Part shown: piece after piece, positions 1-64,000 of the stretch | How the letters are laid out: every line of letters starts with the position of its first letter | Position numbering within the stretch: the first letter of the stretch is position 1 | Source: an uncultured Ectothiorhodospiraceae bacterium | GTDB lineage: Bacteria > Pseudomonadota > Gammaproteobacteria > UBA9214 | DNA: 64,000 nucleotides | Direction: 5' to 3' | NCBI GenBank assembly: GCA_947258845.1 | Contig: CAMYJZ010000002.1 | Coordinates: 5,678 to 69,677 of the forward strand | The notes under the pieces: generated by a model | Told to the model about the DNA's origin: nothing | What the model saw: the letters and a program-made list of their open reading frames with translations, nothing else | Database searches by the model: none | Made by a program: the position numbers and the translations under genes

Positions 1-102
1 GCAAGGAATTACCCGCGCATTGATTCCTTTATGCATTGAACGGGGGGGTATGCTACCTTTGCGGCCCAGTTGAACATCAGTCAGTCTGTAACCGGAGTCC
101 CC

Positions 103-390
103 ATGGCGCTTGAAGCAGAGGAAGTCGAAAAGATCGCACACCTGGCCCGCCTGGGCATCGATCATGACGATATCCCCGAATACGCCCGCAATCTGTCGGA
201 TATTCTTGCCTTCGTGGAACATCTCAATGGCGTCGACACCCGCGGCGTGGAGCCGCTGGCACATCCACTGGATGCCGTCCAGCGCCTGCGGCCGGACGAA
301 GTTACCGAGACCGACGAGCGCGAGCATTTCCTGCACAATGCAACCCTGACCGAGGCCGGGCTGTACCTGGTACCCAAGGTTATCGAGTGA
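103..390 (+). CDS. gatC: Asp-tRNA(Asn)/Glu-tRNA(Gln) amidotransferase subunit C
   Basis: ORF 70..390 (TTG at 70). The internal ATG at 103 gives MALEAEEVEKIAHLARL..., the canonical GatC N-terminus, about 95 aa. It sits directly upstream of gatA and gatB. Confidence 0.9.
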   Translation: MALEAEEVEKIAHLARLGIDHDDIPEYARNLSDILAFVEHLNGVDTRGVEPLAHPLDAVQRLRPDEVTETDEREHFLHNATLTEAGLYLVPKVIE

Positions 391-472
391 CCGGGGCTCT
401 GTTGTCCCGACATACCCCCGCGGAGTAACTGTCATTTAATGCCGGATAGATGATTCAGTCCCGAGCTGATTT

Positions 473-1927
473 ATGCACCACAAGACCCTTGTTGAACTAG
501 GCGCTGGCCTCCGCCAGGGAGAGTACTCCAGCGAAGAACTGACCCGGGCCTGCCTTGACCGGGCCGCCGTGCTGGACCCGCAGCTCAACAGCATTATCAC
601 GCTCACCGGGGAACAGGCACTGCAGGCGGCCCGGGATGCCGATGCCCGTATCCGTTCCGGTGAAGCCGGTCCCCTGACCGGCATCCCCTACGCGCACAAG
701 GATATCTTTTGCACAAAAGGTGTGAGGACCAGTTGCGGATCACGCATGCTGGACAACTTCATCGCGCCCTACGATGCCACCGTGACACGGCAGCTGAATG
801 CCGCCGGTGCGGTAATGATCGGCAAGACCAACATGGACGAGTTCGCCATGGGGTCTTCCAACGAAACCAGTTTCTACGGGCCGGTGAGTAATCCCTGGGA
901 CAGCGAGACCGTACCGGGTGGTTCCTCCGGCGGCTCGGCGGCGGCGGTTGCCGCACGCCTGGTCCCCGTCAGTACCGGTACCGATACGGGCGGCTCGATT
1001 CGCCAGCCCGCCGCCCTGTGCGGGATCACCGGCCTCAAGCCGACCTACGGGCGCGTCTCCCGCTACGGCATGATCGCCTTTGCATCCAGCCTGGACCAGG
1101 CCGGACCGTTTGCGCGTACGGCAGAGGATGCAGCGCTCATGCTCGGCGCCATGGCCGGCTTCGATCCGCGTGATTCGACCAGCGTGGAGCGTACCGTGGA
1201 AGACTACACGGGTGGGCTCGGTGATTCCCTTGAGGGCCTGAAGATAGGGCTGCCCAATGAGTTTTTCGGGGAGGGCCTGGACAGTACTGTGGCCGCCGCC
1301 GTCGAGGCGGCGCTGGATGAGTACCGCAAACTGGGTGCAATCATCACGGAAATCTCGCTGCCGAATTCGCAGCTTGCCGTGCCCACCTACTATGTCGTGG
1401 CGCCGGCGGAGTGCTCCTCCAACCTGTCACGCTTTGACGGCGTGCGCTTCGGTTACCGTGCCACGGACCCCGCGGACCTGGAGGACCTGTACAAGCGTTC
1501 ACGTGGAGAGGGCTTTGGCGCAGAGGTCAAGCGGCGCATCATGATCGGTACCTATGCCCTGTCGGCGGGTTACTACGATGCCTATTATCTGAAGGCCCAG
1601 CAGGCCAGGCGTCTGATCCGCGAGGATTTCATACGCGCCTTCGAGCAGGTGGACGTGATCATGGGACCGACCTCGCCCTCGGTGGCCTTCCGCCTGGGCG
1701 AAAAGTCCAATAACCCGGTGACCATGTACCTGTCCGATATCTATACCATCGCGGTGAACCTCGCCGGCCTGCCGGGCATGTCCATTCCGGCCGGTTTCGC
1801 CACGGACATGCCCGTCGGCCTGCAGCTCATCGGCAACTACTTCGAGGAGGCGCGCCTGCTGAATGCCGCGCACCGCTACCAGCAGGTGACGGACTGGCAT
1901 GAACGCATACCGCCTGGCTATGAATAG
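473..1927 (+). CDS. gatA: Glutamyl-tRNA(Gln) amidotransferase subunit A (amidase signature family)
   Basis: 484 aa. Amidase signature [13 protein letters not shown] and [13 protein letters not shown]; gatCAB order. Confidence 0.95.
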
Positions 1928-2011
1928 CCGGTGCAGGGTGCGTTGTACGCACCGGGAAACCCTGTCGGTGCACAGAGTGCACCCTGCCGTAGACCTGGTA
2001 GTGTGAATATC

Positions 2012-3451
2012 ATGAAATGGGAAACTGTCATCGGGCTTGAAATACATGCCCAGCTCGCGACCCGGAGCAAGATCTTCTCCGGGGCATCCACCCGTTACGG
2101 TGCGGAGCCGAATACCCAGGCCTGCGCGGTGGACCTGGGCCTGCCCGGCGTGCTGCCGGTGCTGAACGCGGAGGTCGTGCGCATGGCCGTCAAGTTCGGT
2201 CTGGCAACGCATTCCACCGTGGCGCCCCGGTCAATATTCGCGCGCAAGAATTATTTCTACCCTGACCTGCCCAAGGGCTACCAGATCAGTCAGTACGAGT
2301 TGCCGATTGTGCATGACGGTTATCTCGATATCGAGGTGGACGAGGATACCGTCAAGCGTATCGGTATCACCCGCGCCCACCTCGAGGAGGACGCCGGGAA
2401 ATCCCTGCACGAGGACTTTCATGGCATGACCGGTATCGATCTAAACCGTGCCGGTACCCCCTTGCTGGAGATCGTGTCCGAACCGGACATGCGTTCGGCA
2501 CGGGAGGCCGTCGCCTACATGAAGAAGATCCATTCACTGGTCAGGTACCTGGGGATCTGTGACGGCAACATGCAGGAGGGTTCGTTCCGCTGTGATGCGA
2601 ATGTCTCGGTGCGGCCGCAGGGACAGGCGGCGCTCGGTACCCGTGCCGAGCTCAAGAACATCAATTCATTCCGCTTTGTCGAACAGGCCATCAACTACGA
2701 GGTCGAGCGCCAGATCGCCGTGCTCGAGGGTGGCGGTACAGTTATCCAGGAGACGCGCCTGTTCGATGCCGACCGGCACGAGACCCGCCCCATGCGGAGC
2801 AAGGAAGAGGCGAATGACTACCGCTACTTTCCGGACCCTGACCTGTTGCCGGTCGAGATTGAACCGGCATTCATCGATGCAGTAAGGCAGACCCTGCCGG
2901 AGTTGCCCGAGGTCAAGAAGCAGCGCTTCATGGAAGACTACGGCCTGTCGGTCTATGACGCAGGTGTGTTGACGGCGACGCGGGAACTGGGTGACTACTT
3001 CGAGACCGTGGTCGAGGCGTGCGGCGGGCAGGGTAAACTGGCTGCCAACTGGGTGATGGGCGACTTGTCCGGTGCACTCAACAAGGCCGGCCTGGAGATC
3101 GGCGCCAGCCCGGTCAGTGCCGATGTGCTGGGTGGGCTGTTGCGGCGTATAGAGGACGGCACCATCTCGGGCAAGATCGCCAAGCAGGTGTTCGAGGCCC
3201 TGTGGGCCGGGGCCGGCTCTGCCGACGAGGTCATCGAAAGCCAGGGGCTGAAGCAGATCTCCGACAGTTCCGCGATCGAGGGCATCATCAGGGACGTGCT
3301 GGCGAACAGTCCAAAACAGGTGGAGCAATACCGCAATGGCCAGGAAAAGGTATTCGGGTACTTCGTCGGCCAGGTCATGAAGGCGACCCAGGGCAAGGCC
3401 AACCCCAAACAGGTCAACGAACTGCTCAAAAAGATGATCAATGACGCCTGA
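2012..3451 (+). CDS. gatB: Asp/Glu-tRNA amidotransferase subunit B
   Basis: ORF 1931..3451. The conserved GatB N-terminus [15 protein letters not shown] starts at ATG 2012. Conserved C-terminal GatB/YqeY-type tail. Confidence 0.95.
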
Positions 3452-3770
3452 TATTCAGCAGCCTGCCAGGTGCTCTGGGGTCATTCCATTAAAATCAATC
3501 ATAGCGGAGACGCACGACTGCATGGATGCAGGAGGTAGAGTAACGCATGGAGCAGTTACCGAGAGAACGCAAAGAACAAAAATATAGAATTATTTCTTGC
3601 AGCAAGGATTTCTCGGGATTTTTATCGTCTGTGCAGAATCGGCGGGTAGCCGTCCTTGCAGAAGTGCTCAAAAGGAATTGTTGTTATTTTTTAACCATTA
3701 TTTTCCTGTATTTTTTCTTTGCGTCCTCCGCGCCTCTGCGGTGAAGTCTTTTGTTTCTAATGACCAACCA

Positions 3771-4919
3771 ATGAAAATCGTTGCTGATGAAAACATTCCC
3801 TCCGTGGAGCAGGCCTTTTCCACGCTGGGCGAGGTGACCCTGGTCGCCGGCCGGGAACTGCAGGCCAGGCAGCTGCGCGATACCGATATCCTGCTGGTGC
3901 GTTCCGTGACCCGCGTGGATGCGGGGCTGCTGGACGGCACGCCTGTTCGCTTCGTCGGTTCAGCCACCATCGGTTTCGATCACGTCGACCTGGACTACCT
4001 GCAGGCACATGGCATCGGTTTTGCGACCGCGCCGGGCAGCAATGCCACCTCGGCCGCCGAATACGTTGTCAGTGCACTGCTGGCACTGTCCGGGCGGCAG
4101 CAATTCGATCTGGCCGGCAAGCGCGTCGGCATTATCGGTTGTGGCAATGTCGGTTCGCGCGTGCGCCACAAGCTGGCCGCGCTGGGTGTCGAGTGCCTGG
4201 TGAATGATCCACCGTTGCAGGAGCAGGGCGGGGGTCGGGACTTCGTGGGGCTGGATGAGATCCTGGGGACCGACATCATTACCCTGCACGTGCCGTTGAC
4301 ACACACGGGCCGGCATCCGACCTTTCATCTCATCGATGAGGCCTTCATGGCGCGGCTTCGGCCGCACGCCACCCTGGTGAATACGGCGCGCGGCGCGGCC
4401 GTCGACAATCGCGCGCTCGTGCAGCTGCTTGCAGGGCGGCCGGACCTGTCGGTGGTGCTGGATGTCTGGGAGGGCGAGCCGGCGATCGACATGGCATTGT
4501 TGCAACAGGTTGCCCTGGGTACACCACACATCGCCGGCTACAGCCTGGACGGCAAGCTGCGCGGCACTGACATGATCTACCGGGCCGTGTGCGGGCATTT
4601 TGGCCTGGCAGGACCCTGGCAGGCAGCTGCCGGGCTGCCGGACAGCGAGTCACTGGACCTGGCGGGGATGGATGAAACCGACCTGGTCGCCTGCCTGCGC
4701 AGGGCCGTGTTCCATTGCTACGATGTCCGCTGCGATGACTGGCGCCTGCGGGAATTGCTGACACTGGAACCGGCCGAACGACCCGGCCACTTCGACCGGC
4801 TGCGCAGGGACTACCCGGTACGGCGCGAGTTTTCCGAGGTCCCGCTCAGGCTGGGTCCCCGGCAGGCCGAGTTGCGACCGGTGTTCGAGGGTCTCGGTTT
4901 CGAAGTAACCTGCAAATAA
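3771..4919 (+). CDS. pdxB: Erythronate-4-phosphate dehydrogenase (D-2-hydroxyacid dehydrogenase family)
   Basis: ORF 3597..4919. MKIVADENIP... at ATG 3771 matches the PdxB N-terminus. NAD-binding GxGxxG motif (GIIGCGNVGSRV); about 382 aa. Confidence 0.85.
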   Translation: MKIVADENIPSVEQAFSTLGEVTLVAGRELQARQLRDTDILLVRSVTRVDAGLLDGTPVRFVGSATIGFDHVDLDYLQAHGIGFATAPGSNATSAAEYVVSALLALSGRQQFDLAGKRVGIIGCGNVGSRVRHKLAALGVECLVNDPPLQEQGGGRDFVGLDEILGTDIITLHVPLTHTGRHPTFHLIDEAFMARLRPHATLVNTARGAAVDNRALVQLLAGRPDLSVVLDVWEGEPAIDMALLQQVALGTPHIAGYSLDGKLRGTDMIYRAVCGHFGLAGPWQAAAGLPDSESLDLAGMDETDLVACLRRAVFHCYDVRCDDWRLRELLTLEPAERPGHFDRLRRDYPVRREFSEVPLRLGPRQAELRPVFEGLGFEVTCK

Positions 4920-4981
4920 AGGTGTCAGGAACCTTTTCTTTATGTCTGGCTAGCGAACTGGAAAAGGTTCCTGACACCTTT
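4918..4981. terminator. Perfect 21-bp inverted repeat (AAAGGTGTCAGGAACCTTTTC / GAAAAGGTTCCTGACACCTTT) with a 22-nt loop, between the convergent pdxB and moeB stop codons; putative bidirectional terminator or REP-like hairpin
   Basis: Read directly from the sequence. The left arm starts inside the pdxB stop codon and the right arm ends 3 nt before the moeB stop. Confidence 0.5.
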
Positions 4982-4984
4982 ATG

Positions 4985-5725
4985 CTAGCCGCACACCGGG
5001 CAGCCCGGATCACGCGGCACCTTCAGGATGCGCCACTCGTGCTGCAAGCCGTCGAACACGACCAGGCGTCCGCACAGGCCTTCCCCCAGCGACAGCACCA
5101 CTTTCACGGCCTCCAGTGCCTGGAGGCTGCCGATGATGCCGACCAGCGGTGACAACACACCGTTCTCCGAGCAGGTCTGGTCCGGGTCTTCGCCCTCCCG
5201 GTACAGGCAGCCGTAACAGGGACTGTCGTGGCGCCCGGGGACAAAGACGGCCACCTGTCCTTCCAGGCGTACCGCCGCACCCGAGACCAGCGGAGTCCGG
5301 TGGGCGACGCAGGCCCGGTTCACGGCGAAGCGGGTGGTGAAATTGTCACTGCAGTCCAGCACCAGGTCGGCCTCGCTCACCGCCTGTTCCAGCCGGCTGC
5401 CCTGCAGGCGCTCGGCAATCGGGGTGACCTGTACCTCCGGGTTAATGGCAGCCAGGGTGTCCTGTGCCGAGGCGACCTTGTCGCGGCCGATGTCGCCCTG
5501 GTGGTGAAGGATCTGGCGTTGCAGGTTGGACAGTTCCACCCGGTCATCGTCGACAATGACCAGCTGGCCGACACCTGCTGCGGCCAGGTAGATGGCGGCC
5601 GGCGAGCCCAGCCCGCCGGCGCCCACGATCAGGGCGCGTGTGGTGAGCAGTTTTTCCTGGCCCGCGATACCCACCTGCGGAAGCAGGATCTGGCGGCTGT
5701 AACGCAGCAGCTGGTCATCGTTCAT
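4985..5725 (-). CDS. moeB: Molybdopterin-synthase adenylyltransferase (ThiF/MoeB family E1-like)
   Basis: 246 aa. MNDDQLLRYSRQILL..., GAGGLGS nucleotide loop, C-terminal CxxC...CPVCG zinc motif. Placement after prmC matches Pseudomonas. Confidence 0.85.
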   Translation of the reverse strand: MNDDQLLRYSRQILLPQVGIAGQEKLLTTRALIVGAGGLGSPAAIYLAAAGVGQLVIVDDDRVELSNLQRQILHHQGDIGRDKVASAQDTLAAINPEVQVTPIAERLQGSRLEQAVSEADLVLDCSDNFTTRFAVNRACVAHRTPLVSGAAVRLEGQVAVFVPGRHDSPCYGCLYREGEDPDQTCSENGVLSPLVGIIGSLQALEAVKVVLSLGEGLCGRLVVFDGLQHEWRILKVPRDPGCPVCG

Positions 5726-5763
5726 GGAAAGGCTTCAGGTCGGCTTGCCGGGCGCAGCCCGGG

Positions 5764-6156
5764 CTACAGATAGCGTCGCAGGTAGTCAGGGCGCTGGTCA
5801 CGGCAGCCGTGCGGCCGGCGCAGATAGCGCGTGATGAATACCTCGCGGGTGCATTCGGCCTGGTCATGTATGGGGTCGCTGCATTCGATTTCTTCGAGAT
5901 AGTAGAACACGGCGCGCAGGCAGCGGCAGATCAGGCCGGTTTCCAGCTGGTAGCCGAATTCCCTGAGCAGCGCCTCGATGACCTGCAGGGTGATCTGGCG
6001 TACGTTGTAATGCACCACCAGCCGGTCACGGGAAACGATACGGACCTCGGTGATGCCCTTGACGTCACGCAGCAGACGGGCGGCGGAGTGCACCCTTTCG
6101 GGGCTGGCGTCCGCGCCACCGAGCCGGATAGTCCGCCGTTTGAGTTTCTCGGTCAC
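5764..6156 (-). CDS. Hypothetical small protein with a cysteine-free HMA-like (ferredoxin-fold) N-terminal half and a Cys-containing C-terminal tail
   Basis: ORF 5764..6324 overlaps prmC in another frame. The first in-frame start after the prmC stop is GTG at 6156 (VTEKLKRR...). 39 bp upstream of moeB, same strand. The amino-acid composition looks protein-like, unlike the antisense frame. Confidence 0.35.
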   Translation of the reverse strand: MTEKLKRRTIRLGGADASPERVHSAARLLRDVKGITEVRIVSRDRLVVHYNVRQITLQVIEALLREFGYQLETGLICRCLRAVFYYLEEIECSDPIHDQAECTREVFITRYLRRPHGCRDQRPDYLRRYL

Positions 6157-6196
6157 ACTGTGAGTATAACGCCAAAGCTGGCGCGCGACAGCCGGG

Positions 6197-7066
6197 TCAC
6201 GCCTGCCGCTCGTACCTTCCCAGGGTGACCCGGTCGAGTCCGGCGTAGTCCTTATGGCTGCTGATAGCGACGTAGCCCCCGGCTTGCAGGAGTAGCCTGA
6301 CCTTGGCGCCCTGGTCGTAACCATGTTCCATTATCAGCCAGCCGCCCTCGTACAGGTGTATGTGTGCGCAACGCGCAATCTGCCGCAGTGCAGCCATGCC
6401 CTCGGGACCGGCCGCCAGTGCCCGGCATGGTTCAAAGCGCACGTCACCTGTATCCAGGTGCGGATCCCGTTCGGCCACATACGGTGGGTTGCTGAGGATG
6501 GCATCGAAGCGGCCAGCCGGCAGGGACTCGCACCAGTCACCCGCGATGAAACGCACATTGTCCAGGCCGAGACGTTCCGCGTTCTGCCGGGCTACTCTGA
6601 GAGCCGGTTCCGATATGTCCGTGGCGATGACTTCGCAGCGCGGTCTTTCGGTCGCAATGGCCAGTGCAATGGCGCCACTGCCGGTACCCAGGTCAGCGAC
6701 CCGCAGCGACGATTCAGGAGGCAGCTTTTCCAGGGCCAGTTCCACCAGGGTCTCGGTCTCGGGACGCGGGACCAGGGTGTCGGGTGTGACCGCCAGTGGC
6801 AGTGACCAGAATTCGCGCTCGCCGGTCAGGTGGGCCACGGGCTCACCGCGGGCGCGGCGCCTGAGCAGTTGCGCGAAGCATTCCAGCTCACGCTGATCGA
6901 TGCTGCGCTCAGGCCAGGTGTGCAGGTAGCTGCGCGGCTTGCCGAGACAGGCGGCCAGCAGGACCTCCGCATCCAGGCGTGCCGATTCCGTAGCAAGATC
7001 GCGGCGGGCCTGTTCCAGCAGCGCCCTGATCGACGGTGTACCAGTCATCGCGGTCGGGCACTGCAT
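6197..7066 (-). CDS. prmC: Release factor glutamine N5-methyltransferase
   Basis: 289 aa. NPPY motif (ILSNPPYV) and SAM-binding DLGTGSGAIALA; immediately downstream of prfA. Confidence 0.9.
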   Translation of the reverse strand: MQCPTAMTGTPSIRALLEQARRDLATESARLDAEVLLAACLGKPRSYLHTWPERSIDQRELECFAQLLRRRARGEPVAHLTGEREFWSLPLAVTPDTLVPRPETETLVELALEKLPPESSLRVADLGTGSGAIALAIATERPRCEVIATDISEPALRVARQNAERLGLDNVRFIAGDWCESLPAGRFDAILSNPPYVAERDPHLDTGDVRFEPCRALAAGPEGMAALRQIARCAHIHLYEGGWLIMEHGYDQGAKVRLLLQAGGYVAISSHKDYAGLDRVTLGRYERQA

Positions 7067-7075
7067 GCTTGTGGT

Positions 7076-8167
7076 CTAGGCGCCCTGTGCATCCAGTGCG
7101 GCGAGCTGGTCGGCCTGGTTTTCGCTGACCAGGGGATCGATGACCTGGTCGAGGTTGCCGGTCATGATTTCGTCCAGCTTGTAGAGCGTCAGGTTGATGC
7201 GGTGGTCGGTCAGGCGTCCCTGGGGGAAATTGTAGGTGCGGATGCGTTCCGAGCGGTCACCGCTGCCCACCAGGGAACGCCGGGTTTGCGTTTCCTCGGC
7301 CTTCTGCCTGTCCTGTTCTACGTTCAGCAGGCGGGCCGCCAGCAGGGACATGGCACGCGCCCGGTTCTTGTGCTGGGAGCGTTCGTCCTGGCATTCCACC
7401 ACGATCCCGGTCGGCAGGTGGGTCAGGCGAATGGCGGAGTCGGTCTTGTTGACGTGCTGCCCGCCGGCGCCGGAGGCCCTGAAGGTGTCGACCTTGAGGT
7501 CCGCGGAGTTGATCTCGACGGGGTCGATTTCATCGGCCTCCGGCAGCACGGCGACCGTGGCCGCGGAGGTGTGGATGCGTCCCTGGGACTCGGTCTCGGG
7601 TACACGCTGCACGCGGTGTGCCCCGGATTCGAATTTCAGGCGCGAATAGGCGCCCTGACCGATGATGCGTGCAATGATTTCCTTGTAACCACCGTGTTCT
7701 CCGGGGCTCTCGCTGAGGGTTTCCACCGTCCAGCCGTGAATTTCCGCATAACGGGAATACATCCGGAACAGGTCACCGGCAAACAGGGCGGCCTCATCGC
7801 CACCGGTGCCGGCGCGAATCTCGAGAAAGATATTGCGGTTGTCATGCGGATCCTTCGGCAGCAGCAGCTTCTGCAGCTCCACCTCCAGCCCGGCGACGCG
7901 CTCACTGGCCTTGTTGAGTTCCTCTTCGGCCATGTGCTGCATGTCGGGGTCGGGATCGGCGAGCATTTCCCTGGCGGATGAGACGTCCTCGCGGGCCTGG
8001 CGGTAGGCGCGGAAATGGTTCACCACTGGCGTCAGCTGGGCGTACTCCATCGACAGTTGCCGGTAACGGTCCTGGTCCGCAATGGTACCGGCATCGGCGA
8101 GCAGGGCACTGATTTCGTGGTGGCGCTCTTCGATGCTCTCAAGCTTGCCGAGAATGGACGCTTTCAT
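7076..8167 (-). CDS. prfA: Peptide chain release factor 1
   Basis: 363 aa. GGQ motif ([19 protein letters not shown]); hemA-prfA-prmC order. Confidence 0.95.
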
Positions 8168-8186
8168 GATGCGGCTGACGACCGTT

Positions 8187-9443
8187 TCAGCCGCTCTTCA
8201 GCCGGAACAGCGAACGTACGGCATCGAGCAGGCCGCTCTGGCCGTCCACGGTTGCCTGGCGCAGGTTGACACTGGGCTCATGTGCCAGCTTGTTGATCAG
8301 GTTGCGTGTCAGCGACTCCATGACTTCCTGCGGGTCCTTGCCGCTGGCGAGCTGCCGGCCGGCCTTGTCCAGTTCCTGCATGCCGATGTTCTCGGCATGC
8401 TCGCGGTAGGCGCGCACTGCCGGCACGGCATCCAGCGAGCGCACCCAGGACATAAAATGTTCAACCTGGACGTCAATGATCTCTTCGGCCTTTTCGGCCG
8501 CGTCCTGGCGCGACTTCATGTTCTCCTCGATCACTTCCTGCAGGTCATCCACGGTATAGAGATAGACGTCATCGAGATCGGCCACGTCGCGAGCGATGTC
8601 GCCGGGAACGGCGATGTCCACCATGAATACGGGACGGTGCTTGCGCTTGTGCAGTGCCTTGCTGATCATCTCCTTGTCCAGAAGGTGGGTCGGGCTCCCG
8701 GTAGACGAGATAACGATATCAGCCTCCATCAGGTGCGGGGGAATCTGGTCCAGCGCGATCCCGTAGCCGTTGAACCGGTCGGCCAGCTCATGGGCGCGTT
8801 CGATGGTGCGGTTGGCGATGATGATCTTGCCAATTCCCTGATCGTGCAGGTGGCGTGTGGCCAGTTCGATGGTCTCGCCGGCGCCGATCAGCAGGGCGGT
8901 ATTTTCCGCGAAGTTGCCGAAGATCTGGCGGGCCAGGCTGACAGCGGCGAAGGCCACCGATACCGGGCTGGCGCCGATGGCCGTGTCGGTGCGGATCTGT
9001 TTGGCAACCGAGAAGGTGTGCTGGAACAGGCGGCTTTCCAGGGTGTCGAGGGTGCCTGCACGGTTCGCCTGCTGATAGCTTGCCTTCATCTGCCCCAGGA
9101 TCTGGGGTTCGCCGAGTATCATGGAATCGAGACCGGCAGCGACCCGCAGGATATGGCGCACCGCGGCGGCATCTTCGTAGCTGTAGAAGTGCGGTTGCAG
9201 TTTGTCCCGCTCCAGGTTGTGGAAGCGGCACAGCCAGTCGGCGATGGTGTCGAGCTCCTGTCCCTGTTCCGTGCAATAGAGTTCGGTACGGTTGCAGGTC
9301 GACAGTATGGCCGCTGCCTGGATTCCGTCCAGCCCGGTCAGTTCGCCCAGCGCCCTCGGCAGTTGCTCAGGCGGGAACGCAACCTGCCCGCGAATCTCCA
9401 CGGGGGCTGTACGGTGATTGATGCCGAGAACCGTCAGGCGCAT
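8187..9443 (-). CDS. hemA: Glutamyl-tRNA reductase
   Basis: 418 aa. [23 protein letters not shown]... and the catalytic Cys region STCNRTELY. Confidence 0.95.
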
Positions 9444-9606
9444 GTCGGAATAAAGGTCAACCCTGAAACAAACCCAAAATTCTGCATGGGGAAGTGTTTG
9501 AATACAAGTTGCATTTCTCTATGCCGGCGCTGTTGCGGGTGTAAAAACGGTTGCCGCCCGGGGTGTTACCCGAATTAACAAACTATCCCACGGGCAAGCT
9601 GTTAGA

Positions 9607-18356: not shown

Positions 18357-21300
18357 TCATGATTTGTCGCTTCCGTGATGGCCCGGGAAGTCGATCAGAT
18401 CGGCATGCAAACCACACTTGCCGGCGGCTTCAACAAACACCGCCGGATCAATAACGTCCTGGTCATACTCGATCAGCATGAAATGCGGCTGTTCATCATG
18501 ACAGGCGGCGGCAATGACGCCATTCATGGCCAGCAGGTGGCCCCGCAGGTATTTGCGTTGCTCGTGGGTTGCCGCCTCATCCATGTGAAGCGTTACTTCC
18601 GAAATCCGGGTGGCCTGGGTCGCCTTTTCGTTTTGCTCTATGGAAGGCGAGGTCCCACCGGCGCCCAGGAAGACAGCCTCACCCAGCGAAATGCAACCCA
18701 GCGGGATCACAAACAAGGTCAAGATAGTTGAAACAAATACACCGAACAGCAGCGAGATCGCCATGCCCTGGAAGGTCGGGTCTGTGAGAATCACTGCCGA
18801 ACCCAGCACCAGTGCCATGGCGGTAATCACGATAGGCCGGGTACGCGCCTTCACTGCGGTGATCACGGCATCGTAAAGCGGCACCCCGTCCTTGACCAGG
18901 ACGATGGTGAAATCTATCAGCAGGATCGAGTTGCGCACGATAATACCTGACAGGGCAATCCAGCCGATCATGGAAGTGGCGGTAAAGTCGGCACCCAGCA
19001 ACCAGTGGCCGGGGACGATGCCCAGCATGGTCAGGGGGATAGGCGCCATAATGATGGCCGGGATCGAGAAATTGCCGAACTGCCACACGACCAGCATGTA
19101 GATGACGACCAGGGCCACGGCGAAGGCCATGCCCATGTCACGGAAGGTCTCGTAGGTCACCGTCCACTCGCCGGACCATTCAAATCCGGATTGCGATACG
19201 GATTCCGGCGGGCCGGTCCAGGTGCCTTCCAGTTTGACACCATCCGGGGTCGTGTACTGTTCCAGCCGTTCCTGCACATCGAACATGGCGTAAATCGGCG
19301 CCGCATACTTGCCTACGGCATCACCCACGACGAACTCCACCGGTTGCAGGTCCTTGTGAAAGATAAATGGATCGCGCACGCTCTTGACGAACTTTCCAAG
19401 TTCGGCAAGCGGTATGGTGCGGCCATCCTGGGTCATTACCGGCAGGTCGCTCAGGTTGCTCAGCCGGGAGCGTTGTGCCAGGGGAATCTGGAGCAGGATA
19501 TAGGTCGGCTCGTAAACCAGCGCCTGCTTGATATCGCCAAGCTTGAATTCACCCATGGCCATGGCCAGATGCTGGTTGATGGTCTCGACCAGCACGCCCT
19601 GGGTGGCGGCCTTGTCCAGGTCGACCTCAAAGCGCCACGTCTCGAGATCGTTGCGCATGAAATTGTCGACATCGGCCAGGTATTCCGATTCATTGAAAAT
19701 GGCGGTCATATCGGCGGCAACCTGGCGTCGGGTCGCGTCATCCGGCCCGTGGATTTCGGCCACCACGGTCTGCAGCACCGGCGGCCCCGGGGGCATCTCC
19801 ACGATAGTCAGTACCGCACCCGCCTGGTGGGCAATGGGAGTCAGCAGTTCACGGGCTGCAGTGGCAATCTCGTGACTGCTGCGCTTGCGCTCCTTCTTGT
19901 CCAGCAGTTTGACCTGGATCTCGGCCTGCCAGGGGAACTGGCGCAGGTAGTAATGGCGTACCAGGCCGTTGAAATCGAACGGCTTGGCAGTGCCAACATA
20001 ATTCTGTATGTCAATCACCTCGGGGAAAGTCCGCAGCGCATCCGTCAACTCGGCTGTCAGGCTCGCGGTGTCCGGCAGTGCGGTTCCGTCCGGCATGTCC
20101 AGGGTCAATGAAAATTCGGATTTGTTGTCAAATGGAAGCATCTTCACCGTGACGGCATAGGTGAAGAACATGGAAACTGTGACAATGAAGGCGAACAACA
20201 GGCCGATAAGGAAACTCCAGCCATAGCGAGGGGTGTAGTACAGTGCTCCAATGGTCTTGCGATAGAATTGCTCCAGCCAGCCATCGATTTTCTCGTCCCG
20301 TGCCTCCATCTTGCGGAGTTTGGCCATGGAAGGAATCATGCGCATTGCGAGCCAGGGTGCGAACACCACCGCGGCGATCAGGGAGAGAACCATGGCCACA
20401 GAGCCCAGTGCCGGGATCGGTTCCATGTAGGGTCCCATCATGCCGCGCACAAAGCCCATTGGCAGCAGGGCCGCGACTACCGTATAGGTGGCCAGCACGG
20501 TAGGGTTGCCTACCTCGCGTACCGCATCGACCGCAATCTCGGTGGTGGTCTCGCCCGCCTTCAGCCAGCGACTGTAGATGTTCTCCACGATAACAATGGC
20601 ATTGTCTACCAGGAAGCCAATGGAGAATATCAGCGCGAACAGACTGACCCGGTCGATTGTGTAACCAAGCACCATGGCGATAAAGACGGTGACCACCAGT
20701 ACCACCGGAATGGTAACCAGCACCACAATCGCCGGTCTCAATCCCAGTGACAGCCAGACCAGCAGGGTTACCGCGCCGGTGGCAATGACCAGTTTGAATA
20801 ACAGGGAGTTGACCTTGTCATTGGCGGTCTTGCCGTAGTTGCGGGTGACTTCCACGTGGACATCATCGGGGATCAGCAGGCCCTTGAGATCCTCGACCCT
20901 TGCCAGCACCCGGTTGACCACGGCAACACCGTTACTGCCGCGCTGTTTTGCGACAGCAATCGTGACTGCCGGTGCGGCAATGATCCCGGGGTTGTCACTG
21001 GCCGGGCCGGTCGTATGCGTCACGATACTGCGCGCATCTTCCGGTCCCTTGCGTACCTCTGCGACATCGCTCAGAAATACCGGCAGACCCTGGTGGCTGC
21101 CAACCACCAGTCGCTTGAAGTCATCGACCGATTCCAGGAACTTGCCGGTTTCAACGAAATAATGCTTGCCCGCCTGTTCGATAGACCCAACGGTTTGCTC
21201 GGTATTGAAACCCTGGATGGTGGCGGCGATATGTCCCATGCTGATACCGTAGCCGGTGAGCCGTTCGGGTTGTATTTCGACAATCACCTGCTCTGCCCGG

Positions 21301-21884
21301 CCACCGGATATAAAGGCGGTCCCCGTCTGCGGCAGTGATTTGATATCCTGCAATACGCTGATGGCGAGTGTACGCAACACCGCATCATCCAGTTCCTGTG
21401 ACCACAGGGTCAAGGTAACGACCGGTACGTCATCGACTTCCTTGATCTTGACGAGTGGCATTTCCACGCCGGGCGGCATGACATCCAGGTTCTGCTGGAT
21501 CTTGTTATGAGTGAGCACAATGGCGCGCTCGATTTCCTCGCCGACGTGGAATTCCAGGGTAATGATGCCCATTTCCTCGTCACTGACTGAATAGACATGC
21601 TTGACGCCGGCAATCTCGCTGACGATCCGTTCCAGTGGACTGACTGCCAGCCTGGACATCTCCTGGGATGATGCGCCGGGCATGCGCAGGAATATATCCA
21701 CCATGGGTACCGAGATCTGTGGATCCTCCTGACGGGGAGTGGCCAGCAATCCGTATGCGCCCACGAGCATAAAGGCAATGAACAACAGGGGAGAAAGCGG
21801 AGAGTGGATAAAGGAGTCGGCCAGGCGGCCTGCAAAACCAAGTTCATCCTTGGTGAGCATGTCTTTTTTATGGGTACTGGTCAT
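18357..21884 (-). CDS. RND efflux transporter permease (12-TM, CusA/CzcA-like N-terminus) with a ~110-aa extra C-terminal cytoplasmic HMA-like domain
   Basis: 1175 aa. RND hallmarks (FLVDNAIVIVENI, two large periplasmic loops, duplicated 6-TM halves). The C-terminal extension ...RISEVTLHMDEAATHEQRKYLRGHLLAMNGVIAAACHDEQPHFMLIEYDQDVIDPAVFVEAAGKCGLHADLI has an HMA-like beta-alpha-beta-beta-alpha-beta pattern, with His in place of the CxxC site. Confidence 0.85.
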   Translation of the reverse strand: MTSTHKKDMLTKDELGFAGRLADSFIHSPLSPLLFIAFMLVGAYGLLATPRQEDPQISVPMVDIFLRMPGASSQEMSRLAVSPLERIVSEIAGVKHVYSVSDEEMGIITLEFHVGEEIERAIVLTHNKIQQNLDVMPPGVEMPLVKIKEVDDVPVVTLTLWSQELDDAVLRTLAISVLQDIKSLPQTGTAFISGGRAEQVIVEIQPERLTGYGISMGHIAATIQGFNTEQTVGSIEQAGKHYFVETGKFLESVDDFKRLVVGSHQGLPVFLSDVAEVRKGPEDARSIVTHTTGPASDNPGIIAAPAVTIAVAKQRGSNGVAVVNRVLARVEDLKGLLIPDDVHVEVTRNYGKTANDKVNSLLFKLVIATGAVTLLVWLSLGLRPAIVVLVTIPVVLVVTVFIAMVLGYTIDRVSLFALIFSIGFLVDNAIVIVENIYSRWLKAGETTTEIAVDAVREVGNPTVLATYTVVAALLPMGFVRGMMGPYMEPIPALGSVAMVLSLIAAVVFAPWLAMRMIPSMAKLRKMEARDEKIDGWLEQFYRKTIGALYYTPRYGWSFLIGLLFAFIVTVSMFFTYAVTVKMLPFDNKSEFSLTLDMPDGTALPDTASLTAELTDALRTFPEVIDIQNYVGTAKPFDFNGLVRHYYLRQFPWQAEIQVKLLDKKERKRSSHEIATAARELLTPIAHQAGAVLTIVEMPPGPPVLQTVVAEIHGPDDATRRQVAADMTAIFNESEYLADVDNFMRNDLETWRFEVDLDKAATQGVLVETINQHLAMAMGEFKLGDIKQALVYEPTYILLQIPLAQRSRLSNLSDLPVMTQDGRTIPLAELGKFVKSVRDPFIFHKDLQPVEFVVGDAVGKYAAPIYAMFDVQERLEQYTTPDGVKLEGTWTGPPESVSQSGFEWSGEWTVTYETFRDMGMAFAVALVVIYMLVVWQFGNFSIPAIIMAPIPLTMLGIVPGHWLLGADFTATSMIGWIALSGIIVRNSILLIDFTIVLVKDGVPLYDAVITAVKARTRPIVITAMALVLGSAVILTDPTFQGMAISLLFGVFVSTILTLFVIPLGCISLGEAVFLGAGGTSPSIEQNEKATQATRISEVTLHMDEAATHEQRKYLRGHLLAMNGVIAAACHDEQPHFMLIEYDQDVIDPAVFVEAAGKCGLHADLIDFPGHHGSDKS

Positions 21885-22008
21885 GACTACTCAGTCCTGT
21901 CTTGTTATCCCCGTCACCGGGGCCTTGTTTTTTTCAGGATTAACCGGAACCGCCCGTGAGCCGGTCCTGCAGCATTTCAGGTTAGTTGTTCTGTGTCAGA
22001 AACCGTGC

Positions 22009-23154
22009 TTACTCCATCGCTCCTGACATGGTTGAGGGTGTCGGCTTCTTCAGGATGCGGTCTCCGGCCTGGATGCCCGAGATGACGCTGATTTGCCCGT
22101 CACTGGTTTGCGTCCCGAGGCGCAGCACCTTCATCTTCAGGTGACCGTCCTCGCTGACCTTGAAGACCGCCGGGAGGCTGCCGCGCCACACGACGGCGGA
22201 TGCCGGAACCACGGGCAGTTCCTGTCCCTTGTGCGCCAGGTCCGGGATCAGCACTTCGGCGTAGGTGCCCGTTTTGGCCTTGATCCCTTCCGGGATACCG
22301 AATTTCACCGTTGTGGTATGGCCGCCCTTCTGGGCCATGGGGAACACCCGGTCCACCTTGACCTGGATTACGCTGCGTTCACTTCCCACCCTGGCCATCA
22401 GGGTCTCGCCTTCCTGGACCGCGTCCAGCAGACGGGTGGGAACCTCGACCTGGATTTGCATCTCGGTGGTATCGGCAAATGCAAGCAAGGGCATCCCCGG
22501 TTGCACTATATCGCCCACCTCGATCATCTTTGAGACGATGATCCCGTCAAACGGCGCCCGGCTGAAGGTGTTTTCAATGGATTCATCAAGTTCCCGGATG
22601 GCCTGCCGTGCCTGCAGAACACTGTTGGACGCGGTCTGTAGCTGGGTTCCCTGTCCGACCAGGCCTGCATGCCGCTCATATCCCGGTTCGCCCTGGCCCG
22701 TCATGGAGCGCATCGGGTCCGTGAACATGCTGAACATGCTGGGCATGCCCCCCATCATGGTATTGGATTGTGCGTTGGGTGACAGGACCTCGCGATTGAA
22801 CTGCACATAGGCGTTGTGGTAGGCGGCCTCTGCATTCGCGAGTTGTGCTTCCGCCTGTTTGCGTTTGGCCAGCAGGGCCGATTGATCCAGCTGGACCAGT
22901 ATCGTGTCTTTGGTAAAGGCATCGCCTTCTTCGCCGGCTATGAACTCCACATCGCCCGGCATCTGGGCAGACAGATTCACCATCTTGCGCGCAATAACCG
23001 TCCCGCCCAGGGTGATCACTCCACCGGTATCGGCTTCTTTTACTGTAATGATTTCCGGGCCGGAATCAGCAGGTGTCTCATCCGCAGAGGCCTGTGCGAA
23101 ACAGCCACCCGTCAGGGTGGCTCCGAGAATCGTGGCAACAAGAAAACGAATCAT
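22009..23154 (-). CDS. RND efflux periplasmic adaptor (membrane-fusion protein) with a Met-rich insertion
   Basis: ORF 22009..23301. A signal/lipobox-like start MIRFLVATILGATLTGGC begins at 23154. HlyD/MFP coiled-coil and beta-barrel regions. Met-rich segment NTMMGGMPSMFSMFTDPMRSM (nt ~22700-22760), like CusB/CusF Cu(I)/Ag(I) sites. 125 bp upstream of the RND gene on the same strand. Confidence 0.8.
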   Translation of the reverse strand: MIRFLVATILGATLTGGCFAQASADETPADSGPEIITVKEADTGGVITLGGTVIARKMVNLSAQMPGDVEFIAGEEGDAFTKDTILVQLDQSALLAKRKQAEAQLANAEAAYHNAYVQFNREVLSPNAQSNTMMGGMPSMFSMFTDPMRSMTGQGEPGYERHAGLVGQGTQLQTASNSVLQARQAIRELDESIENTFSRAPFDGIIVSKMIEVGDIVQPGMPLLAFADTTEMQIQVEVPTRLLDAVQEGETLMARVGSERSVIQVKVDRVFPMAQKGGHTTTVKFGIPEGIKAKTGTYAEVLIPDLAHKGQELPVVPASAVVWRGSLPAVFKVSEDGHLKMKVLRLGTQTSDGQISVISGIQAGDRILKKPTPSTMSGAME

Positions 23155-23816
23155 AATCACGCAACCTTTAATAGTTGTCTCGTTAATGTGTATACGTAGC
23201 ATATTATTTATACGCCCGGGCGGCCAGAAACTCAAGGCGGACGATAAATTATCATAATAATAACAGATAGTTATGTTTTTACGAGGCCGGTACCTTTCCA
23301 CGATATGCCATCAGGACCTGAAGCTCCGGAAGCGGAGCGGATTTCCCCTGCTCATGGACCCGGGGACGAGCCGGGGCGCGGATACACCGACAAGCGAACT
23401 CGTGGCCGCCATGCGTCAACAAGGTCAGCCGGCTGGCAGTTGCAGTTCGTGGCTCAGGAGCGCGTTGTGATTGGCTGCTGATGTACTACCCGTTCCAGAA
23501 GGCCTGGAGCAGATGAATAGATGAGATCACCACGATGGAGGCCGCAGACTTTCTGCTTCAGCGAGACGGGATGGGGAGAGTGCCGACGGCCTGTTTTATA
23601 AAATCAAAAGTGCTCAGGTTTTCGGCTGTTTTGTCGTTATGAATAAAAACGGCGGCTAACAGGACCGGTCGCGGGATATATCAGGCGGTTTTTCTCCCGT
23701 CAGCACCCATACCCAGAAGGATTCAGGTCCAGCCGGCGGCCAACTGCGGACGGCTGTCGGGGTGGAACAAAAGTGATTTTAAAACAGTATGTTAAACCTT
23801 TAATCGGGATCATGCG

Positions 23817-26800
23817 ATGAGTAAAAACAGCGAAACACCTCAGGAATCCAAACGGGACAATCCGAATTCCGGCGACGGACCGGGTGGCGGAAACGCCGTT
23901 ACCGGGCCTGTACAGGGGGCAACGGGATTTGTCCCGAAAGTGGCCGAGTTGAACGAGGAGATCAACCGGCTGTTTGGAAAAATGCATGGTCTGGATGAGG
24001 CACTGCGTGAAAGTGATGATCGCGCCCGGCAGATTGAGGAGAAGAGCCATACGATCGCCGAGCTGCAAGACCAGATTGAAGAAAAGAGCGGTGAAATCGA
24101 TCGCCTGCAAATTGACATTGACGGGCTGCACGACTCCCTGAGCAAGCAGGAACAGCGGTTCGAGGACCAGCTGCATGGCAAGCAGTCGGAGATCGGTGAA
24201 CTGGAGGGCAGGGTATCGGAGCGTGGCCAGGAGGTCAGCCGGCTGTATGGACATGTCGAGGAAAAGGGCCTGGTCATCAACCAGCTGACCGAACAGCTCG
24301 GTCAGCGTGATGAAGAGCTTGTCAGCCTGCAAGGCGATGTAGAGGGCAGGGAACAGACGATTGCCCGGCTCGAGGGTGAACTCGGGGAACTGGATGCCAG
24401 CTTTAGGGAAGGCAAGGAACGCAGCGATGCGCTACTTGAGGAGAGGCAGGAGCAGATCGCCCGACTGGAGTGGAAGGTCAAGGAGAAATACAAGGAGATC
24501 ACCCAACTGCATGGCAAGATCCATGACCTCGGTGACGAGTTGCGTGGCAGCGAGGAACGTGCCGAACAGCTTTCCCAGGAAAAGACCCAGGTCACTGTTG
24601 AACTGGAGGGGCGAATTGCAGGGAAAGAACGCGAAATTTCAGAATTAAATGAACGTGCTGGTGAAATGGCGCAGGAAATCGCCAATCTGACCGGACAGGT
24701 GAATGAACAGGCGCAGATCATCACCGGCCTGGAGGAGCAGGCCGCGGAACTGCAAAACAGCTTGCGATTTGCCGAGGAGCAGGCCGAACAGCGGCTGGAA
24801 GAGAAGCAGCGGGAAATTGCCGGCTTGCATGGACAGGTCGAGGACCTGAATGCGGCTATGCATGCCAGCGAAGAGCAGGCCGCCCGGCAGATTGCAGAGA
24901 AGGGTGATGAGATCACGCGCCTGGTTGCGGATCTTGAAGAGAAAGACCAGGCACTGGTTCAGTCGCAGGCAAGTGCCAGAGAGAAAGACGAGGCCATCGA
25001 CGGGCTGGAAGAGAGCATTCAGCAGTTGAACATGAGCATGCGCACTGTAGAAGAGCGGGCCGCGCAGGAACTCGAGAGCAAGCAGAAGGAAGTCACTGAG
25101 CTGGAATGGAGCGTCAAGGATAAAAACGCTGAAATCAGTGAATTGCACGGGAATATCCGTGATCTGAGTGCCGAGCTGAGTAACTCTCAGGAGCAGGCCG
25201 AGCGCCAGCTGGATACGAAATCACGGGAGATCGAGCAGTTCGAGACCCAGGTCCGGATGCTGGAGCAGGACAAGCGTGAGAGTGCCGAGCGTACCGGGCA
25301 GGAATTGCAGGAAAAGGCAAAATATATCAGTCAACTTGAAGCCAGGCTGGAGCATCTGAATACGGCCCTGCATGAAAACAAGGAAAGTGCGACACAACAG
25401 ATAGCAGAACAGACCCGGGTCGCTGAGACCCAATCACAGCTAGTTGCCCAGCTTGAGCAGCAGCTGGAGCAGCAGCAGGCTGCCATGAATACCAACGTCG
25501 AGAACAGTGCCCGGGAACTACAGGCCAAGATGCAAGAGGTCACTCAGTTGTCCAAGGCGCTGGAACAGAAGGCTGATGAGGTCACTGAGCTGCATGGCAA
25601 GGTCCGCGAGGTTGGTGCAGAACTGGATGCCCGTGAGGCGCATGCCGCCGAGCAGGTGCAGGAACATGAACAGGTGGTTCGCCAGCTCAAGGAAAGAATC
25701 GGGGAACAGATGACGACCTTGCAGGATGTTGCTGAGCAGGCCAGAAAGCAGCAGAAGGGGAAGATGCAGACAATCGGCGAACTCGAGAAGCAGCTCAGGC
25801 AGCAGTCGGCGGCCATGGCGGATGTGGTCGAGGAGGCCCGGCAGCAGCAGGAACAGCAGAGGCAGACGATCGGCGAGCTCGAGGAGCAGCTCAGGCAGCA
25901 GTCGGAAAGCGGCAGTGGCCAGGCCAGCAAGTATGCGGAAGAGCTCGAGGCAAGCCAGGAAACCATCAAGCGGCTCACTGCGGATATCGATGAAAAAGAT
26001 AAGGAAATCAGTAATCTGAATAACAAGTTCGAGGAGGTGAATACCCGCCTGGGTGAGAGCAACGCGCGTATCGCCTGGCAAAACAAGGAGAATTCCAGGG
26101 CCATCAACCAGCTGAAGGCCCAGCTCAAGCAGGAATCCGTCGGCATGCGCGAACACACAAGCCAGGCCGCGCAGCAGCTGCAAGAAAAGGACGAGGAGAT
26201 TGCAGAAAAGGCGCAGCTCATCAGCCGCATGGAGGAACAGGTCCGGGAGATGCAGGCCTCAGGGAAGGCGGCACAGGAAAGGGCCGAGCAGCTGAGTGCG
26301 GAAAATGCCCGCCTGTCCAAGACGGTGAAGGCATCTGAACAACAGGACCGGCCGGCAGCCACTAGCGGTGGCAATGAAACGGTATCGGGGAACAAGGAAC
26401 AGGAAGTCGTCAAGTTGCAGAATACGGAGATTGCCCGGCTGCAGGAACACGTCCAGAAACTTAAGGTCAAACTCAATGAGAATGCCGAGCGACAGCTGCA
26501 GAAAAAGCAGGAGCAGAGTTCGCAGCCGGTGACCAACGCAATCAAGACCGTGATGGAAGACAAGCTGAAGAAGCTGAGTACCCTGGACACGCTGACCGGG
26601 ATGGTGAACCGTCAGCACTTCATGAAGGTGCTGGACGCATCGGTCAAGACTGAAGACGCGGCAGGTCAGTCGGTGCTTTACATCCTGCTGCATAACTTCA
26701 GGGATATTCGCGAGAAGATCGGTGTGTCTGACAGTGATGTGGTCCTGCGCAATGTTGCAAGCATCATCCAGGCCGATCTTGGTAAGCAGGATGTGGCATC

Positions 26801-27878
26801 TCGCTTCGGCTACTACGTATTCACCGTCCTGCATCAGGGGAGTGATGCGATGACGGCTAACCAGCTTGCCGAACAAATTCTCCACAAGCTGGAGAATCAT
26901 GTTTTCAATGCAGGGGAGCACACTGTCAGGGTGAGTCCGAGTATCGGTATCAGCGAGGTCAGCAATAGCGTACATAGCGCCGAGGGCCTGATCCAGCGTG
27001 CCGATCTTGCCTGCGAGGTGGCCCGTTCATCCAGTGGAACCAGGGTCTACACTCACAATTCAGCGGTAGAGGAACAGCTTGCTCCGGAGCATGAAACGGA
27101 GTCGCACCTGATGGTGAGGAAGACGCTGCAGGATGAGCGGTTCTACCTGGTTTACCAGCCAATAGTCAGTCTTGCAGAAGACAAGCAGCAGCGCTACGAG
27201 GTGTTGTTGCGGATCCTTGATGAAGATGGCGAGGTTGTTCTACCCAGCCAGTTCCTGAAAGTGGCGGAATCGATGGGCCTGAGTGGTGAGGTGGATATCT
27301 GGGTGATCGAGAATGCCTTCAAAAAGCTCGCGGAACTGCAGCGCGAGGACAAGGATGCCACCTTCTATATCAAGGTCTCGGGCAAGACCATCGCCGACAG
27401 GGAGCTTGCCCTGTGGATTGACGCGAAGATGAACGATTACCAGCTGCAGCGCGAGAACGTGGTCATCGAGATTGCAGAAGAATCCGTGCTCAATGATATG
27501 GAAAACAGTATGGCATTTGTGACATCCATGCATAACCTGGGTTGCAAGGTGGCACTGGAACATTATGGTGCATCAAGTCCTCCCCAGGTTCTCAAACGTC
27601 TTCCCGTCGATGTCCTCAAGGTGAATGGCGGCCTGATTGCGGGTATGGCGGGCAGCGAGGAGAACCAGGTCACTGTGAAGACCATCATCACGCTGGCGCG
27701 AGATCTCGGTATGGAATGCGTCGCTGAACAGGTCGAGGACACTGTCGTGCTGGCACTGCTGTGGCAGTACGGTGTCCAGTTTGTCCAGGGGAACTTCGTC
27801 CAGATACCGAGCAGGAATCTCGATTACAATTTCGAGGCCAGCGTCACCGGCAACGAGTCCAGCGTTTTCTCCGCGTAA
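23817..27878 (+). CDS. Giant coiled-coil protein with C-terminal degenerate GGDEF and degenerate EAL (EVL-type) domains; putative c-di-GMP receptor or scaffold
   Basis: 1353 aa. About 900 aa with heptad-like E/Q/K/L-rich repeats and recurring ~90-aa modules carrying ELHGK/GLHGQ/ELHGN motifs. GGDEF-like region with RFGYYVF in place of RYGGEEF. EAL region with EVLLR, but DDFGTG replaced by EHYGAS and KIDRSF by KVNGGL. No TM or signal peptide. Confidence 0.8.
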   Translation: MSKNSETPQESKRDNPNSGDGPGGGNAVTGPVQGATGFVPKVAELNEEINRLFGKMHGLDEALRESDDRARQIEEKSHTIAELQDQIEEKSGEIDRLQIDIDGLHDSLSKQEQRFEDQLHGKQSEIGELEGRVSERGQEVSRLYGHVEEKGLVINQLTEQLGQRDEELVSLQGDVEGREQTIARLEGELGELDASFREGKERSDALLEERQEQIARLEWKVKEKYKEITQLHGKIHDLGDELRGSEERAEQLSQEKTQVTVELEGRIAGKEREISELNERAGEMAQEIANLTGQVNEQAQIITGLEEQAAELQNSLRFAEEQAEQRLEEKQREIAGLHGQVEDLNAAMHASEEQAARQIAEKGDEITRLVADLEEKDQALVQSQASAREKDEAIDGLEESIQQLNMSMRTVEERAAQELESKQKEVTELEWSVKDKNAEISELHGNIRDLSAELSNSQEQAERQLDTKSREIEQFETQVRMLEQDKRESAERTGQELQEKAKYISQLEARLEHLNTALHENKESATQQIAEQTRVAETQSQLVAQLEQQLEQQQAAMNTNVENSARELQAKMQEVTQLSKALEQKADEVTELHGKVREVGAELDAREAHAAEQVQEHEQVVRQLKERIGEQMTTLQDVAEQARKQQKGKMQTIGELEKQLRQQSAAMADVVEEARQQQEQQRQTIGELEEQLRQQSESGSGQASKYAEELEASQETIKRLTADIDEKDKEISNLNNKFEEVNTRLGESNARIAWQNKENSRAINQLKAQLKQESVGMREHTSQAAQQLQEKDEEIAEKAQLISRMEEQVREMQASGKAAQERAEQLSAENARLSKTVKASEQQDRPAATSGGNETVSGNKEQEVVKLQNTEIARLQEHVQKLKVKLNENAERQLQKKQEQSSQPVTNAIKTVMEDKLKKLSTLDTLTGMVNRQHFMKVLDASVKTEDAAGQSVLYILLHNFRDIREKIGVSDSDVVLRNVASIIQADLGKQDVASRFGYYVFTVLHQGSDAMTANQLAEQILHKLENHVFNAGEHTVRVSPSIGISEVSNSVHSAEGLIQRADLACEVARSSSGTRVYTHNSAVEEQLAPEHETESHLMVRKTLQDERFYLVYQPIVSLAEDKQQRYEVLLRILDEDGEVVLPSQFLKVAESMGLSGEVDIWVIENAFKKLAELQREDKDATFYIKVSGKTIADRELALWIDAKMNDYQLQRENVVIEIAEESVLNDMENSMAFVTSMHNLGCKVALEHYGASSPPQVLKRLPVDVLKVNGGLIAGMAGSEENQVTVKTIITLARDLGMECVAEQVEDTVVLALLWQYGVQFVQGNFVQIPSRNLDYNFEASVTGNESSVFSA
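25767..25905 (+). repeat. Intragenic tandem duplication (43-bp near-identical units CAGAC[A/G]ATCGGCGA[A/G]CTCGAG[A/G]AGCAGCTCAGGCAGCAGTCGG, 96 bp apart) encoding QTIGELE[K/E]QLRQQS twice
   Basis: Read directly from the sequence. Confidence 0.7.
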
Positions 27879-27886
27879 CATAAAAG

Positions 27887-27921
27887 GGGCCAGCACCCGT
27901 TCAGGAACAGGGTGCTGGCCC
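27887..27921 (+). terminator. Rho-independent terminator candidate after the giant gene (12-bp GC-rich stem GGGCCAGCACCC...GGGTGCTGGCCC, 11-nt loop, T-rich tail)
   Basis: Starts 9 nt after the TAA stop. Confidence 0.6.
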
Positions 27922-28021
27922 ATTCCATTTCCACTGTATTCCCTCACCCGTAAACAGGACAGCCTCTCCTGTCCCGGATATCGCTTACATTGCCTATATC
28001 CTGAATTCTGTTAGTTGATTT

Positions 28022-28330
28022 CTACGGTTGCGGAACCCGTTTCTGCAGTTCCAGCAATTCGATCACGAAGATCAGCCGGGCATTCGCCGGGATGATGTCG
28101 TCCACCGATCGCGCGCCGTATCCCAGTGCAGGTGGCAGCATTAGCAGCCGCCTGCCGCCCGGTTTCATTCCTGTCACCCCTTCATTCCAGCCTTGCATGA
28201 CCTTGTCTGTGCCAATGACAAAGGCAACCGGGTCGCGCCACTGGCGGCTATTGTAAATCTCTTTTCCCTTTCTGCCGCTGTCATCCAGCCAGCCGAAACA
28301 GAAAATTCCAAACTTATTGTTTTTAAACAT
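28022..28330 (-). CDS. FKBP-type peptidyl-prolyl cis-trans isomerase (short form)
   Basis: ORF 28022..28435. The ATG at 28330 (MFKNNK...) avoids overlap with the upstream gene. FKBP core VMQGWNEGVTGMKPGGRRLLMLPPALGYGARSVDDIIPANARLIFVIELLELQ. Confidence 0.7.
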   Translation of the reverse strand: MFKNNKFGIFCFGWLDDSGRKGKEIYNSRQWRDPVAFVIGTDKVMQGWNEGVTGMKPGGRRLLMLPPALGYGARSVDDIIPANARLIFVIELLELQKRVPQP

Positions 28331-28337
28331 AAATAAG

Positions 28338-28952
28338 TCAGAACGGCCAGAGGTCCCAGCCCCTGTCCAGCTCGTCCGCGCAGCGGGACAGCTGGGTGTG
28401 GTAGGTCTTGGCACGCGCGTCCACCTTGTTCGCAACCTGCTTCAGCCACGGCTTGCTATTATAGGTCTTGCGTTTATAGCCACCGTGGCCCTCATGATAG
28501 GCCAGGTACTGGTTATAGGCGTCCCACTTGGAGATGCCCAGCATTTCGTGAGTCATGTTGCCGTACCAGGCGATGAAGTCCACGGCATCGGCAAACTTGT
28601 CGCGATCCGCGCCGCGGTTGCCGGATTTTTCGATATACCAGTCCCAGGTCGAGTCCTTGGCCTGGGCATAGCCGTAGGCGGAGGAGATACGTCCCCAGGG
28701 GATCACCCAGAGCAGCCGGTCGCGCGGTGGCTTGGCATCATGCACGAAGCTCGATTCCTGGTAGATGATGGCCAGCTGAATGTGCACCGGTAACCCCCAG
28801 CGCTCGTAGGCCTTCAGGGCGTCGCGGTACCAGCCGCTCTTGTCAGCGAAGATCTCGCAGCTGTCGCTGAGGTCCTTGGGCGGATCGGTCGAACAGCCGG
28901 CCAGGCATGCCAGCAAAAAGGACAGACAAAGGGTGATCACAGGGTTCTGCAC
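28338..28952 (-). CDS. Lipoprotein with a lysozyme-like/SLT transglycosylase-type domain
   Basis: 204 aa. Lipobox LAGC. SLT-like AIIYQESSF...SAYGYAQA motif. Confidence 0.7.
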   Translation of the reverse strand: MQNPVITLCLSFLLACLAGCSTDPPKDLSDSCEIFADKSGWYRDALKAYERWGLPVHIQLAIIYQESSFVHDAKPPRDRLLWVIPWGRISSAYGYAQAKDSTWDWYIEKSGNRGADRDKFADAVDFIAWYGNMTHEMLGISKWDAYNQYLAYHEGHGGYKRKTYNSKPWLKQVANKVDARAKTYHTQLSRCADELDRGWDLWPF

Positions 28953-29083
28953 GCGGCCAGTTTAAAACGGCGTGCAGGCCGTTGACCAGCAGGGTGTGGC
29001 ATCGATTGCCTTTTATTGACGATGTCTGCAATGTACCTTGCGCCATATTGATAAGGCAGAAATCTAAGCGCGGAGTTGAGTCC

Positions 29084-29890
29084 ATGGAAAAGACAACTAT
29101 TTCAGAACTGGAACGACGGCTTGTCGAGGCGGCCGAGGCCGAGCTGCTGACGCGGTTCAACCGGGTCGAGGTCGAGGTCAAGGCTGACGGTTCGCTGCTG
29201 ACCGAGGCGGACAGCGCCATGCAGGCCCGCTTGCAGCGGGAGCTGGAGGAGCTGTTCCCGGAGCATGCCATGCTGGGCGAGGAGATGGATGCCGAGGAAC
29301 AGCACGGGCTGTTGAGCGGTGCCGGGCATGGCTTGTGGGTACTGGATCCCCTCGACGGCACCAGCAATTTTGCCAGCGGGATTCCCTATTTCTGCGTTTC
29401 ACTGGCTCTGCTGGTCCGGGGCGAGGTGCAGCTGGCACTGGTCTATGACCCGGTGCGCCGCGAGCTGTTTCATGCCCGGGCCGGTGCGGGGGCCTGGTTG
29501 AACGGGACGCCGCTGGGAGGTCGCCATCCCCTGACGCCGTTGCGACAGGGCATCGGGCTGGTCGATTACAAGCGCCTGCCCGGGGAACTGGCACGCCGCC
29601 TGGCGACTGCTGCGCCCTACAGTTCGCAGCGCAGTTTCGGGTCGGTGGCGCTGGACTTCTGCTGGCTGGCGGCCGGGCGCGTGCATGTCTACCTGCACGG
29701 GCGTCACGATCTGTGGGACTACGCCGCCGGGCTGGCCATCCTGCACGAGGCCGGTGGCTATTCGGTCACGCTGGAGGGCGTGTCCCGCCCGCCTATGAAC
29801 CTGGAGCCGCGATCAAGCGCCGCGGCACTGGACGCCGGCCTGTTCCGGGACTGGTGCGCGTGGCTGGGTATCGAGTCCCGCGGGGACTGA
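29084..29890 (+). CDS. Inositol monophosphatase family protein (SuhB/CysQ-like)
   Basis: ORF 28982..29890; ATG at 29084 (MEKTTISELE...). IMPase motifs VLDPLDGTSNF and WDYAAG. Confidence 0.85.
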   Translation: MEKTTISELERRLVEAAEAELLTRFNRVEVEVKADGSLLTEADSAMQARLQRELEELFPEHAMLGEEMDAEEQHGLLSGAGHGLWVLDPLDGTSNFASGIPYFCVSLALLVRGEVQLALVYDPVRRELFHARAGAGAWLNGTPLGGRHPLTPLRQGIGLVDYKRLPGELARRLATAAPYSSQRSFGSVALDFCWLAAGRVHVYLHGRHDLWDYAAGLAILHEAGGYSVTLEGVSRPPMNLEPRSSAAALDAGLFRDWCAWLGIESRGD

Positions 29891-29891
29891 T

Positions 29892-31283
29892 TCAGGGCTG
29901 GCGCAGGCAGTCCAGGGCCGCGCTCTTGTAGCATTGCGCCAGGGTCGGGTAGTTGAAGACGCTTTGCGCCAGCACGTCGACTGTGGCGTGGCAGTTCATG
30001 GCCATCTGGCCGACGTGGATGAGTTCGCTGGCAGACTCGCCGATGATGTGCACACCGAGAATGGTACGGTTGCCACGTTCCACCAGCAGTTTCAAAAAAC
30101 CGCGCTCGGCACCGATAATCTGGCCGCGGGCTGTCTGGTCGAAGCGTGCGCGCCCGGCCACGTAGCTGGCCCCGCGTTCCTGCAGCTCGCGCTCGGTCTC
30201 GCCCACGTAGGAAAGCTCGGGGATGGTGTAGATGGCCATGGGCAGCAGTCCGGCGGAGTGGGCGTTTTCATGGGCAAATGCGTGATTGACGGCGACCCGT
30301 CCCTGTTCCATGGCAGTGGAGGCCAGCGACGGCCGGCCCGCGAGGTCGCCGATGATGTAGATGTGGTGCCGGGCGGTCTGGAAGTTTTCGTTGAGGCGTA
30401 CCCAGCCGTGATCGTCGGCCACCAGGCCGGCGGCATCCAGGTCCAGGCCGGTGTAGTTGGGTTCGCGTCCCAGGGCATAGAGCAGTACATCCGACTCCAG
30501 GGTCGTGCCGTTGTCCAGGCTGGCGAGTACCCGCTCGCCCTCCCGGCGGATATCCTGTACCCGGGTTTGCATGTGCAGCTGTATGCCCATGTCCAGCAGT
30601 TCCTGCTCCAGCTCGTGCTGGATATCCTGGTCCAGGTAGGCCAGCACGTGTGCATGCGAGTCCACCAGCTGCACCTGTACCCCCAGCGGTGCGAACATGG
30701 TGGCGAATTCACAGGCGATCACGCCGCCACCGACCACCAGCAGCTGTTCGGGCAGGCGCTGCAGTTTTAGAATCCCGGTGGAGTCCAGCACCCGTTCCCG
30801 GTCGAACGGCACCTCGGCTGGGCGGCGTGGCCGGGAACCGGTGGCCAGGATGATGACGCCGGCACGCAGTCGGCTTGCCTCGCCGTCTGGCTGGTGTACC
30901 AGCAGCGTTTGGGGGTCGTGGAACGCGGCCTCGCCCGGTATCAGGGTCACGCCCGCGGCCATCAGCTGGCTGAGCAGCAGGCTTTCCTGGCTTGCGATGA
31001 CACGCTTCTCGCAGGCGAGCGCCTCGCTCATAAAACCGCTGGGTAGCCGGCCGCGGGTCTGCACGGCCTCGCGCATGCCGCGACCCGCAAAGCGCGAGGC
31101 CAGGTAGGCGGCCTCGCGCAGCGCCTTGCTGGGGATGGTGCCGGTCTGCAGGCTGACGCCGCCGAGGTAGGGCTTGCGCTCGATCAGGCCAACGCGCTTG
31201 CCCAGGGCGGCAGCCTGGAGGGCGGCACTCTGGCCCCCGGGCCCGGAGCCGATGATCAGCAGGTCGTAGTCGAAGGGTTCCAT
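29892..31283 (-). CDS. sthA: Soluble pyridine nucleotide transhydrogenase (Si-specific NAD(P)+ transhydrogenase)
   Basis: 463 aa. N-terminal FAD fold YDLLIIGSGPGG...GGVSLQTGTIPSKALRE, central NAD fold VVGGGVIACEFA, C-terminal dimerisation domain. Closely tracks SthA/UdhA over the full length. Confidence 0.9.
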   Translation of the reverse strand: MEPFDYDLLIIGSGPGGQSAALQAAALGKRVGLIERKPYLGGVSLQTGTIPSKALREAAYLASRFAGRGMREAVQTRGRLPSGFMSEALACEKRVIASQESLLLSQLMAAGVTLIPGEAAFHDPQTLLVHQPDGEASRLRAGVIILATGSRPRRPAEVPFDRERVLDSTGILKLQRLPEQLLVVGGGVIACEFATMFAPLGVQVQLVDSHAHVLAYLDQDIQHELEQELLDMGIQLHMQTRVQDIRREGERVLASLDNGTTLESDVLLYALGREPNYTGLDLDAAGLVADDHGWVRLNENFQTARHHIYIIGDLAGRPSLASTAMEQGRVAVNHAFAHENAHSAGLLPMAIYTIPELSYVGETERELQERGASYVAGRARFDQTARGQIIGAERGFLKLLVERGNRTILGVHIIGESASELIHVGQMAMNCHATVDVLAQSVFNYPTLAQCYKSAALDCLRQP

Positions 31284-31325
31284 GCAGGTTCCATTGTTGG
31301 TGTCAGTCGGGACGGCGGGTACTTT

Positions 31326-32447
31326 TTACCATTGTGCCGATTGTTTTTCGAATGCCGGGGAGGCGCTTTCTGTAAACGGGGCCGCCAGGGGTTCGCCGAT
31401 AAAGACGCCCTGGCCGGGCCATGCCACACTCTTCCAGTAGGCCTCGATAAGCGTCTCGCCGTCCAGGTAACGGTCGATGGCGATGTCGGGGCGGGGAAAT
31501 TTCTGCACGAAGGCGCAGGGTTCGACCACCGTGCCATAACTCCCGGAGGCACCGGCCTCCAGCCAGCGCAGGCTGCTCATCTGTTTGCTGCCGTCGAGTT
31601 TGCCCCCGACCGATGTCAGGTGGTCGGCCAGAGCGCCGGGCCGGTAGCCATTGGTGTCGATGTCATCGACCCGGGCGCGGCCGGTGAAATAGAACAGGAC
31701 ATCGGTGCGATGACGCAGGGCGTCCGCCTCGATGATCTTTATGCCAAACCGGTCGGACTGCAGCAGGGCGATGCCGGGGAAAAAACGGGCGCGCACGTTC
31801 CGTGCCCGGTCCCGGGTGCTGAGGAGGTAGGCGCTGCCGCGCGGCCGGGAACCGTCCGCGGCCATTCCCCGATCGATGAGTGACTGCACGGCGTCGAAGT
31901 CCGTCCCGGCCAGCAGCATGGCCGGGCGCCAGCCATGATCGTCGAAGGGACGCCGGCTGTCGCTGTTGAAATAGGGGCTGGCCCGGGTGGCCTTGCAGCC
32001 CTGGGCGCAGAAGGCCTCGTCGTAGCCGGCCGCGAAGGCGGTGGTGATGGACAGGCAAGCGACCCGGTAGGGCAGGGTCCAGGCCAGGGCATAGGCCTGG
32101 ACCGCGGCCGGGACCTGGCGGTTGACGTCCGCCATGACCGTCTCGAACTCGGTGCGCGGCATGACGGCACGTCCCGGGGTAAAGCGGACATGGATCAGGT
32201 TTTGCGCCGGGATCCGGCGTGTGTCGCGGTAATAGTCCGCAATACGTACGCTCAGCGGGTCATTGTCGTTGACCACAATGGCCAGCTGTTGCGCTCCGAA
32301 GGCAACGGTCGGATTGAACGCCGGTTCCTGCGGGCTGGTGGCGGCATTGCAGGCTGACAGCAGGAACAGGGCCAGCAGGCCGGGGACTGGCAGATTGCGC
32401 AGATTGATTGGAAAAGATCGCCGGGGTGACCCGGGTTGAGTGCTCAT
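31326..32447 (-). CDS. Hypothetical lipoprotein (signal peptide plus LSAC lipobox)
   Basis: ORF 31326..32483; signal start MSTQPGSPRRSFPINLRNLPVPGLLALFLLSAC at 32447. No family recognised by eye. Confidence 0.55.
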   Translation of the reverse strand: MSTQPGSPRRSFPINLRNLPVPGLLALFLLSACNAATSPQEPAFNPTVAFGAQQLAIVVNDNDPLSVRIADYYRDTRRIPAQNLIHVRFTPGRAVMPRTEFETVMADVNRQVPAAVQAYALAWTLPYRVACLSITTAFAAGYDEAFCAQGCKATRASPYFNSDSRRPFDDHGWRPAMLLAGTDFDAVQSLIDRGMAADGSRPRGSAYLLSTRDRARNVRARFFPGIALLQSDRFGIKIIEADALRHRTDVLFYFTGRARVDDIDTNGYRPGALADHLTSVGGKLDGSKQMSSLRWLEAGASGSYGTVVEPCAFVQKFPRPDIAIDRYLDGETLIEAYWKSVAWPGQGVFIGEPLAAPFTESASPAFEKQSAQW

Positions 32448-32558
32448 GTGACTGTTGAGGCCAGTGTGTGTCTCTGAATGCACCTCAAGACTAACATGGA
32501 AACAGCCAGTTACTGGCGGTGCCTATTACCTCAGGGGCTTCTACATCAATCGCGCTGG

Positions 32559-32588
32559 AAAAAAAACGGGTGGCCACTGGCCACCCGT
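32559..32588 (-). terminator. Rho-independent terminator for the PEP-CTERM gene (10-bp stem ACGGGTGGCC/GGCCACCCGT, 3-nt loop, T8 tail on the minus strand)
   Basis: 24 nt downstream of the minus-strand stop at 32612. A perfect stem followed by an A8/T8 run. Confidence 0.65.
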
Positions 32589-32611
32589 GATATTCATTAA
32601 GAAAGCGTGAC

Positions 32612-33400
32612 TTATTTGTTTCGACGCCGGCGTGCCACACCGATCAGGCCGATCAGGCCACTGCCGAACAGCCAGACGGCTGCGGGAACGGGTACGACGG
32701 TCGCGGTGAACAGCCAGTCACTGGCATAGATATGCTCCGGCCAGTAATCACCGCAGCTGTCCTTGTAAGAATCGAAACTGGAAACACACAGGCCATTAAG
32801 CTCAGGTCTGTGGTCAAGCCAGCCCCAGCCGGATAACCCGTCAAAGCCGCGGTGGCCTGCACCGCCTTCGTCGCCAAACTGGAAGCTCAGGCCGGAATCA
32901 TTTGCGTGGTCGCGCAATTCAAAAACGCCGAATGAACTACTCAGAACGCCAAAGTTCTGGTGATGAGCATTGACGAAGATATCATCTATACCCCCCTCGC
33001 CACCGGGCTGGGACAGGCCGACGTTGTATTCGAAGTGAATGTTCCATAATGCAGTTGTGCCACCCACGTAGGCGCCGGGATCCGGTGTGGTGTTGTCGTC
33101 CTCGCCACCGAAGGCAACGCCGTCGATGACAATCGTGCTGCCATCGTAAGTCAGCTTCATGGCGCTGTCTGCGTGGTCGAAGTCAAAGGTGTATTCCTCG
33201 TCGCTGTTGCCGGTTAGTAGACCATCCAGTCGCAGGCCGTAGAGGGGGGGTGCTTCATTACCGTCTGGATGGTTATGCAGGTTGTAAACTACGACCCCGG
33301 CCTCCGCAGAAACGGGGACAAGCTGCGCGAGGATCATGGCAAGTCCGGCCAGTATGGCAAAGAACGGCCCGTGATTTAGTGTCAATTGATTAAGCTTCAT
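32612..33400 (-). CDS. PEP-CTERM sorting-domain protein (putative exosortase substrate), Gly/Asp-rich secreted protein
   Basis: ORF 32612..33481; signal peptide start MKLNQLTLNHGPFFAILAGLAMILAQLVPVSAEA at 33400. C-terminus VPVPAAVWLFGSGLIGLIGVARRRRNK is the PEP-CTERM pattern (VPxP, TM helix, Arg-rich tail). Confidence 0.75.
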   Translation of the reverse strand: MKLNQLTLNHGPFFAILAGLAMILAQLVPVSAEAGVVVYNLHNHPDGNEAPPLYGLRLDGLLTGNSDEEYTFDFDHADSAMKLTYDGSTIVIDGVAFGGEDDNTTPDPGAYVGGTTALWNIHFEYNVGLSQPGGEGGIDDIFVNAHHQNFGVLSSSFGVFELRDHANDSGLSFQFGDEGGAGHRGFDGLSGWGWLDHRPELNGLCVSSFDSYKDSCGDYWPEHIYASDWLFTATVVPVPAAVWLFGSGLIGLIGVARRRRNK

Positions 33401-33771
33401 CGAGAATGCTCCCATTTTTTTAGCAATGGCAAGTAGATGCTCCTTAAGAAATATTATTGATTGCAAAATGTGCGCCATCATCGTCTGATGTCAGTAAACT
33501 CTCAATAAAACATAGAGATAGTTTTCTTGGCGGCGGTGCCGTCATCGTGTTTGTAAGTGTTTCTGTAATCGGACTAACACAGTCAGTCCGGGCTATATAT
33601 TTTTATCTATTTGATTTTTAATGTTATTTACAAATGATGGTACGGTGGTACCAGAGGCTGTGTGTCATGTAAAAAAAATCGACAGGCAAATTGGTCTTCT
33701 GGGTAATAGGGCGCCCATGGCAAGGGCGTCCCTATCAGTGGATTGATGGGGGTATGGAGAATTGTTCAGTT

Positions 33772-34830
33772 TCAGCGCTGTTCGGCGACAAAATCCACCA
33801 TCCGCTGGGTGGACTTGAGGGCCTGCTTGCGGATGTCTTCGGGGACGTGGATCTCGTTGTCGCCGTTTCTGAGCACCTCGGCGAGGTTGCGCAGGTGGTT
33901 CATGGCCATCCACGGGCAGTGGGCGCAGCTCTCGCAGGTGGCGCCCTCGCCGGCGGACGGGGCCTCCATAAAGACCTTGTCGGGGGCCGCCTGTTTCATC
34001 TTGTAGAAGATGCCATTGTCGGTAGCAACGATGAAGCGCTGGTTGGGCAGGCGCTGGGCGGCCTTGATCAGCTGGGTGGTCGAGCCCACCACATCCGCCA
34101 TTTCGATGACCGCCTCCGGCGATTCCGGGTGTACCAGGATGGCCGCGTCCGGGTAGCGCTCTGCCAGGTTTTGCAGGGCACTGGCCTTGAAACGTTCATG
34201 CACGATACAGCTGGCCTGCCACAGCAGCATGTCGGCACCGGTTACCCGCTTGACGTAACTGCCAAGGTAGCGGTCCGGTGCCCAGAGGATCTTCTCGCCC
34301 TTGTCCTTGAGGTGATTGACCACATCGACGGCGATGCTCGAGGTGACCACCCAGTCGGCACGCGCCTTCACTGCGGCACAGGTGTTGGCATAGACCACGA
34401 CCGTGCGCTCCGGGTGGGCATCGCAGAAGGGGATGAACTTTTCCGGCGGACAGCCCAGGTCCAGCGAGCATTCGGCCTCCAGCGTGGGCATCAGCACCCG
34501 TTTCTCCGGGTTGAGGATCTTGGCGGTCTCGCCCATGAAGCGTACCCCGGCCACCACCAGGGTGCTGGCCGGGTGGCGGTTGCCGAAGCGCGCCATCTCG
34601 AGCGAGTCGGCGACGGTGCCGCCGGTCTCGTCGGCGATCATCTGCAGGTCCTCGTCGGTGTAGTAATGGGCAACCAGGACCGCGTCTTTTTCCCGCAGCA
34701 GCTGCCTGATTTCATCGATCAGGGCCTCGCGCTCGCCGGGGCCATACTCCGGCCGGGCGATGCTCCCCGGTAGCGGGTAAGCGGGGTTCACCGGGATCGG
34801 TGCGAGTGGTTCTGCGTCTGGCTGTTTCAT
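33772..34830 (-). CDS. nadA: Quinolinate synthase A
   Basis: ORF 33772..35046. The internal start [21 protein letters not shown]... (34830) aligns with the E. coli NadA N-terminus. Later blocks such as [31 protein letters not shown] and WMAMN are near-identical. Confidence 0.9.
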
Positions 34831-34976
34831 TGCAGTGGTTACCCGGGGTTGCGGCATTCGTGACCTACAATTATACAACTTCCTGTTTTGTCTAAATATA
34901 GCCTGCCGACTGCGGGAATTGCTGCGGCCCCGCGGGTGCCGCCCGGGGCGGGCGCAGGGCGGGGTTGGGGCAGGGC

Positions 34977-35348
34977 TCAGTCGGCGATCAGGTCCAGGTA
35001 GCCTTGGGCCTCCGCATCCCCGTGGTCGGCGGCCAGCCGGAACCACTTCGCGGCCTCCTCGAGGTCACGCTCAACGCCCTGCCCATGGTAGTACATCATG
35101 CCCAGGTTGGTCTGGGCATCCGGAAAGCCCTGTTCGCCGGCCCTGCGGTACCAGTCGGCGGCAGCGTACAGGTCCTGGTCGACGCCCGCGCCTTCATCAA
35201 ACAGGACACCGATGTTGTACTGGGCCTCGACATCACCCAGTTCCGCCAGGGGCAGCCATTCCTTGTAGGCTGTCTGGTAGTCGCCTTGCAGATAGGACTG
35301 GTAACCACCTCCGAGGATGGTCCAGGTGGGCATGCCGGACATCAACAT
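34977..35348 (-). CDS. Sel1-repeat (SLR/TPR-like) protein
   Basis: 123 aa. Three Sel1-like repeats ([18 protein letters not shown]..., [33 protein letters not shown]..., [17 protein letters not shown]). Confidence 0.65.
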
Positions 35349-35567
35349 TGCCCCGGGGTTTCGTGATGGGTGTGCATCAGGAGATTCTAATGACTTTATG
35401 ACTGTCCTGTATAGCCATAGATGGGTAGTCTTTCTACAATAAGTGAAAGGACAGTGCGCAGCTTGCCGGTACGCTGCGAATTACCGATGCAGGGGCGCAT
35501 CGGTGCAAATCGATGCCAATACGACAGGATGCCGGATCCGGCATCGATAATTAACGGGGGCAGATTG

Positions 35568-36614
35568 ATGTTGCCGCGCCGAAGCAGGTTAACAGGGGTA
35601 TGGTGTTTTTTGCTGTGTGCGCTGCTGTCGACGCGCGCGTTCGGCGTTGCCGATAACGATTCCCTGGTATTCGATGACCGGCCGCTCGAGGAGCCGCTGG
35701 CCTTCCCCGATTGGTTCAAGCTCAGTTTCCTCGATTTTCGCGAGGATCTGGAAGAGGCGCTCGATTCGGGCAAGGACGGCTTGCTGGTCTATTACGGCCA
35801 GAAATACTGCGCCTATTGCAAGCAATTCCTGGAAAAGGACCTTGCCAAAGAGGACATCCAGACCTATACGCTGGAGCGTTTCGATGTCATCGGCATCGAT
35901 ATTCACGGTGATCGTACCGTCGTCGATCCGGCCGGAATGGAGATGACCGAGCGTGAACTCGCTGTCCGGGAAGAGACAAACTTTACCCCTTCGGTGGTTT
36001 TCTACGACAGCGAGGGCAAGGAGGTCCTGCGCCTGCGGGGTTATTACCCGCCCTACCGTTTCCGCGCGGCACTGGAGTATGTCGCGGATGACCACTACAG
36101 GAACGAGTCGTTCAGGGAATACCTGGGGCGCGCGGACGTGCCACTGGTGTTCGAGCCGGGCGACCTGATCGAAGAGCCTTTCTTCATGCCTGGCCCGATG
36201 ATGCTCGATCGGAGCCGGATAAGGGGCGAACGCCCGCTGGTGGTGTTCTTCGAGCAGGGCAGTTGCCATGCCTGCGATGTCCTGCACAGCGGCCCGCTCG
36301 CCGATCCCGAGATTCGCCAGCGCATCACCCGGCTCGAGAGTGTGCAGTTGTCCTACTGGAGTGATACGCCCGTGGTGACCCCGGCCGGCGAGCGCACCAG
36401 CGCAAAGAAATGGGCGGAATCACTGGGGCTGTTCTATACCCCGACCCTGATTATCTTCGATGAACAAGGTCTCGAGATTATTCGCGTTGACTCGGTTGTG
36501 CAGTTCTACCGGCTGCGCAATATTCTCGATTATGTGCTGATGGAAGGGTACCGCGATTACCCCAACTTCCAGAGCTGGCGCGCCTCGCGCAACCCGAGGC
36601 TGTATCTGAAATAG
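35568..36614 (+). CDS. Secreted thioredoxin-fold protein with two tandem Trx-like domains (CAYC and CHAC motifs)
   Basis: ORF 35421..36614; signal peptide start MLPRRSRLTGVWCFLLCALLSTRAFGVA at 35568. Two CxxC motifs (YCAYCKQF; GSCHACDV). Confidence 0.7.
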   Translation: MLPRRSRLTGVWCFLLCALLSTRAFGVADNDSLVFDDRPLEEPLAFPDWFKLSFLDFREDLEEALDSGKDGLLVYYGQKYCAYCKQFLEKDLAKEDIQTYTLERFDVIGIDIHGDRTVVDPAGMEMTERELAVREETNFTPSVVFYDSEGKEVLRLRGYYPPYRFRAALEYVADDHYRNESFREYLGRADVPLVFEPGDLIEEPFFMPGPMMLDRSRIRGERPLVVFFEQGSCHACDVLHSGPLADPEIRQRITRLESVQLSYWSDTPVVTPAGERTSAKKWAESLGLFYTPTLIIFDEQGLEIIRVDSVVQFYRLRNILDYVLMEGYRDYPNFQSWRASRNPRLYLK

Positions 36615-36641
36615 CCGACGGATGCGTGTTTTCGGCGGGAC

Positions 36642-37862
36642 TCAGTTGCCCTGCCAGCGCTTGAAGACCAGGGTGGCGTTGGTGCCGCCGAATCCGAAGC
36701 TGTTGGACATGACGGTATTCAGGCCCGGACTGGCTCGCAGTTCCCGCACGATCGGGAAGTCGACACTGGCCGGGTCCGGTTCGGTGATATTTGCCGAGGC
36801 GCTGATGAAATCCTCGTTCATCATCAGCAGCGAGAAGATGGCCTCGTGGACGCCGGCAGCACCCAGGGAGTGACCGGACAGGGACTTGGTGGAACTGATC
36901 AGTGGTATGTCCTTTCCGAATACGTTACGCACGGCTTCCAGTTCGCGCATGTCGCCGACCGGCGTGCTGGTGCCATGGGCATTGATATAGTCGATCGGTG
37001 TGTCAACGGTCGTCATGGCCTGCTGCATGCAGCGCACTGCACCTTCGCCGGAAGGCTGTACCATGTCATAACCGTCGGAGGTCGCCCCGTAGCCGGCCAG
37101 CTCGGCGTAGATTTTCGCGCCGCGTTTGCGGGCGTGTTCGAGTTCCTCGAGCACCACCATGCCGCCACCACCGGCAATGACAAAACCGTCGCGGGTCGTA
37201 TCGTAGGGTCGTGATGCCGTGGCCGGTGCGTCGTTGTACTTGGAAGACAGGGCACCCATGGCGTCGAACATCAGTGTCAGCGTCCAGTGCAGTTCCTCGC
37301 CGCCACCGGCGAACACTATGTCCTGTTTGCCGAACTGGATCAGCTCATAGCCGTTGCCGATACAGTGCGCGCTGGTCGAGCAGGCGGAACTGATGGAATA
37401 GTTCACGCCAAGAATCTTGAAGGGGGTGGCCAGGCAGGCCGAGTTGGTGCTGGACATGGTGCGCGGCACCATGTAGGGACCGACGCGGCGGATGCCTTTT
37501 TCCCTGAGCAGGTCTACCGCCAGCGCGACATTCTCAGTCGATGCCCCGCCGGAACCGGCGATCAGGCCGGTGCGCGGGTTGGAAACCATGTCCTCGGCGA
37601 GGCCGGAATCCTCTACGGCCTCCTTCATCGCAATATAGTTGTAGGCCGCGCTGTTGCCCATGAAGCGCCGCAGCTTGCGGTCGATGTTCGCTTCCAGGTC
37701 GATATCGACAGTGCCGGCAATATGGCTGCGAAAACCGAGTTCTTCGTACTCCGGTACGAATTCGATGCCGGAACGTCCCTGCCTCAGCGAGTCGGTGACT
37801 TCCTGCTTGTTGGTGCCAATACTCGAGACGATACCCAGTCCGGTTACAACAACACGACGCAT
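36642..37862 (-). CDS. fabB: 3-oxoacyl-ACP synthase I (KAS I)
   Basis: ORF 36642..37964; start [16 protein letters not shown] at 37862. Active-site [12 protein letters not shown]; ~60% identity by eye to E. coli FabB along the full length. Located downstream of fabA. Confidence 0.9.
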
Positions 37863-37872
37863 GACGAGTTCC

Positions 37873-38424
37873 CTAAAAATTATCTGTGGATGTGAACAGG
37901 CCGACACGCAGGCCGGCGGCCATATAGATATCGCGGCCATCAACTGAAACGACGCCATCCGCAATGCCCATGTTGAGCTTGCGCTGGATCACGCGCTTCA
38001 TGTCAATACGGTAGGTTACAAGTTTGTTTTTGGGTGTGACCTGGCCGGTGAACTTCACTTCGCCCGCGCCCAGGGCGCGTCCGCGGCCGGGGGCGCCGTT
38101 CCAGCCAAGGTAGAAGCCGACCAGTTGCCACATGGCATCCAGTCCCAGGCAGCCCGGCATGACGGGGTCGCCCTCGAAATGGCACTGGAAAAACCAGAGT
38201 TCCGGTTTGATGTCCAGTTCCGCGATGATTTCGCCCTTGTCGTAGGTGCCGCCCTGATCGCTGATACGGGTGATCCTGTCGAACATCAGCATGGGGGGCA
38301 GCGGCAACTGGGCATTGCCTGCACCAAACATCTCGCCGCGTCCGCACTCCAGCAGCTCCTCGTAGGTGTACCTGCCCTGTTGTGGACGTGATGGTGGAAC
38401 CGGTGTCCGGGTGGATTGTGTCAT
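37873..38424 (-). CDS. fabA: 3-hydroxydecanoyl-ACP dehydratase/isomerase
   Basis: 183 aa. [34 protein letters not shown] is nearly identical to the FabA active-site region. Confidence 0.95.
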
Positions 38425-38619
38425 GCCTGCGGCGTATGCCCCGTATTTGGGTGAAGGGTGGGTATTCTAGTCTACTTTGAGGCCAGTCTGAATAGCTGTC
38501 GTTAACCGGGATCGCTTGACGGCAGCCAACAAGCCCTGCAGTGCGGCAGCACCAGCGAATACCATGTCGCGCCGGATACCTGCCCGGGGGCGCTGATTCC
38601 CGTCCGGACCGGGTTCGGC

Positions 38620-39102
38620 TCAATCGCGAAAATTGATATGTTGAAGGGGCAGGTCGATGCTGGCGTCGCGCAGCATGGCGATGATTTCCTGCAGGTCATC
38701 GCGTTTCTTGCCGTTGACCCGCACCTTCTCTCCCTGAATGCTGGCCTGCACCTTGAGCCTGGTTTCCTTGATCAGCTTGATGATTTTCCTGGCAGTATCC
38801 TGGTCGATGCCCTGGCGTACGGTAATGGCCAGAGAGGCCCTGTTGCCGCTGGATTCGATCTCGCCTTCCGCCAGGGCAGCGATGTCAATGCCGCGCTTGG
38901 CCATTTTCTTGTACAGGATGTCGAGCATCTGCTTAATCTGGAATTCATTTTCACTCTTCAGGGTGAGCGTGGTATCACCCTGTTCGACTGTGGCGCCGGT
39001 TCCCTTGAAGTCGAAACGGTTGCCTATCTCGCGATTGGTCTGGTCGACCGCGTTGGTGACCTCGTGGGTATCGACTTCCGAGACGATATCGAATGAAGGC
39101 AT
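38620..39102 (-). CDS. yajQ: YajQ-family nucleotide (c-di-GMP)-binding protein (UPF0234)
   Basis: 160 aa. MPSFDIVSEVDTHEVTNAVDQTNREIGNRFDFKG... is canonical YajQ. Confidence 0.9.
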   Translation of the reverse strand: MPSFDIVSEVDTHEVTNAVDQTNREIGNRFDFKGTGATVEQGDTTLTLKSENEFQIKQMLDILYKKMAKRGIDIAALAEGEIESSGNRASLAITVRQGIDQDTARKIIKLIKETRLKVQASIQGEKVRVNGKKRDDLQEIIAMLRDASIDLPLQHINFRD

Positions 39103-39233
39103 AGGGACTCCCGGTGGCCCTGCTGCGGGGCGGTGTGAACAAGGAGCGTTATTATAATCATCCGCTCGCTGGCAGAGAACCCGGGCACTGTGGCGACGGG
39201 ATTCCGGGATTTCCGCATTAACGGGCGGGGAGG

Positions 39234-40802
39234 CTAGCGCGTGAGACCAAGTAGCGCGCCCACCGAAACCAGTACCCTGGTGATGATGCCACGCCGTACA
39301 GGGGGTGCCGGTGGCTCAACCGTTTCCTCGGGCAATCGCCACTGCGAATGCTTGACTTCGGCGGGTGCCGGATCAGGGACGGGTTCGTCCTGGCCGCCTG
39401 CATCGACGCTGGTCTCCTGCCGGTCGGGGGGCGCCATCGCTATTCCATCATCTGCAGCCGCATCCTCGACTGCCTCTTCGAACCAGTCCGTAGCCGGCCG
39501 GGCGGTCGGTGCATCCGTGGAAATGGCGATCGAAAGCGTGGGTATCTCCCCGTCACGATCGGGCCCGGGCACGCTGCCGGTTAAGCGGTCATCAGGCGCC
39601 GGTCCTGCAAAGCTGCCCGGCAGCTCAGGTGGACTGTCGGCAAGGGCCCTGGCAGTGGTCGAATAGCCGGTATTTTCCTGTTCCTGCGGCTCGACCGGGG
39701 AGAACAGCTCGATTTCCTCGATATCGCCGGTCGTGTCGAGGGCCAGGTTCCCGGGTGTCGCGTCGGATCCGGATTGTTCCGCCACCGGGAAGGCCATTAC
39801 TGCCTCTTCCGGGGCCCGCTCCCCGGCGCCGTCAAATACCGGTTCCGCTACCTGTGTCGGGCCGCTGCCCTCGTAGACGACCTGGTTGCCACCCTGGCTC
39901 ATTGCGCGTAGCAGCCGCTGGTCGGCCAGGGAAACCAGCTCGTCGAGTCGTGTGTTTCTGCGTATGTCCGGCGCGGCAACGCCAATGCTTATACTCACGC
40001 GCACCACGCTGCGGTCGTGTTTGAAGATCCGGGCATTGATGTCCCGCCGTATGCGTTCGGCGAGATTGCGAACCCCGGTCCTGTTGACGCCGGGCGAGAG
40101 CAGGGCAAAGCGTGCGGTACCGATGCGTGAGGCCGTGTCTTCCAGGCGGATCACCGAGCCAAGGATATTGGCGGTTGCCTGGATGACAGATTCGGTAAAG
40201 GCCTCGCCGTATTCCTGGAACAGCCGGCCGAAGTCATCGATCTCGAGTCGGTACATGGCCAGGCTGCTGGAGTGCCGGATGGCATAGGAAAGTTGCTGAT
40301 AGCCACGTTCCATGAAGGAGATTTCATTGGCCAGTTCGGTCAGTGCATCAACCGTTGCATGGTCCTCCAGGGCGGTCACCTCCTGCTTCAGGGTGTTGGT
40401 GACGGCATGGGCATTGGCATGCGACTGGGTACGCGCCAGCAACAGGACGGAGTCGAACGGCTTGCCGATAAAGTCCGTTGCACCGGCCGCGCGTGCCTTT
40501 TCCATGGTGCCTTCGCTGTCATTGGCGCCGGTGATGATGATGACCGGCAGTTCGCTGATATGGAGCAGGGGTGAGTTCCTGATACGTTCCAGCAGGCCGT
40601 AGCCGTCCAGGTTGGGCATGGTGAGGTCGGATACCATCAGCGCGAATGGTTCCTGCGTGGTCAGAATCTCCCAGGCATGCTCGCCGTCGACGGCCTCGAC
40701 GGTATCGAAGTGGTTGCGCAGTATTTTGCGGGCGGTTACTCGAATGACCTTGGAGTCATCAACGATCAGCAGGCGCTGTTTGGTTGCAGGGCTATCGCTC
40801 AT
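39234..40802 (-). CDS. Response-regulator receiver (REC) fused to a degenerate GGDEF domain, with a ~200-aa Pro/acidic disordered tail and a C-terminal hydrophobic helix
   Basis: ORF 39234..40835. REC domain (LLIVDDSKVIRV..., phospho-acceptor D in MVSDLTMPNLDG). GGDEF-like fold with the active-site motif replaced (RIGTARFALLSPG where RYGGEEFAILLP is expected). C-terminus ...RRGIITRVLVSVGALLGLTR. Confidence 0.8.
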   Translation of the reverse strand: MSDSPATKQRLLIVDDSKVIRVTARKILRNHFDTVEAVDGEHAWEILTTQEPFALMVSDLTMPNLDGYGLLERIRNSPLLHISELPVIIITGANDSEGTMEKARAAGATDFIGKPFDSVLLLARTQSHANAHAVTNTLKQEVTALEDHATVDALTELANEISFMERGYQQLSYAIRHSSSLAMYRLEIDDFGRLFQEYGEAFTESVIQATANILGSVIRLEDTASRIGTARFALLSPGVNRTGVRNLAERIRRDINARIFKHDRSVVRVSISIGVAAPDIRRNTRLDELVSLADQRLLRAMSQGGNQVVYEGSGPTQVAEPVFDGAGERAPEEAVMAFPVAEQSGSDATPGNLALDTTGDIEEIELFSPVEPQEQENTGYSTTARALADSPPELPGSFAGPAPDDRLTGSVPGPDRDGEIPTLSIAISTDAPTARPATDWFEEAVEDAAADDGIAMAPPDRQETSVDAGGQDEPVPDPAPAEVKHSQWRLPEETVEPPAPPVRRGIITRVLVSVGALLGLTR

Positions 40803-41055
40803 ACCGGATCTCAAACGGGTGATTACAGTGCACATACTGATATCGACCCCCGGGACCTGATCTTTAGGCCCGGGGCAGTCCCCGGCCGGGCCCTGCGGGC
40901 ATTCATGGGCGTGCGGGCGAGGTGCTATGATGGGATGCAGTCGGGTCCGGGTTCCGGTCGGTGCGGACGGGCTGTGCGACTGCCGCCAGGGCCCGGCCGC
41001 GACTGCCGGTCGCGGGTTGGATCAGGTCCGCGAGCTATGGCAACGGGGTGTCGGA

Positions 41056-42405
41056 ATGAAGCAGAAACTACAGGAACTGGGAGCCTGGTTGTCCGCCTAC
41101 GTGTGGGGGGACGACCTGCGCCATCTGGGCGGTCTGCGCAAGGTGCTGGTGTTCATCCTGCGTGTCCTGCATATGCTGTTCAGGGAACTGCTGGGCGGCC
41201 AGCTGAATCTGCGCGCCATGAGCCTGGTCTATACCACGCTGCTGTCGCTGGTCCCGCTGCTCGCGGTCAGTTTCTCGGTGCTGAAGGGTTTCGGGGTGCA
41301 CACCAAGATCGAACCGTTGCTCTACAACTTCATGACACCGCTCGGGCCCAAGGGTATCGAGGTGGCGGACAGGATCATCAGCTTCGTCGAGAATGTCCAG
41401 GTGGGTGTACTCGGGTCCGTGGGCTTTGCGCTGCTGATCTACACCGTTGTCGCGCTGCTGCAAAAGATCGAAGCGGCCTTTAATTTCGTCTGGCAGATCG
41501 ATCACCTGCGTTCCATGTCGCAGCGCTTCAGCAACTACCTGAGCGTGATCCTGGTCGGTCCCGTGCTGGTGTTCAGCGCCCTTGGTCTCACGGCCACCAT
41601 TCTCAATACCGAACTTGCCCAGAAACTTATTACAGTCGAGCCGCTGGGTACCCTGGTGGTGTATTCGGGGAGACTCATTCCCTACCTGCTGGTATGCCTG
41701 GCATTTACGTTTATCTATATCTTTATTCCCAATACCCGGGTGCAGCCCAGGGCGGCGCTGGTTGGCGGTGTTATCGCCGGTGTGCTGTGGGAGACAACCG
41801 GCTGGGGATTTGCCACCTTTATCGCCTCCTCCTCGAAATATGCAGCTATCTACTCGAGCTTCGCCATCCTTATCATGCTGCTGATCTGGCTGTATATCAG
41901 CTGGCTTATCCTGCTGGTCGGTTCGCAGATTGCCTACTTCGTTCAGTACCCGAAATACATGACCCTGCACCGGGTAAGCTTCTCGCTGAGTAATCGCCTG
42001 CGGGAATACCTGGCCCTGCAGATCATGTACCTGGTCGGTTACAACCACTATTTCAACAAGCCGCCCTGGAACCTGGACACCCTGATCGAGCGGCTGGACC
42101 TGCCTGGTGAGCCGGTACACCGGGCCATTGCCGTACTGGTTGATACCGGCTACCTGGTCGAGATCAGCGGCGAAGACCCCCCGGTCTACCTGCCGGTGCA
42201 TGATATCGGCACCATGAGTCTGGTCGACCTGCTGACCGATACACGCCAGTCGGGGGAGAGCCATTTCCTCAATGTCGAACAACTGGAATCCAGCGAGGCG
42301 GTAGCCGGGGTGATGTCGGATATCGGTAAGGTCTATCTGGACACCCTGGGTGCCCGTACCCTCAGGGACCTGGTGCTGACCTCGGAACCGGCCCCGGGCC
42401 AGTGA
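41056..42405 (+). CDS. yihY: YihY/BrkB-family inner membrane protein (virulence factor BrkB / RNase BN-like) with a C-terminal extension
   Basis: ORF 40927..42405; MKQKLQEL at 41056. Six predicted TM helices and conserved YihY core motifs. Confidence 0.85.
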   Translation: MKQKLQELGAWLSAYVWGDDLRHLGGLRKVLVFILRVLHMLFRELLGGQLNLRAMSLVYTTLLSLVPLLAVSFSVLKGFGVHTKIEPLLYNFMTPLGPKGIEVADRIISFVENVQVGVLGSVGFALLIYTVVALLQKIEAAFNFVWQIDHLRSMSQRFSNYLSVILVGPVLVFSALGLTATILNTELAQKLITVEPLGTLVVYSGRLIPYLLVCLAFTFIYIFIPNTRVQPRAALVGGVIAGVLWETTGWGFATFIASSSKYAAIYSSFAILIMLLIWLYISWLILLVGSQIAYFVQYPKYMTLHRVSFSLSNRLREYLALQIMYLVGYNHYFNKPPWNLDTLIERLDLPGEPVHRAIAVLVDTGYLVEISGEDPPVYLPVHDIGTMSLVDLLTDTRQSGESHFLNVEQLESSEAVAGVMSDIGKVYLDTLGARTLRDLVLTSEPAPGQ

Positions 42406-42574
42406 TCCGCTTGCTTTCCGTTTCAGGAGCAGATTGGGGTGGCCGCCCTGTCACGGGTTGTCGGGCTGTTATCATTGCAGGTTCACGAACGTTGCCAAAC
42501 GTCGCGGATGGCAACGGCTACGTACATTCCCGGTGGCGCGCCTAGCGAACCGGTGGGCAGGGGAACAGGGGCTT

Positions 42575-42784
42575 ATGTCCGGGCAGTCGAAAAAGGTCGA
42601 ATCCTGTATCGAGGTCTTGTGCCAGCGAGGCTGCAGCCAGGTGAACGGCTACATCAAGGCGCTTGAAATGGGCGAGGAGTTTCCGGAGGTCGCGCACCTG
42701 AGTTTTCAGGAACGACGTGCGGTTTTGCGGGAGCTGGTCGCCATTATGGATGTTTATGACGGCGTCTGTGACAGCGACGATTAG
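42575..42784 (+). CDS. Hypothetical small Cys-containing protein (69 aa)
   Basis: ORF 42434..42784; the most plausible start is MSGQSKKVESCIEVLCQRGCSQVNGY... at 42575. No family recognised. Confidence 0.35.
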   Translation: MSGQSKKVESCIEVLCQRGCSQVNGYIKALEMGEEFPEVAHLSFQERRAVLRELVAIMDVYDGVCDSDD

Positions 42785-42799
42785 GGTTGTTTAGCCGGC

Positions 42800-43216
42800 A
42801 TGGTCTATCAGGAGCGCTTCCAGATCGCCACCCGCGGGCGCGGTACCTACCTGATTACGCAGGAGGTGAATGAGCAGGTGCGCCGTTCGGGTATCGCCAC
42901 GGGCCTGTGTCATGTGTTTATCCACCATACCAGTGCCTCGCTGATCCTGTGTGAAAACGCCGACCCGGATGTGCGTTCGGACCTTGAGCGCTATATGCAA
43001 CGGCTGGTGCCGGATGGGGATCCGCTGTTTGAACACACGGCGGAGGGGCCGGATGATATGCCGGCCCACATCAGGAACATTCTGACCAGTACCGATCTGA
43101 CCATTCCGGTCAGCCGGCATCGCTGCGAAATGGGTACCTGGCAGGGCCTTTACCTGTGGGAACACCGCAGTTCGGCGTTTCAACGCCAGCTGACGGTGAC
43201 TGTCTACGGGGACTAG
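42800..43216 (+). CDS. yjbQ: YjbQ-family protein (UPF0047; secondary thiamine-phosphate synthase-like)
   Basis: 138 aa. GLCHVFIHHTSASLILCENADPDV is the YjbQ signature. Confidence 0.85.
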   Translation: MVYQERFQIATRGRGTYLITQEVNEQVRRSGIATGLCHVFIHHTSASLILCENADPDVRSDLERYMQRLVPDGDPLFEHTAEGPDDMPAHIRNILTSTDLTIPVSRHRCEMGTWQGLYLWEHRSSAFQRQLTVTVYGD

Positions 43217-43222
43217 TCTCCG

Positions 43223-43702
43223 TCAGTGCTGAAGCGGTTGCGGCGTCCCGGTCTGCGCCTTGATGTCGAGGTCGGAGATACGTGGCGTATCACCCACCGG
43301 ATCCTCCGGGTCGACTTCCTTGACCAGGTGGTCGGACGCCGCGCCGGCGGTCGCATCCTGGCGGGCATCGGCGAGCCGATCCTTCCCTGAGGATTCCAGC
43401 AGGTCGATGTCGTTTTCATCGCTGCACAGGTGCTGCGCCCCGTTGGCAAGGTGTTCATAGACGGCGCGGTAACTCTGGGTCATTTCCTGCACCAGTTCGG
43501 AGGTGCGCATGAAATGCTGCGTGACCTGTTCCCGGTAATCGGTGAAGCGGTCCTTGAGTTGGTCCAGTTCTTCCTGCATTTCGCGGGACCGGCCATAGCG
43601 GGCAATCGCCAGGTAGGTTGCCATGCAACCCAGTACCAGGCCGATGGCAAAAATCAGTATCCCGAATACCCAGGTTGACGCAGTCCCGTCGAGTGGAATC
43701 AT
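43223..43702 (-). CDS. zapG: Z-ring associated protein G (YhcB/DUF1043 family inner membrane protein)
   Basis: 159 aa. N-terminal TM helix, then the coiled YhcB core (LDQLKDRFTDYREQVTQHFMRTSELVQEMTQSYRAVYEHL). Confidence 0.8.
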   Translation of the reverse strand: MIPLDGTASTWVFGILIFAIGLVLGCMATYLAIARYGRSREMQEELDQLKDRFTDYREQVTQHFMRTSELVQEMTQSYRAVYEHLANGAQHLCSDENDIDLLESSGKDRLADARQDATAGAASDHLVKEVDPEDPVGDTPRISDLDIKAQTGTPQPLQH

Positions 43703-43931
43703 CTGTGGCCTCTCCCCTTGAATTGATCAGTCGCTGTAGCTTACCCGATAACCGTATCTGTTACAGGGTTAGTTCCGCGCTATGTCGTACTCGCTGCTGG
43801 CCGCTGATTGTACCGGGTGCCGTGGTCAGGGGCACGGCCGCAAGGGCGCAGTCAGTCGCCGAACATTCTGGTAATATATTTATATATATCAGTAATTAAT
43901 ATAATATACTTAATAAAATACATAGGATTGA

Positions 43932-44651
43932 TCAGGCGCGCTGCCGGGGACGCGGACCGAAGATGGCGCTGCCGATGCGGACCATGGTGGCCCCTTCACT
44001 GATGGCGATCTCGTAGTCATCACTCATGCCCATGGACAGCTCGCTGAAGTGGGCTGTTCCGAAACGTGCTGCACAGGTATCGCCCAGTTCGCGCAGGCCG
44101 GTGAACTCGCGGCGCCGCCCGGATTCGCTGATCCCGCGCCGTCCGATAGTCATCAAGCCATGCAGTGAAACAGCGCCGAGTCCGGCGTCCAGGAATGTCT
44201 CGACAAACCCGGTAACGGCCTCCGGTTCCAGCCCGAACTTGTCCGGGTCACCCGAGATGTTCACCTGGAGGAGTGCCCGTAGCTGTTTGCCTGCCGCCCC
44301 GGCATGGCGGTCCAGCATGCGTGCGAGCTTGAGGCTGTCGAGGGTGTGAAACCAGGCAAAGTTGGCGGCGATATGCCGGGCCTTGTTGGTCTGCAGGTGG
44401 CCGATGAAATGCCATTCATTCTGCGGGTCCTGGATCAGCGGCAGCTTGCCCAGGGCTTCCTGCACAGTGTTCTCGCCGAACACACGCTGACCTGCCGCCA
44501 TGGCGCGGGCGATATGCGCAGGCGTCATGTACTTGGACACGGCAATCAGCCGAATGCCGTCCGGGTCACGGCCGGCAGATGCCGCTGCACAGCGGATGCG
44601 TTCGCGCACGTCTTCCAGGTTGTGCTGAATATCGGGCAAGCTTGTCGTCAT
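43932..44651 (-). CDS. yggS: YggS-family pyridoxal-phosphate homeostasis protein (PLPBP)
   Basis: 239 aa. RLIAVSKY (PLP Lys) and HFIGHLQTNKAR motifs. Confidence 0.9.
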   Translation of the reverse strand: MTTSLPDIQHNLEDVRERIRCAAASAGRDPDGIRLIAVSKYMTPAHIARAMAAGQRVFGENTVQEALGKLPLIQDPQNEWHFIGHLQTNKARHIAANFAWFHTLDSLKLARMLDRHAGAAGKQLRALLQVNISGDPDKFGLEPEAVTGFVETFLDAGLGAVSLHGLMTIGRRGISESGRRREFTGLRELGDTCAARFGTAHFSELSMGMSDDYEIAISEGATMVRIGSAIFGPRPRQRA

Positions 44652-44675
44652 CAGACCGGGGGTGTCAGCGGTTGC

Positions 44676-45632
44676 TCAGGGACAGACCCGGTTGCGTGCC
44701 GAGCCGGCCAGCCAGGCCTGGATGTTGGCGGTTATTTCATCGATGAGTCGCTGCCGCGCATTGATGCTGGCCCAGGCGATATGCGGAGTGACCAGCAGGC
44801 CGGGCATCGATACCTCCAGCAGCGGGTTGCCGTGACGCGGAGGCTCCGCTGCCAGCACATCAACTGCGGCCCCGGCTATGCGGCCGGTCTGCAGGGCATG
44901 GAGCAGGGCGCCTTCGTCCACGATGCCGCCACGCGCCGTGTTGACGAGGACGGCATCGCGGCGCATCAGGTCGATTTCCGCTGCCCCGATCAGATCGCGG
45001 GTTGCATCGGTCAGGGGGCAATGCAGGGTTACCACGTGGGATTCCGCCAGCAGGGTCTTCAGGGGAACGCGTCCCGGGCGTGGTGCGGCACCCGCGCGCT
45101 CGGCGACCAGCACCTGCATGCCGAAGGCCTCACCCATCCGGGCAACGGCCCTGCCCAGCTCGCCGTAACCGATAATCCCGAGCGTTTGCCCGTTGAGTTC
45201 GCGAATGGGAAAATCCAGCAGGCAGAACCCGTCGGCCTGCTGCCAGCGGCCACGGGTCACGGCGTCACGGTAGGCATATAGCTGCCTGTTGAGGATCAGG
45301 AGCTGGGCAAATACATGCTCGACCACGGACGGGGTCGCGTAGCCGGTGGCATTGCGGACGCTGATGTCACGCGCGCAGGCGGTCTCCAGGTCGATATTGT
45401 TGGTGCCGGTGGCGGCGATGCAGACCAGCTTCAGGTTCCTGGCCGCCAGCAGGGTGTCCCGGTCCAGCAGGACCTTGTTGCTGACGACGACGTCAACATC
45501 CCGTATCCGGTCTCTGACTTGGGCCGCCGTGGTGCGCGGGTAGGGTGTCCATTCAGGCAGGGTCGCGAACAGCGATCCCAGTTCCAGGTCGCCCCGGTCG
45601 ATGGTCTCGACATCCAGAAATACGCCACGCAT
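44676..45632 (-). CDS. D-isomer-specific 2-hydroxyacid dehydrogenase (glycerate/hydroxypyruvate reductase-like)
   Basis: 318 aa. NAD-binding GIIGYGELGRAV and the catalytic R/E/H pattern of the 2-HADH family. Confidence 0.85.
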   Translation of the reverse strand: MRGVFLDVETIDRGDLELGSLFATLPEWTPYPRTTAAQVRDRIRDVDVVVSNKVLLDRDTLLAARNLKLVCIAATGTNNIDLETACARDISVRNATGYATPSVVEHVFAQLLILNRQLYAYRDAVTRGRWQQADGFCLLDFPIRELNGQTLGIIGYGELGRAVARMGEAFGMQVLVAERAGAAPRPGRVPLKTLLAESHVVTLHCPLTDATRDLIGAAEIDLMRRDAVLVNTARGGIVDEGALLHALQTGRIAGAAVDVLAAEPPRHGNPLLEVSMPGLLVTPHIAWASINARQRLIDEITANIQAWLAGSARNRVCP

Positions 45633-45640
45633 GGCCGCAT

Positions 45641-46207
45641 TCAGTGCCTGCCCAGCATGCCCTGCTTCAGTGTCTTGCTGACCGGGTGCGGGCCCAGCCA
45701 GATCCTCAGCAGGGCGCGGTAGAAGCCGTCACCGGGGACGGTTCCGCGCGCCGTGTCGTTAATCAGGACCCGGGTCCCGGAGCCGGGGATGTGGTCGATG
45801 CGGATGACGTCACCCTCGTGCGCCGTGTCGAACAGCGTGTTGAAGGCGTCCAGCTGCGGCTGCAGGGCGGCCATTTCCTCCGCCGTGTGATTGGCGGCGA
45901 GGCCATCATCCCATCCCCCGGTTATCTTGTCCTTGCCGACCTCCTTGTGCAGAAAGTGCATGAGCACACTGGCGGGGCCGGTGTCAGCGAGGATGGCCGC
46001 GGCATCCCCGGTCTTCGCCGGCAGGTAGAGTGCGCCGACATAGATGTCCATGAAAAACTTCTTGCGGATCCCGGCACCATTGAGTACCAGTGAGGGGCCA
46101 TCCTCCGCCAGCGTGACTGTGTCGGGGATGTCCACGCCGGCAAGCTGGTGGGCACCCAGCGGCATGACGGTTGTCATCAGGCAGAACATCAATAGGAAAT
46201 TGCGCAT
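45641..46207 (-). CDS. Chalcone-isomerase-like periplasmic protein
   Basis: ORF 45641..46318; signal peptide start MRNFLLMFCLMTTVMPLGAHQLAG at 46207. CHI-like domain (FFMDIYVGALYLP...). Confidence 0.65.
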   Translation of the reverse strand: MRNFLLMFCLMTTVMPLGAHQLAGVDIPDTVTLAEDGPSLVLNGAGIRKKFFMDIYVGALYLPAKTGDAAAILADTGPASVLMHFLHKEVGKDKITGGWDDGLAANHTAEEMAALQPQLDAFNTLFDTAHEGDVIRIDHIPGSGTRVLINDTARGTVPGDGFYRALLRIWLGPHPVSKTLKQGMLGRH

Positions 46208-46262
46208 ACAGTTCTCTCCATGGACGATGTTGCGATAGGGGGTCGGTATTGCAATGGACGTG

Positions 46263-46811
46263 TCACCCGCGCCTTGCCGGGTGCCGGTCAATATTCTCGA
46301 CATACACCGGAAAGTCATTCTTCTTTACGTCGCTGTAATACTTCTCCAGGGACAGTTTCATGACGGGAAACGCCAGTTCGTTCCAGGGTATTTCGTGCTC
46401 TTCGAACAGGCGCACCTCCAGGCTTTCAGGGCCCGGGGCATATTCCTCTGCCTGCAGGCTGGCGCGGAACATCATGTAGACCTGGCTGATATGCGGGATG
46501 CTGAATACCCCGTAGAGTGTCATATTTTCCAGGCGCGCACGGGCCTCTTCCCAGGTCTCGCGTGCCGCCGCCTGCTCGGTGGTCTCGCCGTTTTCCATGA
46601 AACCCGCCGGCAGGGTCCAGAGTCCGTGGCGCGGTTCGATGGCGCGCCGGCACAGCAGCAGGCGGCCATTCCACTCGGGGATGCACCCGGCGACGATCTT
46701 CGGGTTCTGATAGTGAATGGTGTGGCATGACTCACAGACAAACCGGGAACGGTCATCGCCGTCGGGGACCTTCTCGATGACCCGGGCGCCGCATGAGCTG
46801 CAATAGATCAT
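46263..46811 (-). CDS. NUDIX hydrolase with an N-terminal zinc ribbon
   Basis: ORF 46263..46844 (MIYCSSCGA at 46811). Zn ribbon CSSCG...CESC. NUDIX box GFMENGETTEQAAARETWEEA. Confidence 0.75.
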   Translation of the reverse strand: MIYCSSCGARVIEKVPDGDDRSRFVCESCHTIHYQNPKIVAGCIPEWNGRLLLCRRAIEPRHGLWTLPAGFMENGETTEQAAARETWEEARARLENMTLYGVFSIPHISQVYMMFRASLQAEEYAPGPESLEVRLFEEHEIPWNELAFPVMKLSLEKYYSDVKKNDFPVYVENIDRHPARRG

Positions 46812-47021
46812 TATAAAGTATGGTGTTTTTACTGGTGTACGCACGTGCTACCTCTGGACAATAGCATATCTTCAAAATATAAGTCAGGCTTGAAATATCT
46901 ATAAAATACCGGGTTTAAAACAAGAATTGTGAGATCGCGCACGCAATGATGTGCTGAACTGTATAAAAGTGATTCTCGTCAAATAACAATTTCCAAACAT
47001 TCTTTCCCGGCGTGTTTTGAG

Positions 47022-47972
47022 GTGAAGACTATGAAAACTGGAACAGGTTTCCTGGTGATATCCATGCTTGCCCTCTCGGGCCTGGCGTTGATGCTGACGG
47101 CATGCGGCGGAGGTGGCGGGTCTTCCACCGGCACGCTGAATCTGTCGCTCACCGATGCGCCGATTGATTCGGCAGATGAAGTGGTGGTGAACTTCGTCGG
47201 TGTGGAACTGCAGCCGGCCGGGGGCGAGCGCCTGTTATTCGATTTCACGGCGGAGGGCGAAATGTGCGAGATCGATCTGACGCCCTGCTCGATTGATCTG
47301 ACCCTTTACTCCGAAGGGGAAACGGTCCCATTGCTCGACGGCGTCACGGTGCCGGCAGGGCAGTATGCCTGGATGCGCCTGATTCTGGCCGAGGATCCAG
47401 GATACATCATGATTAATGGTGAGCAGTCGCCCCTGCAGATTCCCAGTGGTGCGCAAACCGGGCTGAAGCTGCACAGTGGTTTTGTCGTGGCGGCGGGCAG
47501 TGTGACGGATTACACCGTGGATTTCGACCTGCGCAAGTCAGTACACCTGCCTTCCTGCGATGGCTGCGACTATAAACTGCGACCCACACTGCGCCTGATC
47601 GATAACCTGGAGGTGGGTACACTGACCGGTATGGTTCACTCGGATTTGATTACGGAGAACTGCAGTGGTGCGGTGTATGTCTTCGAGGGGACGGTTACCA
47701 CGCCCGATGACGAGGACGGGGCAGGCATGGGCGGTCCCGACCCCATCGCCTCGGCCCGGGTTCCGATGGATGGTGTGTATGGCTATACCGTGGGCTTCCT
47801 GCTGGAAGGGGACTATCTCGTAACGTTTACCTGCGAGGCCCTGGACGACACCGAGGCCGACGAGATCATCAACTTCGCAGGGACCGACAGTGTTCATATT
47901 ATTGCGGGCGAAACTACGGAACATGACATTGTTCCAGTGGCGCCATTGTTACCGGTGCCCGATCCGGTCTAG
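47022..47972 (+). CDS. DUF4382-type lipoprotein (lipobox LTAC, Gly-rich linker)
   Basis: 316 aa. MKTMKTGTGFLVISMLALSGLALMLTACGGGGGSS... I recognise the family only weakly. Confidence 0.6.
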   Translation: MKTMKTGTGFLVISMLALSGLALMLTACGGGGGSSTGTLNLSLTDAPIDSADEVVVNFVGVELQPAGGERLLFDFTAEGEMCEIDLTPCSIDLTLYSEGETVPLLDGVTVPAGQYAWMRLILAEDPGYIMINGEQSPLQIPSGAQTGLKLHSGFVVAAGSVTDYTVDFDLRKSVHLPSCDGCDYKLRPTLRLIDNLEVGTLTGMVHSDLITENCSGAVYVFEGTVTTPDDEDGAGMGGPDPIASARVPMDGVYGYTVGFLLEGDYLVTFTCEALDDTEADEIINFAGTDSVHIIAGETTEHDIVPVAPLLPVPDPV

Positions 47973-48490
47973 GGAGTTCTGACAGCAGCAGCCAGCAGCA
48001 GCCCGAGCAGGGTCTTGGCGTCATCAAGGGTGCCATCCCTGACCTGCTGCAAGGCGGTTTCGAAATCCAGCCAGTGCACCTCGATCAGTTCGTGTGCGTG
48101 GTGCACCGTCGGCACTGACTCCAGGCGGCGTGCGAGGTAGAGGTGGATCACCTCGTCGCAGAAGCCGGGCGTGGTCAGACACTGCCCCAGCTTCTGCCAG
48201 TCTGCCGCCTCCAGCCCGGCCTCTTCGGCCAGTTCCCTTTTTGCCGTCGTCTTCGGTGTCTCACCGGGGTCAATCTTGCCGGCCGGCAGTTCCCACAACC
48301 AGCCGCCGGCGGCATGCCGGTACTGGCGCAACAGGCAGACCCGGTCGGCGTCATCCAGCGCCACCACGGCCGCACCACCGGGATGACGTACCACCTCCAG
48401 GTCCAGGGGTTCCCCGTTGGGCAGGGTCAGCGACTCGATGCCGAGCCGAACGACGCTGCCCTCGTAGATTGACCGGGTGTTATGGGACAA
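47969..48490 (-). CDS. NUDIX hydrolase (ADP-ribose pyrophosphatase-like)
   Basis: ORF 47969..48619. Perfect SD AAGGAG 6 nt upstream of TTG at 48490 (LSHNTRSIYEGSVV...). NUDIX box GKIDPGETPKTTAKRELAEEAG. Confidence 0.75.
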   Translation of the reverse strand: MSHNTRSIYEGSVVRLGIESLTLPNGEPLDLEVVRHPGGAAVVALDDADRVCLLRQYRHAAGGWLWELPAGKIDPGETPKTTAKRELAEEAGLEAADWQKLGQCLTTPGFCDEVIHLYLARRLESVPTVHHAHELIEVHWLDFETALQQVRDGTLDDAKTLLGLLLAAAVRTP

Positions 48491-48560
48491 TGCGATCTCC
48501 TTGTGTGTGGTGCCGTGTATGATTTCCCGATGATACTGGAGTGGAGAATACGGCGCCCGG

Positions 48561-49004
48561 ATGGCCGACGGATGGATGCAGCCCTTTTTTGAACAACAAG
48601 CCCTGCGGTTCGAGTGCACCGGATGCGGTCGCTGCTGCGTGGCAGGGGACGACTATTACGTCTATATGAGTGATGCGGAGGCCGAGGCGATCCGCGCGCA
48701 TCTGCAACTGTCACGCAGCTGGTTTCGGCGCCGTTACCTGGAGCGTCTGGAGGAGGGCGACCGGGTGGCGGCCTCCGGACCCGATGGTCGCTGCGTGTTT
48801 CTGGATGACGAGGGAAGATGCCGTGTTTACCCGGTGCGGCCCCTGCAGTGCTCGAGCTATCCCTTCTGGCCCGAGGTGGTGCGCAGCAGGACGGCCTGGC
48901 AGCGCGAGGCGCGCCGCTGCGAGGGCATCAACCGCGGCAAGGCGGTGGCGACCGGCAGGATACGGGAACTGGTCAACGCCTGCCGCGCGGCAGAACCGGA
49001 CTGA
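48561..49004 (+). CDS. YkgJ-family cysteine-cluster protein (UPF0153)
   Basis: 147 aa. CTGCGRCC plus a downstream Cys pattern. Confidence 0.7.
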   Translation: MADGWMQPFFEQQALRFECTGCGRCCVAGDDYYVYMSDAEAEAIRAHLQLSRSWFRRRYLERLEEGDRVAASGPDGRCVFLDDEGRCRVYPVRPLQCSSYPFWPEVVRSRTAWQREARRCEGINRGKAVATGRIRELVNACRAAEPD

Positions 49005-49011
49005 ACCGGGT

Positions 49012-49848
49012 TCAGGCCCCGCGAGTCTCGTACATGGAAAACCACTGGCTGGCTCCCTCCGGTGCGTGCGTGTCCAGGTAGAGGCTGCTCAACTGCATGC
49101 CGAGTGCCGGTTCCAGTGGCTTGCCGCGGGTGAGGGTGTCGAAGGCATCGCCGGCCAGCAGCTGATGGGTTGTCGTCAGGTACAGCCGGTCCAGTACCCT
49201 GGCTTCCAGCAGGGTATGCAGCACATCCGGGCCCGCGATGGCATAGAGGCTGCGATAGCCCTCGTCTGCCAGCCTGGCAACCATTTCACCGCCTTCCGCA
49301 CCATGGCCCGAGCCCGCGAGCAGCACCTCGATACCCTCATTTCTGAGTGCGGTCACCCGCTTCGAATCTGCCGCATTGCCGGTTATCACCATGATCCTGC
49401 GGTCGCGGTAGGCCTCGAGTGATTCCGGCGGGATGGCAAGACTGCGGCTGAGGATGGCGATGTCCGGTTGAACGGACAGGCCATGCCGGCTACGCCATTC
49501 CCGGATATCGGCATAGTCGGCCTGGGTGCTGACCGGCAATACGTCCTGGGCCTCGTTGATCTCGGCCTGCCGGAAAAAGCGTCCGCTGGTGATCAGCAGG
49601 TCGGCCTGTCCGGCAAGCTCCTGGTAGAGGCGCCAGTCGCGCGGGTTGGTGATGGCGGCAGGGACCTGGTGGGTGGCCCGGTCTTCACTGGCGATGGCGA
49701 TGCGGCCATCCAGCGAGGCGATGAAGTTGCTGTAGACGAAGGGTTTCCCGGGGCGGCCGAGCTCGTGGAGCGCCTGTGTCAGGTACAGCCCCTGCAGGCT
49801 ATGTTCACCGGACGGGAGCGGATACAGGCGTGTGATGGACTGGTTCAT
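49012..49848 (-). CDS. RibD C-terminal domain / dihydrofolate-reductase-like family protein
   Basis: 278 aa. Rossmann-like DHFR/RibD-C pattern (VYSNFIASLDGRIA..., LYLTTTHQLLAGDAFDT). Confidence 0.7.
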   Translation of the reverse strand: MNQSITRLYPLPSGEHSLQGLYLTQALHELGRPGKPFVYSNFIASLDGRIAIASEDRATHQVPAAITNPRDWRLYQELAGQADLLITSGRFFRQAEINEAQDVLPVSTQADYADIREWRSRHGLSVQPDIAILSRSLAIPPESLEAYRDRRIMVITGNAADSKRVTALRNEGIEVLLAGSGHGAEGGEMVARLADEGYRSLYAIAGPDVLHTLLEARVLDRLYLTTTHQLLAGDAFDTLTRGKPLEPALGMQLSSLYLDTHAPEGASQWFSMYETRGA

Positions 49849-49986
49849 GGCGGGGATTTCTTCCGGCGGTCAGTATACCAGCATGCCGCGGTTCCACGGC
49901 CTGCACGAGCAGTGTGCGGTGCTTGCCGGCGGCAATAAAAAACGGGGCCGCGAGGCCCCGTTCCGGGTAGAGCGAACTACGCAGGC

Positions 49987-50382
49987 TTAGGCGACCTGGT
50001 CTGAGGTGTTCTTTTCCTGGTAGTTTTCGATGGCCGCCTTGATGGCATCCTCGGCCAGTACCGAGCAATGGACCTTGACCGGCGGCAGCGCGAGTTCCTC
50101 GGCGATATCGGTGTTCTTGATTTCCCGGGCCTCGTCGAGAGTCTTGCCTTTTACCCACTCGGTCAGCAGGGAACTGGAGGCGATTGCCGAACCACAGCCA
50201 TAGGTCTTGAAGCGGGCATCTTCGATAACGCCACTGGTGTTGACCTTGATTTGCAGTTTCATGACGTCCCCACAAGCCGGCGCGCCAACCATGCCGGTAC
50301 CCACCCCCTTGTCTTCCTTGTCAAAAGAGCCCACGTTGCGGGGATTCTCGTAGTGATCTAGCACTTTTTCACTGTACGCCAT
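49987..50382 (-). CDS. iscU: Fe-S cluster assembly scaffold IscU
   Basis: ORF 49987..50406; MAYSEKVLDHYENPRNVGSF... at 50382 is >80% identical by eye to E. coli IscU, including all three cluster Cys, D39 and LPPVK. Confidence 0.9.
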   Translation of the reverse strand: MAYSEKVLDHYENPRNVGSFDKEDKGVGTGMVGAPACGDVMKLQIKVNTSGVIEDARFKTYGCGSAIASSSLLTEWVKGKTLDEAREIKNTDIAEELALPPVKVHCSVLAEDAIKAAIENYQEKNTSDQVA

Positions 50383-50441
50383 ATCGATATCTCCAGATGA
50401 ATCCAAATAACGATTAAGTTTCGGGAAAAGATAAAAGGATG

Positions 50442-50885
50442 TCAGGCCGCAGACTTCTGGTAGCTGTTTCCGAACAGGGATTCCTGCGTGTCTTCCAGCT
50501 GCGGTTCAACGGCCTCGGCCAGGGTGATCCCGTCGAGGTAGTCGTAGACCTGGTTGCTCAGGCGCTGCCACATCATCAGGCTGCCGGGTATTTCGGTATC
50601 TGCTGATGTCATATCCTGGCGCATCACCATGTCGTCAACCGCATTCAGGATATTGGCGATAGTGATCCCGCTCGCTGAACGTGCCAGGCAATAGCCGCCA
50701 CCCGGACCGCGCATGCCCGTGACCAGGCCATTCTGGCGCAGGCGTGCAAACAGCTGCTCAAGATAGGAGATGGAGATAGACTGCTGGGCAGAAATATCCG
50801 CAAGGGTGACGGGGCCCTTCTCCTGGCGCAGGGCCAGTTCCATCATGGCCGTTACAGCATGGCGCCCCTTTGTTGATAATTTCAT
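50442..50885 (-). CDS. Rrf2-family regulator, IscR-like, but lacking the Fe-S ligand cysteines
   Basis: 147 aa. N-terminal 90 aa closely match IscR (MKLSTKGRHAVTAMMELAL...GPGGGYCLAR). The C92/C98/C104/H107 ligand region is absent, with only one Cys in the protein. Located directly upstream of iscU. Confidence 0.85.
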   Translation of the reverse strand: MKLSTKGRHAVTAMMELALRQEKGPVTLADISAQQSISISYLEQLFARLRQNGLVTGMRGPGGGYCLARSASGITIANILNAVDDMVMRQDMTSADTEIPGSLMMWQRLSNQVYDYLDGITLAEAVEPQLEDTQESLFGNSYQKSAA

Positions 50886-51014
50886 GACAAACCTCTGATG
50901 AATACGGTACTGACTGTGTCGATGCCGGTGCCTCTGGACCGTATCCTGTGCAGGGCGCCGGGACCCGAACCAAGTAGTGGTCCGCGGAAGACTTGGTACT
51001 AATGATAGTAATAG

Positions 51015-51031
51015 TTGACTCTTTTGGTCAA
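51015..51031. promoter_or_regulatory. Palindrome TTGAC-N7-GTCAA in an AT-rich region ~130 bp upstream of the Rrf2 gene and divergent from rsd; candidate Rrf2/IscR operator
   Basis: Read directly (TTGACTCTTTTGGTCAA). Resembles the GAC...GTC core of IscR sites. Confidence 0.35.
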
Positions 51032-51314
51032 GATTTATCCCCCTGTCGATGCGGGGTAACCGGGTTGGGATACACTATAAAGTATATATTAAACAGTAAG
51101 ATACCATGGCTACTATCCTCAAGGGGGTATGTCAGGTGACGGGGTTGGCTGGCTCGGGGTGCCGCTATCGGGAGCCATTGCCGCTGAATCGACCGCTATC
51201 CAAAAGAGTTTTATTAACATTGGCTTATCTTTGTCCTGACCGGGCAGGGCAAGTCAACCCCGGGCCCCGTGATTTGTTACAATCTTCCGAATAACAACAT
51301 GGCAGGAGCGCATT

Positions 51315-51770
51315 ATGGGATCACAAAATCAGGTGGATGTTGATCGCCGTAGCAAGGCGAGCGAGAAACTTGCATCCCTTGTTCAATCGAGAACCGAGAC
51401 ACTGTCACTATTGACGGATCTTGCGGGCCGTCAGCCTTTCGACTCGGAGCCGGATACGGAACAGGCCCTGCGCCGGTTTTGCGAGGCCCTGATTGATTAC
51501 ACCGCCAGCGCCCATTTCCAGTTGTATCGCTACCTGTCGGATAACCGGGAACGCCGCCAGTCGGTACTGGCGGTTGCCGACAGGATCTATCCCATGATTG
51601 TCGAAAGCACTGACGTGATCCTGCGTTTCAATGACAAGTACGAGTCCATGTCACTCGATAACAGCGTGGAGTTCCTGGCCATGGATTTGTCCAACCTGGG
51701 TGAATGCCTCGCCGAACGTATCCAGCTCGAGGACCAGGTCATCAAGGCCATGGGTGGTGCGATTCACTAG
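51315..51770 (+). CDS. rsd: Rsd/AlgQ-family anti-sigma-70 regulator
   Basis: 151 aa. The Rsd/AlgQ pattern (FCEALIDYTASAHFQLY, LEDQVIKAM) aligns with E. coli Rsd. Confidence 0.8.
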   Translation: MGSQNQVDVDRRSKASEKLASLVQSRTETLSLLTDLAGRQPFDSEPDTEQALRRFCEALIDYTASAHFQLYRYLSDNRERRQSVLAVADRIYPMIVESTDVILRFNDKYESMSLDNSVEFLAMDLSNLGECLAERIQLEDQVIKAMGGAIH

Positions 51771-51888
51771 TCCCGGTCGTAAAACCTGTTCGTGGCCATG
51801 GATGGCGCTAACACATGCCCGACATGGTTGTCTGAAGGGTATGCCTGGGCACAATCAGTTACCTGTCAGATCACCTGAGCAGCGCCCC

Positions 51889-53547
51889 ATGTTGTGTTCC
51901 ACAGCCCGTCCCGCCATCGGTTTACTGTTATGCCTGGTGCTGGGTGGTGTGTTGCCTGCCTCGCTGTCCGCTACCGGCTTGCCCGGGAAAGACGGGCCTG
52001 CCGCCACAGAGGAGACGGTCACCAGCCTTGCCCGGCAGTTGGATACCGGGAATTTTCCCCTGCAGGGTGTCCGCATCGACTGGGCGCTGGTCCGGCCCTT
52101 CTATGCGGCCCGGGGATTCCAGCCGGCCTGGCATGAGAAGGGAACGCCGTTGCCAGGGGTGAGCGGGGTCCTGGACCTGATTGCCTCGGCCAGTCGTGAA
52201 GGCCTGTATCCGGAGGAGTATCACCTGAATGAAATTCAGGCCGGTCTGGATATGTCGGTTCTGCTGCCGCAGGATGCCCTGGACATCCTGCTGACGGACG
52301 CGCTGCTCAAATACATCCGTCACCTGCGGAACGGCCGGCTGAATACCCGATCGGCTGATCCGCAATGGCTGATTCACTCGGCACCTGTCGATGCCGTGGC
52401 GGTATTGCAAAAGACAATCGAATCTCCGTCGCCAAACCGGGCACTGGCTGCATTATCACCCGGGCATCGGGGTTACCAGCGCCTCCGGAACCTGTTGCAT
52501 GCCTATCGGTCGCTGGCCAGTGCCGGTGGCTGGCCTGTAGTCCCTCCGGGTCCGAAACTGGAGAAGGGAATGTATGACCGGCGAGTACAGTCCCTGCGTC
52601 AGCGGCTGTGGCTCTCGGGTGATGTCGATACACTGGATGTTATCGATGCGTTCGAGTTTGACGAGGAACTCGAGCACGCCGTGCGCGGTTTCCAGGAACG
52701 GCATGGTCTGGAAATCGACGGGGTGGTCGGTCGTGATACCCTGGCCGCGTTGAATGTCCCGGTTGAGGAGCGCATCCAGCAGGTTCTCCTGAACATGGAG
52801 CGCTGGCGCTGGTTACCCGAGGAAATGGGCAGCCGTTACCTGATGGTCAATATGGCCGGTTTCGACTTGCAGCTGGTCGAGAATGAAGCGACTGTCATGG
52901 ACATGCGTGTCATCATTGGCCGTCCCTACCGCTCGACCCCCGCTTTCGTCGCTGAAATGACTCACCTGGTATTCAATCCCTACTGGAATGTACCGCACAA
53001 GCTGGCGCTGCTGGACCTGTTGCCCGCGCAACAAAAAGATCCGCAATACCTCAGCAGGAAGGGTTTCCGGGTGTTCTCGGACTGGAGCAGAGACGCCATC
53101 GAGGTCGACCCCGACAGCATCGACTGGTCGCAATACAACGAGAACAACTTCGTTTTTCGTTTGCGCCAGGAGCCCGGGGCTGCCAACAGCCTGGGGCGCA
53201 TCAAGTTCATGATGCCGAATCCCCATGCCGTTTACCTGCACGACACGCCGGCACAGCATCTGTTCAGGCGCGCGGTGCGAACCTTCAGTTCAGGCTGTAT
53301 TCGCGTCGAACAGCCGGTGCGTCTGGCGACCACCCTGCTGCAGGGCAAGCGCCGCTGGACCGACGGGGACGTGATGCAAATTATCGCAAGCAGGGAAAAC
53401 CGTGCCGTGTTTCTGTCGAGCAAGATCCCCGTCTATATGCTCTACCTGACGACCTGGGTGGATGACGCCGGCCGGGTGCATTTTCGCGATGATGTCTATG
53501 GCCGTGACCTGCTGGTGCGCAAGGCCTGGGATGCCGTGACGGGCTGA
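51889..53547 (+). CDS. ldtD: L,D-transpeptidase, YcbB/LdtD family (PG-binding domain plus YkuD catalytic domain)
   Basis: ORF 51631..53547; signal peptide MLCSTARPAIGLLLCLVLGG at 51889. PG_binding_1 repeat (AVRGFQERHGLEIDGVVGRDTLAALN). Catalytic HDTP...FSSGCIRV. Confidence 0.85.
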   Translation: MLCSTARPAIGLLLCLVLGGVLPASLSATGLPGKDGPAATEETVTSLARQLDTGNFPLQGVRIDWALVRPFYAARGFQPAWHEKGTPLPGVSGVLDLIASASREGLYPEEYHLNEIQAGLDMSVLLPQDALDILLTDALLKYIRHLRNGRLNTRSADPQWLIHSAPVDAVAVLQKTIESPSPNRALAALSPGHRGYQRLRNLLHAYRSLASAGGWPVVPPGPKLEKGMYDRRVQSLRQRLWLSGDVDTLDVIDAFEFDEELEHAVRGFQERHGLEIDGVVGRDTLAALNVPVEERIQQVLLNMERWRWLPEEMGSRYLMVNMAGFDLQLVENEATVMDMRVIIGRPYRSTPAFVAEMTHLVFNPYWNVPHKLALLDLLPAQQKDPQYLSRKGFRVFSDWSRDAIEVDPDSIDWSQYNENNFVFRLRQEPGAANSLGRIKFMMPNPHAVYLHDTPAQHLFRRAVRTFSSGCIRVEQPVRLATTLLQGKRRWTDGDVMQIIASRENRAVFLSSKIPVYMLYLTTWVDDAGRVHFRDDVYGRDLLVRKAWDAVTG

Positions 53548-53684
53548 GTCCGCGCTGGTCGGCGCACTCGCATTACTGTGACCGGTTGCACGGATTCGAA
53601 TACGGGCCTGTGACAGGCTCATTCATAATGGCGGGATCCGGCATGCGCCCATGGGTGCACGGTTTCCCTTAATTGATTGAGGGT

Positions 53685-53702
53685 ATTTACATTAATGTAA
53701 AT
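53685..53702. promoter_or_regulatory. Perfect 18-bp palindrome ATTTACATTAATGTAAAT immediately upstream of a TATAAT -10-like hexamer, 70 bp upstream of the mepK-like gene; candidate operator
   Basis: Read directly from the sequence. Confidence 0.35.
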
Positions 53703-53771
53703 TAGTGTATAATCAGACGCTAATTTTGCTTAACTTATTTAAATCAATAGGTTACCGAACTACTTGAGCTG

Positions 53772-54353
53772 ATGAGCGGCCACCTACAGCAGAAAAGTCG
53801 TATTTCTGAGACCCTCCCTGCCGTGAGCCGGCGTGACTTTCTGCGCCTCGGCGCCGGTATCGCCGGCGCACTGGTCCTGCCACCCGCCTTCGCTAAATCC
53901 GCCGCCGTGCAGGAACGTAGCCTCAGCTTCAGTAACACCCACACCGGCGAAAGTCTGAAGACGACCTACTGGCTGGATGGCGAGTACCTGGATGACAGCA
54001 TGCAGGAGATCAATAGCATCCTGCGCGACCACCGCACCGATGACGTGCACAACATGGACACGGCACTTCTGGACCTGCTGTTTGTGCTGCAGTCCCAGCT
54101 TGACAGCGAGGATGTCTTTCACATCATTTCCGGCTACCGTTCCCCGGTAACCAACGCCATGTTGAATGGCAAGAGCAAGAGCGTTGCCAAGCGCAGTTAC
54201 CATATGCGCGGCATGGCCATCGACATCCGCCTGCAGGGCTGCGAGCTCAAGAACCTGCAACGTGCCGCCCTGGCGCTGAAGGCTGGTGGCGTGGGTTATT
54301 ATCCTTCCTCCGACTTCATCCACGTCGACGTCGGACCCGTGCGCAGCTGGTAG
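53772..54353 (+). CDS. mepK: DUF882/peptidase M15-like murein endopeptidase (YcbK/MepK family), Tat-secreted
   Basis: 193 aa. Twin-arginine signal SRRDFLRLGAG. Conserved SGYRSP...H...DIR...HVDVG M15-like motifs. Downstream of ldtD, as ycbB-ycbK in E. coli. Confidence 0.85.
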   Translation: MSGHLQQKSRISETLPAVSRRDFLRLGAGIAGALVLPPAFAKSAAVQERSLSFSNTHTGESLKTTYWLDGEYLDDSMQEINSILRDHRTDDVHNMDTALLDLLFVLQSQLDSEDVFHIISGYRSPVTNAMLNGKSKSVAKRSYHMRGMAIDIRLQGCELKNLQRAALALKAGGVGYYPSSDFIHVDVGPVRSW

Positions 54354-54501
54354 TCACAGCACCGAATCAGCCTCCATTCCCGATTCAATCCGGGCCGCCG
54401 GTGCCTGGATAAGCAACCCCGGCAGTTGCCTGTTGTCAAGGCGTTCATACGCGCGCCGGAGCTGGCCTATACTGGCCCTGTGTCCCCCCCGTGAGGTGAT
54501 T

Positions 54502-55287
54502 ATGACCGAGCCTGCGACGATAGAAACATTGCTGGAAATCATGGTCCGCCTGCGTGACCCGCAGGATGGCTGTCCGTGGGACCAGCAGCAGGATTTCCGC
54601 ACCATTGCACCGTATACCCTCGAAGAGGCCTACGAGGTGGTCGATGCCATCGACCGGGATGATATGGATGACCTGCAGGATGAACTCGGCGACCTGCTGT
54701 TCCAGGTGGTCTACCATGCCCAGATGGCCAGCGAGGCGGGTCGGTTTGATTTCTCCCATGTCCTTGACGGCATCTGCGACAAGATGGTGCGTCGCCATCC
54801 CCATGTGTTTGCCGATGATGCCATCGCCGATGCCGAGGAGCAGACCCGCGCCTGGGAGAGCCACAAGGAAAGGGAACGCAAGCACAGTACTGTGAGTGCA
54901 CTCGACGGTGTCCCCCTGGCGCTGCCGGCCCTGACCCGTGCCTGCAAGTTGCAGAAAAAGGCCTCACGGGTGGGCTTCGACTGGCCGGATAGCCATGGCG
55001 TGGCCGGGAAGGTCGAGGAGGAACTGCAGGAACTGCGTGCGGAGCTGGTTGAGGGCACGGATCCTGCCGCCCTGGCAGAGGAGGCCGGCGACCTGCTGTT
55101 TGCCGTGGTCAACCTGGTCCGGCATGCCGGTATCGACCCGGAAACCGCATTGCACCAGGCCAACCGTAAATTCACCCGGCGCTTTCAGCGGGTCGAGGCC
55201 CGCTGCCGGGAGGCCGGGGGCAGCGTCTCCGGGGCCGACCTCGAAACCCTGGACGGCTACTGGGAGCAGGTCAAGAGGGAAGAATGA
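54502..55287 (+). CDS. mazG: Nucleoside triphosphate pyrophosphohydrolase MazG
   Basis: ORF 54286..55287; MTEPATIETLLEIMVRLRDPQDGCPWD at 54502 is the canonical MazG start. Two EExxE/D motifs. Confidence 0.9.
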   Translation: MTEPATIETLLEIMVRLRDPQDGCPWDQQQDFRTIAPYTLEEAYEVVDAIDRDDMDDLQDELGDLLFQVVYHAQMASEAGRFDFSHVLDGICDKMVRRHPHVFADDAIADAEEQTRAWESHKERERKHSTVSALDGVPLALPALTRACKLQKKASRVGFDWPDSHGVAGKVEEELQELRAELVEGTDPAALAEEAGDLLFAVVNLVRHAGIDPETALHQANRKFTRRFQRVEARCREAGGSVSGADLETLDGYWEQVKREE

Positions 55288-55302
55288 GAGTGATCGCGCC
55301 GG

Positions 55303-56055
55303 TCAATTCCTGACCTTGTTCTGGCGGTACTGGATGTAGGCATCGCGTACGAACAGGTAGGGGTCGAGTGCATCCCGCTTGATCCCCTCGTAGGTGTCCT
55401 TGTCCAGTGATAACTCATTGATCGCGTCCACTACCTTGGCGCCAAGGTAGTCCTGGTTCTCCTCCCAGGCATAGGAGGTCAGGTCCAGGCGGGAATCCGC
55501 CAGCAGGCCTATGCCATCCCTGAGGTTTGAGGGGCCCAGCACCGGCAACACCAGGTAGAATCCCGGTCCGAGGCCATAGTGCCCCAGGGTCTGGCCGGTA
55601 TCCTCATCCTTGCCTCTGATGTTGAAGTGTTCTTTCGCGGGATCGAAAAAGCCGCCGATACCCAGCGTGGTGTTGACGGCGAAACGCAGCAGTTCATTCC
55701 CGGCATCCCTGAATCTGAATTGCAGGCCTGAATTGACCAGGCGTACCGGTGTTTCCAGGTTGTTGAAGAAGTGCTGTACCGACACCTGCATCATTTTCGG
55801 GACAATGCGTCGATAGCCACGGGCGACCGGTTTCAGTAGGTAGAAATACAGCTTGTCATTGAACCAGAAGATGCCGCGGTTGATCGGCTCCAGCGGGTCG
55901 GCGACGATGAACTCCTCCATGTCGTCGAACATGAACAGGTCATCATCGCTGACCGGGGCAGCCGTGGTGGTGCTCCCAACCGGATCGATGGCATCTTCGC
56001 CCAGGCCGCTCAAGGGGTAGGCGATCAACAGAATCAGGATAAGCAGTTTCTTCAT
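55303..56055 (-). CDS. mlaA: MlaA/VacJ-family phospholipid-transport lipoprotein
   Basis: 250 aa. Signal peptide; conserved MlaA blocks (PLEPINRGIFWFNDKLY, NTTLGIGGFFD, GHYGLGPGFYLVLP). Confidence 0.85.
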   Translation of the reverse strand: MKKLLILILLIAYPLSGLGEDAIDPVGSTTTAAPVSDDDLFMFDDMEEFIVADPLEPINRGIFWFNDKLYFYLLKPVARGYRRIVPKMMQVSVQHFFNNLETPVRLVNSGLQFRFRDAGNELLRFAVNTTLGIGGFFDPAKEHFNIRGKDEDTGQTLGHYGLGPGFYLVLPVLGPSNLRDGIGLLADSRLDLTSYAWEENQDYLGAKVVDAINELSLDKDTYEGIKRDALDPYLFVRDAYIQYRQNKVRN

Positions 56056-56149
56056 GATGTCTCTCGTGATCCGGTTTCCTTTCTTGCTCCGGCGCTGGAC
56101 GGGCCAGCATGTAGTTCCCCGGCCTGAAGCAGATGGCTGCGGGAAGGTC

Positions 56150-56344
56150 TTAGCCGTCGGTATCCTGTCCCGTCTCTGTTGTTACTTCGCCCGGGATGCG
56201 CCTGGTCTCGTCAAGCCATTCGCCGAGATCGATCAGTTTGCAGCGTTCACTACAAAACGGGCGCCAGCGCTGCTGCCCTGTCCATTCTACCGGCTTGCCG
56301 CAGGTGGGACACTGCACCAGCTTTTGCTCTGATGGGGTCGTCAT
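56150..56344 (-). CDS. yacG: DNA gyrase inhibitor YacG (zinc finger)
   Basis: 64 aa. CPTCGK...[17 protein letters not shown] is the YacG signature. Confidence 0.85.
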
Positions 56345-56376
56345 GGGTGTAACGTTCGTTGAAACGGCGGTTTTTG

Positions 56377-57186
56377 TCAGATGACACAGCAGGCAAGTTC
56401 AAAATCCACATCCTGCTCGGTTTGCCTGGCCCGTTGTTCGATGGTGGAGAACTGCAGGAAACGCGCCGTGAAACGGTGCTTGCCGCCGCTCAACTCGGCG
56501 AAGTAGGGTACGCTGGCAGGTAATGCAATACGCACCAGCTGGCACGGCATTTTCGGGTCCAGTGTCTTCTGGTAGACGCCGCCATGGGCGATCGCCGGCT
56601 TCATGTGGGTGCTCCCACGCGTCAGCTTGAGTATGAGCTGGATGGCCTGGCCGATGGCATCGAAATTATGCAGCCAGCGGTACAGGTCGTCGGTGCGCTG
56701 GTCGGATGGCTGCTGCAGCCAGTAATGGAATGCCGGCAGGTCAAAGTCGCAGGTTCCGCCCGGGATGGCACTGCGCTGTCGAATGCTGATCAGGAACTCG
56801 CTGGTCTTGAGTTCACTGGCAATCTGGCCGTTGATCCTGTGCAGGCCATCGACCCGTGTTTCGATGTCCTGCAGCAGGCTGCTCAGTTGCCGGGTGTCGA
56901 TGTCCGGGTTTTGCTCGAGTCGTTTCAGGTTGCCGGCATGGCGTTCGAGTTCCTTCAGCACCTCTGACTTGACGTTGGTGTTGGTAAAGATCGACAGGAT
57001 CTCGAGGATGCAGGTTAGTGTTGCCCGACTGTCCCACTCCGAACTGCGCCGAACATGATGTGCGGCCTGGCTGAACAGGTATTCAAGGCGCAGGAAGCTT
57101 CTTGACCTTTCGTTGAGCGGGTGTTCGTAGAGAACGCGCTGTGCCGCGGGCTGTGACTGGTTTTCTAGGGCTGCTTCCACGGGCAC
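56377..57186 (-). CDS. zapD: Cell division protein ZapD (YacF)
   Basis: 269 aa. coaE-zapD-yacG order; ZapD-like sequence ([21 protein letters not shown]...). Confidence 0.85.
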
Positions 57187-57224
57187 CTATTGTGGCCTAC
57201 CCGCAGGCTATGCGCAAATGATCT

Positions 57225-57878
57225 TCAGCCCGGCCCGTGGGCGGCGATCTCGAGGTATTGTTTGTGCTGTGACCTGACCTGTGTGCGCAGCTCATCCAGC
57301 GTGCCGTCGTTACTGATGACGTCGTCGGCGACTCCCAGCCGGCTCTCGCGGGTTGCCTGTACCCCCATGATCGCCAGGATCTCTTCCCTGGCGCGGCCGT
57401 CGCGCGCGGCCGCCCGCTCGACCTGCCGGTTTGGCGTACAATCCACGACCAGTACCCGGTCAACCAGGTCCATCTGTCCGGTTTCCAGCAGCAGCGGAAT
57501 GACGACCAGACAGTAGGGCTCAGCGACAGTCTTGATTAATTTGCTGATTTTCATTCGTATTTTCGGGTGAAGTATGGCCTCCAGCCGGTGTCGCAATCCG
57601 GCGTCGGTGAACACCCGTTCCCTGAGCCAGCCGCGCTTGAGTTGACCGCCGGCATCGACACAGTCTTCGCCGAAGGTCGTGATGATCTCCTGCAGGGCGG
57701 GCTGTCCGGATTCGACCAGGGCGTGGGCGATCTCGTCGGCATCGATGACCGGGACCCCCAGTGTCCTGAACAGATCCGTTACAGTGGACTTGCCACTGCC
57801 GATGCCACCGGTCAGCCCGACGACCAGGGGACGCCCGGTTCGGCCCGGGCCCGGTGTGACGCTGCCGGAAGGGTCCAC
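57225..57878 (-). CDS. coaE: Dephospho-CoA kinase
   Basis: 217 aa (the true start may be later). Walker A GLTGGIGSGKST; pilD-coaE linkage. Confidence 0.9.
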   Translation of the reverse strand: MDPSGSVTPGPGRTGRPLVVGLTGGIGSGKSTVTDLFRTLGVPVIDADEIAHALVESGQPALQEIITTFGEDCVDAGGQLKRGWLRERVFTDAGLRHRLEAILHPKIRMKISKLIKTVAEPYCLVVIPLLLETGQMDLVDRVLVVDCTPNRQVERAAARDGRAREEILAIMGVQATRESRLGVADDVISNDGTLDELRTQVRSQHKQYLEIAAHGPG

Positions 57879-57887
57879 GGGGAGAGA

Positions 57888-58751
57888 CTAACTGAGGTAG
57901 AGGCTGATGATGTCCTGGCCCCACAGCAGGGTGATCCAGCCGGCGCAGGCCAGGAAGGGCCCGAAGGGGATGGGCTGACTGCGTTCACGCCCCTTCAGGA
58001 GGATGAGCAGTATCCCGGTGGCGGCCCCGACGATGGAGGAGAACAGGATGACCACCGGCAGGGCCTGCCAGCCGACCCAGGCGCCGATGGCGGCCAGCAG
58101 CTTGAAGTCGCCGTAGCCCATGCCCTCCTTGCCGGTCGCCAGCTTGAACAGGTGATAGATGCCCCACAGGGACAGGTAGCCGGCCAGCGCCCCGATGATG
58201 CTGGCCTGGCTGTCAACGAAGACACCCCAGAGGCTCAGGGCCAGTCCGGCCCAGAGCAGGGGGAGGGTGATGTTATCGGGCAGCAGTTGCCGGTCGTAGT
58301 CGATCACGCACAGCGGGATGATCGCCCAGGTGAAGCCCAGCGCGGCGGCGGCCTGCAGTGAAAAGCCGAAATGCAGCGCCGTGACGACCGAGGCAATGGC
58401 GGTCGTTAGTTCGATGAGCGGGTAGCGCGCGGGTATGCCTGCGCTGCAGGCAGCACAGCGTCCCTTTAGAAACAGGTAACTGACGACCGGGACATTCTCG
58501 ATGGCGCGGATACGGTGGCCGCAGCTCGGGCAGCTGGAGGCGGGCCAGACCAGGTTGAAGGGCCGCTCGCTGCCGGCATCCGCCGGTTCGATTTCCAGCA
58601 GTTCCCGGCACTGCTGTGACCAGGTGCGCTCCATAATGATGGGCAACCGGTAAATGACCACGTTCAGGAAGCTGCCGATCAGCAGGCCGAGCAATGCGAT
58701 CACGGTCCCATAGGCCGCAGGGGATGACTCGAGCAGAAGCAGCAGGTCCAT
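57888..58751 (-). CDS. pilD: Prepilin leader peptidase / N-methyltransferase
   Basis: 287 aa. Cytoplasmic CxxC...CxxC zinc pairs (CPSCGH...CAACS); 8 TM segments; catalytic Asp-containing motifs. Confidence 0.9.
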   Translation of the reverse strand: MDLLLLLESSPAAYGTVIALLGLLIGSFLNVVIYRLPIIMERTWSQQCRELLEIEPADAGSERPFNLVWPASSCPSCGHRIRAIENVPVVSYLFLKGRCAACSAGIPARYPLIELTTAIASVVTALHFGFSLQAAAALGFTWAIIPLCVIDYDRQLLPDNITLPLLWAGLALSLWGVFVDSQASIIGALAGYLSLWGIYHLFKLATGKEGMGYGDFKLLAAIGAWVGWQALPVVILFSSIVGAATGILLILLKGRERSQPIPFGPFLACAGWITLLWGQDIISLYLS

Positions 58752-58813
58752 TCAGTGTGCCCGGGCGATTGAGCGTAACTGGGCTAGCGGCGCCTGACGG
58801 CCTCGATAGAAGA

Positions 58814-60037
58814 TCAGATTGCGGCGCCCAGTTTGAAGATCGGCAGGTACATGGCGACCACCAGGCCACCGATGAGGATGCCCAGAATCGACATGATCAG
58901 GGGTTCCAGCAGGCTGCTGAGGGCATCGACGGCATCATCCACCTCCTGCTCGTAGAAGTCAGCCACCTTGGCGAGCATGCTGTCCAGGGAGCCGGATTCC
59001 TCGCCGATGGCGACCATCTGCTCGACCATGTTGGGGAACAGGCCGGTCTGGGACATGGCGAACTGGAGTTGCTGGCCGGTGGCGACACTGTCGCGAATCA
59101 TGAGAACGGCATCGGAATACACCACGTTACCCGTGGCGCCTGATACCGATTCCAGCGCCTCGACCAGCGGCACGCCGGCGGCAAACATGGTGGACAGGGT
59201 GCGGGCATAACGGGCCACGGCGGCCTTGTGCATAATCGGGCCGACAACCGGTATCTTGAGGATGAAGCGGTCAAGTACCCGCCCAAATTTACGCGAACGT
59301 TTCTTGGCCTGCAGGAAGCCGATGACGGTGCCGATGACGATACCAAAGACCAGCCACCACCATTGCTGCATGAACTCGGAGAGACTGACGACCATGCGGG
59401 TAAAGGCGGGCAGGTCAGCGCCGAAGCTGCTGAACAACTCCTCGAACTGGGGTACCACGAAGATCAGGAGAATCGAGGTGACGATGACGGCAACCACGAC
59501 GACCGCGGCCGGGTAGAACATGGCCTTCTTGATCTTGGACTTGAGGTACTCGGTCTTTTCCTTGTAGGTGGCGATCTTGTCGAGCAGGGTCTCGAGTACG
59601 CCGGCCTGTTCGCCGGCATTGACCAGGTTGATTACCAGGGCATCAAAATGATAGGGGTGCTTGGCAAGCGATTCCGACAGGCTGGTGCCGGATTCGACCT
59701 CGTTCTTGATCTTCAGGAGCAGGTCGCGCATACCGGCGTTGTCATGACCGCGGCCGATGATCTCGAAGGCCTGCACCAGGGGGACGCCGGCACCCATCAT
59801 GGTGGCCAGCTGGCGGAAGAACACGGCAATGTCCTTGGGCGCTATCTTTTTCTTGGCCCCCTTGGAAAACAGGGTGGATTGCTTCTTGATCTTGAGCGGC
59901 TTGATGCCCTGCCTGCGCAGGTCGGCCTTGATCAGCGAGGGGTTGATGCCGCGGGTCTGGCCCTTGACGCGCATACCGCGCTTGTCCATGCCAGTCCAGA
60001 TGAAAAGATCCGGTTCCTTGAGTGCCTTTTCTGCCAT
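58814..60037 (-). CDS. pilC: Type IV pilus assembly platform protein PilC (GspF family)
   Basis: 407 aa. Duplicated GspF/T2SSF domains. Confidence 0.9.
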   Translation of the reverse strand: MAEKALKEPDLFIWTGMDKRGMRVKGQTRGINPSLIKADLRRQGIKPLKIKKQSTLFSKGAKKKIAPKDIAVFFRQLATMMGAGVPLVQAFEIIGRGHDNAGMRDLLLKIKNEVESGTSLSESLAKHPYHFDALVINLVNAGEQAGVLETLLDKIATYKEKTEYLKSKIKKAMFYPAAVVVVAVIVTSILLIFVVPQFEELFSSFGADLPAFTRMVVSLSEFMQQWWWLVFGIVIGTVIGFLQAKKRSRKFGRVLDRFILKIPVVGPIMHKAAVARYARTLSTMFAAGVPLVEALESVSGATGNVVYSDAVLMIRDSVATGQQLQFAMSQTGLFPNMVEQMVAIGEESGSLDSMLAKVADFYEQEVDDAVDALSSLLEPLIMSILGILIGGLVVAMYLPIFKLGAAI

Positions 60038-60040
60038 GAT

Positions 60041-61756
60041 TTATTCCTTGGTGACCCGATCGACTTCTTCCAGGCTGGTGATACCGGCCGCGACCTTTCT
60101 CAGTCCGGATTCCCTGAGGTCCGCGACGCCTTCCACTTTTGCCTGTTCTTCCAGCTGCATGGAATTGCCCCCTTCCATGATCAGCCGGCCCATTTCTTCC
60201 GATACCGGCATGACCTGGTAGATGCCCACACGGCCCTTGTAGCCGCCGGTACAGTTGTCACAACCCACCGGGCCGTAGATCGTTATGTCTTTCAGCTGTT
60301 CCTCGCTGAAGCCGGACTTGACCAGGGCCTCATGCGGTATATCCAGTTCCTTCTTGCACTTGTTGCACAGACGCCGTGCCAGGCGCTGGGCCATGATCAG
60401 GTGCACCGCCGAGGCAATATTGTAGGGCGGTACCCCCATGTTGGCCAGACGCGTCAGGGTCTGCGGGGCGTCGTTGGTGTGCAGGGTGGACAGGACCAGG
60501 TGACCGGTCTGTGCCGCCTTCACGGCAATCTCCGCGGTTTCCAGGTCGCGGATCTCACCCACCATGATGATGTCCGGGTCCTGGCGCAGGAAGGCCCGCA
60601 GAGCCAGGGAGAAATCCAGGCCGGCCTTGGGATTGACATTGACCTGATTGATGCCCATGACATTGATTTCGACCGGGTCCTCGCAGGTGGAGATGTTGCG
60701 GTCGGGGGAATTCAGCATATTCAGGCCGGTATACAGCGAGACGGTTTTACCGCTGCCGGTCGGCCCCGTGACCAGCACCATCCCGTAGGGCTTGTTGATG
60801 GCCTCGGTAAAGGTGATTTTCTGGTCTTCCTCGAAGCCGAGGGCATCGACACCGATCTGTGCGGCACTGCCATCCAGGATACGCAGCACCACCTTCTCGC
60901 CATAGAGCGTCGGCAGGGTGTTGACACGAAAATCGATGGAGCGGTTTTTCGACAGGTTCATCTTGATGCGGCCGTCCTGGGGAACCCGGCGTTCGGCAAT
61001 ATTCATGCGGCTCATGACCTTGAGTCGCGCCACGATGCGCATGGCCAGGGAGCGGGGCGGCGAGGCAATCTCGTGCAAAACGCCATCCTGCCGGAAGCGC
61101 ACCCGGAATTCCTTCTCGTAGGGCTCCAGGTGGATATCGGAGGCACCCCGGTTGATGGCATCGACCAGCACCTTGTTGACGAAGCGGACGACGGGGGTGT
61201 CGTCGATGTCGGATTCGCTTACATCGCCTCCCGGGGCGTCCTCATCGCCGGCGGCGATATCCAGGTTGTCGAGATCCGCGTCCATGAGATCGGACATGGT
61301 GGTGTCCATGGTATCCATGGCGGTCTCGATGGCTTTGCTGAGCTGCTCCTCTTCGACCAGGACGGCCTCGGTGTTGATGCCGGTATGGAACTTGAATTCA
61401 TCCAGGGCGCTGAGGTTGGTCGGGTCGGACACCGCCACGTAGAGGCGGTTGCCGCGCTTGTAGAGCGGCATGGCGTGGTGCTGGCGGACCAGCTTCTCGG
61501 TGACCAGGCTGGTCGGGGCCGTCTCCATGTCCATGACCCGCAGGTCGAACAGCGGTACCCCGAATTCCTGGGCACCGGACCAGGCGATGTCACGGCCCTT
61601 GAGGATCTTGTTCTCGACCAGGTAGCTGACGAAGTGCTTGCGCTTCTTGAGGGCCGTCTCGTTGGCCTTGACCGCGTCACTCTCGTCGAGCAGACCGTCC
61701 ATGACCAGCCGGCGGGCCAGGCCGCTGAGGTGTGATGTAGGGTTGGTTGTGGCCAT
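60041..61756 (-). CDS. pilB: Type IV pilus assembly ATPase PilB (GspE family)
   Basis: 571 aa. Walker A GPTGSGKT, Asp box, His box, tetracysteine CNKCKK...CDNC. Confidence 0.95.
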   Translation of the reverse strand: MATTNPTSHLSGLARRLVMDGLLDESDAVKANETALKKRKHFVSYLVENKILKGRDIAWSGAQEFGVPLFDLRVMDMETAPTSLVTEKLVRQHHAMPLYKRGNRLYVAVSDPTNLSALDEFKFHTGINTEAVLVEEEQLSKAIETAMDTMDTTMSDLMDADLDNLDIAAGDEDAPGGDVSESDIDDTPVVRFVNKVLVDAINRGASDIHLEPYEKEFRVRFRQDGVLHEIASPPRSLAMRIVARLKVMSRMNIAERRVPQDGRIKMNLSKNRSIDFRVNTLPTLYGEKVVLRILDGSAAQIGVDALGFEEDQKITFTEAINKPYGMVLVTGPTGSGKTVSLYTGLNMLNSPDRNISTCEDPVEINVMGINQVNVNPKAGLDFSLALRAFLRQDPDIIMVGEIRDLETAEIAVKAAQTGHLVLSTLHTNDAPQTLTRLANMGVPPYNIASAVHLIMAQRLARRLCNKCKKELDIPHEALVKSGFSEEQLKDITIYGPVGCDNCTGGYKGRVGIYQVMPVSEEMGRLIMEGGNSMQLEEQAKVEGVADLRESGLRKVAAGITSLEEVDRVTKE

Positions 61757-62171
61757 AATTCAGCTTATTTTGAGCGAAATAGCGTAAATTTCCGTGATCC
61801 GGTACCTGTTACTTATCACTCGATGGATGCGCGGCTGACCATATATCATGCTAAAATTGCAGAAAAGTTAATCTTTGTCAATCTGTTAGCAGCCTGTCAG
61901 GGCTTCCATCCATGCCCTGTTGCAGTGTACAGCAAACCGCTCCACACACCATTGTTTCGACCCCGCTGGATAAAACTTTACCTGTCCGCCGATCCTCGTG
62001 TCATATCACCGCGCAAGCCTAGCATTGTCTGCGGCGACCCGTCGGGATGCACGGTGCCGGATGGAAATTCCCTGTTCTACAGGAGGATCGCAAGCGTGTC
62101 GTAAATCGAATCTGGCAATGCACATTTTATTGCGGGAGTATGTGCTACGCTGCAGATGGTGCAGGGATTTT

Positions 62172-63257
62172 TCATAGGATGTACTGTCGGCAATGTTGAA
62201 TTATTAACCCGCTGGGCGAGGATTCCGGCTGAATCATGTCAAATCTGTATGCATCCAGGTTGCCGATGAAATTATCGATGATGGTATCGTCATACCGGCT
62301 TAATACACAGTTTTTGCCCAGTCCTTCTGTTCTTTCTGTCGCTTTTCTCAGTAATAATACCGGCTTGCCAAGGTAGTAACACTCCTCCTGATTGCTGCCG
62401 CCATCACTGACAACAAATTCAGCCTCCATTATCAGTTTGATGAATCTGAAATAATCGAGTCTGTTTCGAAGTTCAATATTCGGGTTGGCGGCAAGTCTTT
62501 CGTAACAGCCAAATTTTCTCAGTTTGATTTCTGTTGGTTTGTGCAGGATGAATAACAGATGCAGTTTCTTGCTGATCGTTTCGACGATCCTGGTTACCCG
62601 TTCTATCGCTGCTCTTGTAAAGATATTCTCAAACCTGTGGAGGGTAACTACCCCAAAGGCCTTGTCTGGCAGATCAATATCGGAAATCTTGTTGATTGCC
62701 GGTAGCGCAATATTTAAGGAGTCTATGAGTGTGTTAAAGCCTGTATTTATTTTATCACCCTGGAACTTCTCGAGATTTCTGCTTGCCCAATCTCCGGGCG
62801 CAAACAGGTAGTCCGCAAGCCTGAACGTCAATATTCTGGTTATTTCTTCCGGAAAAGGGTGCAAGATATTGAAGGAACGCAGACCGGATTCGACATGGCC
62901 GACCTTGAGCCTGGCAACCTTGCCCATAATAGCTCCAAGCAATGTGGAAAAGGTGTCACCGTGGACCAGTACAATGCCGTTATTGTCGTTTCTGAAGATT
63001 TCCTTCTTGTTGAAGATGGTATGTATGATATTTTTCAAGCCCCAAATGAACATCTGGAAAACTGATGTAATATCTTTCCCCGAATAAAGCCTGTAATCTG
63101 GCTGCTTGATATCAAAGTCCGCCAGGATGTCGTCGATGGTTTCCCTGTGCTGCCCAGTTGAAATGTAGTTATAGTCGATTCCATCCTGTTTGAGAAACTT
63201 CATAATGGGCGCCATCTTTATCAGCTGGGCCTTGGTTCCAATAATTACATGAATCAT
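62172..63257 (-). CDS. UDP-N-acetylglucosamine 2-epimerase family protein (WecB/NeuC-like) in a low-GC island
   Basis: 361 aa. Epimerase_2 motifs (KMAPIM, QH, LVHGDT, GHVESGLRS, DGGSNQEE...LGKPVLLLRKATER). Local GC is visibly much lower (~40%) than in flanking genes. Confidence 0.75.
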   Translation of the reverse strand: MIHVIIGTKAQLIKMAPIMKFLKQDGIDYNYISTGQHRETIDDILADFDIKQPDYRLYSGKDITSVFQMFIWGLKNIIHTIFNKKEIFRNDNNGIVLVHGDTFSTLLGAIMGKVARLKVGHVESGLRSFNILHPFPEEITRILTFRLADYLFAPGDWASRNLEKFQGDKINTGFNTLIDSLNIALPAINKISDIDLPDKAFGVVTLHRFENIFTRAAIERVTRIVETISKKLHLLFILHKPTEIKLRKFGCYERLAANPNIELRNRLDYFRFIKLIMEAEFVVSDGGSNQEECYYLGKPVLLLRKATERTEGLGKNCVLSRYDDTIIDNFIGNLDAYRFDMIQPESSPSGLIIQHCRQYIL

Positions 63258-64000
63258 CTTTTTGCTGGTCCCGGGGCCAGTTAATTCTCTGAAATTTGCA
63301 GACTAATATTAGCCGGTATCCGATGGGTTGCTAATGAGGTTTGCCCGGCGTATGTAGGAGGCGGGCAGACAAGTATACAGTGGTGTAGCGTATCAGATTT
63401 AGCACTACGCTCAGAAGATACAGGCCCGGGACCGGGTGGTGGAGGCAAAAAAGTGTAGCTAGTTCCGGCAGGTTGCGGTGTGAGAGGCGGCCCCTGAACG
63501 ACTGGATGGAGGCGGTAAACTTCATTTGGCCGAGGTGGGTTGCGAGGGTTGTTGTCTCTTCGTCATCACCCGGTATCGCATTATCTGGGGATGACAAGGT
63601 GTATGCACTGTTTGAGGCAGCGCAGCAAGAAACAGCGATCTGACCATTAGAGTGGTAACTAATTGTCATGGAGAAAGTTTATCTGGTCGAATGCTTCGGC
63701 AGGTATCAGTGAGCCGCCCAGGATGAGTCTGATTCTGAGGAGCAGGCGCTCTTCCGGTCTGTAAGTTGACTGTCCAGGCAATCGTATAACAAGGAAATTA
63801 ATGAGTAAACAGTGGGTTATTACCAGTCATGATTCTGCCTGACCGCAGGCTGCGCTAGTTGGGCGCTACCAGAAACAGCGCCACACTTTCTGCTGGTCCA
63901 ATAGCGTTGTTACTGTGGCTGTCATACATAAAATTTGTTGCTTTAAGGCATAATGATGTCTGCGCTCGGTTCGAGAGCTTTTGTATGCCAAGATTGGTGG

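Follow-up and report, generated by a model that had tools for sequence, protein, structure and literature searches.

Evidence for a Fused HMA-Superfamily Domain without a CxxC Motif at the C-Terminus of an RND Permease

Beyond its last transmembrane (TM) helix, the RND permease encoded in the 64-kb stretch of DNA analyzed here (the window), which comes from an uncultured relative of sulfur bacteria, carries a cytoplasmic tail that is almost certainly a fused domain of the HMA superfamily. The domain is closely matched by free-standing cytoplasmic proteins of approximately 75 aa that make up a family undescribed until now, and what this family conserves is a set of His, Asp, and Glu residues, not the cysteines by which HMA domains are usually recognized.

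Results

The permease and its extension

The open reading frame at 18357..21884 on the minus strand encodes an RND permease of 1175 aa. Its body, residues 1-1062 with all 12 TM helices (18699..21884, minus strand), is matched by the Pfam model ACR_tran (PF00873) at E=1.1e-138; the score of 464 bits against a cut-off of 28 places the protein in the RND class, and the match extends over residues 26-1062 and profile positions 6-1015 of 1021. The NCBIfam model RND_permease_2 recognizes the body at 448 bits (7.3e-134), whereas the CusA/CzcA model TIGR00914 reaches 222 bits (8.6e-66), below its cut-off of 701, and by that model the body falls outside the heavy-metal-efflux class. Among its 60 best matches in the PDB, the nearest solved structures are MexK, TriC (6vej), and MdtB, and neither CusA nor ZneA occurs among those 60. 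Judged by sequence, the pump body is nearest to these multidrug-type RND pumps and not to CusA/CzcA; since it is not of the heavy-metal type, a metal substrate is not indicated. Upstream, in the same operon, lies the gene for a membrane-fusion (periplasmic adaptor) protein (22009..23154, minus strand; 381 aa from the Met of MIRFLV...; Pfam HlyD_3 at 7.6e-13, HlyD_D23 at 3.5e-12), and a syntenic 381-aa gene also precedes the RND gene in the relative L001. No outer-membrane factor gene adjoins the adaptor-RND pair. In relatives, the RND gene is followed downstream by a gene for a TM-anchored XkdW-like protein; considered as possible kin of the tail, it was rejected as unrelated.

C-terminal to the RND body, 113 residues remain, in good agreement with the sequence-only reading that drew attention to this gene, which had noted about 110 and had quoted their peptide exactly. 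The extension begins with a linker, residues 1063-1092 (GCISLGEAVFLGAGGTSPSIEQNEKATQAT; 18609..18698, minus strand), that matches no family, has low pLDDT in a single-sequence model, and is among the two fastest-evolving segments when the window is compared with L001 (73% amino acid identity, dN/dS 0.13). Relatives have a juxtamembrane motif whose distal two Cys are lost in the window's linker. There follows the HMA-superfamily domain without CxxC, residues 1093-1166 (18387..18608, minus strand), delimited by homology, AF2, Foldseek, and comparison of profiles with the PDB. The last residues, PGHHGSDKS (1167-1175; 18360..18386, minus strand), already noted as the end of the extension, lie outside the domain; they are a lineage-specific terminus (pLDDT about 61-66; 67% amino acid identity to L001) that is missing from the fused variant P0297 and from all free-standing homologues. 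The composition needs correcting as well, because positions 18360-18692, corresponding to residues 1065-1175, contain 8 His and 2 Cys (AACHD, GKCGL), rather than six and one, and neither of the two Cys, Cys1128 and Cys1157, is conserved. The extension had been described as cytoplasmic, and its position after TM12 in the established RND topology leads to the same placement; the free-standing homologues, having no signal peptides, are consistent with that side of the membrane.

Fold and kinship of the domain

With the family alignment as input, AF2 models the domain at a pLDDT of 92.4 and with b-a-b-b-a-b topology, the strands occupying positions 2-9, 31-36, 43-49, and 69-72 and the helices positions 15-26 and 56-64 (tail numbering). 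The family alignment is required for this result, the tail alone giving a pLDDT of 46. All 50 of the PDB matches listed by Foldseek are HMA domains (TM-score 0.63-0.78, probability 1.00), most of them with an rmsd of 1.6-2.5 Å, and at the level of fold the domain thus belongs to the HMA superfamily. The structural check proposed along with the sequence-only reading therefore came out in its favor, revealing an ordered ferredoxin-like HMA fold; that reading had recognized only the second half of the fold, and the whole of it, four strands and two helices, is present.

Sequence leads to the same superfamily, provided that the family and not the single protein is compared. The family profile finds ATP7B (6.5e-17), 2ew9 (1.9e-9), CopA (1p6t, 6.1e-6), 1yju (3e-4), and CopZ (1cpz, 1.3e-3) in the PDB, and all of its significant matches there are HMA domains. 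The motif likeness from which an HMA-like domain had been proposed becomes real evidence only by way of this profile, since the HMA matches of the tail sequence alone are non-significant (E=0.68 against the PDB) and the tail has no Pfam match at E ≤ 1. A word-index search with the tail alone had as its sole match a fragment of the same gene. The threshold of the canonical HMA family (PF00403) is not reached; sub-threshold HMA matches occur in five of 42 family members, with a best E of 0.0024. Nor is there a GMxCxxC loop: in the HMM alignment to ATP7B the positions of its cysteines are taken by T14 (Thr1106) and Q17 (Gln1109), and across the family Cys stands at 0% at both. The idea that His replaces the CxxC site holds in that conserved His residues lie at the same pole of the fold, but not in its literal form, because the CxxC positions are themselves Thr and Gln, and only 37% of the family has His at position 15, which lies between the two.

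A free-standing family with conserved His, Asp, and Glu

The tail resembles other proteins far more than chance would allow: when its 83 aa were searched by phmmer in a set of 1.84 billion representative proteins, 51 matches were returned at E ≤ 1e-3, the best at 8.3e-19 (P0122). The free-standing homologues are 73-78 aa long and cover query positions 2-74, i.e., the whole domain; they are present in 264 representative genomes, mostly of sulfur-oxidizing Gammaproteobacteria, and no Pfam or NCBIfam model covers them. Long phmmer matches (472-1219 aa) were considered as further fusions and rejected; they are WD40, Big_3, and other repeat proteins, and were treated as spurious. Against the family HMM the tail scores 95 bits (E=1.9e-28), and its LHMDE, PHF, and GLHADL correspond to the family motifs H-[ILV]-[DN]-E at the end of beta1, P-H-[LFM] at the start of beta3, and G-x-H-A-[EQD]-L at the start of beta4, which makes it a member of the family.

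In 240 non-identical sequences, H8 is conserved in 99%, E11 and H42 in 98% each, H68 in 92%, and position 10 is Asp or Asn in 98%. The tail's H8, D10, E11, H42, and H68 are H1100, D1102, E1103, H1134, and H1160 of the window protein, in which Y1140 is a further family-conserved residue. Across the same sequences His reaches at least 15% only at positions 8, 15, 19, 37, 42, and 68, and acidic residues cluster at positions 10, 11, 14, 16, 38, 39, and 70. Mean His content is 6.9%, and 146 of the 240 members (61%) have no Cys at all. By topology, the conserved His, Asp, and Glu lie at the metal-binding pole of the HMA fold, in the beta1-alpha1 loop, the beta2-beta3 hairpin, and the alpha2-beta4 loop, and we infer that they form one site. 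Mean-field DCA on the 240 sequences, run for strand registers, was dominated by artefacts.

The genes of the free-standing proteins have no conserved neighbor, any one neighbor family being common to at most eight of the 80 loci surveyed, and no RND gene and no adaptor gene lies within 5 kb of any of them; thus genomic context provides no independent link of the family to RND pumps or to metal homeostasis. The regions upstream of the free-standing genes show no enrichment in Fur-, Zur-, NikR-, and MerR-type boxes. FNR-type boxes precede 19 of 79 of these genes, and several lineages appear to place the family under FNR-type control.

Distribution of the fusion and its locus

The fused form occurs in at least nine distinct sequences (NCBI MAGs, JGI, ENA), which fall together into a single cluster at 90% identity. 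Unrelated tails of low complexity, apparently disordered, are found on orthologues at ≤77% identity, so that the extension, which might have marked a conserved RND subfamily, belongs instead to one narrow lineage. Between the window and L001 the domain shows 35 synonymous and 16 non-synonymous differences (dN/dS about 0.04), and the fused domain is under purifying selection. The tail nevertheless diverges faster than the body, with DNA identities of 77% versus 87%. Neither the 64-kb window nor the surroundings of the orthologous pumps contain a second copy of the domain.

A tRNA-Met (16865..16941, plus strand; ARAGORN) lies downstream of the permease gene's 3′ end and marks a hotspot of integration next to the tail. 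L001 has the same tRNA, about 225 bp past the RND stop. In a blastn comparison of window and L001, the homologous stretch ends at 18352 and is taken up again at 16947, which delimits an insertion of about 1.4 kb relative to L001 (16948..18351), between tRNA-Met and the RND stop codon. Inside it are a C-terminal fragment of an integrase (16985-17236, minus strand; Pfam Phage_integrase, 1.2e-6) and a Cys-rich ORF of 99 aa without a family match (17950-18249, plus strand); the insertion is not part of the fused domain.

Discussion

With the canonical HMA domains (PF00403; CopZ/Atx1 and the P1B-type ATPases ATP7A/B and CopA) the tail shares size, the b-a-b-b-a-b fold, and a profile-level homology that includes the GV, V-x-Y/F-D, and G-[LYF]-x-A elements; like the HMA domains of P1B-ATPases, it is appended to a membrane exporter on the cytoplasmic side. 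It differs from them in having Thr and Gln where GMxCxxC has Cys, in belonging to a family with its own H-x-[DN]-E, P-H-L, and G-x-H-A-E motifs, and in being attached to the C-terminus of an RND permease rather than to the N-terminus of a P-type ATPase. The nearest precedent for the architecture is YAM, the domain of the Escherichia coli MFS transporter YajR (Jiang et al. 2013/2014, as cited in PMC8890360), a ferredoxin-like member of the HMA superfamily without metal-binding cysteines that is borne by a proton-driven secondary transporter. The tail, placed after TM12, resembles YAM in its location at a cytosolic C-terminus, in its ferredoxin-like fold, and in its lack of conserved Cys, but YAM is borne by an MFS carrier and has no three-His/Glu signature. 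The likeness does not extend to sequence: the C-terminus of YajR (residues ~390-454) matches PF21987 at 1.4e-29, whereas none of 42 members of the tail family matches that model, and hhalign gives E=0.029 with a probability of 1.7%.

CDF exporters such as YiiP, CzcD, and MamM have a metallochaperone-like alpha/beta C-terminal domain that binds metal via His, Asp, and Glu and regulates transport allosterically. Being the cytoplasmic C-terminus of an exporter, as the tail is, this domain offers the best functional analogy for the mechanism we propose, although it belongs to another transporter family, has its strands and helices in another order, and has a role that is experimentally established; the searches made revealed no sequence match between the two. 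The CoBaHMA domain of calcyanin and the integrated HMA domains of plant NLR receptors likewise reuse the HMA scaffold, as a fused module, without thiolate metal binding (PMC8890360). CoBaHMA is set apart by an additional strand, beta0, and by conserved basic residues, and the integrated HMA domains by their binding of fungal effectors (PMC8890360); the His/Glu signature and an RND partner are absent from both. Known post-translational control of RND permease activity, at the level of protein, is confined to small membrane helices such as AcrZ, YajC, and WatS1 (PMC10710835); unlike the tail, each of these three is a protein of its own, a single membrane helix that attaches to the transmembrane domain. 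No fused folded cytoplasmic domain for RND pumps is listed in PMC10710835, and a literature search turned up no description of an RND-HMA fusion.

The fusion most probably arose when a member of the free-standing family was joined in frame behind TM12 through a flexible linker of ~30 residues. His8, Asp10, Glu11, His42, and His68, together with the frequent His at positions 15, 19, and 37, would form a cluster in place of the CxxC thiolate site, and the domain might use it to bind a divalent metal (Zn, Ni, Co, Fe, or Cu(II) rather than Cu(I)), another small ligand, or a proton. Three copies tethered under the RND trimer could then couple ligand binding to pump activity, the closest working analogies being found in CDF exporters (C-terminal domain) and in P1B-ATPases (N-terminal HMA domains). 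Such ligand binding and its coupling to the pump are what we infer, and the proposal that the domain acts by His/carboxylate ligand binding and modulates the pump is one we favor tentatively. We count against it the non-heavy-metal pump body, the lack of a metal-linked context, the narrow lineage, the orthologues without the domain, and the faster divergence of the tail; moreover, there are known HMA relatives without cysteines, namely the plant integrated HMA and the YAM domain, that do not bind metal (PMC8890360). A bolder form of the proposal, in which the protein would be unprecedented among AcrB-type RND permeases in having its own folded cytoplasmic sensor, its His/carboxylate HMA-like domain binding divalent metal (or sensing pH or redox) and gating the pump allosterically, seems to us rather doubtful.

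It is possible, though on the whole somewhat unlikely, that the domain binds no metal and is a protein-interaction or regulatory module like YAM or the plant integrated HMA, with the His/acidic pole serving as a docking surface or pH sensor that recruits a cytoplasmic partner or associates the tails under the trimer. Cysteine-free HMA domains without a metal role do exist, and one of them, YAM (PF21987), forms the cytosolic C-terminus of a secondary transporter (PMC8890360). The surroundings of the free-standing genes could be read in the same way, since no metal-related context was found there and the FNR-type boxes point to oxygen- or redox-linked, not metal-linked, control. Yet the same survey of 80 loci disclosed no conserved partner gene, and kinship to YAM is not significant by hhalign, with YajR also missing among the PDB matches of the family profile at E ≤ 10. 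Three near-invariant His, an invariant Glu, and a conserved Asp, with more His at the same pole, would be expected of a metal site rather more than of a surface for docking. A different objection is that the fusion may be functionally uncoupled, a free-standing gene having been captured beside the tRNA-Met hotspot and joined by deletion, so that the domain keeps its original role, now membrane-tethered, without effect on transport. Purifying selection in the fused state, retention of the domain in all full-length members of the lineage, and the absence of a second, free-standing copy from the 64-kb window make this unlikely in our judgment, even though the fusion is restricted to one lineage, the free-standing relatives have no genomic association with RND pumps, and the tail diverges faster than the body. 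In favor of uncoupling, too, the RND 3′ end is close to tRNA-Met in L001 and beside an integrase remnant in the window, and C-terminal tails are highly variable in this RND subfamily, a position that evidently tolerates additions.

That the extension is an artefact, two neighboring genes having been merged through faulty sequencing or assembly, or non-coding DNA having been read through, is scarcely credible. Gene callers did split the tail off as a 117-aa ORF in the related contig L092, but they did so because of a 13-bp deletion inside TM12, and the ORF begins within TM12 and has no true gene start. Neither a stop codon nor a start codon lies between body and domain, at least eight independent full-length sequences carry the fusion, and the tail's match, at E=8e-19, to a family of real proteins, with the purifying selection noted above, completes the refutation. 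We give no more credence to a classical soft-metal (Cu(I)/Hg/Cd) HMA site built from Cys1128 and Cys1157 in place of CxxC. The window's domain does possess these two Cys, but Cys is found at position 36 in 9% of the family and at position 65 in 1%, the majority of members are devoid of Cys, and Cys1157 is replaced by Arg in the fused variant P0002; these frequencies and that variant contradict such a site.

RND pumps are central to the resistance of bacteria to drugs, solvents, and metals. Were the cytoplasmic end of the permease to carry a fused, folded domain that binds a ligand, this class of pump would have a new mode of regulation, and if the bolder form of our proposal is true, RND efflux would be under direct post-translational control by cytoplasmic status, as transport is in CDF exporters. 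In the free-standing family a conserved three-His/Glu signature takes the place of the HMA thiolate site, and the chemistry known for a very common metal-handling fold is thereby widened.

Results

The RND permease ORF (18357..21884, minus strand, 1175 aa) extends well past its membrane body. Since the Pfam ACR_tran match to the window protein (E = 1.1e-138) covers residues 26-1062, or profile positions 6-1015 of 1021, we place the end of the body, with its 12 transmembrane helices, at about residue 1062, with 113 residues beyond. The sequence-only reading had put an HMA-like domain with six His and a single Cys at 18360-18692; this stretch corresponds to residues 1065-1175 and contains the peptide that was quoted, and it holds 8 His and 2 Cys. 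Searched alone, the tail matches no Pfam or NCBIfam model, and its sole PDB sequence match, an ATP7B HMA pair, is non-significant (E = 0.68). When 1.84 billion representative proteins were searched exhaustively with residues 1093-1175 (phmmer), 51 matched at E <= 1e-3 (best 8.3e-19), nearly all of them proteins of 73-78 aa aligned across tail positions 2-74 (position 1 is residue 1093). The few long matches, WD40, Big_3 and other repeat proteins, were considered as further fusions and treated as spurious.

Given an alignment of the tail and its free-standing relatives (42 sequences), AlphaFold2 predicts the domain with a mean pLDDT of 92.4, against 46 in a single-sequence run, as a strand (2-9), a helix (15-26), two strands (31-36 and 43-49), a helix (56-64) and a last strand (69-72). 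All 50 Foldseek matches listed from the PDB are HMA domains (RAN1, ATP7B, PacS, CopZ, MerP, plant integrated HMA), with TM-scores of 0.63-0.78 and rmsd mostly 1.6-2.5 A. The family profile also finds HMA proteins in the PDB: ATP7B (6.5e-17, six domains summed), 2ew9 (1.9e-9), B. subtilis CopA (6.1e-6), an ATP7A domain (3e-4) and CopZ (1.3e-3). Together these results bear out the proposed HMA-like fold; what had been taken for the second half of a ferredoxin fold is, in the prediction, an entire domain of four strands and two helices, and the PGHHGSDKS ending once counted as part of it is a lineage-specific appendix outside. Because individual family members match Pfam HMA (5 of 42) and the NCBIfam CopZ, CsoZ and UxxU models only below threshold, the domain is a member of the HMA superfamily that falls in none of its described families.

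Conservation was read from 240 non-identical members aligned to the family HMM. The signature comprises H8 (99%), D10 (81% Asp, 98% Asp/Asn), E11 (98%), G30 (99%), H42 (98%), L43 (94%), Y48 (99% Tyr/Phe) and H68 (92%); the conserved His and Glu are specific to the free-standing family, while G30 and Y48 are HMA core positions in general. His was thought to replace the CxxC metal site, and CxxC is indeed missing, but the ATP7B cysteines align with T14 and Q17, where Cys stands at 0%, and the conserved H8, H42 and H68 lie elsewhere. His reaches at least 15% only at positions 8, 15, 19, 37, 42 and 68, and acidic residues cluster at 10, 11, 14, 16, 38, 39 and 70. Cys is absent from 146 of the 240 members, and His content averages 6.9%. 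Neither of the two Cys in the window tail is conserved, one being Arg in the fused relative P0002. On the predicted secondary structure these positions fall at the end of beta1, the beta1-alpha1 loop, the N-terminus of alpha1, the beta2-beta3 hairpin and the alpha2-beta4 loop. Judged by topology (ferredoxin-like fold, sheet order 4-1-3-2), all would lie at one pole of the domain, probably the pole that bears the CxxC loop in HMA domains.

Of the 120 RND homologues nearest to the window protein, P0002 alone (93% identical) has the tail; orthologues at <=77% identity end differently, and the extension is not a feature conserved across an RND subfamily. The 90%-identity cluster of P0002 holds 11 sequences, of which 8 are full-length fused proteins (NCBI MAGs, JGI, ENA) that all keep the signature residues; seven have 1175 aa, and P0297, with 1166 aa, lacks the DFPGHHGSDKS end. 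The contig carrying P0002 (L001) is syntenic with the window, and comparison of the two gives dN/dS of 0.047 for the body, 0.13 for the linker and ~0.04 for the domain (35 synonymous vs 16 non-synonymous differences, dS being saturated). The window ORF has no start codon before the domain and no stop between body and domain; this continuity and the low dN/dS of the domain indicate that the fusion is genuine and kept by selection. An assembly artefact is essentially excluded by the uninterrupted ORF and the eight full-length fused proteins. In a related strain (contig L092, 95.8% identical in DNA) the tail appears as a 117-aa ORF of its own because a 13-bp deletion inside TM12 (L092:2132-2160, ~window 18720-18735) frameshifts the pump; the strain may carry a pseudogene variant, or the assembly may be wrong here.

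No part of the body diverges as fast as the tail: DNA identity to L001 is 76.6% for the tail, vs 86.9% for the body and >=82.9% in every 339-nt body window. In the tail (18360-18698, minus strand, compared with L001:6708-7046) pS is 0.72, vs 0.44 in the body. Relaxed codon constraint could account for this high synonymous divergence, as could a history of recombination separate from that of the body.

We surveyed the region equivalent to window residues 1058-1175 (18360-18713) in 117 orthologues at <=77% identity (P0003-P0121). Most (86) end within 50 residues of TM12; 16 have Lys-rich low-complexity tails of 51-180 aa (KKKSVRKKAVKK), one with a precomputed Pfam match to PF07382. In the other 15, an apparent extra hydrophobic helix precedes a low-complexity stretch that is long and ends in RRGIRLK. 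Pumps of this RND subfamily thus vary at the C-terminus and tolerate additions there. A juxtamembrane motif, PLGC-x10-C-AG-x7-9-C, follows TM12 in the closest relatives (P0003-P0044), and at least three Cys follow TM12 in 51 of the 117; the window lineage (18609-18698, minus strand, residues 1063-1092) keeps the first motif Cys alone, and the same proteins gained the HMA-like domain.

A tRNA-Met gene (16865-16941, plus strand) lies near the RND 3′ end, ~225 bp from the RND stop codon in L001. In the window a 1.4-kb insertion, missing from L001, separates the two; it carries a C-terminal fragment of a tyrosine integrase (16985-17236, minus strand) and a 99-aa Cys-rich ORF (17950-18249, plus strand) that looks secreted and has no family match. 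The insertion (16948-18351) adjoins the RND 3′ end and resembles what is left of an integrative element.

The adaptor (membrane-fusion) gene (22009..23154, minus strand) lies directly upstream of the RND gene, and no outer-membrane factor gene adjoins the pair. Between the adaptor gene and an SLT-like gene sits a gene absent from L001 (23817-27878, plus strand), whose 1353-aa product has ~900 residues of coiled coil, then GGDEF (7.7e-21) and EAL (2.9e-53). Multidrug-type models give the pump body its best scores (RND_permease_2 7.3e-134 vs CusA/CzcA 8.6e-66), all under curated cut-offs; its nearest solved structures are MexK, TriC and MdtB, and neither CusA nor ZneA is among its 60 best structure matches. 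In related genomes a gene of 172-177 aa is conserved 3′ of the pair (L089:11422-11940, L090:11584-12117), whose product has a TM helix near its N-terminus and weakly matches XkdW (PF09636). This protein is a candidate third component of the pump; neither the window nor L001 has a counterpart 3′ of its RND gene.

A profile search of a 5.8-billion-protein collection gave 163 matches to the free-standing family. The 120 listed have 73-92 aa, save a 143-aa protein without Pfam match and the frameshifted fragment of this same RND gene; database names are "hypothetical", "heavy-metal-associated domain-containing" and once "ATP-binding". The family lacks a Pfam or NCBIfam model. Species-representative genomes encode relatives at 264 places, most of them in Thioalkalivibrio, Ectothiorhodospiraceae, Thiogranum, Thiohalophilus, Thiohalobacter, Sulfuriflexus, Thiomargarita, Acidiferrobacterales and Candidatus Thiodiazotropha. 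The genes look monocistronic. In 80 loci no neighbor is conserved (the commonest neighbor family occurs in 8) and no RND or adaptor gene lies within 5 kb, so that genomic context is silent on function and offers no independent link to RND pumps. The contig of one member, P0174, carries a second 77-aa ORF without Pfam hits ~4 kb away (L002:2052-2285, minus strand) and, ~1.3 kb downstream on the opposite strand, an MMPL (RND-superfamily) gene.

Of 79 free-standing genes (L009-L088), 19 have an FNR/CRP-type box (TTGAT-N4-ATCAA, <=1 mismatch) in the 250 nt upstream, against 0.83 expected by shuffling (max 3, 200 shuffles) and 2 of 69 in control DNA taken 1 kb downstream. For nine of the sites the distance from the ATG is between -76 and -99 (e.g., L044 -76, L065 -99, L010 -84); the L010 box is centered ~41.5 nt upstream of the start site inferred from a TAGAAT -10, a class II geometry. 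The enrichment suggests that several lineages regulate these genes in response to oxygen or redox state. The window itself contains no such box.

Discussion

Each protomer of this pump carries, on a tether of ~30 residues after TM12, a cytoplasmic HMA-superfamily domain without conserved Cys and under purifying selection. The extension is a widespread small protein captured in one lineage, and the tRNA-Met/integrase site is a plausible route by which its gene may have been acquired.

We speculate that the conserved His and carboxylates form a site that binds a divalent metal (borderline or hard), a proton or another small ligand, and that occupancy of this putative site would modulate the pump. 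Analogies are the N-terminal HMA domains of P1B-ATPases, which are regulatory, and the C-terminal domains of CDF exporters, which bind via His/Asp. Ligand-dependent modulation is the reading we prefer, possible if short of probable. A cysteine-based site is essentially excluded, neither tail Cys being conserved. Nothing indicates that the pump exports metal, which weakens the simple scheme of a metal pump with its own metal sensor. The domain might instead be a non-metal docking or pH-sensing module, which we consider rather unlikely, or be uncoupled from transport and merely tethered, which seems more doubtful still.

In architecture the tail has an analogue in YAM, the C-terminal domain of YajR, an MFS transporter (PMC8890360); sequence comparison with the YAM model and family members led us to reject the tail as a member of that family. 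A recent review of post-translational transporter control lists no modulators of RND pumps beyond AcrZ, YajC and WatS1, all small membrane proteins (PMC10710835), and we found no published description of an RND-HMA fusion in the literature. Further RND fusions are possible, since fused proteins may escape both of our searches: the representative library is clustered at 50% identity, and the window pump itself is not among the phmmer matches, while the word-indexed search of the 5.8-billion-protein collection overlooked even P0002. What is new here is a domain architecture for RND permeases and, with it, a His-type branch of the HMA superfamily.

Follow-up and report, generated by a model that had tools for sequence, protein, structure and literature searches.

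A long coiled coil joined to a degenerate FimX-type GGDEF-EAL module in an uncultured Ectothiorhodospiraceae bacterium

The locus and its gene neighbourhood

The window, a stretch of 64,000 nucleotides from an uncultured Ectothiorhodospiraceae bacterium (CAMYJZ010000002.1:5678-69677), carries at 23817..27878 on the + strand an ORF for a coiled-coil FimX-like protein of 1353 aa; unless another strand is given, all features below lie on the + strand. The ORF is real and begins with an ATG, about 9 nt downstream of a GGGA, and its N-terminal MSKNSETP is common to homologues. The 515 bp between this gene and a divergent RND membrane-fusion gene (23302..23816, delimited from the ORF map and the sequence) match no Rfam family and contain no sigma-70-like consensus, and the immediate neighbours of the gene are housekeeping or efflux genes. 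The pilD, pilC, and pilB genes lie at 57888-61756 on the - strand, 30-34 kb downstream, in agreement with the roughly 30 kb given by an earlier reading of the sequence alone (the sequence-only reading). They sit in their usual coaE-zapD neighbourhood, and their position is an ordinary housekeeping placement, not a linkage.

Pfam recognizes only two domains in the protein, GGDEF (residues 922-1072, E=7.7e-21) and EAL (residues 1100-1329, E=2.9e-53). As had been claimed from the sequence alone, neither Pfam nor NCBIfam detects REC or PAS domains, and residues 1-905 contain no TM segment, since the highest Kyte-Doolittle mean over 19 residues is 0.64. The chain opens with a Gly/Pro/Ser-rich tail (residues 1-38; 23817..23930) that holds five of the seven N-terminal prolines and is predicted to be disordered (pLDDT ~40, without secondary structure), and continues with the rod (residues 39-834; 23931..26318). 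A linker, KTVKASEQQDRPAATSGGNET, follows at residues 835-855 (26319..26381), where the model has no helix, pLDDT is <50, and the heptad score falls. Lastly, stalk helices lead into the GGDEF domain (residues 856-921; 26382..26579): AlphaFold2 places a helix at 856-899, and helices 16-60 and 67-82 of the C-terminal model correspond to residues 855-899 and 906-921.

The coiled-coil rod and its modules

Residues 39-834 are predicted to form a heptad coiled coil, which is supported by sequence statistics and by structural modelling alike. Specifically, Pro is absent between residues 41 and 845, 67% of the windows of residues 41-900, vs 5% in the C-terminal domains, have a heptad a/d score above the 95th percentile of shuffles, and the sole Fourier peak has a period of 3.5 (z=6.6). 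AlphaFold2 builds helices at residues 39-170, 192-373, 397-603, and 620-834, besides that of the stalk, and the breaks of the monomer model at 171-191, 374-396, and 604-619 are either fold-back artefacts or real hinges. The rod is acidic, the net charge of residues 1-905 being -72. Profile searches with the N-terminal ~900 aa return only sub-threshold coiled-coil matches (Filament, Rod_CreS, SMC), and Foldseek returns only generic coiled-coil fragments with E>1. The coiled coil proposed by the sequence-only reading is thus found, at a length of ~800 + 44 residues rather than ~900.

Self-comparison of the rod peaks at offsets of 14, 32, 46, 60, 74, 78, 92, and 106, and therefore its base is a 32-aa module with 14-aa increments, in place of the ~90-aa repeat unit that had been suggested. 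The module equals 21+11 residues and is accompanied by regular stutters in the heptad rod. The 96-bp tandem duplication reported earlier is real and represents one such 32-aa module: copy 1 (25699..25794) and copy 2 (25795..25890) are identical at 70/96 nt (73%) and 16/32 aa (50%). Copy 2 is missing in homologues P0001 and P0003, and in homologue P0002 the module has been duplicated independently and perfectly.

Five LHG motifs punctuate the rod at residues 119, 231, 337, 443, and 592, successive ones being 112, 106, 106, and 149 residues apart. Motif 1 (L119-H120-G121; 24171..24179) forms a repeat family with motif 5 (residues 592-594; 25590..25598), in which L592, H593, and G594 are invariant; motif 2 (residues 231-233; 24507..24515) lies within KEITQLHGKIHDLGDEL, and at motif 3 (residues 337-339; 24825..24833) I334, A335, G336, and L337 are invariant. 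The best conserved is motif 4 (residues 443-445; 25143..25151), which reads E-I-S-x-LHGNI-x-DL and contains the invariant E439, I440, S441, L443, H444, G445, N446, I447, D449, and L450. The distal end of the rod carries a conserved head motif, FVPxVAELNEEINxLxGKMHGLDxALRESD (residues 37-66; 23925..24014), whose invariant columns in clade A are V39, P40, V42, E44, L45, L52, G54, K55, H57, G58, L59, A62, L63, and R64.

The degenerate GGDEF and EAL domains

The GGDEF domain (26580..27032) aligns to that of FimX and is degenerate: RFGYY (26802..26816) occupies the place of R-x-GGDEF, the diguanylate cyclase motif GG(D/E)EF being absent, and the RxxD of the I-site is lost too (GKQD). The degenerate EAL domain (27114..27803) has a predicted c-di-GMP-binding site, as judged from the retained pocket residues and from the overlay of the model on 3hv8. 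Its pocket retains the EAL motif as EVL in E1128-V-L-L-R1132 (27198..27212), together with every residue that is invariant across aligned active and inactive EAL domains. The retained residues are E1128, R1132, E1218, E1221, K1268, E1304, E1307, Q1324, and G1325, and the domain preserves eight of the ten classical EAL catalytic positions, a higher number than P. aeruginosa FimX has. Conversely, the set found in active EAL phosphodiesterases (metal-binding E, N, E, D, D and catalytic K, E) is incomplete, as K1186 (27372..27374) stands at the position of the metal-binding Asn and E1248-H-Y-G-A-S (27558..27575) replaces DDFGTG, with the invariant E1248 and H1249 in the place of the two Asp residues. 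Clades A and B and the related canonical FimX proteins invariably have K at the position of K1186, where active outgroups have N, and both metal-ligand losses are conserved in all relatives. Beyond the EAL domain lies the C-terminal tail D1336-Y-N-F (27822..27833), which FimX has too (P. aeruginosa DYDF, X. citri NYEF).

The motif states RFGYYVF, EVLLR, EHYGAS, and QGNF agree with the sequence-only reading, which had also described the loss of DDFGTG and KIDRSF; the former is indeed replaced, whereas the latter is lost only in part, K1268, the Lys at the catalytic position, being invariant in the family. The substitution of the metal-binding Asn by K1186 is a further loss that had gone unmentioned. 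Because the degeneracy is conserved in every homologue, it is not a sequencing error, a concern that the earlier reading had raised.

FimX ancestry of the C-terminal module

The last 440 aa constitute a FimX module and not a generic GGDEF-EAL pair. In a phmmer search of the PDB with residues 900-1353, the top match is the GGDEF-EAL of P. aeruginosa FimX (4j40, E=2.6e-65), which aligns over GGDEF, EAL, and the DY(N/D)F tail at the C terminus; the best non-FimX match is RbdA (2.1e-47), and X. citri FimX and LapD score 7.8e-46 and 6e-26, respectively. The AlphaFold2 model of residues 840-1353 has a pLDDT of 86, and its EAL domain overlays on 3hv8, the FimX EAL with c-di-GMP, with a TM of 0.94 and an rmsd of 1.4 A. 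The nearest genomic relatives of the module are REC-PAS-GGDEF-EAL proteins of ~695 aa and ~40% identity from Thiohalobacter, Thiogranum, and Ectothiorhodospiraceae, related sulfur-oxidising Gammaproteobacteria, with which it has the degenerate motifs in common. Bootstrapped NJ trees set the FimX-like proteins apart from five outgroup GGDEF-EAL proteins in every replicate (100%), and a subgroup of both coiled-coil clades with the canonical REC-PAS forms has 99% support. The FimX half of the earlier suggestion of a FimX- or LapD-like protein is thereby borne out, and its LapD half is not.

The homology to FimX (P. aeruginosa PA4959, X. citri XAC2398), the c-di-GMP receptor that governs type IV pili and on which pilus assembly depends, runs end to end through the degenerate GGDEF and the EVL-type degenerate EAL. 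For this protein, P. aeruginosa FimX, and X. citri FimX, the common RFG(D/E/Y)xxF motif reads RFGYYVF, RFGDSIF, and RFGEHSF, and the DDFGTG site EHYGAS, SQFGCS, and EQFGSG, respectively. The residues at catalytic positions (ExxE, AExVE) are better kept here than in P. aeruginosa FimX. The main difference lies in the N-terminal half, where REC and PAS are missing and a coiled coil of ~800 residues is found instead, so that the protein departs from the REC-PAS-GGDEF-EAL architecture of the FimX family. The FimX EAL has a sub-micromolar affinity for c-di-GMP, and mutation of EVL to AAA abolishes both binding and function (PMC5595344). Canonical FimX forms an elongated homodimer that carries its EAL domains at the distal tips and is probably held together by the N-terminal REC (PMC3032553, PMC8389850), and its GGDEF-EAL fragment alone suffices for the complex with PilZ and the PilB N-terminal region (PMC8389850).

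Other systems are more distant. TipF of Caulobacter crescentus similarly joins a degenerate EAL, which serves as a c-di-GMP receptor, to a coiled-coil region, and there c-di-GMP controls polar localisation and recruitment of the motility machine (PMC3792480); however, TipF lacks a GGDEF, its coiled coil is short, it contains transmembrane segments, and it serves the flagellum. Membership of the TipF family is rejected (NF051880, 55.3 bits vs a cut-off of 600), given the GGDEF present and the TM missing here. In LapD, too, the GGDEF-EAL dual domain is degenerate, c-di-GMP binds at the EAL, and signalling proceeds through conformational change and protein contacts (PMC3032553), but the LapD input is of the TM-periplasmic-HAMP kind and its motif is KVL, whereas no TM occurs here, and its family is rejected too (NF045673, 134.7 bits vs 1020, besides the PDB match given above).

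A family of coiled-coil FimX forms

Public data contain the combination of a coiled coil with a FimX module in about 17 clusters formed at 50% identity, with N-terminal coiled coils of 336-987 aa across the cluster representatives. The database names of these clusters are generic only, and the searchable literature yielded no account of a FimX with a long coiled coil; the earlier claim of an undescribed architecture holds to this extent, although other genomes share the architecture. The N-terminal rods of the two clades are homologous (profile-profile E=3e-11 vs ~3e-3 for reversed-sequence controls). In five distinct loci of the larger clade, the coiled-coil gene is followed on the same strand, with gaps of ~35-125 bp, by an HD-GYP gene (DUF3391+HD_5) and then by a short GGDEF-EAL gene whose EAL motifs are wholly intact (EALIR, NLS, EITE, DDFGTGYSS, KIDKSF). 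This cassette is absent from the clade of the window (the window, L001, L002, and L066). Moreover, two MAGs hold a coiled-coil form and a canonical FimX (L034+L042 and L043+L012), and because they carry both, the coiled-coil form may differ in its job from FimX.

Possible function and alternative explanations

The protein is probably a c-di-GMP receptor that lacks catalytic activity and belongs to the FimX lineage; in it, the REC-PAS half has given way to a heptad coiled coil of ~800 residues. By analogy with FimX, the rod plausibly takes over the dimerisation provided by the N-terminal half: two chains would pair through the coiled coil into a rod of at most ~110 nm if fully extended, and shorter if folded back, with two degenerate GGDEF-EAL modules at one end and the head motif at the other. 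Judging from the motifs and the model, c-di-GMP would bind the EAL pocket and be hydrolysed poorly or not at all, since other residues have taken the place of the Asn and Asp-Asp metal ligands, while the GGDEF domain would neither synthesize c-di-GMP nor bind it at an I-site. The nucleotide-loaded EAL module may then signal through protein contacts like those of FimX with PilB or PilZ-PilB; the partner could be the type IV pilus ATPase, which would give the protein a role in pilus control, or another protein. The rod and the head may set the cellular place of signalling, or its distance from an anchor. The pilBCD genes in the window favour this explanation; against it stand the distance of the gene from them, the housekeeping or efflux character of its immediate neighbours, the breaks in the monomer model, the two MAGs with both forms, and the number of catalytic positions that are kept. 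The link to PilB and the cytoskeleton- or ruler-like role put forward by the sequence-only reading are conjectures.

The same module could conceivably retain activity, as an unusual c-di-GMP phosphodiesterase on a coiled-coil dimerisation stalk whose E-H pair, with E, ExxE, K, and ExxE, would form the metal site. The Asp-to-Glu exchange is conservative and His is able to ligate metals, so that Glu and His at the Asp-Asp positions could still bind metal and allow residual or altered hydrolysis; in addition, E1128, R1132, E1218, E1221, K1268, E1304, E1307, and Q1324 are all retained, and reports on the phosphodiesterase activity of FimX itself are in conflict (PMC7148300). This explanation is nevertheless improbable, as the metal-binding Asn is Lys and the second Asp is His in every member, and the canonical FimX-type relatives carry the same substitutions, FimX being regarded as an inactive pseudo-enzyme (PMC7148300, PMC8389850). 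Somewhat less doubtful, yet still unlikely, is a c-di-GMP-responsive scaffold unrelated to pili, in which the degenerate EAL would be the sensor and the rod would tether turnover enzymes or other clients into a local signalling compartment. Other family members lie beside two c-di-GMP phosphodiesterase genes and not beside pilus genes, which points to c-di-GMP signalling generally, and in the two MAGs that also hold a canonical FimX the coiled-coil form is a paralogue free for a new role; against this, the cassette is missing in the clade of the window and the C-terminal module retains FimX-specific features, including the DY(N/D)F tail.

Least probable of all is a cytoskeletal protein rich in coiled coil that forms filaments, akin to crescentin, FilP, or Scy, in which the GGDEF-EAL end would only modulate polymerisation. 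The rod does resemble crescentin, FilP, Scy, and SMC-type rods in its hundreds of heptad residues with regular stutters (the 21+11 module) and is strongly acidic, and weak profile matches exist. However, these matches fall well below their cut-offs (Rod_CreS 17.1 bits vs 100, Filament 20.2 vs 40), neither profiles nor Foldseek, which gave nothing below E=1, yield a significant sequence or fold match of the rod to any of these proteins, and the sequence holds nothing that separates a filament former from a simple dimeric rod. An SMC/Rad50-type rod is rejected as well, as ABC ATPase heads are absent and only the coiled-coil part of TIGR02168 matches (71 bits vs 567). To our knowledge, no crescentin, FilP, Scy, or SMC-type rod protein carries a GGDEF-EAL module.

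Going further than the FimX-lineage receptor favoured above, the protein might be a c-di-GMP effector of a new class, acting as a coiled-coil tether of tunable length, although this is a speculative and rather unlikely extension. If true, the pole, the envelope, the pilus basal body, or some other fixed landmark in the cell would serve as the docking place of the head, and the ~100-nm rod would keep two FimX-type modules that sense c-di-GMP at a defined distance from that landmark. The length of the rod would evolve through gain and loss of 32-aa modules, with which an old duplication and an independent perfect one at the same site in two lineages are in keeping, as is the range of N-terminal lengths across the family, and the conserved LHG motifs would serve as hinges or as docking sites.

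A coiled-coil rod in front of GGDEF and EAL domains

One long ORF of the window (23817-27878, + strand) encodes a protein of 1353 aa, whose N-terminal start, MSKNSETP, is also present in its homologues. The sole domains that Pfam recognizes in it are GGDEF (residues 922-1072, E=7.7e-21) and EAL (residues 1100-1329, E=2.9e-53); profile searches leave all matches of residues 1-~900, which are to coiled-coil families such as Filament, Rod_CreS, and SMC, below threshold and find no REC, PAS, or HAMP domain anywhere in the protein. A membrane span is likewise missing, since no segment is hydrophobic enough (19-residue Kyte-Doolittle means peak at 0.64 within residues 1-905 and at 1.2 over the whole protein); hence, the absence of REC, PAS, and transmembrane domains put forward by the sequence-only reading holds. 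The families PF28422 and PF24161, precomputed on relatives, were rejected as faint CCDC89 and CCDC39 matches that reflect coiled-coil bias, and no mention of PF27241, precomputed on the full-architecture relative P0001, was found in the literature searched.

As had been proposed from the sequence, the N-terminal region forms a coiled coil and is not disordered low-complexity sequence. Proline is missing from residues 41-845, which are rich in E (17%), Q (12.5%), A (9.4%), and L (9%); the heptad a/d hydrophobicity exceeds the 95th percentile of shuffled sequences in 67% of the 28-residue windows of residues 41-900, compared with 5% of those in the C-terminal domains, and the sole Fourier peak of the region has a period of 3.5 (z=6.6). 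AlphaFold2, run on the full-length protein as a monomer with six homologues as input, predicts helices at residues 39-170, 192-373, 397-603, 620-834, and 856-899 and disorder at residues 1-38 and 835-855, with a mean pLDDT of 68 (~70-83 across most of the helix length, lower at ~600-720). The three internal breaks (171-191, 374-396, and 604-619) are proline-free, with ordinary heptad register in the sequence, and may be fold-back artefacts of the monomer prediction. Placed end to end, the helices of residues 39-834 would span ~109 nm, computed at 0.1485 nm/residue. A Foldseek search of the rod against the PDB returned nothing below E=1 and only generic antiparallel coiled-coil fragments.

Modular growth of the rod

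Self-comparison of the rod gives diagonals at offsets of 14, 32, 46, 60, 74, 78, 92, 106, and 212 residues (z 6-12), and the repeat unit is therefore a 32-residue module, made of three heptads and one hendecad with one stutter per module, that is extended in 14-residue steps; this replaces the ~90-aa module of the sequence-only reading. Copies of the LHG motif begin at 119, 231, 337, 443, and 592, the last two being invariant throughout the clade of the window protein, and the 106-residue spacing of the motif prompted the consideration of spectrin-like 106-aa repeats, which were rejected on account of the 32-aa unit with its 14-aa increments and of the continuous helices, rather than three-helix bundles, predicted by AlphaFold2.

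The internal 96-bp tandem duplication, also claimed from the sequence, was missed by TRF and detected by a separate repeat search at 25699-25794 and 25795-25890 (identity of 70/96 nt and 16/32 aa), and it equals exactly one 32-residue module. The full-architecture relatives P0001 and P0003 carry a single copy of this module, and the relative P0002 has, at the same site as the older duplication of the window, a perfect tandem duplication of 32 aa (QATVIQDSAGHAKQQQEEYTQVISQLEAKLEQ in both copies) that is independent of it. The copy differences among these four proteins imply that rod length changes by module gain and loss, and the site at 25699-25890 has the look of a hotspot at which modules are gained repeatedly. 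On the coding strand, positions 24001-26000 are strongly purine-skewed (GC skew 0.20, AT skew 0.35), because the coiled-coil coding sequence is rich in GAG, CAG, and AAG; it is not a replication signal.

A FimX module with a conserved degenerate EAL domain

The C-terminal module is a FimX module. The top match of residues 900-1353 in a phmmer search of all PDB chains is the GGDEF-EAL portion of Pseudomonas aeruginosa FimX (4j40, E=2.6e-65), along the GGDEF domain, the EAL domain, and the C-terminal tail, followed by Xanthomonas citri FimX (7.8e-46), and the AlphaFold2 model of residues 840-1353 (pLDDT 86) overlays the c-di-GMP-bound FimX EAL domain 3hv8 with a TM score of 0.94 and an rmsd of 1.4 A. 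The likeness to FimX expected from the sequence is thus confirmed, whereas that to LapD is much weaker (6e-26 in the same search), and the protein falls below the profile thresholds of LapD, TipF, crescentin, and SMC.

The GGDEF motif reads RFGYY, in place of RFGD[HYC] in relatives and RFGDS in P. aeruginosa FimX, and the RxxD I-site is absent from this domain. The EAL domain keeps QPI, E1128-V-L-L-R1132, P1143, F1146, D1160, E1218-x-x-E1221, K1268, E1304-x-x-E1307, and Q1324-G-x-F, among which are all the invariant positions of the alignment with active enzymes, and loses the metal-binding Asn (K1186) and DDFGTG (E1248-H-Y-G-A-S). The K1186 and E1248-H substitutions are invariant in all the coiled-coil homologues and common to related canonical FimX proteins; therefore, they are ancestral and not sequencing errors, and the degeneracy noticed at the outset is real. 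From these residues, the EAL pocket is read as binding-competent and hydrolysis-defective, and residual catalytic activity is improbable, a small chance being left to it since Glu and His may remain able to ligate metal. The EAL domain of FimX itself binds c-di-GMP, and an EVL-to-AAA mutation destroys both binding and function (PMC5595344).

Relatives and origin of the rod

In the 185,579 species genomes scanned, 62 related loci were detected, most of which encode ~695-aa proteins of canonical FimX architecture (REC-PAS-GGDEF-EAL) from Thiohalobacter, Thiogranum, Ectothiorhodospiraceae, and other Gammaproteobacteria, with a module ~40% identical to that of the coiled-coil protein. The exact 1353-aa protein is absent from a collection of 15 billion sequences, its relatives bear generic names only, and no description of a long coiled-coil FimX was found in the literature searched. 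Nonetheless, a family exists: a word-indexed search retrieved six full-architecture relatives, and among the best 150 HMMER matches in 1.84 billion representatives, ~17 clusters join a coiled-coil N-terminus of 336-987 aa to a FimX-like module; proteins of 1427 and 1249 aa are among them.

Bootstrapping supports the clade of the window protein (with loci L001 and L002 and proteins P0002, P0004, and P0005) at 100% and a second, larger coiled-coil clade at 80%. A first neighbour-joining tree, with the window's clade within canonical FimX and the second clade outside all FimX, implied two origins of the rod, but it is not robust: on bootstrapping, the window's clade groups with its sister in that tree at 6% and with the second clade at 54%, and wider taxon sampling places both coiled-coil clades, together with canonical REC-PAS forms, inside a single subgroup supported at 99%. 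Sister grouping of the two coiled-coil clades receives only 20-54%, varying with the sampling. The rods of the two clades are homologous by profile-profile comparison (E=3e-11 versus ~3e-3 for reversed-sequence controls), which favours a single origin of the rod or its transfer between lineages. Two MAGs hold canonical FimX and the coiled-coil form together; thus, the latter is a paralogue, at least in their clade.

At five loci of the larger clade (L034:10984-13597, L035, L043, L063/L064:11787-14484, and L065:11351-14011), the coiled-coil gene leads a same-strand cassette, in which an HD-GYP gene (DUF3391+HD_5) comes next and then a short GGDEF-EAL gene whose EAL catalytic motifs are fully intact; the cassette does not occur in the window's clade. 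A PAS-PAS-GGDEF-EAL gene precedes the cassette at L063, and a hybrid histidine kinase gene and a REC-GGDEF-EAL gene lie divergently upstream of it at L065.

Genomic neighbourhood

Nothing at the locus suggests an operon arrangement for the coiled-coil gene. Its 515-bp leader contains no sigma-70 consensus, and terminator-like matches are at background level; a riboswitch or other RNA element was rejected, as the Rfam search of the leader was empty. On the 3' side lie genes for an SLT_4 transglycosylase (- strand), an inositol monophosphatase family protein, and a pyridine-nucleotide disulfide oxidoreductase, followed by nadA; the two closest MAG loci have counterparts of the first three in unchanged order, 76-92% identical in amino acids, and the 75-78% match in the nadA region belongs to an overlapping opposite-strand ORF (33691-34773, +) without Pfam match. 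The coiled-coil protein is 62-65% identical overall to those two MAG relatives and 76% in the module, against the 76-92% of its neighbours, and therefore the rod evolves fast. Two further ORFs, 31326-32483 (-, 385 aa) and 32612-33481 (-, 289 aa), have no Pfam match, the former with an 84% identical counterpart in L002. On the upstream side, the interval between ychF (15704-16795) and the coiled-coil gene contains an RND efflux pair made up of an AcrB-family transporter and a HlyD-type membrane-fusion protein (18357-23301, -); in the closest MAG loci, its position is taken by a SoxA/TsdA-like cytochrome c and UPF0114, and the pair is a local insertion or replacement.

Synteny of the coiled-coil locus with canonical fimX loci was rejected, none being found within 8 kb. 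The pilB, pilC, and pilD genes, to whose proximity the sequence-only reading had pointed, are indeed present at 57.9-61.8 kb and show that the organism has type IV pili, but they belong to the common pilBCD-coaE-zapD arrangement and do not constitute linkage to the coiled-coil gene. At its N-terminus, PilB (60041-61756, -) has an MshEN domain (E=1.4e-18); in some ATPases, domains of this type bind c-di-GMP directly. Just past pilB, positions 62001-64000, which adjoin a UDP-GlcNAc 2-epimerase gene (62172-63257, -), have a GC content of 0.47 versus ~0.60 elsewhere and are possibly a glycan or pilin-related island that was acquired. A response-regulator diguanylate cyclase of 532 aa (39234-40835, -; REC and GGDEF, with ~215 C-terminal residues lacking domain assignment) is encoded 11 kb downstream of the coiled-coil gene and is a possible source of c-di-GMP.

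Proposed function and significance

Canonical FimX forms an elongated homodimer whose tips carry the EAL domains, the REC domains probably holding the dimer together (PMC3032553, PMC8389850); it requires its EAL domain for recruitment to the pole (PMC5595344), and its GGDEF-EAL fragment by itself is enough for the PilZ-PilB complex (PMC8389850). In the most economical reading, the coiled coil would replace REC-PAS in dimerisation and add reach, the conserved head (residues 37-66) would serve as a new anchoring site that places the protein in the cell, and the FimX module would keep c-di-GMP sensing and partner contact. Of all this, the anatomy, the ancestry, the conserved degeneracy, and the family are demonstrated, and dimerisation, ligand binding, loss of catalysis, the partner, and localisation are inferred. 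The protein would work by analogy also like TipF, in which a coiled coil and a degenerate EAL receptor are combined and whose polar localisation is under c-di-GMP control (PMC3792480). It would work most like FimX, although it fails the architectural definition of FimX since it lacks REC and PAS.

FimX is the model case of a degenerate GGDEF-EAL protein that converts c-di-GMP into a decision about space, the choice of the pole at which pili are built, and its N-terminal half is thought to supply dimerisation and localisation. A long modular rod in place of that half, with the receptor module kept, separates sensing from positioning. The carriers are so far mainly MAGs of uncultured sulfur-oxidising Gammaproteobacteria, and the value of the finding hinges on the rod doing more than dimerising the module, in which case alone it would exceed a modest architectural variant. 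Should the rod act as a tether or scaffold, it would show that cytoskeleton-like elements can carry c-di-GMP receptors, and the family would offer a natural length series of 336-987 aa for testing the role of distance in local c-di-GMP signalling.

Follow-up and report, generated by a model that had tools for sequence, protein, structure and literature searches.

IscR is the textbook regulator that measures the Fe-S supply of the cell through its own cluster, and the question raised by the present locus is what an IscR-like protein devoid of the ligands for such a cluster does in front of the scaffold gene iscU. The locus lies in a 64-kb stretch of DNA, hereafter termed the window, where an Rrf2 regulator gene and iscU constitute a two-gene operon on the minus strand. 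An earlier note on this DNA had described the two as an orphan pair, and Pfam and NCBIfam models bear out that the two are genuine genes of that strand. The clade carrying the pair is made up of uncultured sediment bacteria, and the gene layout is kept in 47 species-level genomes, all of which are MAGs. The genes and the end of the operon are located as follows.

50885-50442, minus strand: Rrf2 regulator gene (147 aa), gene 1 of the operon
50382-49987, minus strand: iscU (131 aa), with its true start at ATG 50382 and its stop at 49987
49934..49964, minus strand: intrinsic terminator from fold prediction, GGAACGGGGCC-TCGC-GGCCCCGTT followed by TTTTTATT
49848-49012: gene of a RibD_C protein (Pfam), the next gene after iscU

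As read from the DNA, the operon consists of a promoter with an overlapping Type-1-like operator, a structured leader, the two genes and the intrinsic terminator. The scaffold gene begins 59 nt past the stop codon of the regulator and possesses a Shine-Dalgarno sequence of its own, GGAGA. Since the terminator closes the operon after iscU, the RibD_C gene, correctly named before as the next gene, stands outside it. A hairpin downstream of iscU was found in 37 of 45 loci, most of which carry the same GGGGCC hairpin with a T-run, and in at least eight loci a GGDEF/EAL gene on the opposite strand lies between iscU and the RibD_C gene.

The regulator matches the Pfam Rrf2 family with E=4.4e-30, and among the NCBIfam models it fits IscR (TIGR02010) best, where its 149.4 bits fall under the equivalog cut-off of 207.55 bits, just as its 131.7 bits against the IscR equivalog NF008110 fall under the cut-off of 275. 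It combines a winged helix-turn-helix domain of the IscR type with a former cluster loop that varies, a helix for dimerisation and a tail that is predicted to be disordered and ends in QKSAA. The Rrf2 winged helix-turn-helix fold is shared with the IscR of E. coli and Pseudomonas, the identity being about 49% overall and higher over the DNA-binding half. Alignment to 4HF0/4HF1 revealed that the DNA-reading residues of IscR, S40, E43, Q44 and R59, are kept, and these are invariant in the alignment with canonical Cys3His IscR proteins. Unlike in the E. coli and Pseudomonas proteins, neither Cys nor His occupies any of the four positions of Cys92, Cys98, Cys104 and His107, as judged against E. 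coli IscR structures and canonical Cys3His IscRs; the alignment with IscR that had been named as a check therefore confirms an IscR-like regulator lacking all four cluster ligands. Within the family alignment, all four ligands are lost, and not one of 119 members has a Cys at positions 84-112. Residues 1-85 are mostly conserved to at least 98% and region 86-105 is variable; nowhere does the family vary more than in the former cluster loop, where neither His nor Cys is conserved. AlphaFold2 models residues 1-83 with confidence, while the pLDDT is below 50 for residues 88-93 and 130-147. More than 120 homologue clusters of the same length were found at 71% identity or above, and a look-up of the window's own Rrf2 protein returned no existing record. 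The regulator is an IscR paralogue and belongs to the IscR-like proteins without ligands, a large group that is uncharacterised. A single origin of the Cys-less forms is not claimed, because the neighbour-joining tree of IscR-like proteins is a star-like radiation without support values.

The explanation that we favour, with a probability of roughly 0.6, is a self-contained, autoregulated two-gene operon, in which the housekeeping iscU has been split from the isc genes and is under the control of a dedicated IscR paralogue unable to ligate a [2Fe-2S] cluster. A dimer of the Cys-less protein would bind the operator over the -35 and the spacer and repress its own operon, resulting in homeostatic control of IscU, whose partners IscS, HscBA and Fdx would be encoded at other places in the genome. 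In place of the lost cluster sensor, the pseudoknotted leader beside the ribosome-binding site would gate translation, and the disordered Ala-Ala/Val-Ala tail would make the repressor a ClpXP-type turnover substrate. The Type-1 operator may in addition be read by a canonical holo-IscR from another locus, by which the Fe-S status would be passed on. Because a ligand-less repressor and a structured RNA leader are found on the iscU operon, the arrangement appears as a rewired textbook homeostasis circuit rather than a minimal one.

The first part of this proposal concerns the DNA upstream of the regulator.

51002..51031, minus strand: sigma-70-type promoter, TTGACC, an 18-nt spacer and TATCAT, with 10 of 12 consensus matches
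51011..51035, minus strand: IscR Type-1-like operator, AATCTTGACCAAAAGAGTCAACTAT, containing the palindrome TTGAC-N7-GTCAA
51113..51130, minus strand: second palindrome, ATACCCCCTTGAGGATAG (TATCC-N6-GGATA), with at least 90% column conservation in 48 sequences

Both promoter hexamers are conserved across the loci, and transcription would start near 50995. The operator lies across the -35 hexamer and spacer, is single in the window, where 0 are expected by chance, and is kept in 47 of 47 related loci; the palindrome at 51015-51031 to which the earlier note had drawn attention is hence real and conserved, and plausible as an operator. E43 in E. coli IscR disfavours the binding of apo-IscR at Type-1 sites, and since this residue is kept in the regulator, its binding to the operator is only predicted. 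Like IscR, the regulator has such a site in its own promoter, as far as sequence can tell. The Type-1 consensus ATASYYGACTRWWWYAGTCRRSTAT, as quoted in PMC6599224, is matched at 21 of 25 positions by the window operator and at 22 of 25 by the family consensus. The window operator resembles site B of P. aeruginosa iscR, which is located between -35 and -10 (PMC6599224), and the overlap of operator and promoter is like that of iscR site B (TTGAC-N5/6-ACTCGG) in the E. coli and Pseudomonas system. In a position-weight-matrix scan of 760 kb, no second operator site was detected, only the cognate sites and no wider regulon. The second palindrome has one match in the window; it lies in the interval between the operon and the divergent Rsd/AlgQ gene, some 90 nt upstream of the -35, and was rejected as a Type-2 IscR site, its left half being similar (ATA-CCCYT) but its spacing wrong.

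Who reads the operator is the point at which a different account has to be weighed. A canonical, cluster-bearing IscR encoded elsewhere might be its main reader, the Cys-less paralogue serving as competitor, anti-repressor or heterodimer partner, and we consider this unlikely, though not negligible. The poor binding of Type-1 sites by E. coli apo-IscR (PMC6599224) speaks for it, as does the identity of S40, E43, Q44 and R59 in both paralogues. Moreover, the related locus L053 encodes both paralogues and carries Type-1-like sites upstream of its Cys-less gene as well as of its canonical iscR, and such a site also precedes the Cys-less gene in L052. On the other side, no canonical IscR came up in the sequences read from the window's clade, a query with the IscR of Alkalilimnicola ehrlichii, which is a weak test, found no match on the known contigs of the clade, and a regulator standing first behind a promoter-overlapping operator is the classic layout of autoregulation, as the favoured operon model would have it.

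Between the promoter and the regulator gene lies a leader, the elements of which are given below.

50886..50995, minus strand: structured 5' leader RNA of about 110 nt, conserved in the loci
about 50983-50965, minus strand: P1, a variable hairpin
50961-50925, minus strand: P2 hairpin, with the loop motif GGATACGG at 50946-50939
50907-50900, minus strand: partner strand CCGTATTC, which pairs with the P2 loop GGATACGG in an H-type pseudoknot
50895-50892, minus strand: Shine-Dalgarno sequence GAGG of the regulator, 4-7 nt past the end of the pseudoknot

The leader is a previously undescribed structured RNA, supported by covariation and absent from Rfam. In the covariance-model alignment, 91.7% of the cells were paired, versus 27-38% in slid controls, and all 11 pairs of P2 vary on both sides. 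The covariation score was 0.322 against 0.116 in shuffles, and none of 500 reached it. The 8-bp long-range helix was chosen by RNAalifold; as it is nearly invariant, few compensatory changes stand behind it (two of eight pairs). When the arms were swapped between sequences, cognate combinations gave -14.2 kcal/mol versus -8.5 for non-cognate ones. The combination of MAFFT and RNAalifold alone yielded the pseudoknot helix only, because the register of P2 differs between lineages. The evidence is one of covariation and not of stability, the minimum-free-energy z-score of the whole leader (-0.57) being unremarkable. Rfam 15 gave no match in the leader at E<=10, and a scan of the whole window at gathering thresholds returned two tRNAs only. 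The covariance model was built from six sequences, and the matches of model R1 are confined to the region upstream of the Cys-less regulator gene family. A metagenome scan for GGATACGG-N15-45-ACCGTATTCA resulted in at least 120 matches listed, among which 115 were chance occurrences without covariance-model support and five represented the known context, including the metagenome contig L150. An IRE-like element was also considered for the leader and rejected, the linker CAGUA lying outside any hairpin loop.

In architecture, the leader is reminiscent of the H-type pseudoknot regulators of the rpsO/S15 leader, SAM-II and preQ1-II, where base pairs join the loop of a hairpin to a strand further downstream beside the ribosome-binding site, stem 1 covaries, and loop and partner are highly conserved. 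It differs from them in lacking an Rfam 15 match and in that its pseudoknot stops short of the Shine-Dalgarno sequence without covering it. We propose, tentatively and with more doubt than confidence, that it represents a new class of cis-regulatory RNA, acting either as a riboswitch or as the operator to which IscU or the regulator binds, which would report iron or Fe-S status to a dedicated scaffold operon and, together with protease-controlled turnover of the regulator, replace cluster-on-repressor sensing in widespread sediment Gammaproteobacteria.

The second element of that proposal resides in the tail of the regulator. A147 is found in 119 of 119 family members, and the residue before it, 146, is A in 107 of them and V in the other 12, on a stretch (residues 130-147) that AlphaFold2 predicts to be disordered. 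Sequence and model thus display a free Ala-Ala or Val-Ala C-terminus on an unstructured tail, as in ssrA-like ClpX degrons. Among the nearest representatives, the -AA end occurs in 21 of the 96 proteins that lack the Cys triad and in 0 of the 20 that have it. The ending recalls the -AA/-VA degrons by which FNR and ssrA-tagged proteins are delivered to ClpXP, and the breakdown of apo-FNR, likewise a regulator linked to Fe-S, by ClpXP relies in part on its C-terminal Val-Ala. Unlike the ssrA tag, which ends in L-A-A, the regulator has K-S/T before its terminus, and the tail is thus put forward as a candidate degron on sequence resemblance alone. An unbiased screen in E. coli found C-terminal degrons to be marked most strongly by -LVA tags and by Ala in the two final positions, features that acted in dependence on ClpXP (PMC10862746). 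Cys-less, AA-tailed relatives do not always stand beside iscU, as L050, L054 and L055 show.

The scaffold itself is canonical, as had been claimed. IscU matches Pfam NifU_N with E=6.8e-56 and TIGR01999 with 228.3 bits, over the cut-off of 192.4, and in residue alignment with E. coli IscU (2L4X, 3LVL), to which it is about 84% identical, it retains the cluster ligands C37, D39, C63, H105 and C106 as well as LPPVK, the HscA-binding motif of IscU. Across the 47 loci, the IscU identity amounts to 83-97%. The claim that the other ISC genes are missing locally also held: tblastn with E. coli probes for IscS, SufS, HscB, IscA, Fdx, CyaY, NfuA and ErpA found no match in the window or in L001-L047, the related loci having been read as +/-10 kb around each of the 47. 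The IscS and SufS probes agree with PDB sequences; and as a positive control the IscS, SufS, HscB, IscA, Fdx and ErpA probes each found their target in L053. The SufC probe gave matches of only about 25% identity, in related loci, and these were taken as generic ABC ATPases. That neither iscS nor hscBA nor fdx came to light within the window's own clade, in the 64 kb and the surroundings of the 47 loci, counts against the favoured model. The earlier idea of a rewired ISC arrangement, whose desulfurase gene lies at another site, is supported.

How this layout should be understood is indicated by two related loci. L053 harbors an isc operon with canonical IscR, iscS, iscA, hscB, hscA, fdx and iscX but without iscU, the gap between iscS and iscA being only 35 nt, and this operon is convergent to a homologous Cys-less IscR/iscU pair, whose Cys-less protein represents another subfamily, at about 45-50% identity to the window regulator. 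L150, a 1.4-kb metagenome contig of the same family as the window, shares its operator, leader and tail, and here iscU is followed by iscA after 14 nt. As in the iscRSUA-hscBA-fdx operon of E. coli and Pseudomonas, the regulator of the window is gene 1 of an operon containing iscU; in contrast with it, iscS is missing between the two, a long structured leader precedes them, the regulator protein terminates in Ala-Ala, and the terminator follows directly after iscU, so that the operon comprises regulator and iscU only, whereas L150 continues into iscA. Searches of the literature turned up nothing relevant on an operon of iscR and iscU, on an isc operon without iscU or on an iscR leader RNA.

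On account of the iscU-less isc operon of L053 and the iscU-iscA junction of L150, a split of the housekeeping scaffold from the isc operon is a more likely reading than a minimal or SUF/NIF-fed system. The latter had been suggested in the earlier note, according to which the regulator would act as a constitutive apo-IscR, and IscU, as a scaffold of a minimal or accessory kind, would receive sulfur from a desulfurase such as those of SUF or NIF; as weighed here, this would take place in a genome without ISC desulfurase, chaperones and ferredoxin. This account draws on the local absence of ISC and SUF genes and on the dispersal of ISC-related genes in relatives, such as Alkalilimnicola ehrlichii with its lone canonical iscR, yet it appears quite unlikely against an IscU so close to that of E. 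coli and with its HscA-binding motif intact. Its regulatory half fares no better: the operator is Type-1-like (21-22 of 25 positions), a class poorly bound by E. coli apo-IscR (PMC6599224), and not of the Type-2 class favoured by apo-IscR, while the pseudoknotted leader and the Ala-Ala/Val-Ala tail, both strongly conserved, speak for regulated expression. The note had also envisaged that the pair could be a paralogous duplicate with a standard Cys-containing IscR; the regulator is indeed an IscR paralogue, but it is not of the standard Cys-containing kind, and the window IscU is probably the sole scaffold rather than a duplicate.

A further account is that the regulator still senses Fe-S directly, through a cluster bound by unconventional ligands. 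The precedent is the IscR of Rhodobacter sphaeroides, which lacks the Cys triad and binds its cluster through one Cys (PMC4618611); in Rhodobacteraceae, IscR heads an isc-suf operon, and the single C-terminal Cys is needed for cluster binding (PMC4618611). Both are IscR homologues without the canonical Cys triad, the Rhodobacteraceae protein still regulating Fe-S genes, and the sole Cys of the window regulator, C66, is kept in 101 of 119 family members. Nevertheless, a conserved Cys in the C-terminal part, as in Rhodobacteraceae, is absent: C66 is situated in the DNA-binding wing, its place is taken by Ser, Phe or Tyr in 18 of the 119 members, and 13 of 118 have no Cys at all. Since the only Cys is a wing residue that the family can dispense with, cluster binding by the regulator is unlikely, and with a former cluster loop that is the least conserved part, devoid of conserved His or Cys and modelled at low confidence, direct sensing of this type is very improbable.

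CymR of Bacillus and Staphylococcus, the next-best named match of the regulator (100.6 bits; PDB 2Y75, 3T8R), under the NF047409 cut-off of 195, is likewise an Rrf2 regulator without a metal cluster and works with CysK. The dependence of CymR activity on a protein partner provides a precedent for sensing via a partner such as IscU; no cysteine-metabolism genes were found among the annotated part of the window's genes. That the regulator is a functionless, decaying relic beside a constitutively expressed iscU deserves next to no credence: the missing sensor residues and the variable central loop speak for it, but it is already contradicted by the conservation of residues 1-85, the invariant C-terminal Ala, the equal length of the homologue clusters, and the operator, leader and terminator kept in 47 species.

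A broad family of ligand-less "IscR" proteins, which automatic annotation calls Fe-S assembly regulators, is now flagged, and a large, abundant and uncultured group of bacteria has kept the DNA-binding module of IscR and a Type-1-like operator and dropped the sensor, with the scaffold gene separated from the desulfurase and chaperone genes. The locus also supplies items that are directly testable: a defined operator, a candidate degron, and an RNA motif that is supported by covariation and has no Rfam counterpart. If the favoured operon model is true, the expression of the scaffold and of the sulfur donor would be under separate control, which would be sensible where IscS serves other sulfur pathways, and Fe-S homeostasis in these organisms would be run by an RNA element and protein turnover instead of a repressor-borne cluster.

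The regulator and iscU form a two-gene unit on the minus strand of the window (50885-49987), around which the following features are arranged.

51315-51770: Rsd/AlgQ gene, upstream of the pair and divergent from it
51031-51002, minus strand: promoter TTGACC-18-TATCAT, by sequence match
50885-50442, minus strand: Rrf2 regulator, 147 aa (Pfam Rrf2, E = 4.4e-30)
50382-49987, minus strand: IscU, 131 aa, true start ATG at 50382 (TIGR01999, 228.3 bits against a cut-off of 192.4)
49964-49934, minus strand: strong intrinsic terminator after iscU, by folding
49848-49012: RibD_C gene, next after iscU, by Pfam-type domain match

The best NCBIfam model for the regulator was IscR with 149.4 bits, yet below the equivalog cut-off of 207.55, followed by CymR (100.6 bits) and NsrR (27.8 bits). 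Alignment with E. coli IscR structures and with canonical IscR sequences, defined as bearers of C-x5-C-x5-C-LTH, revealed none of the ligands Cys92, Cys98, Cys104, and His107 and a sensor region four residues shorter than in IscR, so that the ligand loss claimed by the earlier note stands in the comparison with IscR. The DNA-binding module retains S40, E43, Q44, and R59. Since the ligands and the equivalog score are two defining tests of IscR, on both of which it fails, the protein should not be filed as IscR, and it is neither CymR nor of the Rhodobacter single-Cys IscR type; judging from its sequence, it probably acts on DNA in the manner of IscR.

The IscU is typical of its family, sharing ~84% identity with E. 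coli IscU and retaining C37, D39, C63, H105, C106, and LPPVK in the alignment to it, which, together with the TIGR01999 score, agrees with the canonical iscU described earlier directly behind the regulator; the unrelated RibD-C-like neighbor was also correctly recognized. The ISC partners had been considered missing locally, which held for the desulfurase, IscA, HscB, and Fdx, as tblastn with E. coli probes for IscS, SufS, HscB, IscA, Fdx, CyaY, NfuA, and ErpA gave no match in the 64-kb window. The IscS and SufS probes were essentially identical to PDB 1P3W and 1I29, and those for IscS, SufS, HscB, IscA, Fdx, and ErpA detected their targets in the positive control, locus L053. The SufC probe gave only ~25%-identity matches in related loci, and we took these for generic ABC ATPases.

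Scanning one genome per GTDB species recovered the pair in 47 loci, every one in a MAG of an uncultured gammaproteobacterium and mostly from sediments, with identities of 59-93% for the regulator and 83-97% for IscU and with Rsd divergent from the pair in 47/47. Three of the MAGs (L023, L035, L042) are labelled 'Halobacteria archaeon' and carry the gammaproteobacterial locus with full synteny, so their taxonomic labels or binning are probably wrong. Three others hold two copies on different contigs, namely L001/L003 in ES_Gamma_053, L008/L032 in CSMAG_1699, and L022/L025 in ChS5.bin.15 (93%/92%, 77%/67%, and 69%/69% identity to the window regulator), which looks like strain or lineage mixing in the bins rather than true paralogy.

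A hairpin plus T-run after iscU passed the test in 37/45 loci, most of these 37 sharing a GGGGCC hairpin, and an opposite-strand GGDEF/EAL gene separates iscU from RibD_C in at least eight loci. The regulator and iscU make up a complete operon that is conserved, and RibD_C is outside it. The inserted gene encodes a ~680-aa response-regulator/GGDEF/EAL protein and is restricted to a subset of lineages (L009, L021, L027, L031-L034, L041, L178-L181). Elsewhere in the window, a 1353-aa protein (23817-27878, plus strand) has GGDEF and EAL confined to the C-terminal third, with no Pfam match at E<=1e-5 for the ~900 aa at the N-terminus, and unusual skews were observed at 24001-26000 (AT skew 0.35, GC skew 0.20).

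The palindrome pointed out in the earlier note proved to be conserved across loci, forming part of a nearly invariant block of 25-31 nt that occurs once in the window. This block agrees with the IscR Type-1 consensus ATASYYGACTRWWWYAGTCRRSTAT at 21-22 of 25 positions, which makes it a candidate operator, and resembles site B of P. aeruginosa iscR, located between -35 and -10 (PMC6599224). Another palindrome, ATACCCCCTTGAGGATAG (TATCC-N6-GGATA; 51113-51130, minus strand), is also strongly conserved and is situated in the gap separating the operon from the divergent Rsd/AlgQ gene, ~90 nt upstream of the -35; the similarity of its left half to a Type-2 IscR half-site does not extend to the spacing, and this assignment was rejected.

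The regulator family contains over 120 clusters of homologues at >=71% identity, nearly all of 147 aa and all Cys-less in the sensor region. Residues 1-85 are mostly at least 98% conserved and the old cluster loop (86-105) is the most variable region, and this conservation effectively excludes a decaying relic. Cluster binding by unconventional ligation, for which the single-Cys Rhodobacter IscR offers a precedent (PMC4618611), is very improbable, as C66 is dispensable, being present in only 101/119 members, and 13 members contain no Cys whatever. The family forms a discrete cluster among 1.84 billion representative proteins (best match 176 bits, then ~133). Of the nearest IscR-like representatives, 20/116 possess the Cys triad and 96/116 lack it, indicating that ligand-less IscR-like proteins are a large, diverse group, which falls outside the canonical cluster in a neighbor-joining tree calculated without support values. 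Another ligand-less subgroup shares a C-terminal ...(A)PNSVFA(L/F)G... (e.g., P0158, P0169, P0187, P0198, P0211, P0241).

The last residue is Ala in 119/119 members and the penultimate one Ala in 107 and Val in 12; among the representatives, the -AA end occurred in 21/96 without the triad versus 0/20 with it. AlphaFold2 predicted the winged-helix domain and the dimerization helix confidently, with pLDDT <50 for residues 88-93 and 130-147. Apo-FNR is degraded by ClpXP, partly via a C-terminal Val-Ala. When C-terminal pentapeptides were screened without bias in E. coli, enrichment was dominated by Ala in the final two places; the most potent tags resembled ssrA and depended on ClpXP, and -LVA tags worked too (PMC10862746).

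From the -10 hexamer to the start codon, the leader spans ~110 nt and contains two nearly invariant 8-nt blocks, GGATACGG and CCGTATTC, whose flanking arms vary between lineages with complementarity maintained. The predicted fold consists of a variable hairpin P1 and a two-part hairpin P2, whose apical loop GGATACGG pairs with CCGTATTC as an H-type pseudoknot ending 4-7 nt before the Shine-Dalgarno GAGG; the long-range helix was recovered by RNAalifold. A covariance model built from six sequences detected a single copy at each locus, in every case preceding the regulator gene, and none in the second-subfamily loci, at the A. ehrlichii iscR, or, among the matches listed, in 115 chance pattern matches; no Rfam family matches the leader. 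On the alignment fitted to this model, which accordingly leans towards the structure, 91.7% of paired cells were complementary versus 27-38% with partners slid, and these slid controls argue that the covariation signal is real. Both sides changed in 11/11 pairs of P2, and the covariation score of 0.322 (0.116 in shuffles) was reached by 0/500 shuffles. An independent swap of arms between sequences gave -14.2 kcal/mol for cognate and -8.5 for non-cognate combinations. The pseudoknot helix is 97.8% paired and nearly invariant, with double changes in only 2/8 pairs (A-U, G-U, and G-C at one position, G-C to A-U at another).

ISC/SUF probes found nothing within +/-10 kb of the pair in any of the 47 genomes. 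In a second subfamily of Cys-less, AA-tailed regulators, ~45-50% identical to the window's, the gene is directly followed by iscU in L051, L052, L053, and L056. The L053 pair is convergent to an isc operon of canonical IscR (VTRCAGKGNCQDDGKCLTHELW), iscS (75% identical to E. coli iscS), iscA, hscB, hscA, fdx, and iscX, whose iscS-iscA gap of only 35 nt leaves it without iscU. The 1.4-kb metagenome contig L150 carries a regulator 74% identical to the window's, with the same operator, leader, and ...QKSAA tail, and its iscU leads, after 14 nt without a terminator, into iscA, whose product shares 75% identity with E. coli IscA. These two loci connect the orphan IscU with the housekeeping ISC machinery and together suggest that iscS was removed from between regulator and iscU, the operon of the window clade being later cut after iscU. 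The earlier note's own reading, in which apo-IscR acts constitutively and SUF or NIF feeds a minimal ISC, is unlikely.

In this part of the tree, ISC-related genes lie scattered: in the cultured Ectothiorhodospiraceae member Alkalilimnicola ehrlichii, the canonical Cys3His iscR is a stand-alone gene (L057 8001-8474, NFZV01000013.1), and neither isc nor suf genes lie within 8 kb of it. Some Cys-less relatives do not adjoin iscU. Tandem Cys-less Rrf2 genes of 144 and 142 aa (P0309, P0320) occur at L055 10001-11104 with no iscU nearby; related AA-tailed Rrf2 genes precede a 70-aa ORF and a Peptidase_M48 gene in L054 and an 816-aa protein with cNMP-binding and rhodanese domains in L050. Type-1-like sites TTGACTAATTCACTAAG and ATAGTTGATTAAAACACTAGG lie at the second-subfamily genes (L053 9800-10000, L052 9930-9960), whose leaders are unlike the window's, that of L053 spanning ~180 nt with its own long-range inverted repeat (TTAGAATCAT...ATGATTCTAA).

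In E. coli apo-IscR, E43 disfavors the binding of Type-1 sites. Its retention here is a weak point of autorepression, so that a canonical holo-IscR encoded elsewhere may read the operator with the Cys-less paralogue as a modulator; L053, where both paralogues occur with Type-1-like sites in both promoters, also speaks for this reading, which is unlikely overall, although it ranks above the apo-IscR, Rhodobacter-like, and relic readings. All four rank lower than the model that we favor with a probability of roughly 0.6, in which the Cys-less dimer would repress its own promoter via the Type-1-like operator over the -35 and spacer, the pseudoknot leader would further set IscU output at the level of translation, repressor turnover through the C-terminal tail would also contribute to this setting, and IscU would work with IscS, HscBA, and Fdx presumably encoded elsewhere in the genomes of this clade. 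Established here are the operon's anatomy and conservation, the missing ligands, the covariation in the leader, and the split operons of relatives; DNA binding, the action of the RNA, proteolysis, and partner genes in this clade are inferred. A precedent exists for Cys-less IscR homologues; in the literature, as far as covered, we found none for a stand-alone iscU under a dedicated Cys-less paralogue, for the AA-tail signature, or for the leader RNA. Most notable are the leader RNA motif and the fact that a widespread family has lost the cluster sensor.
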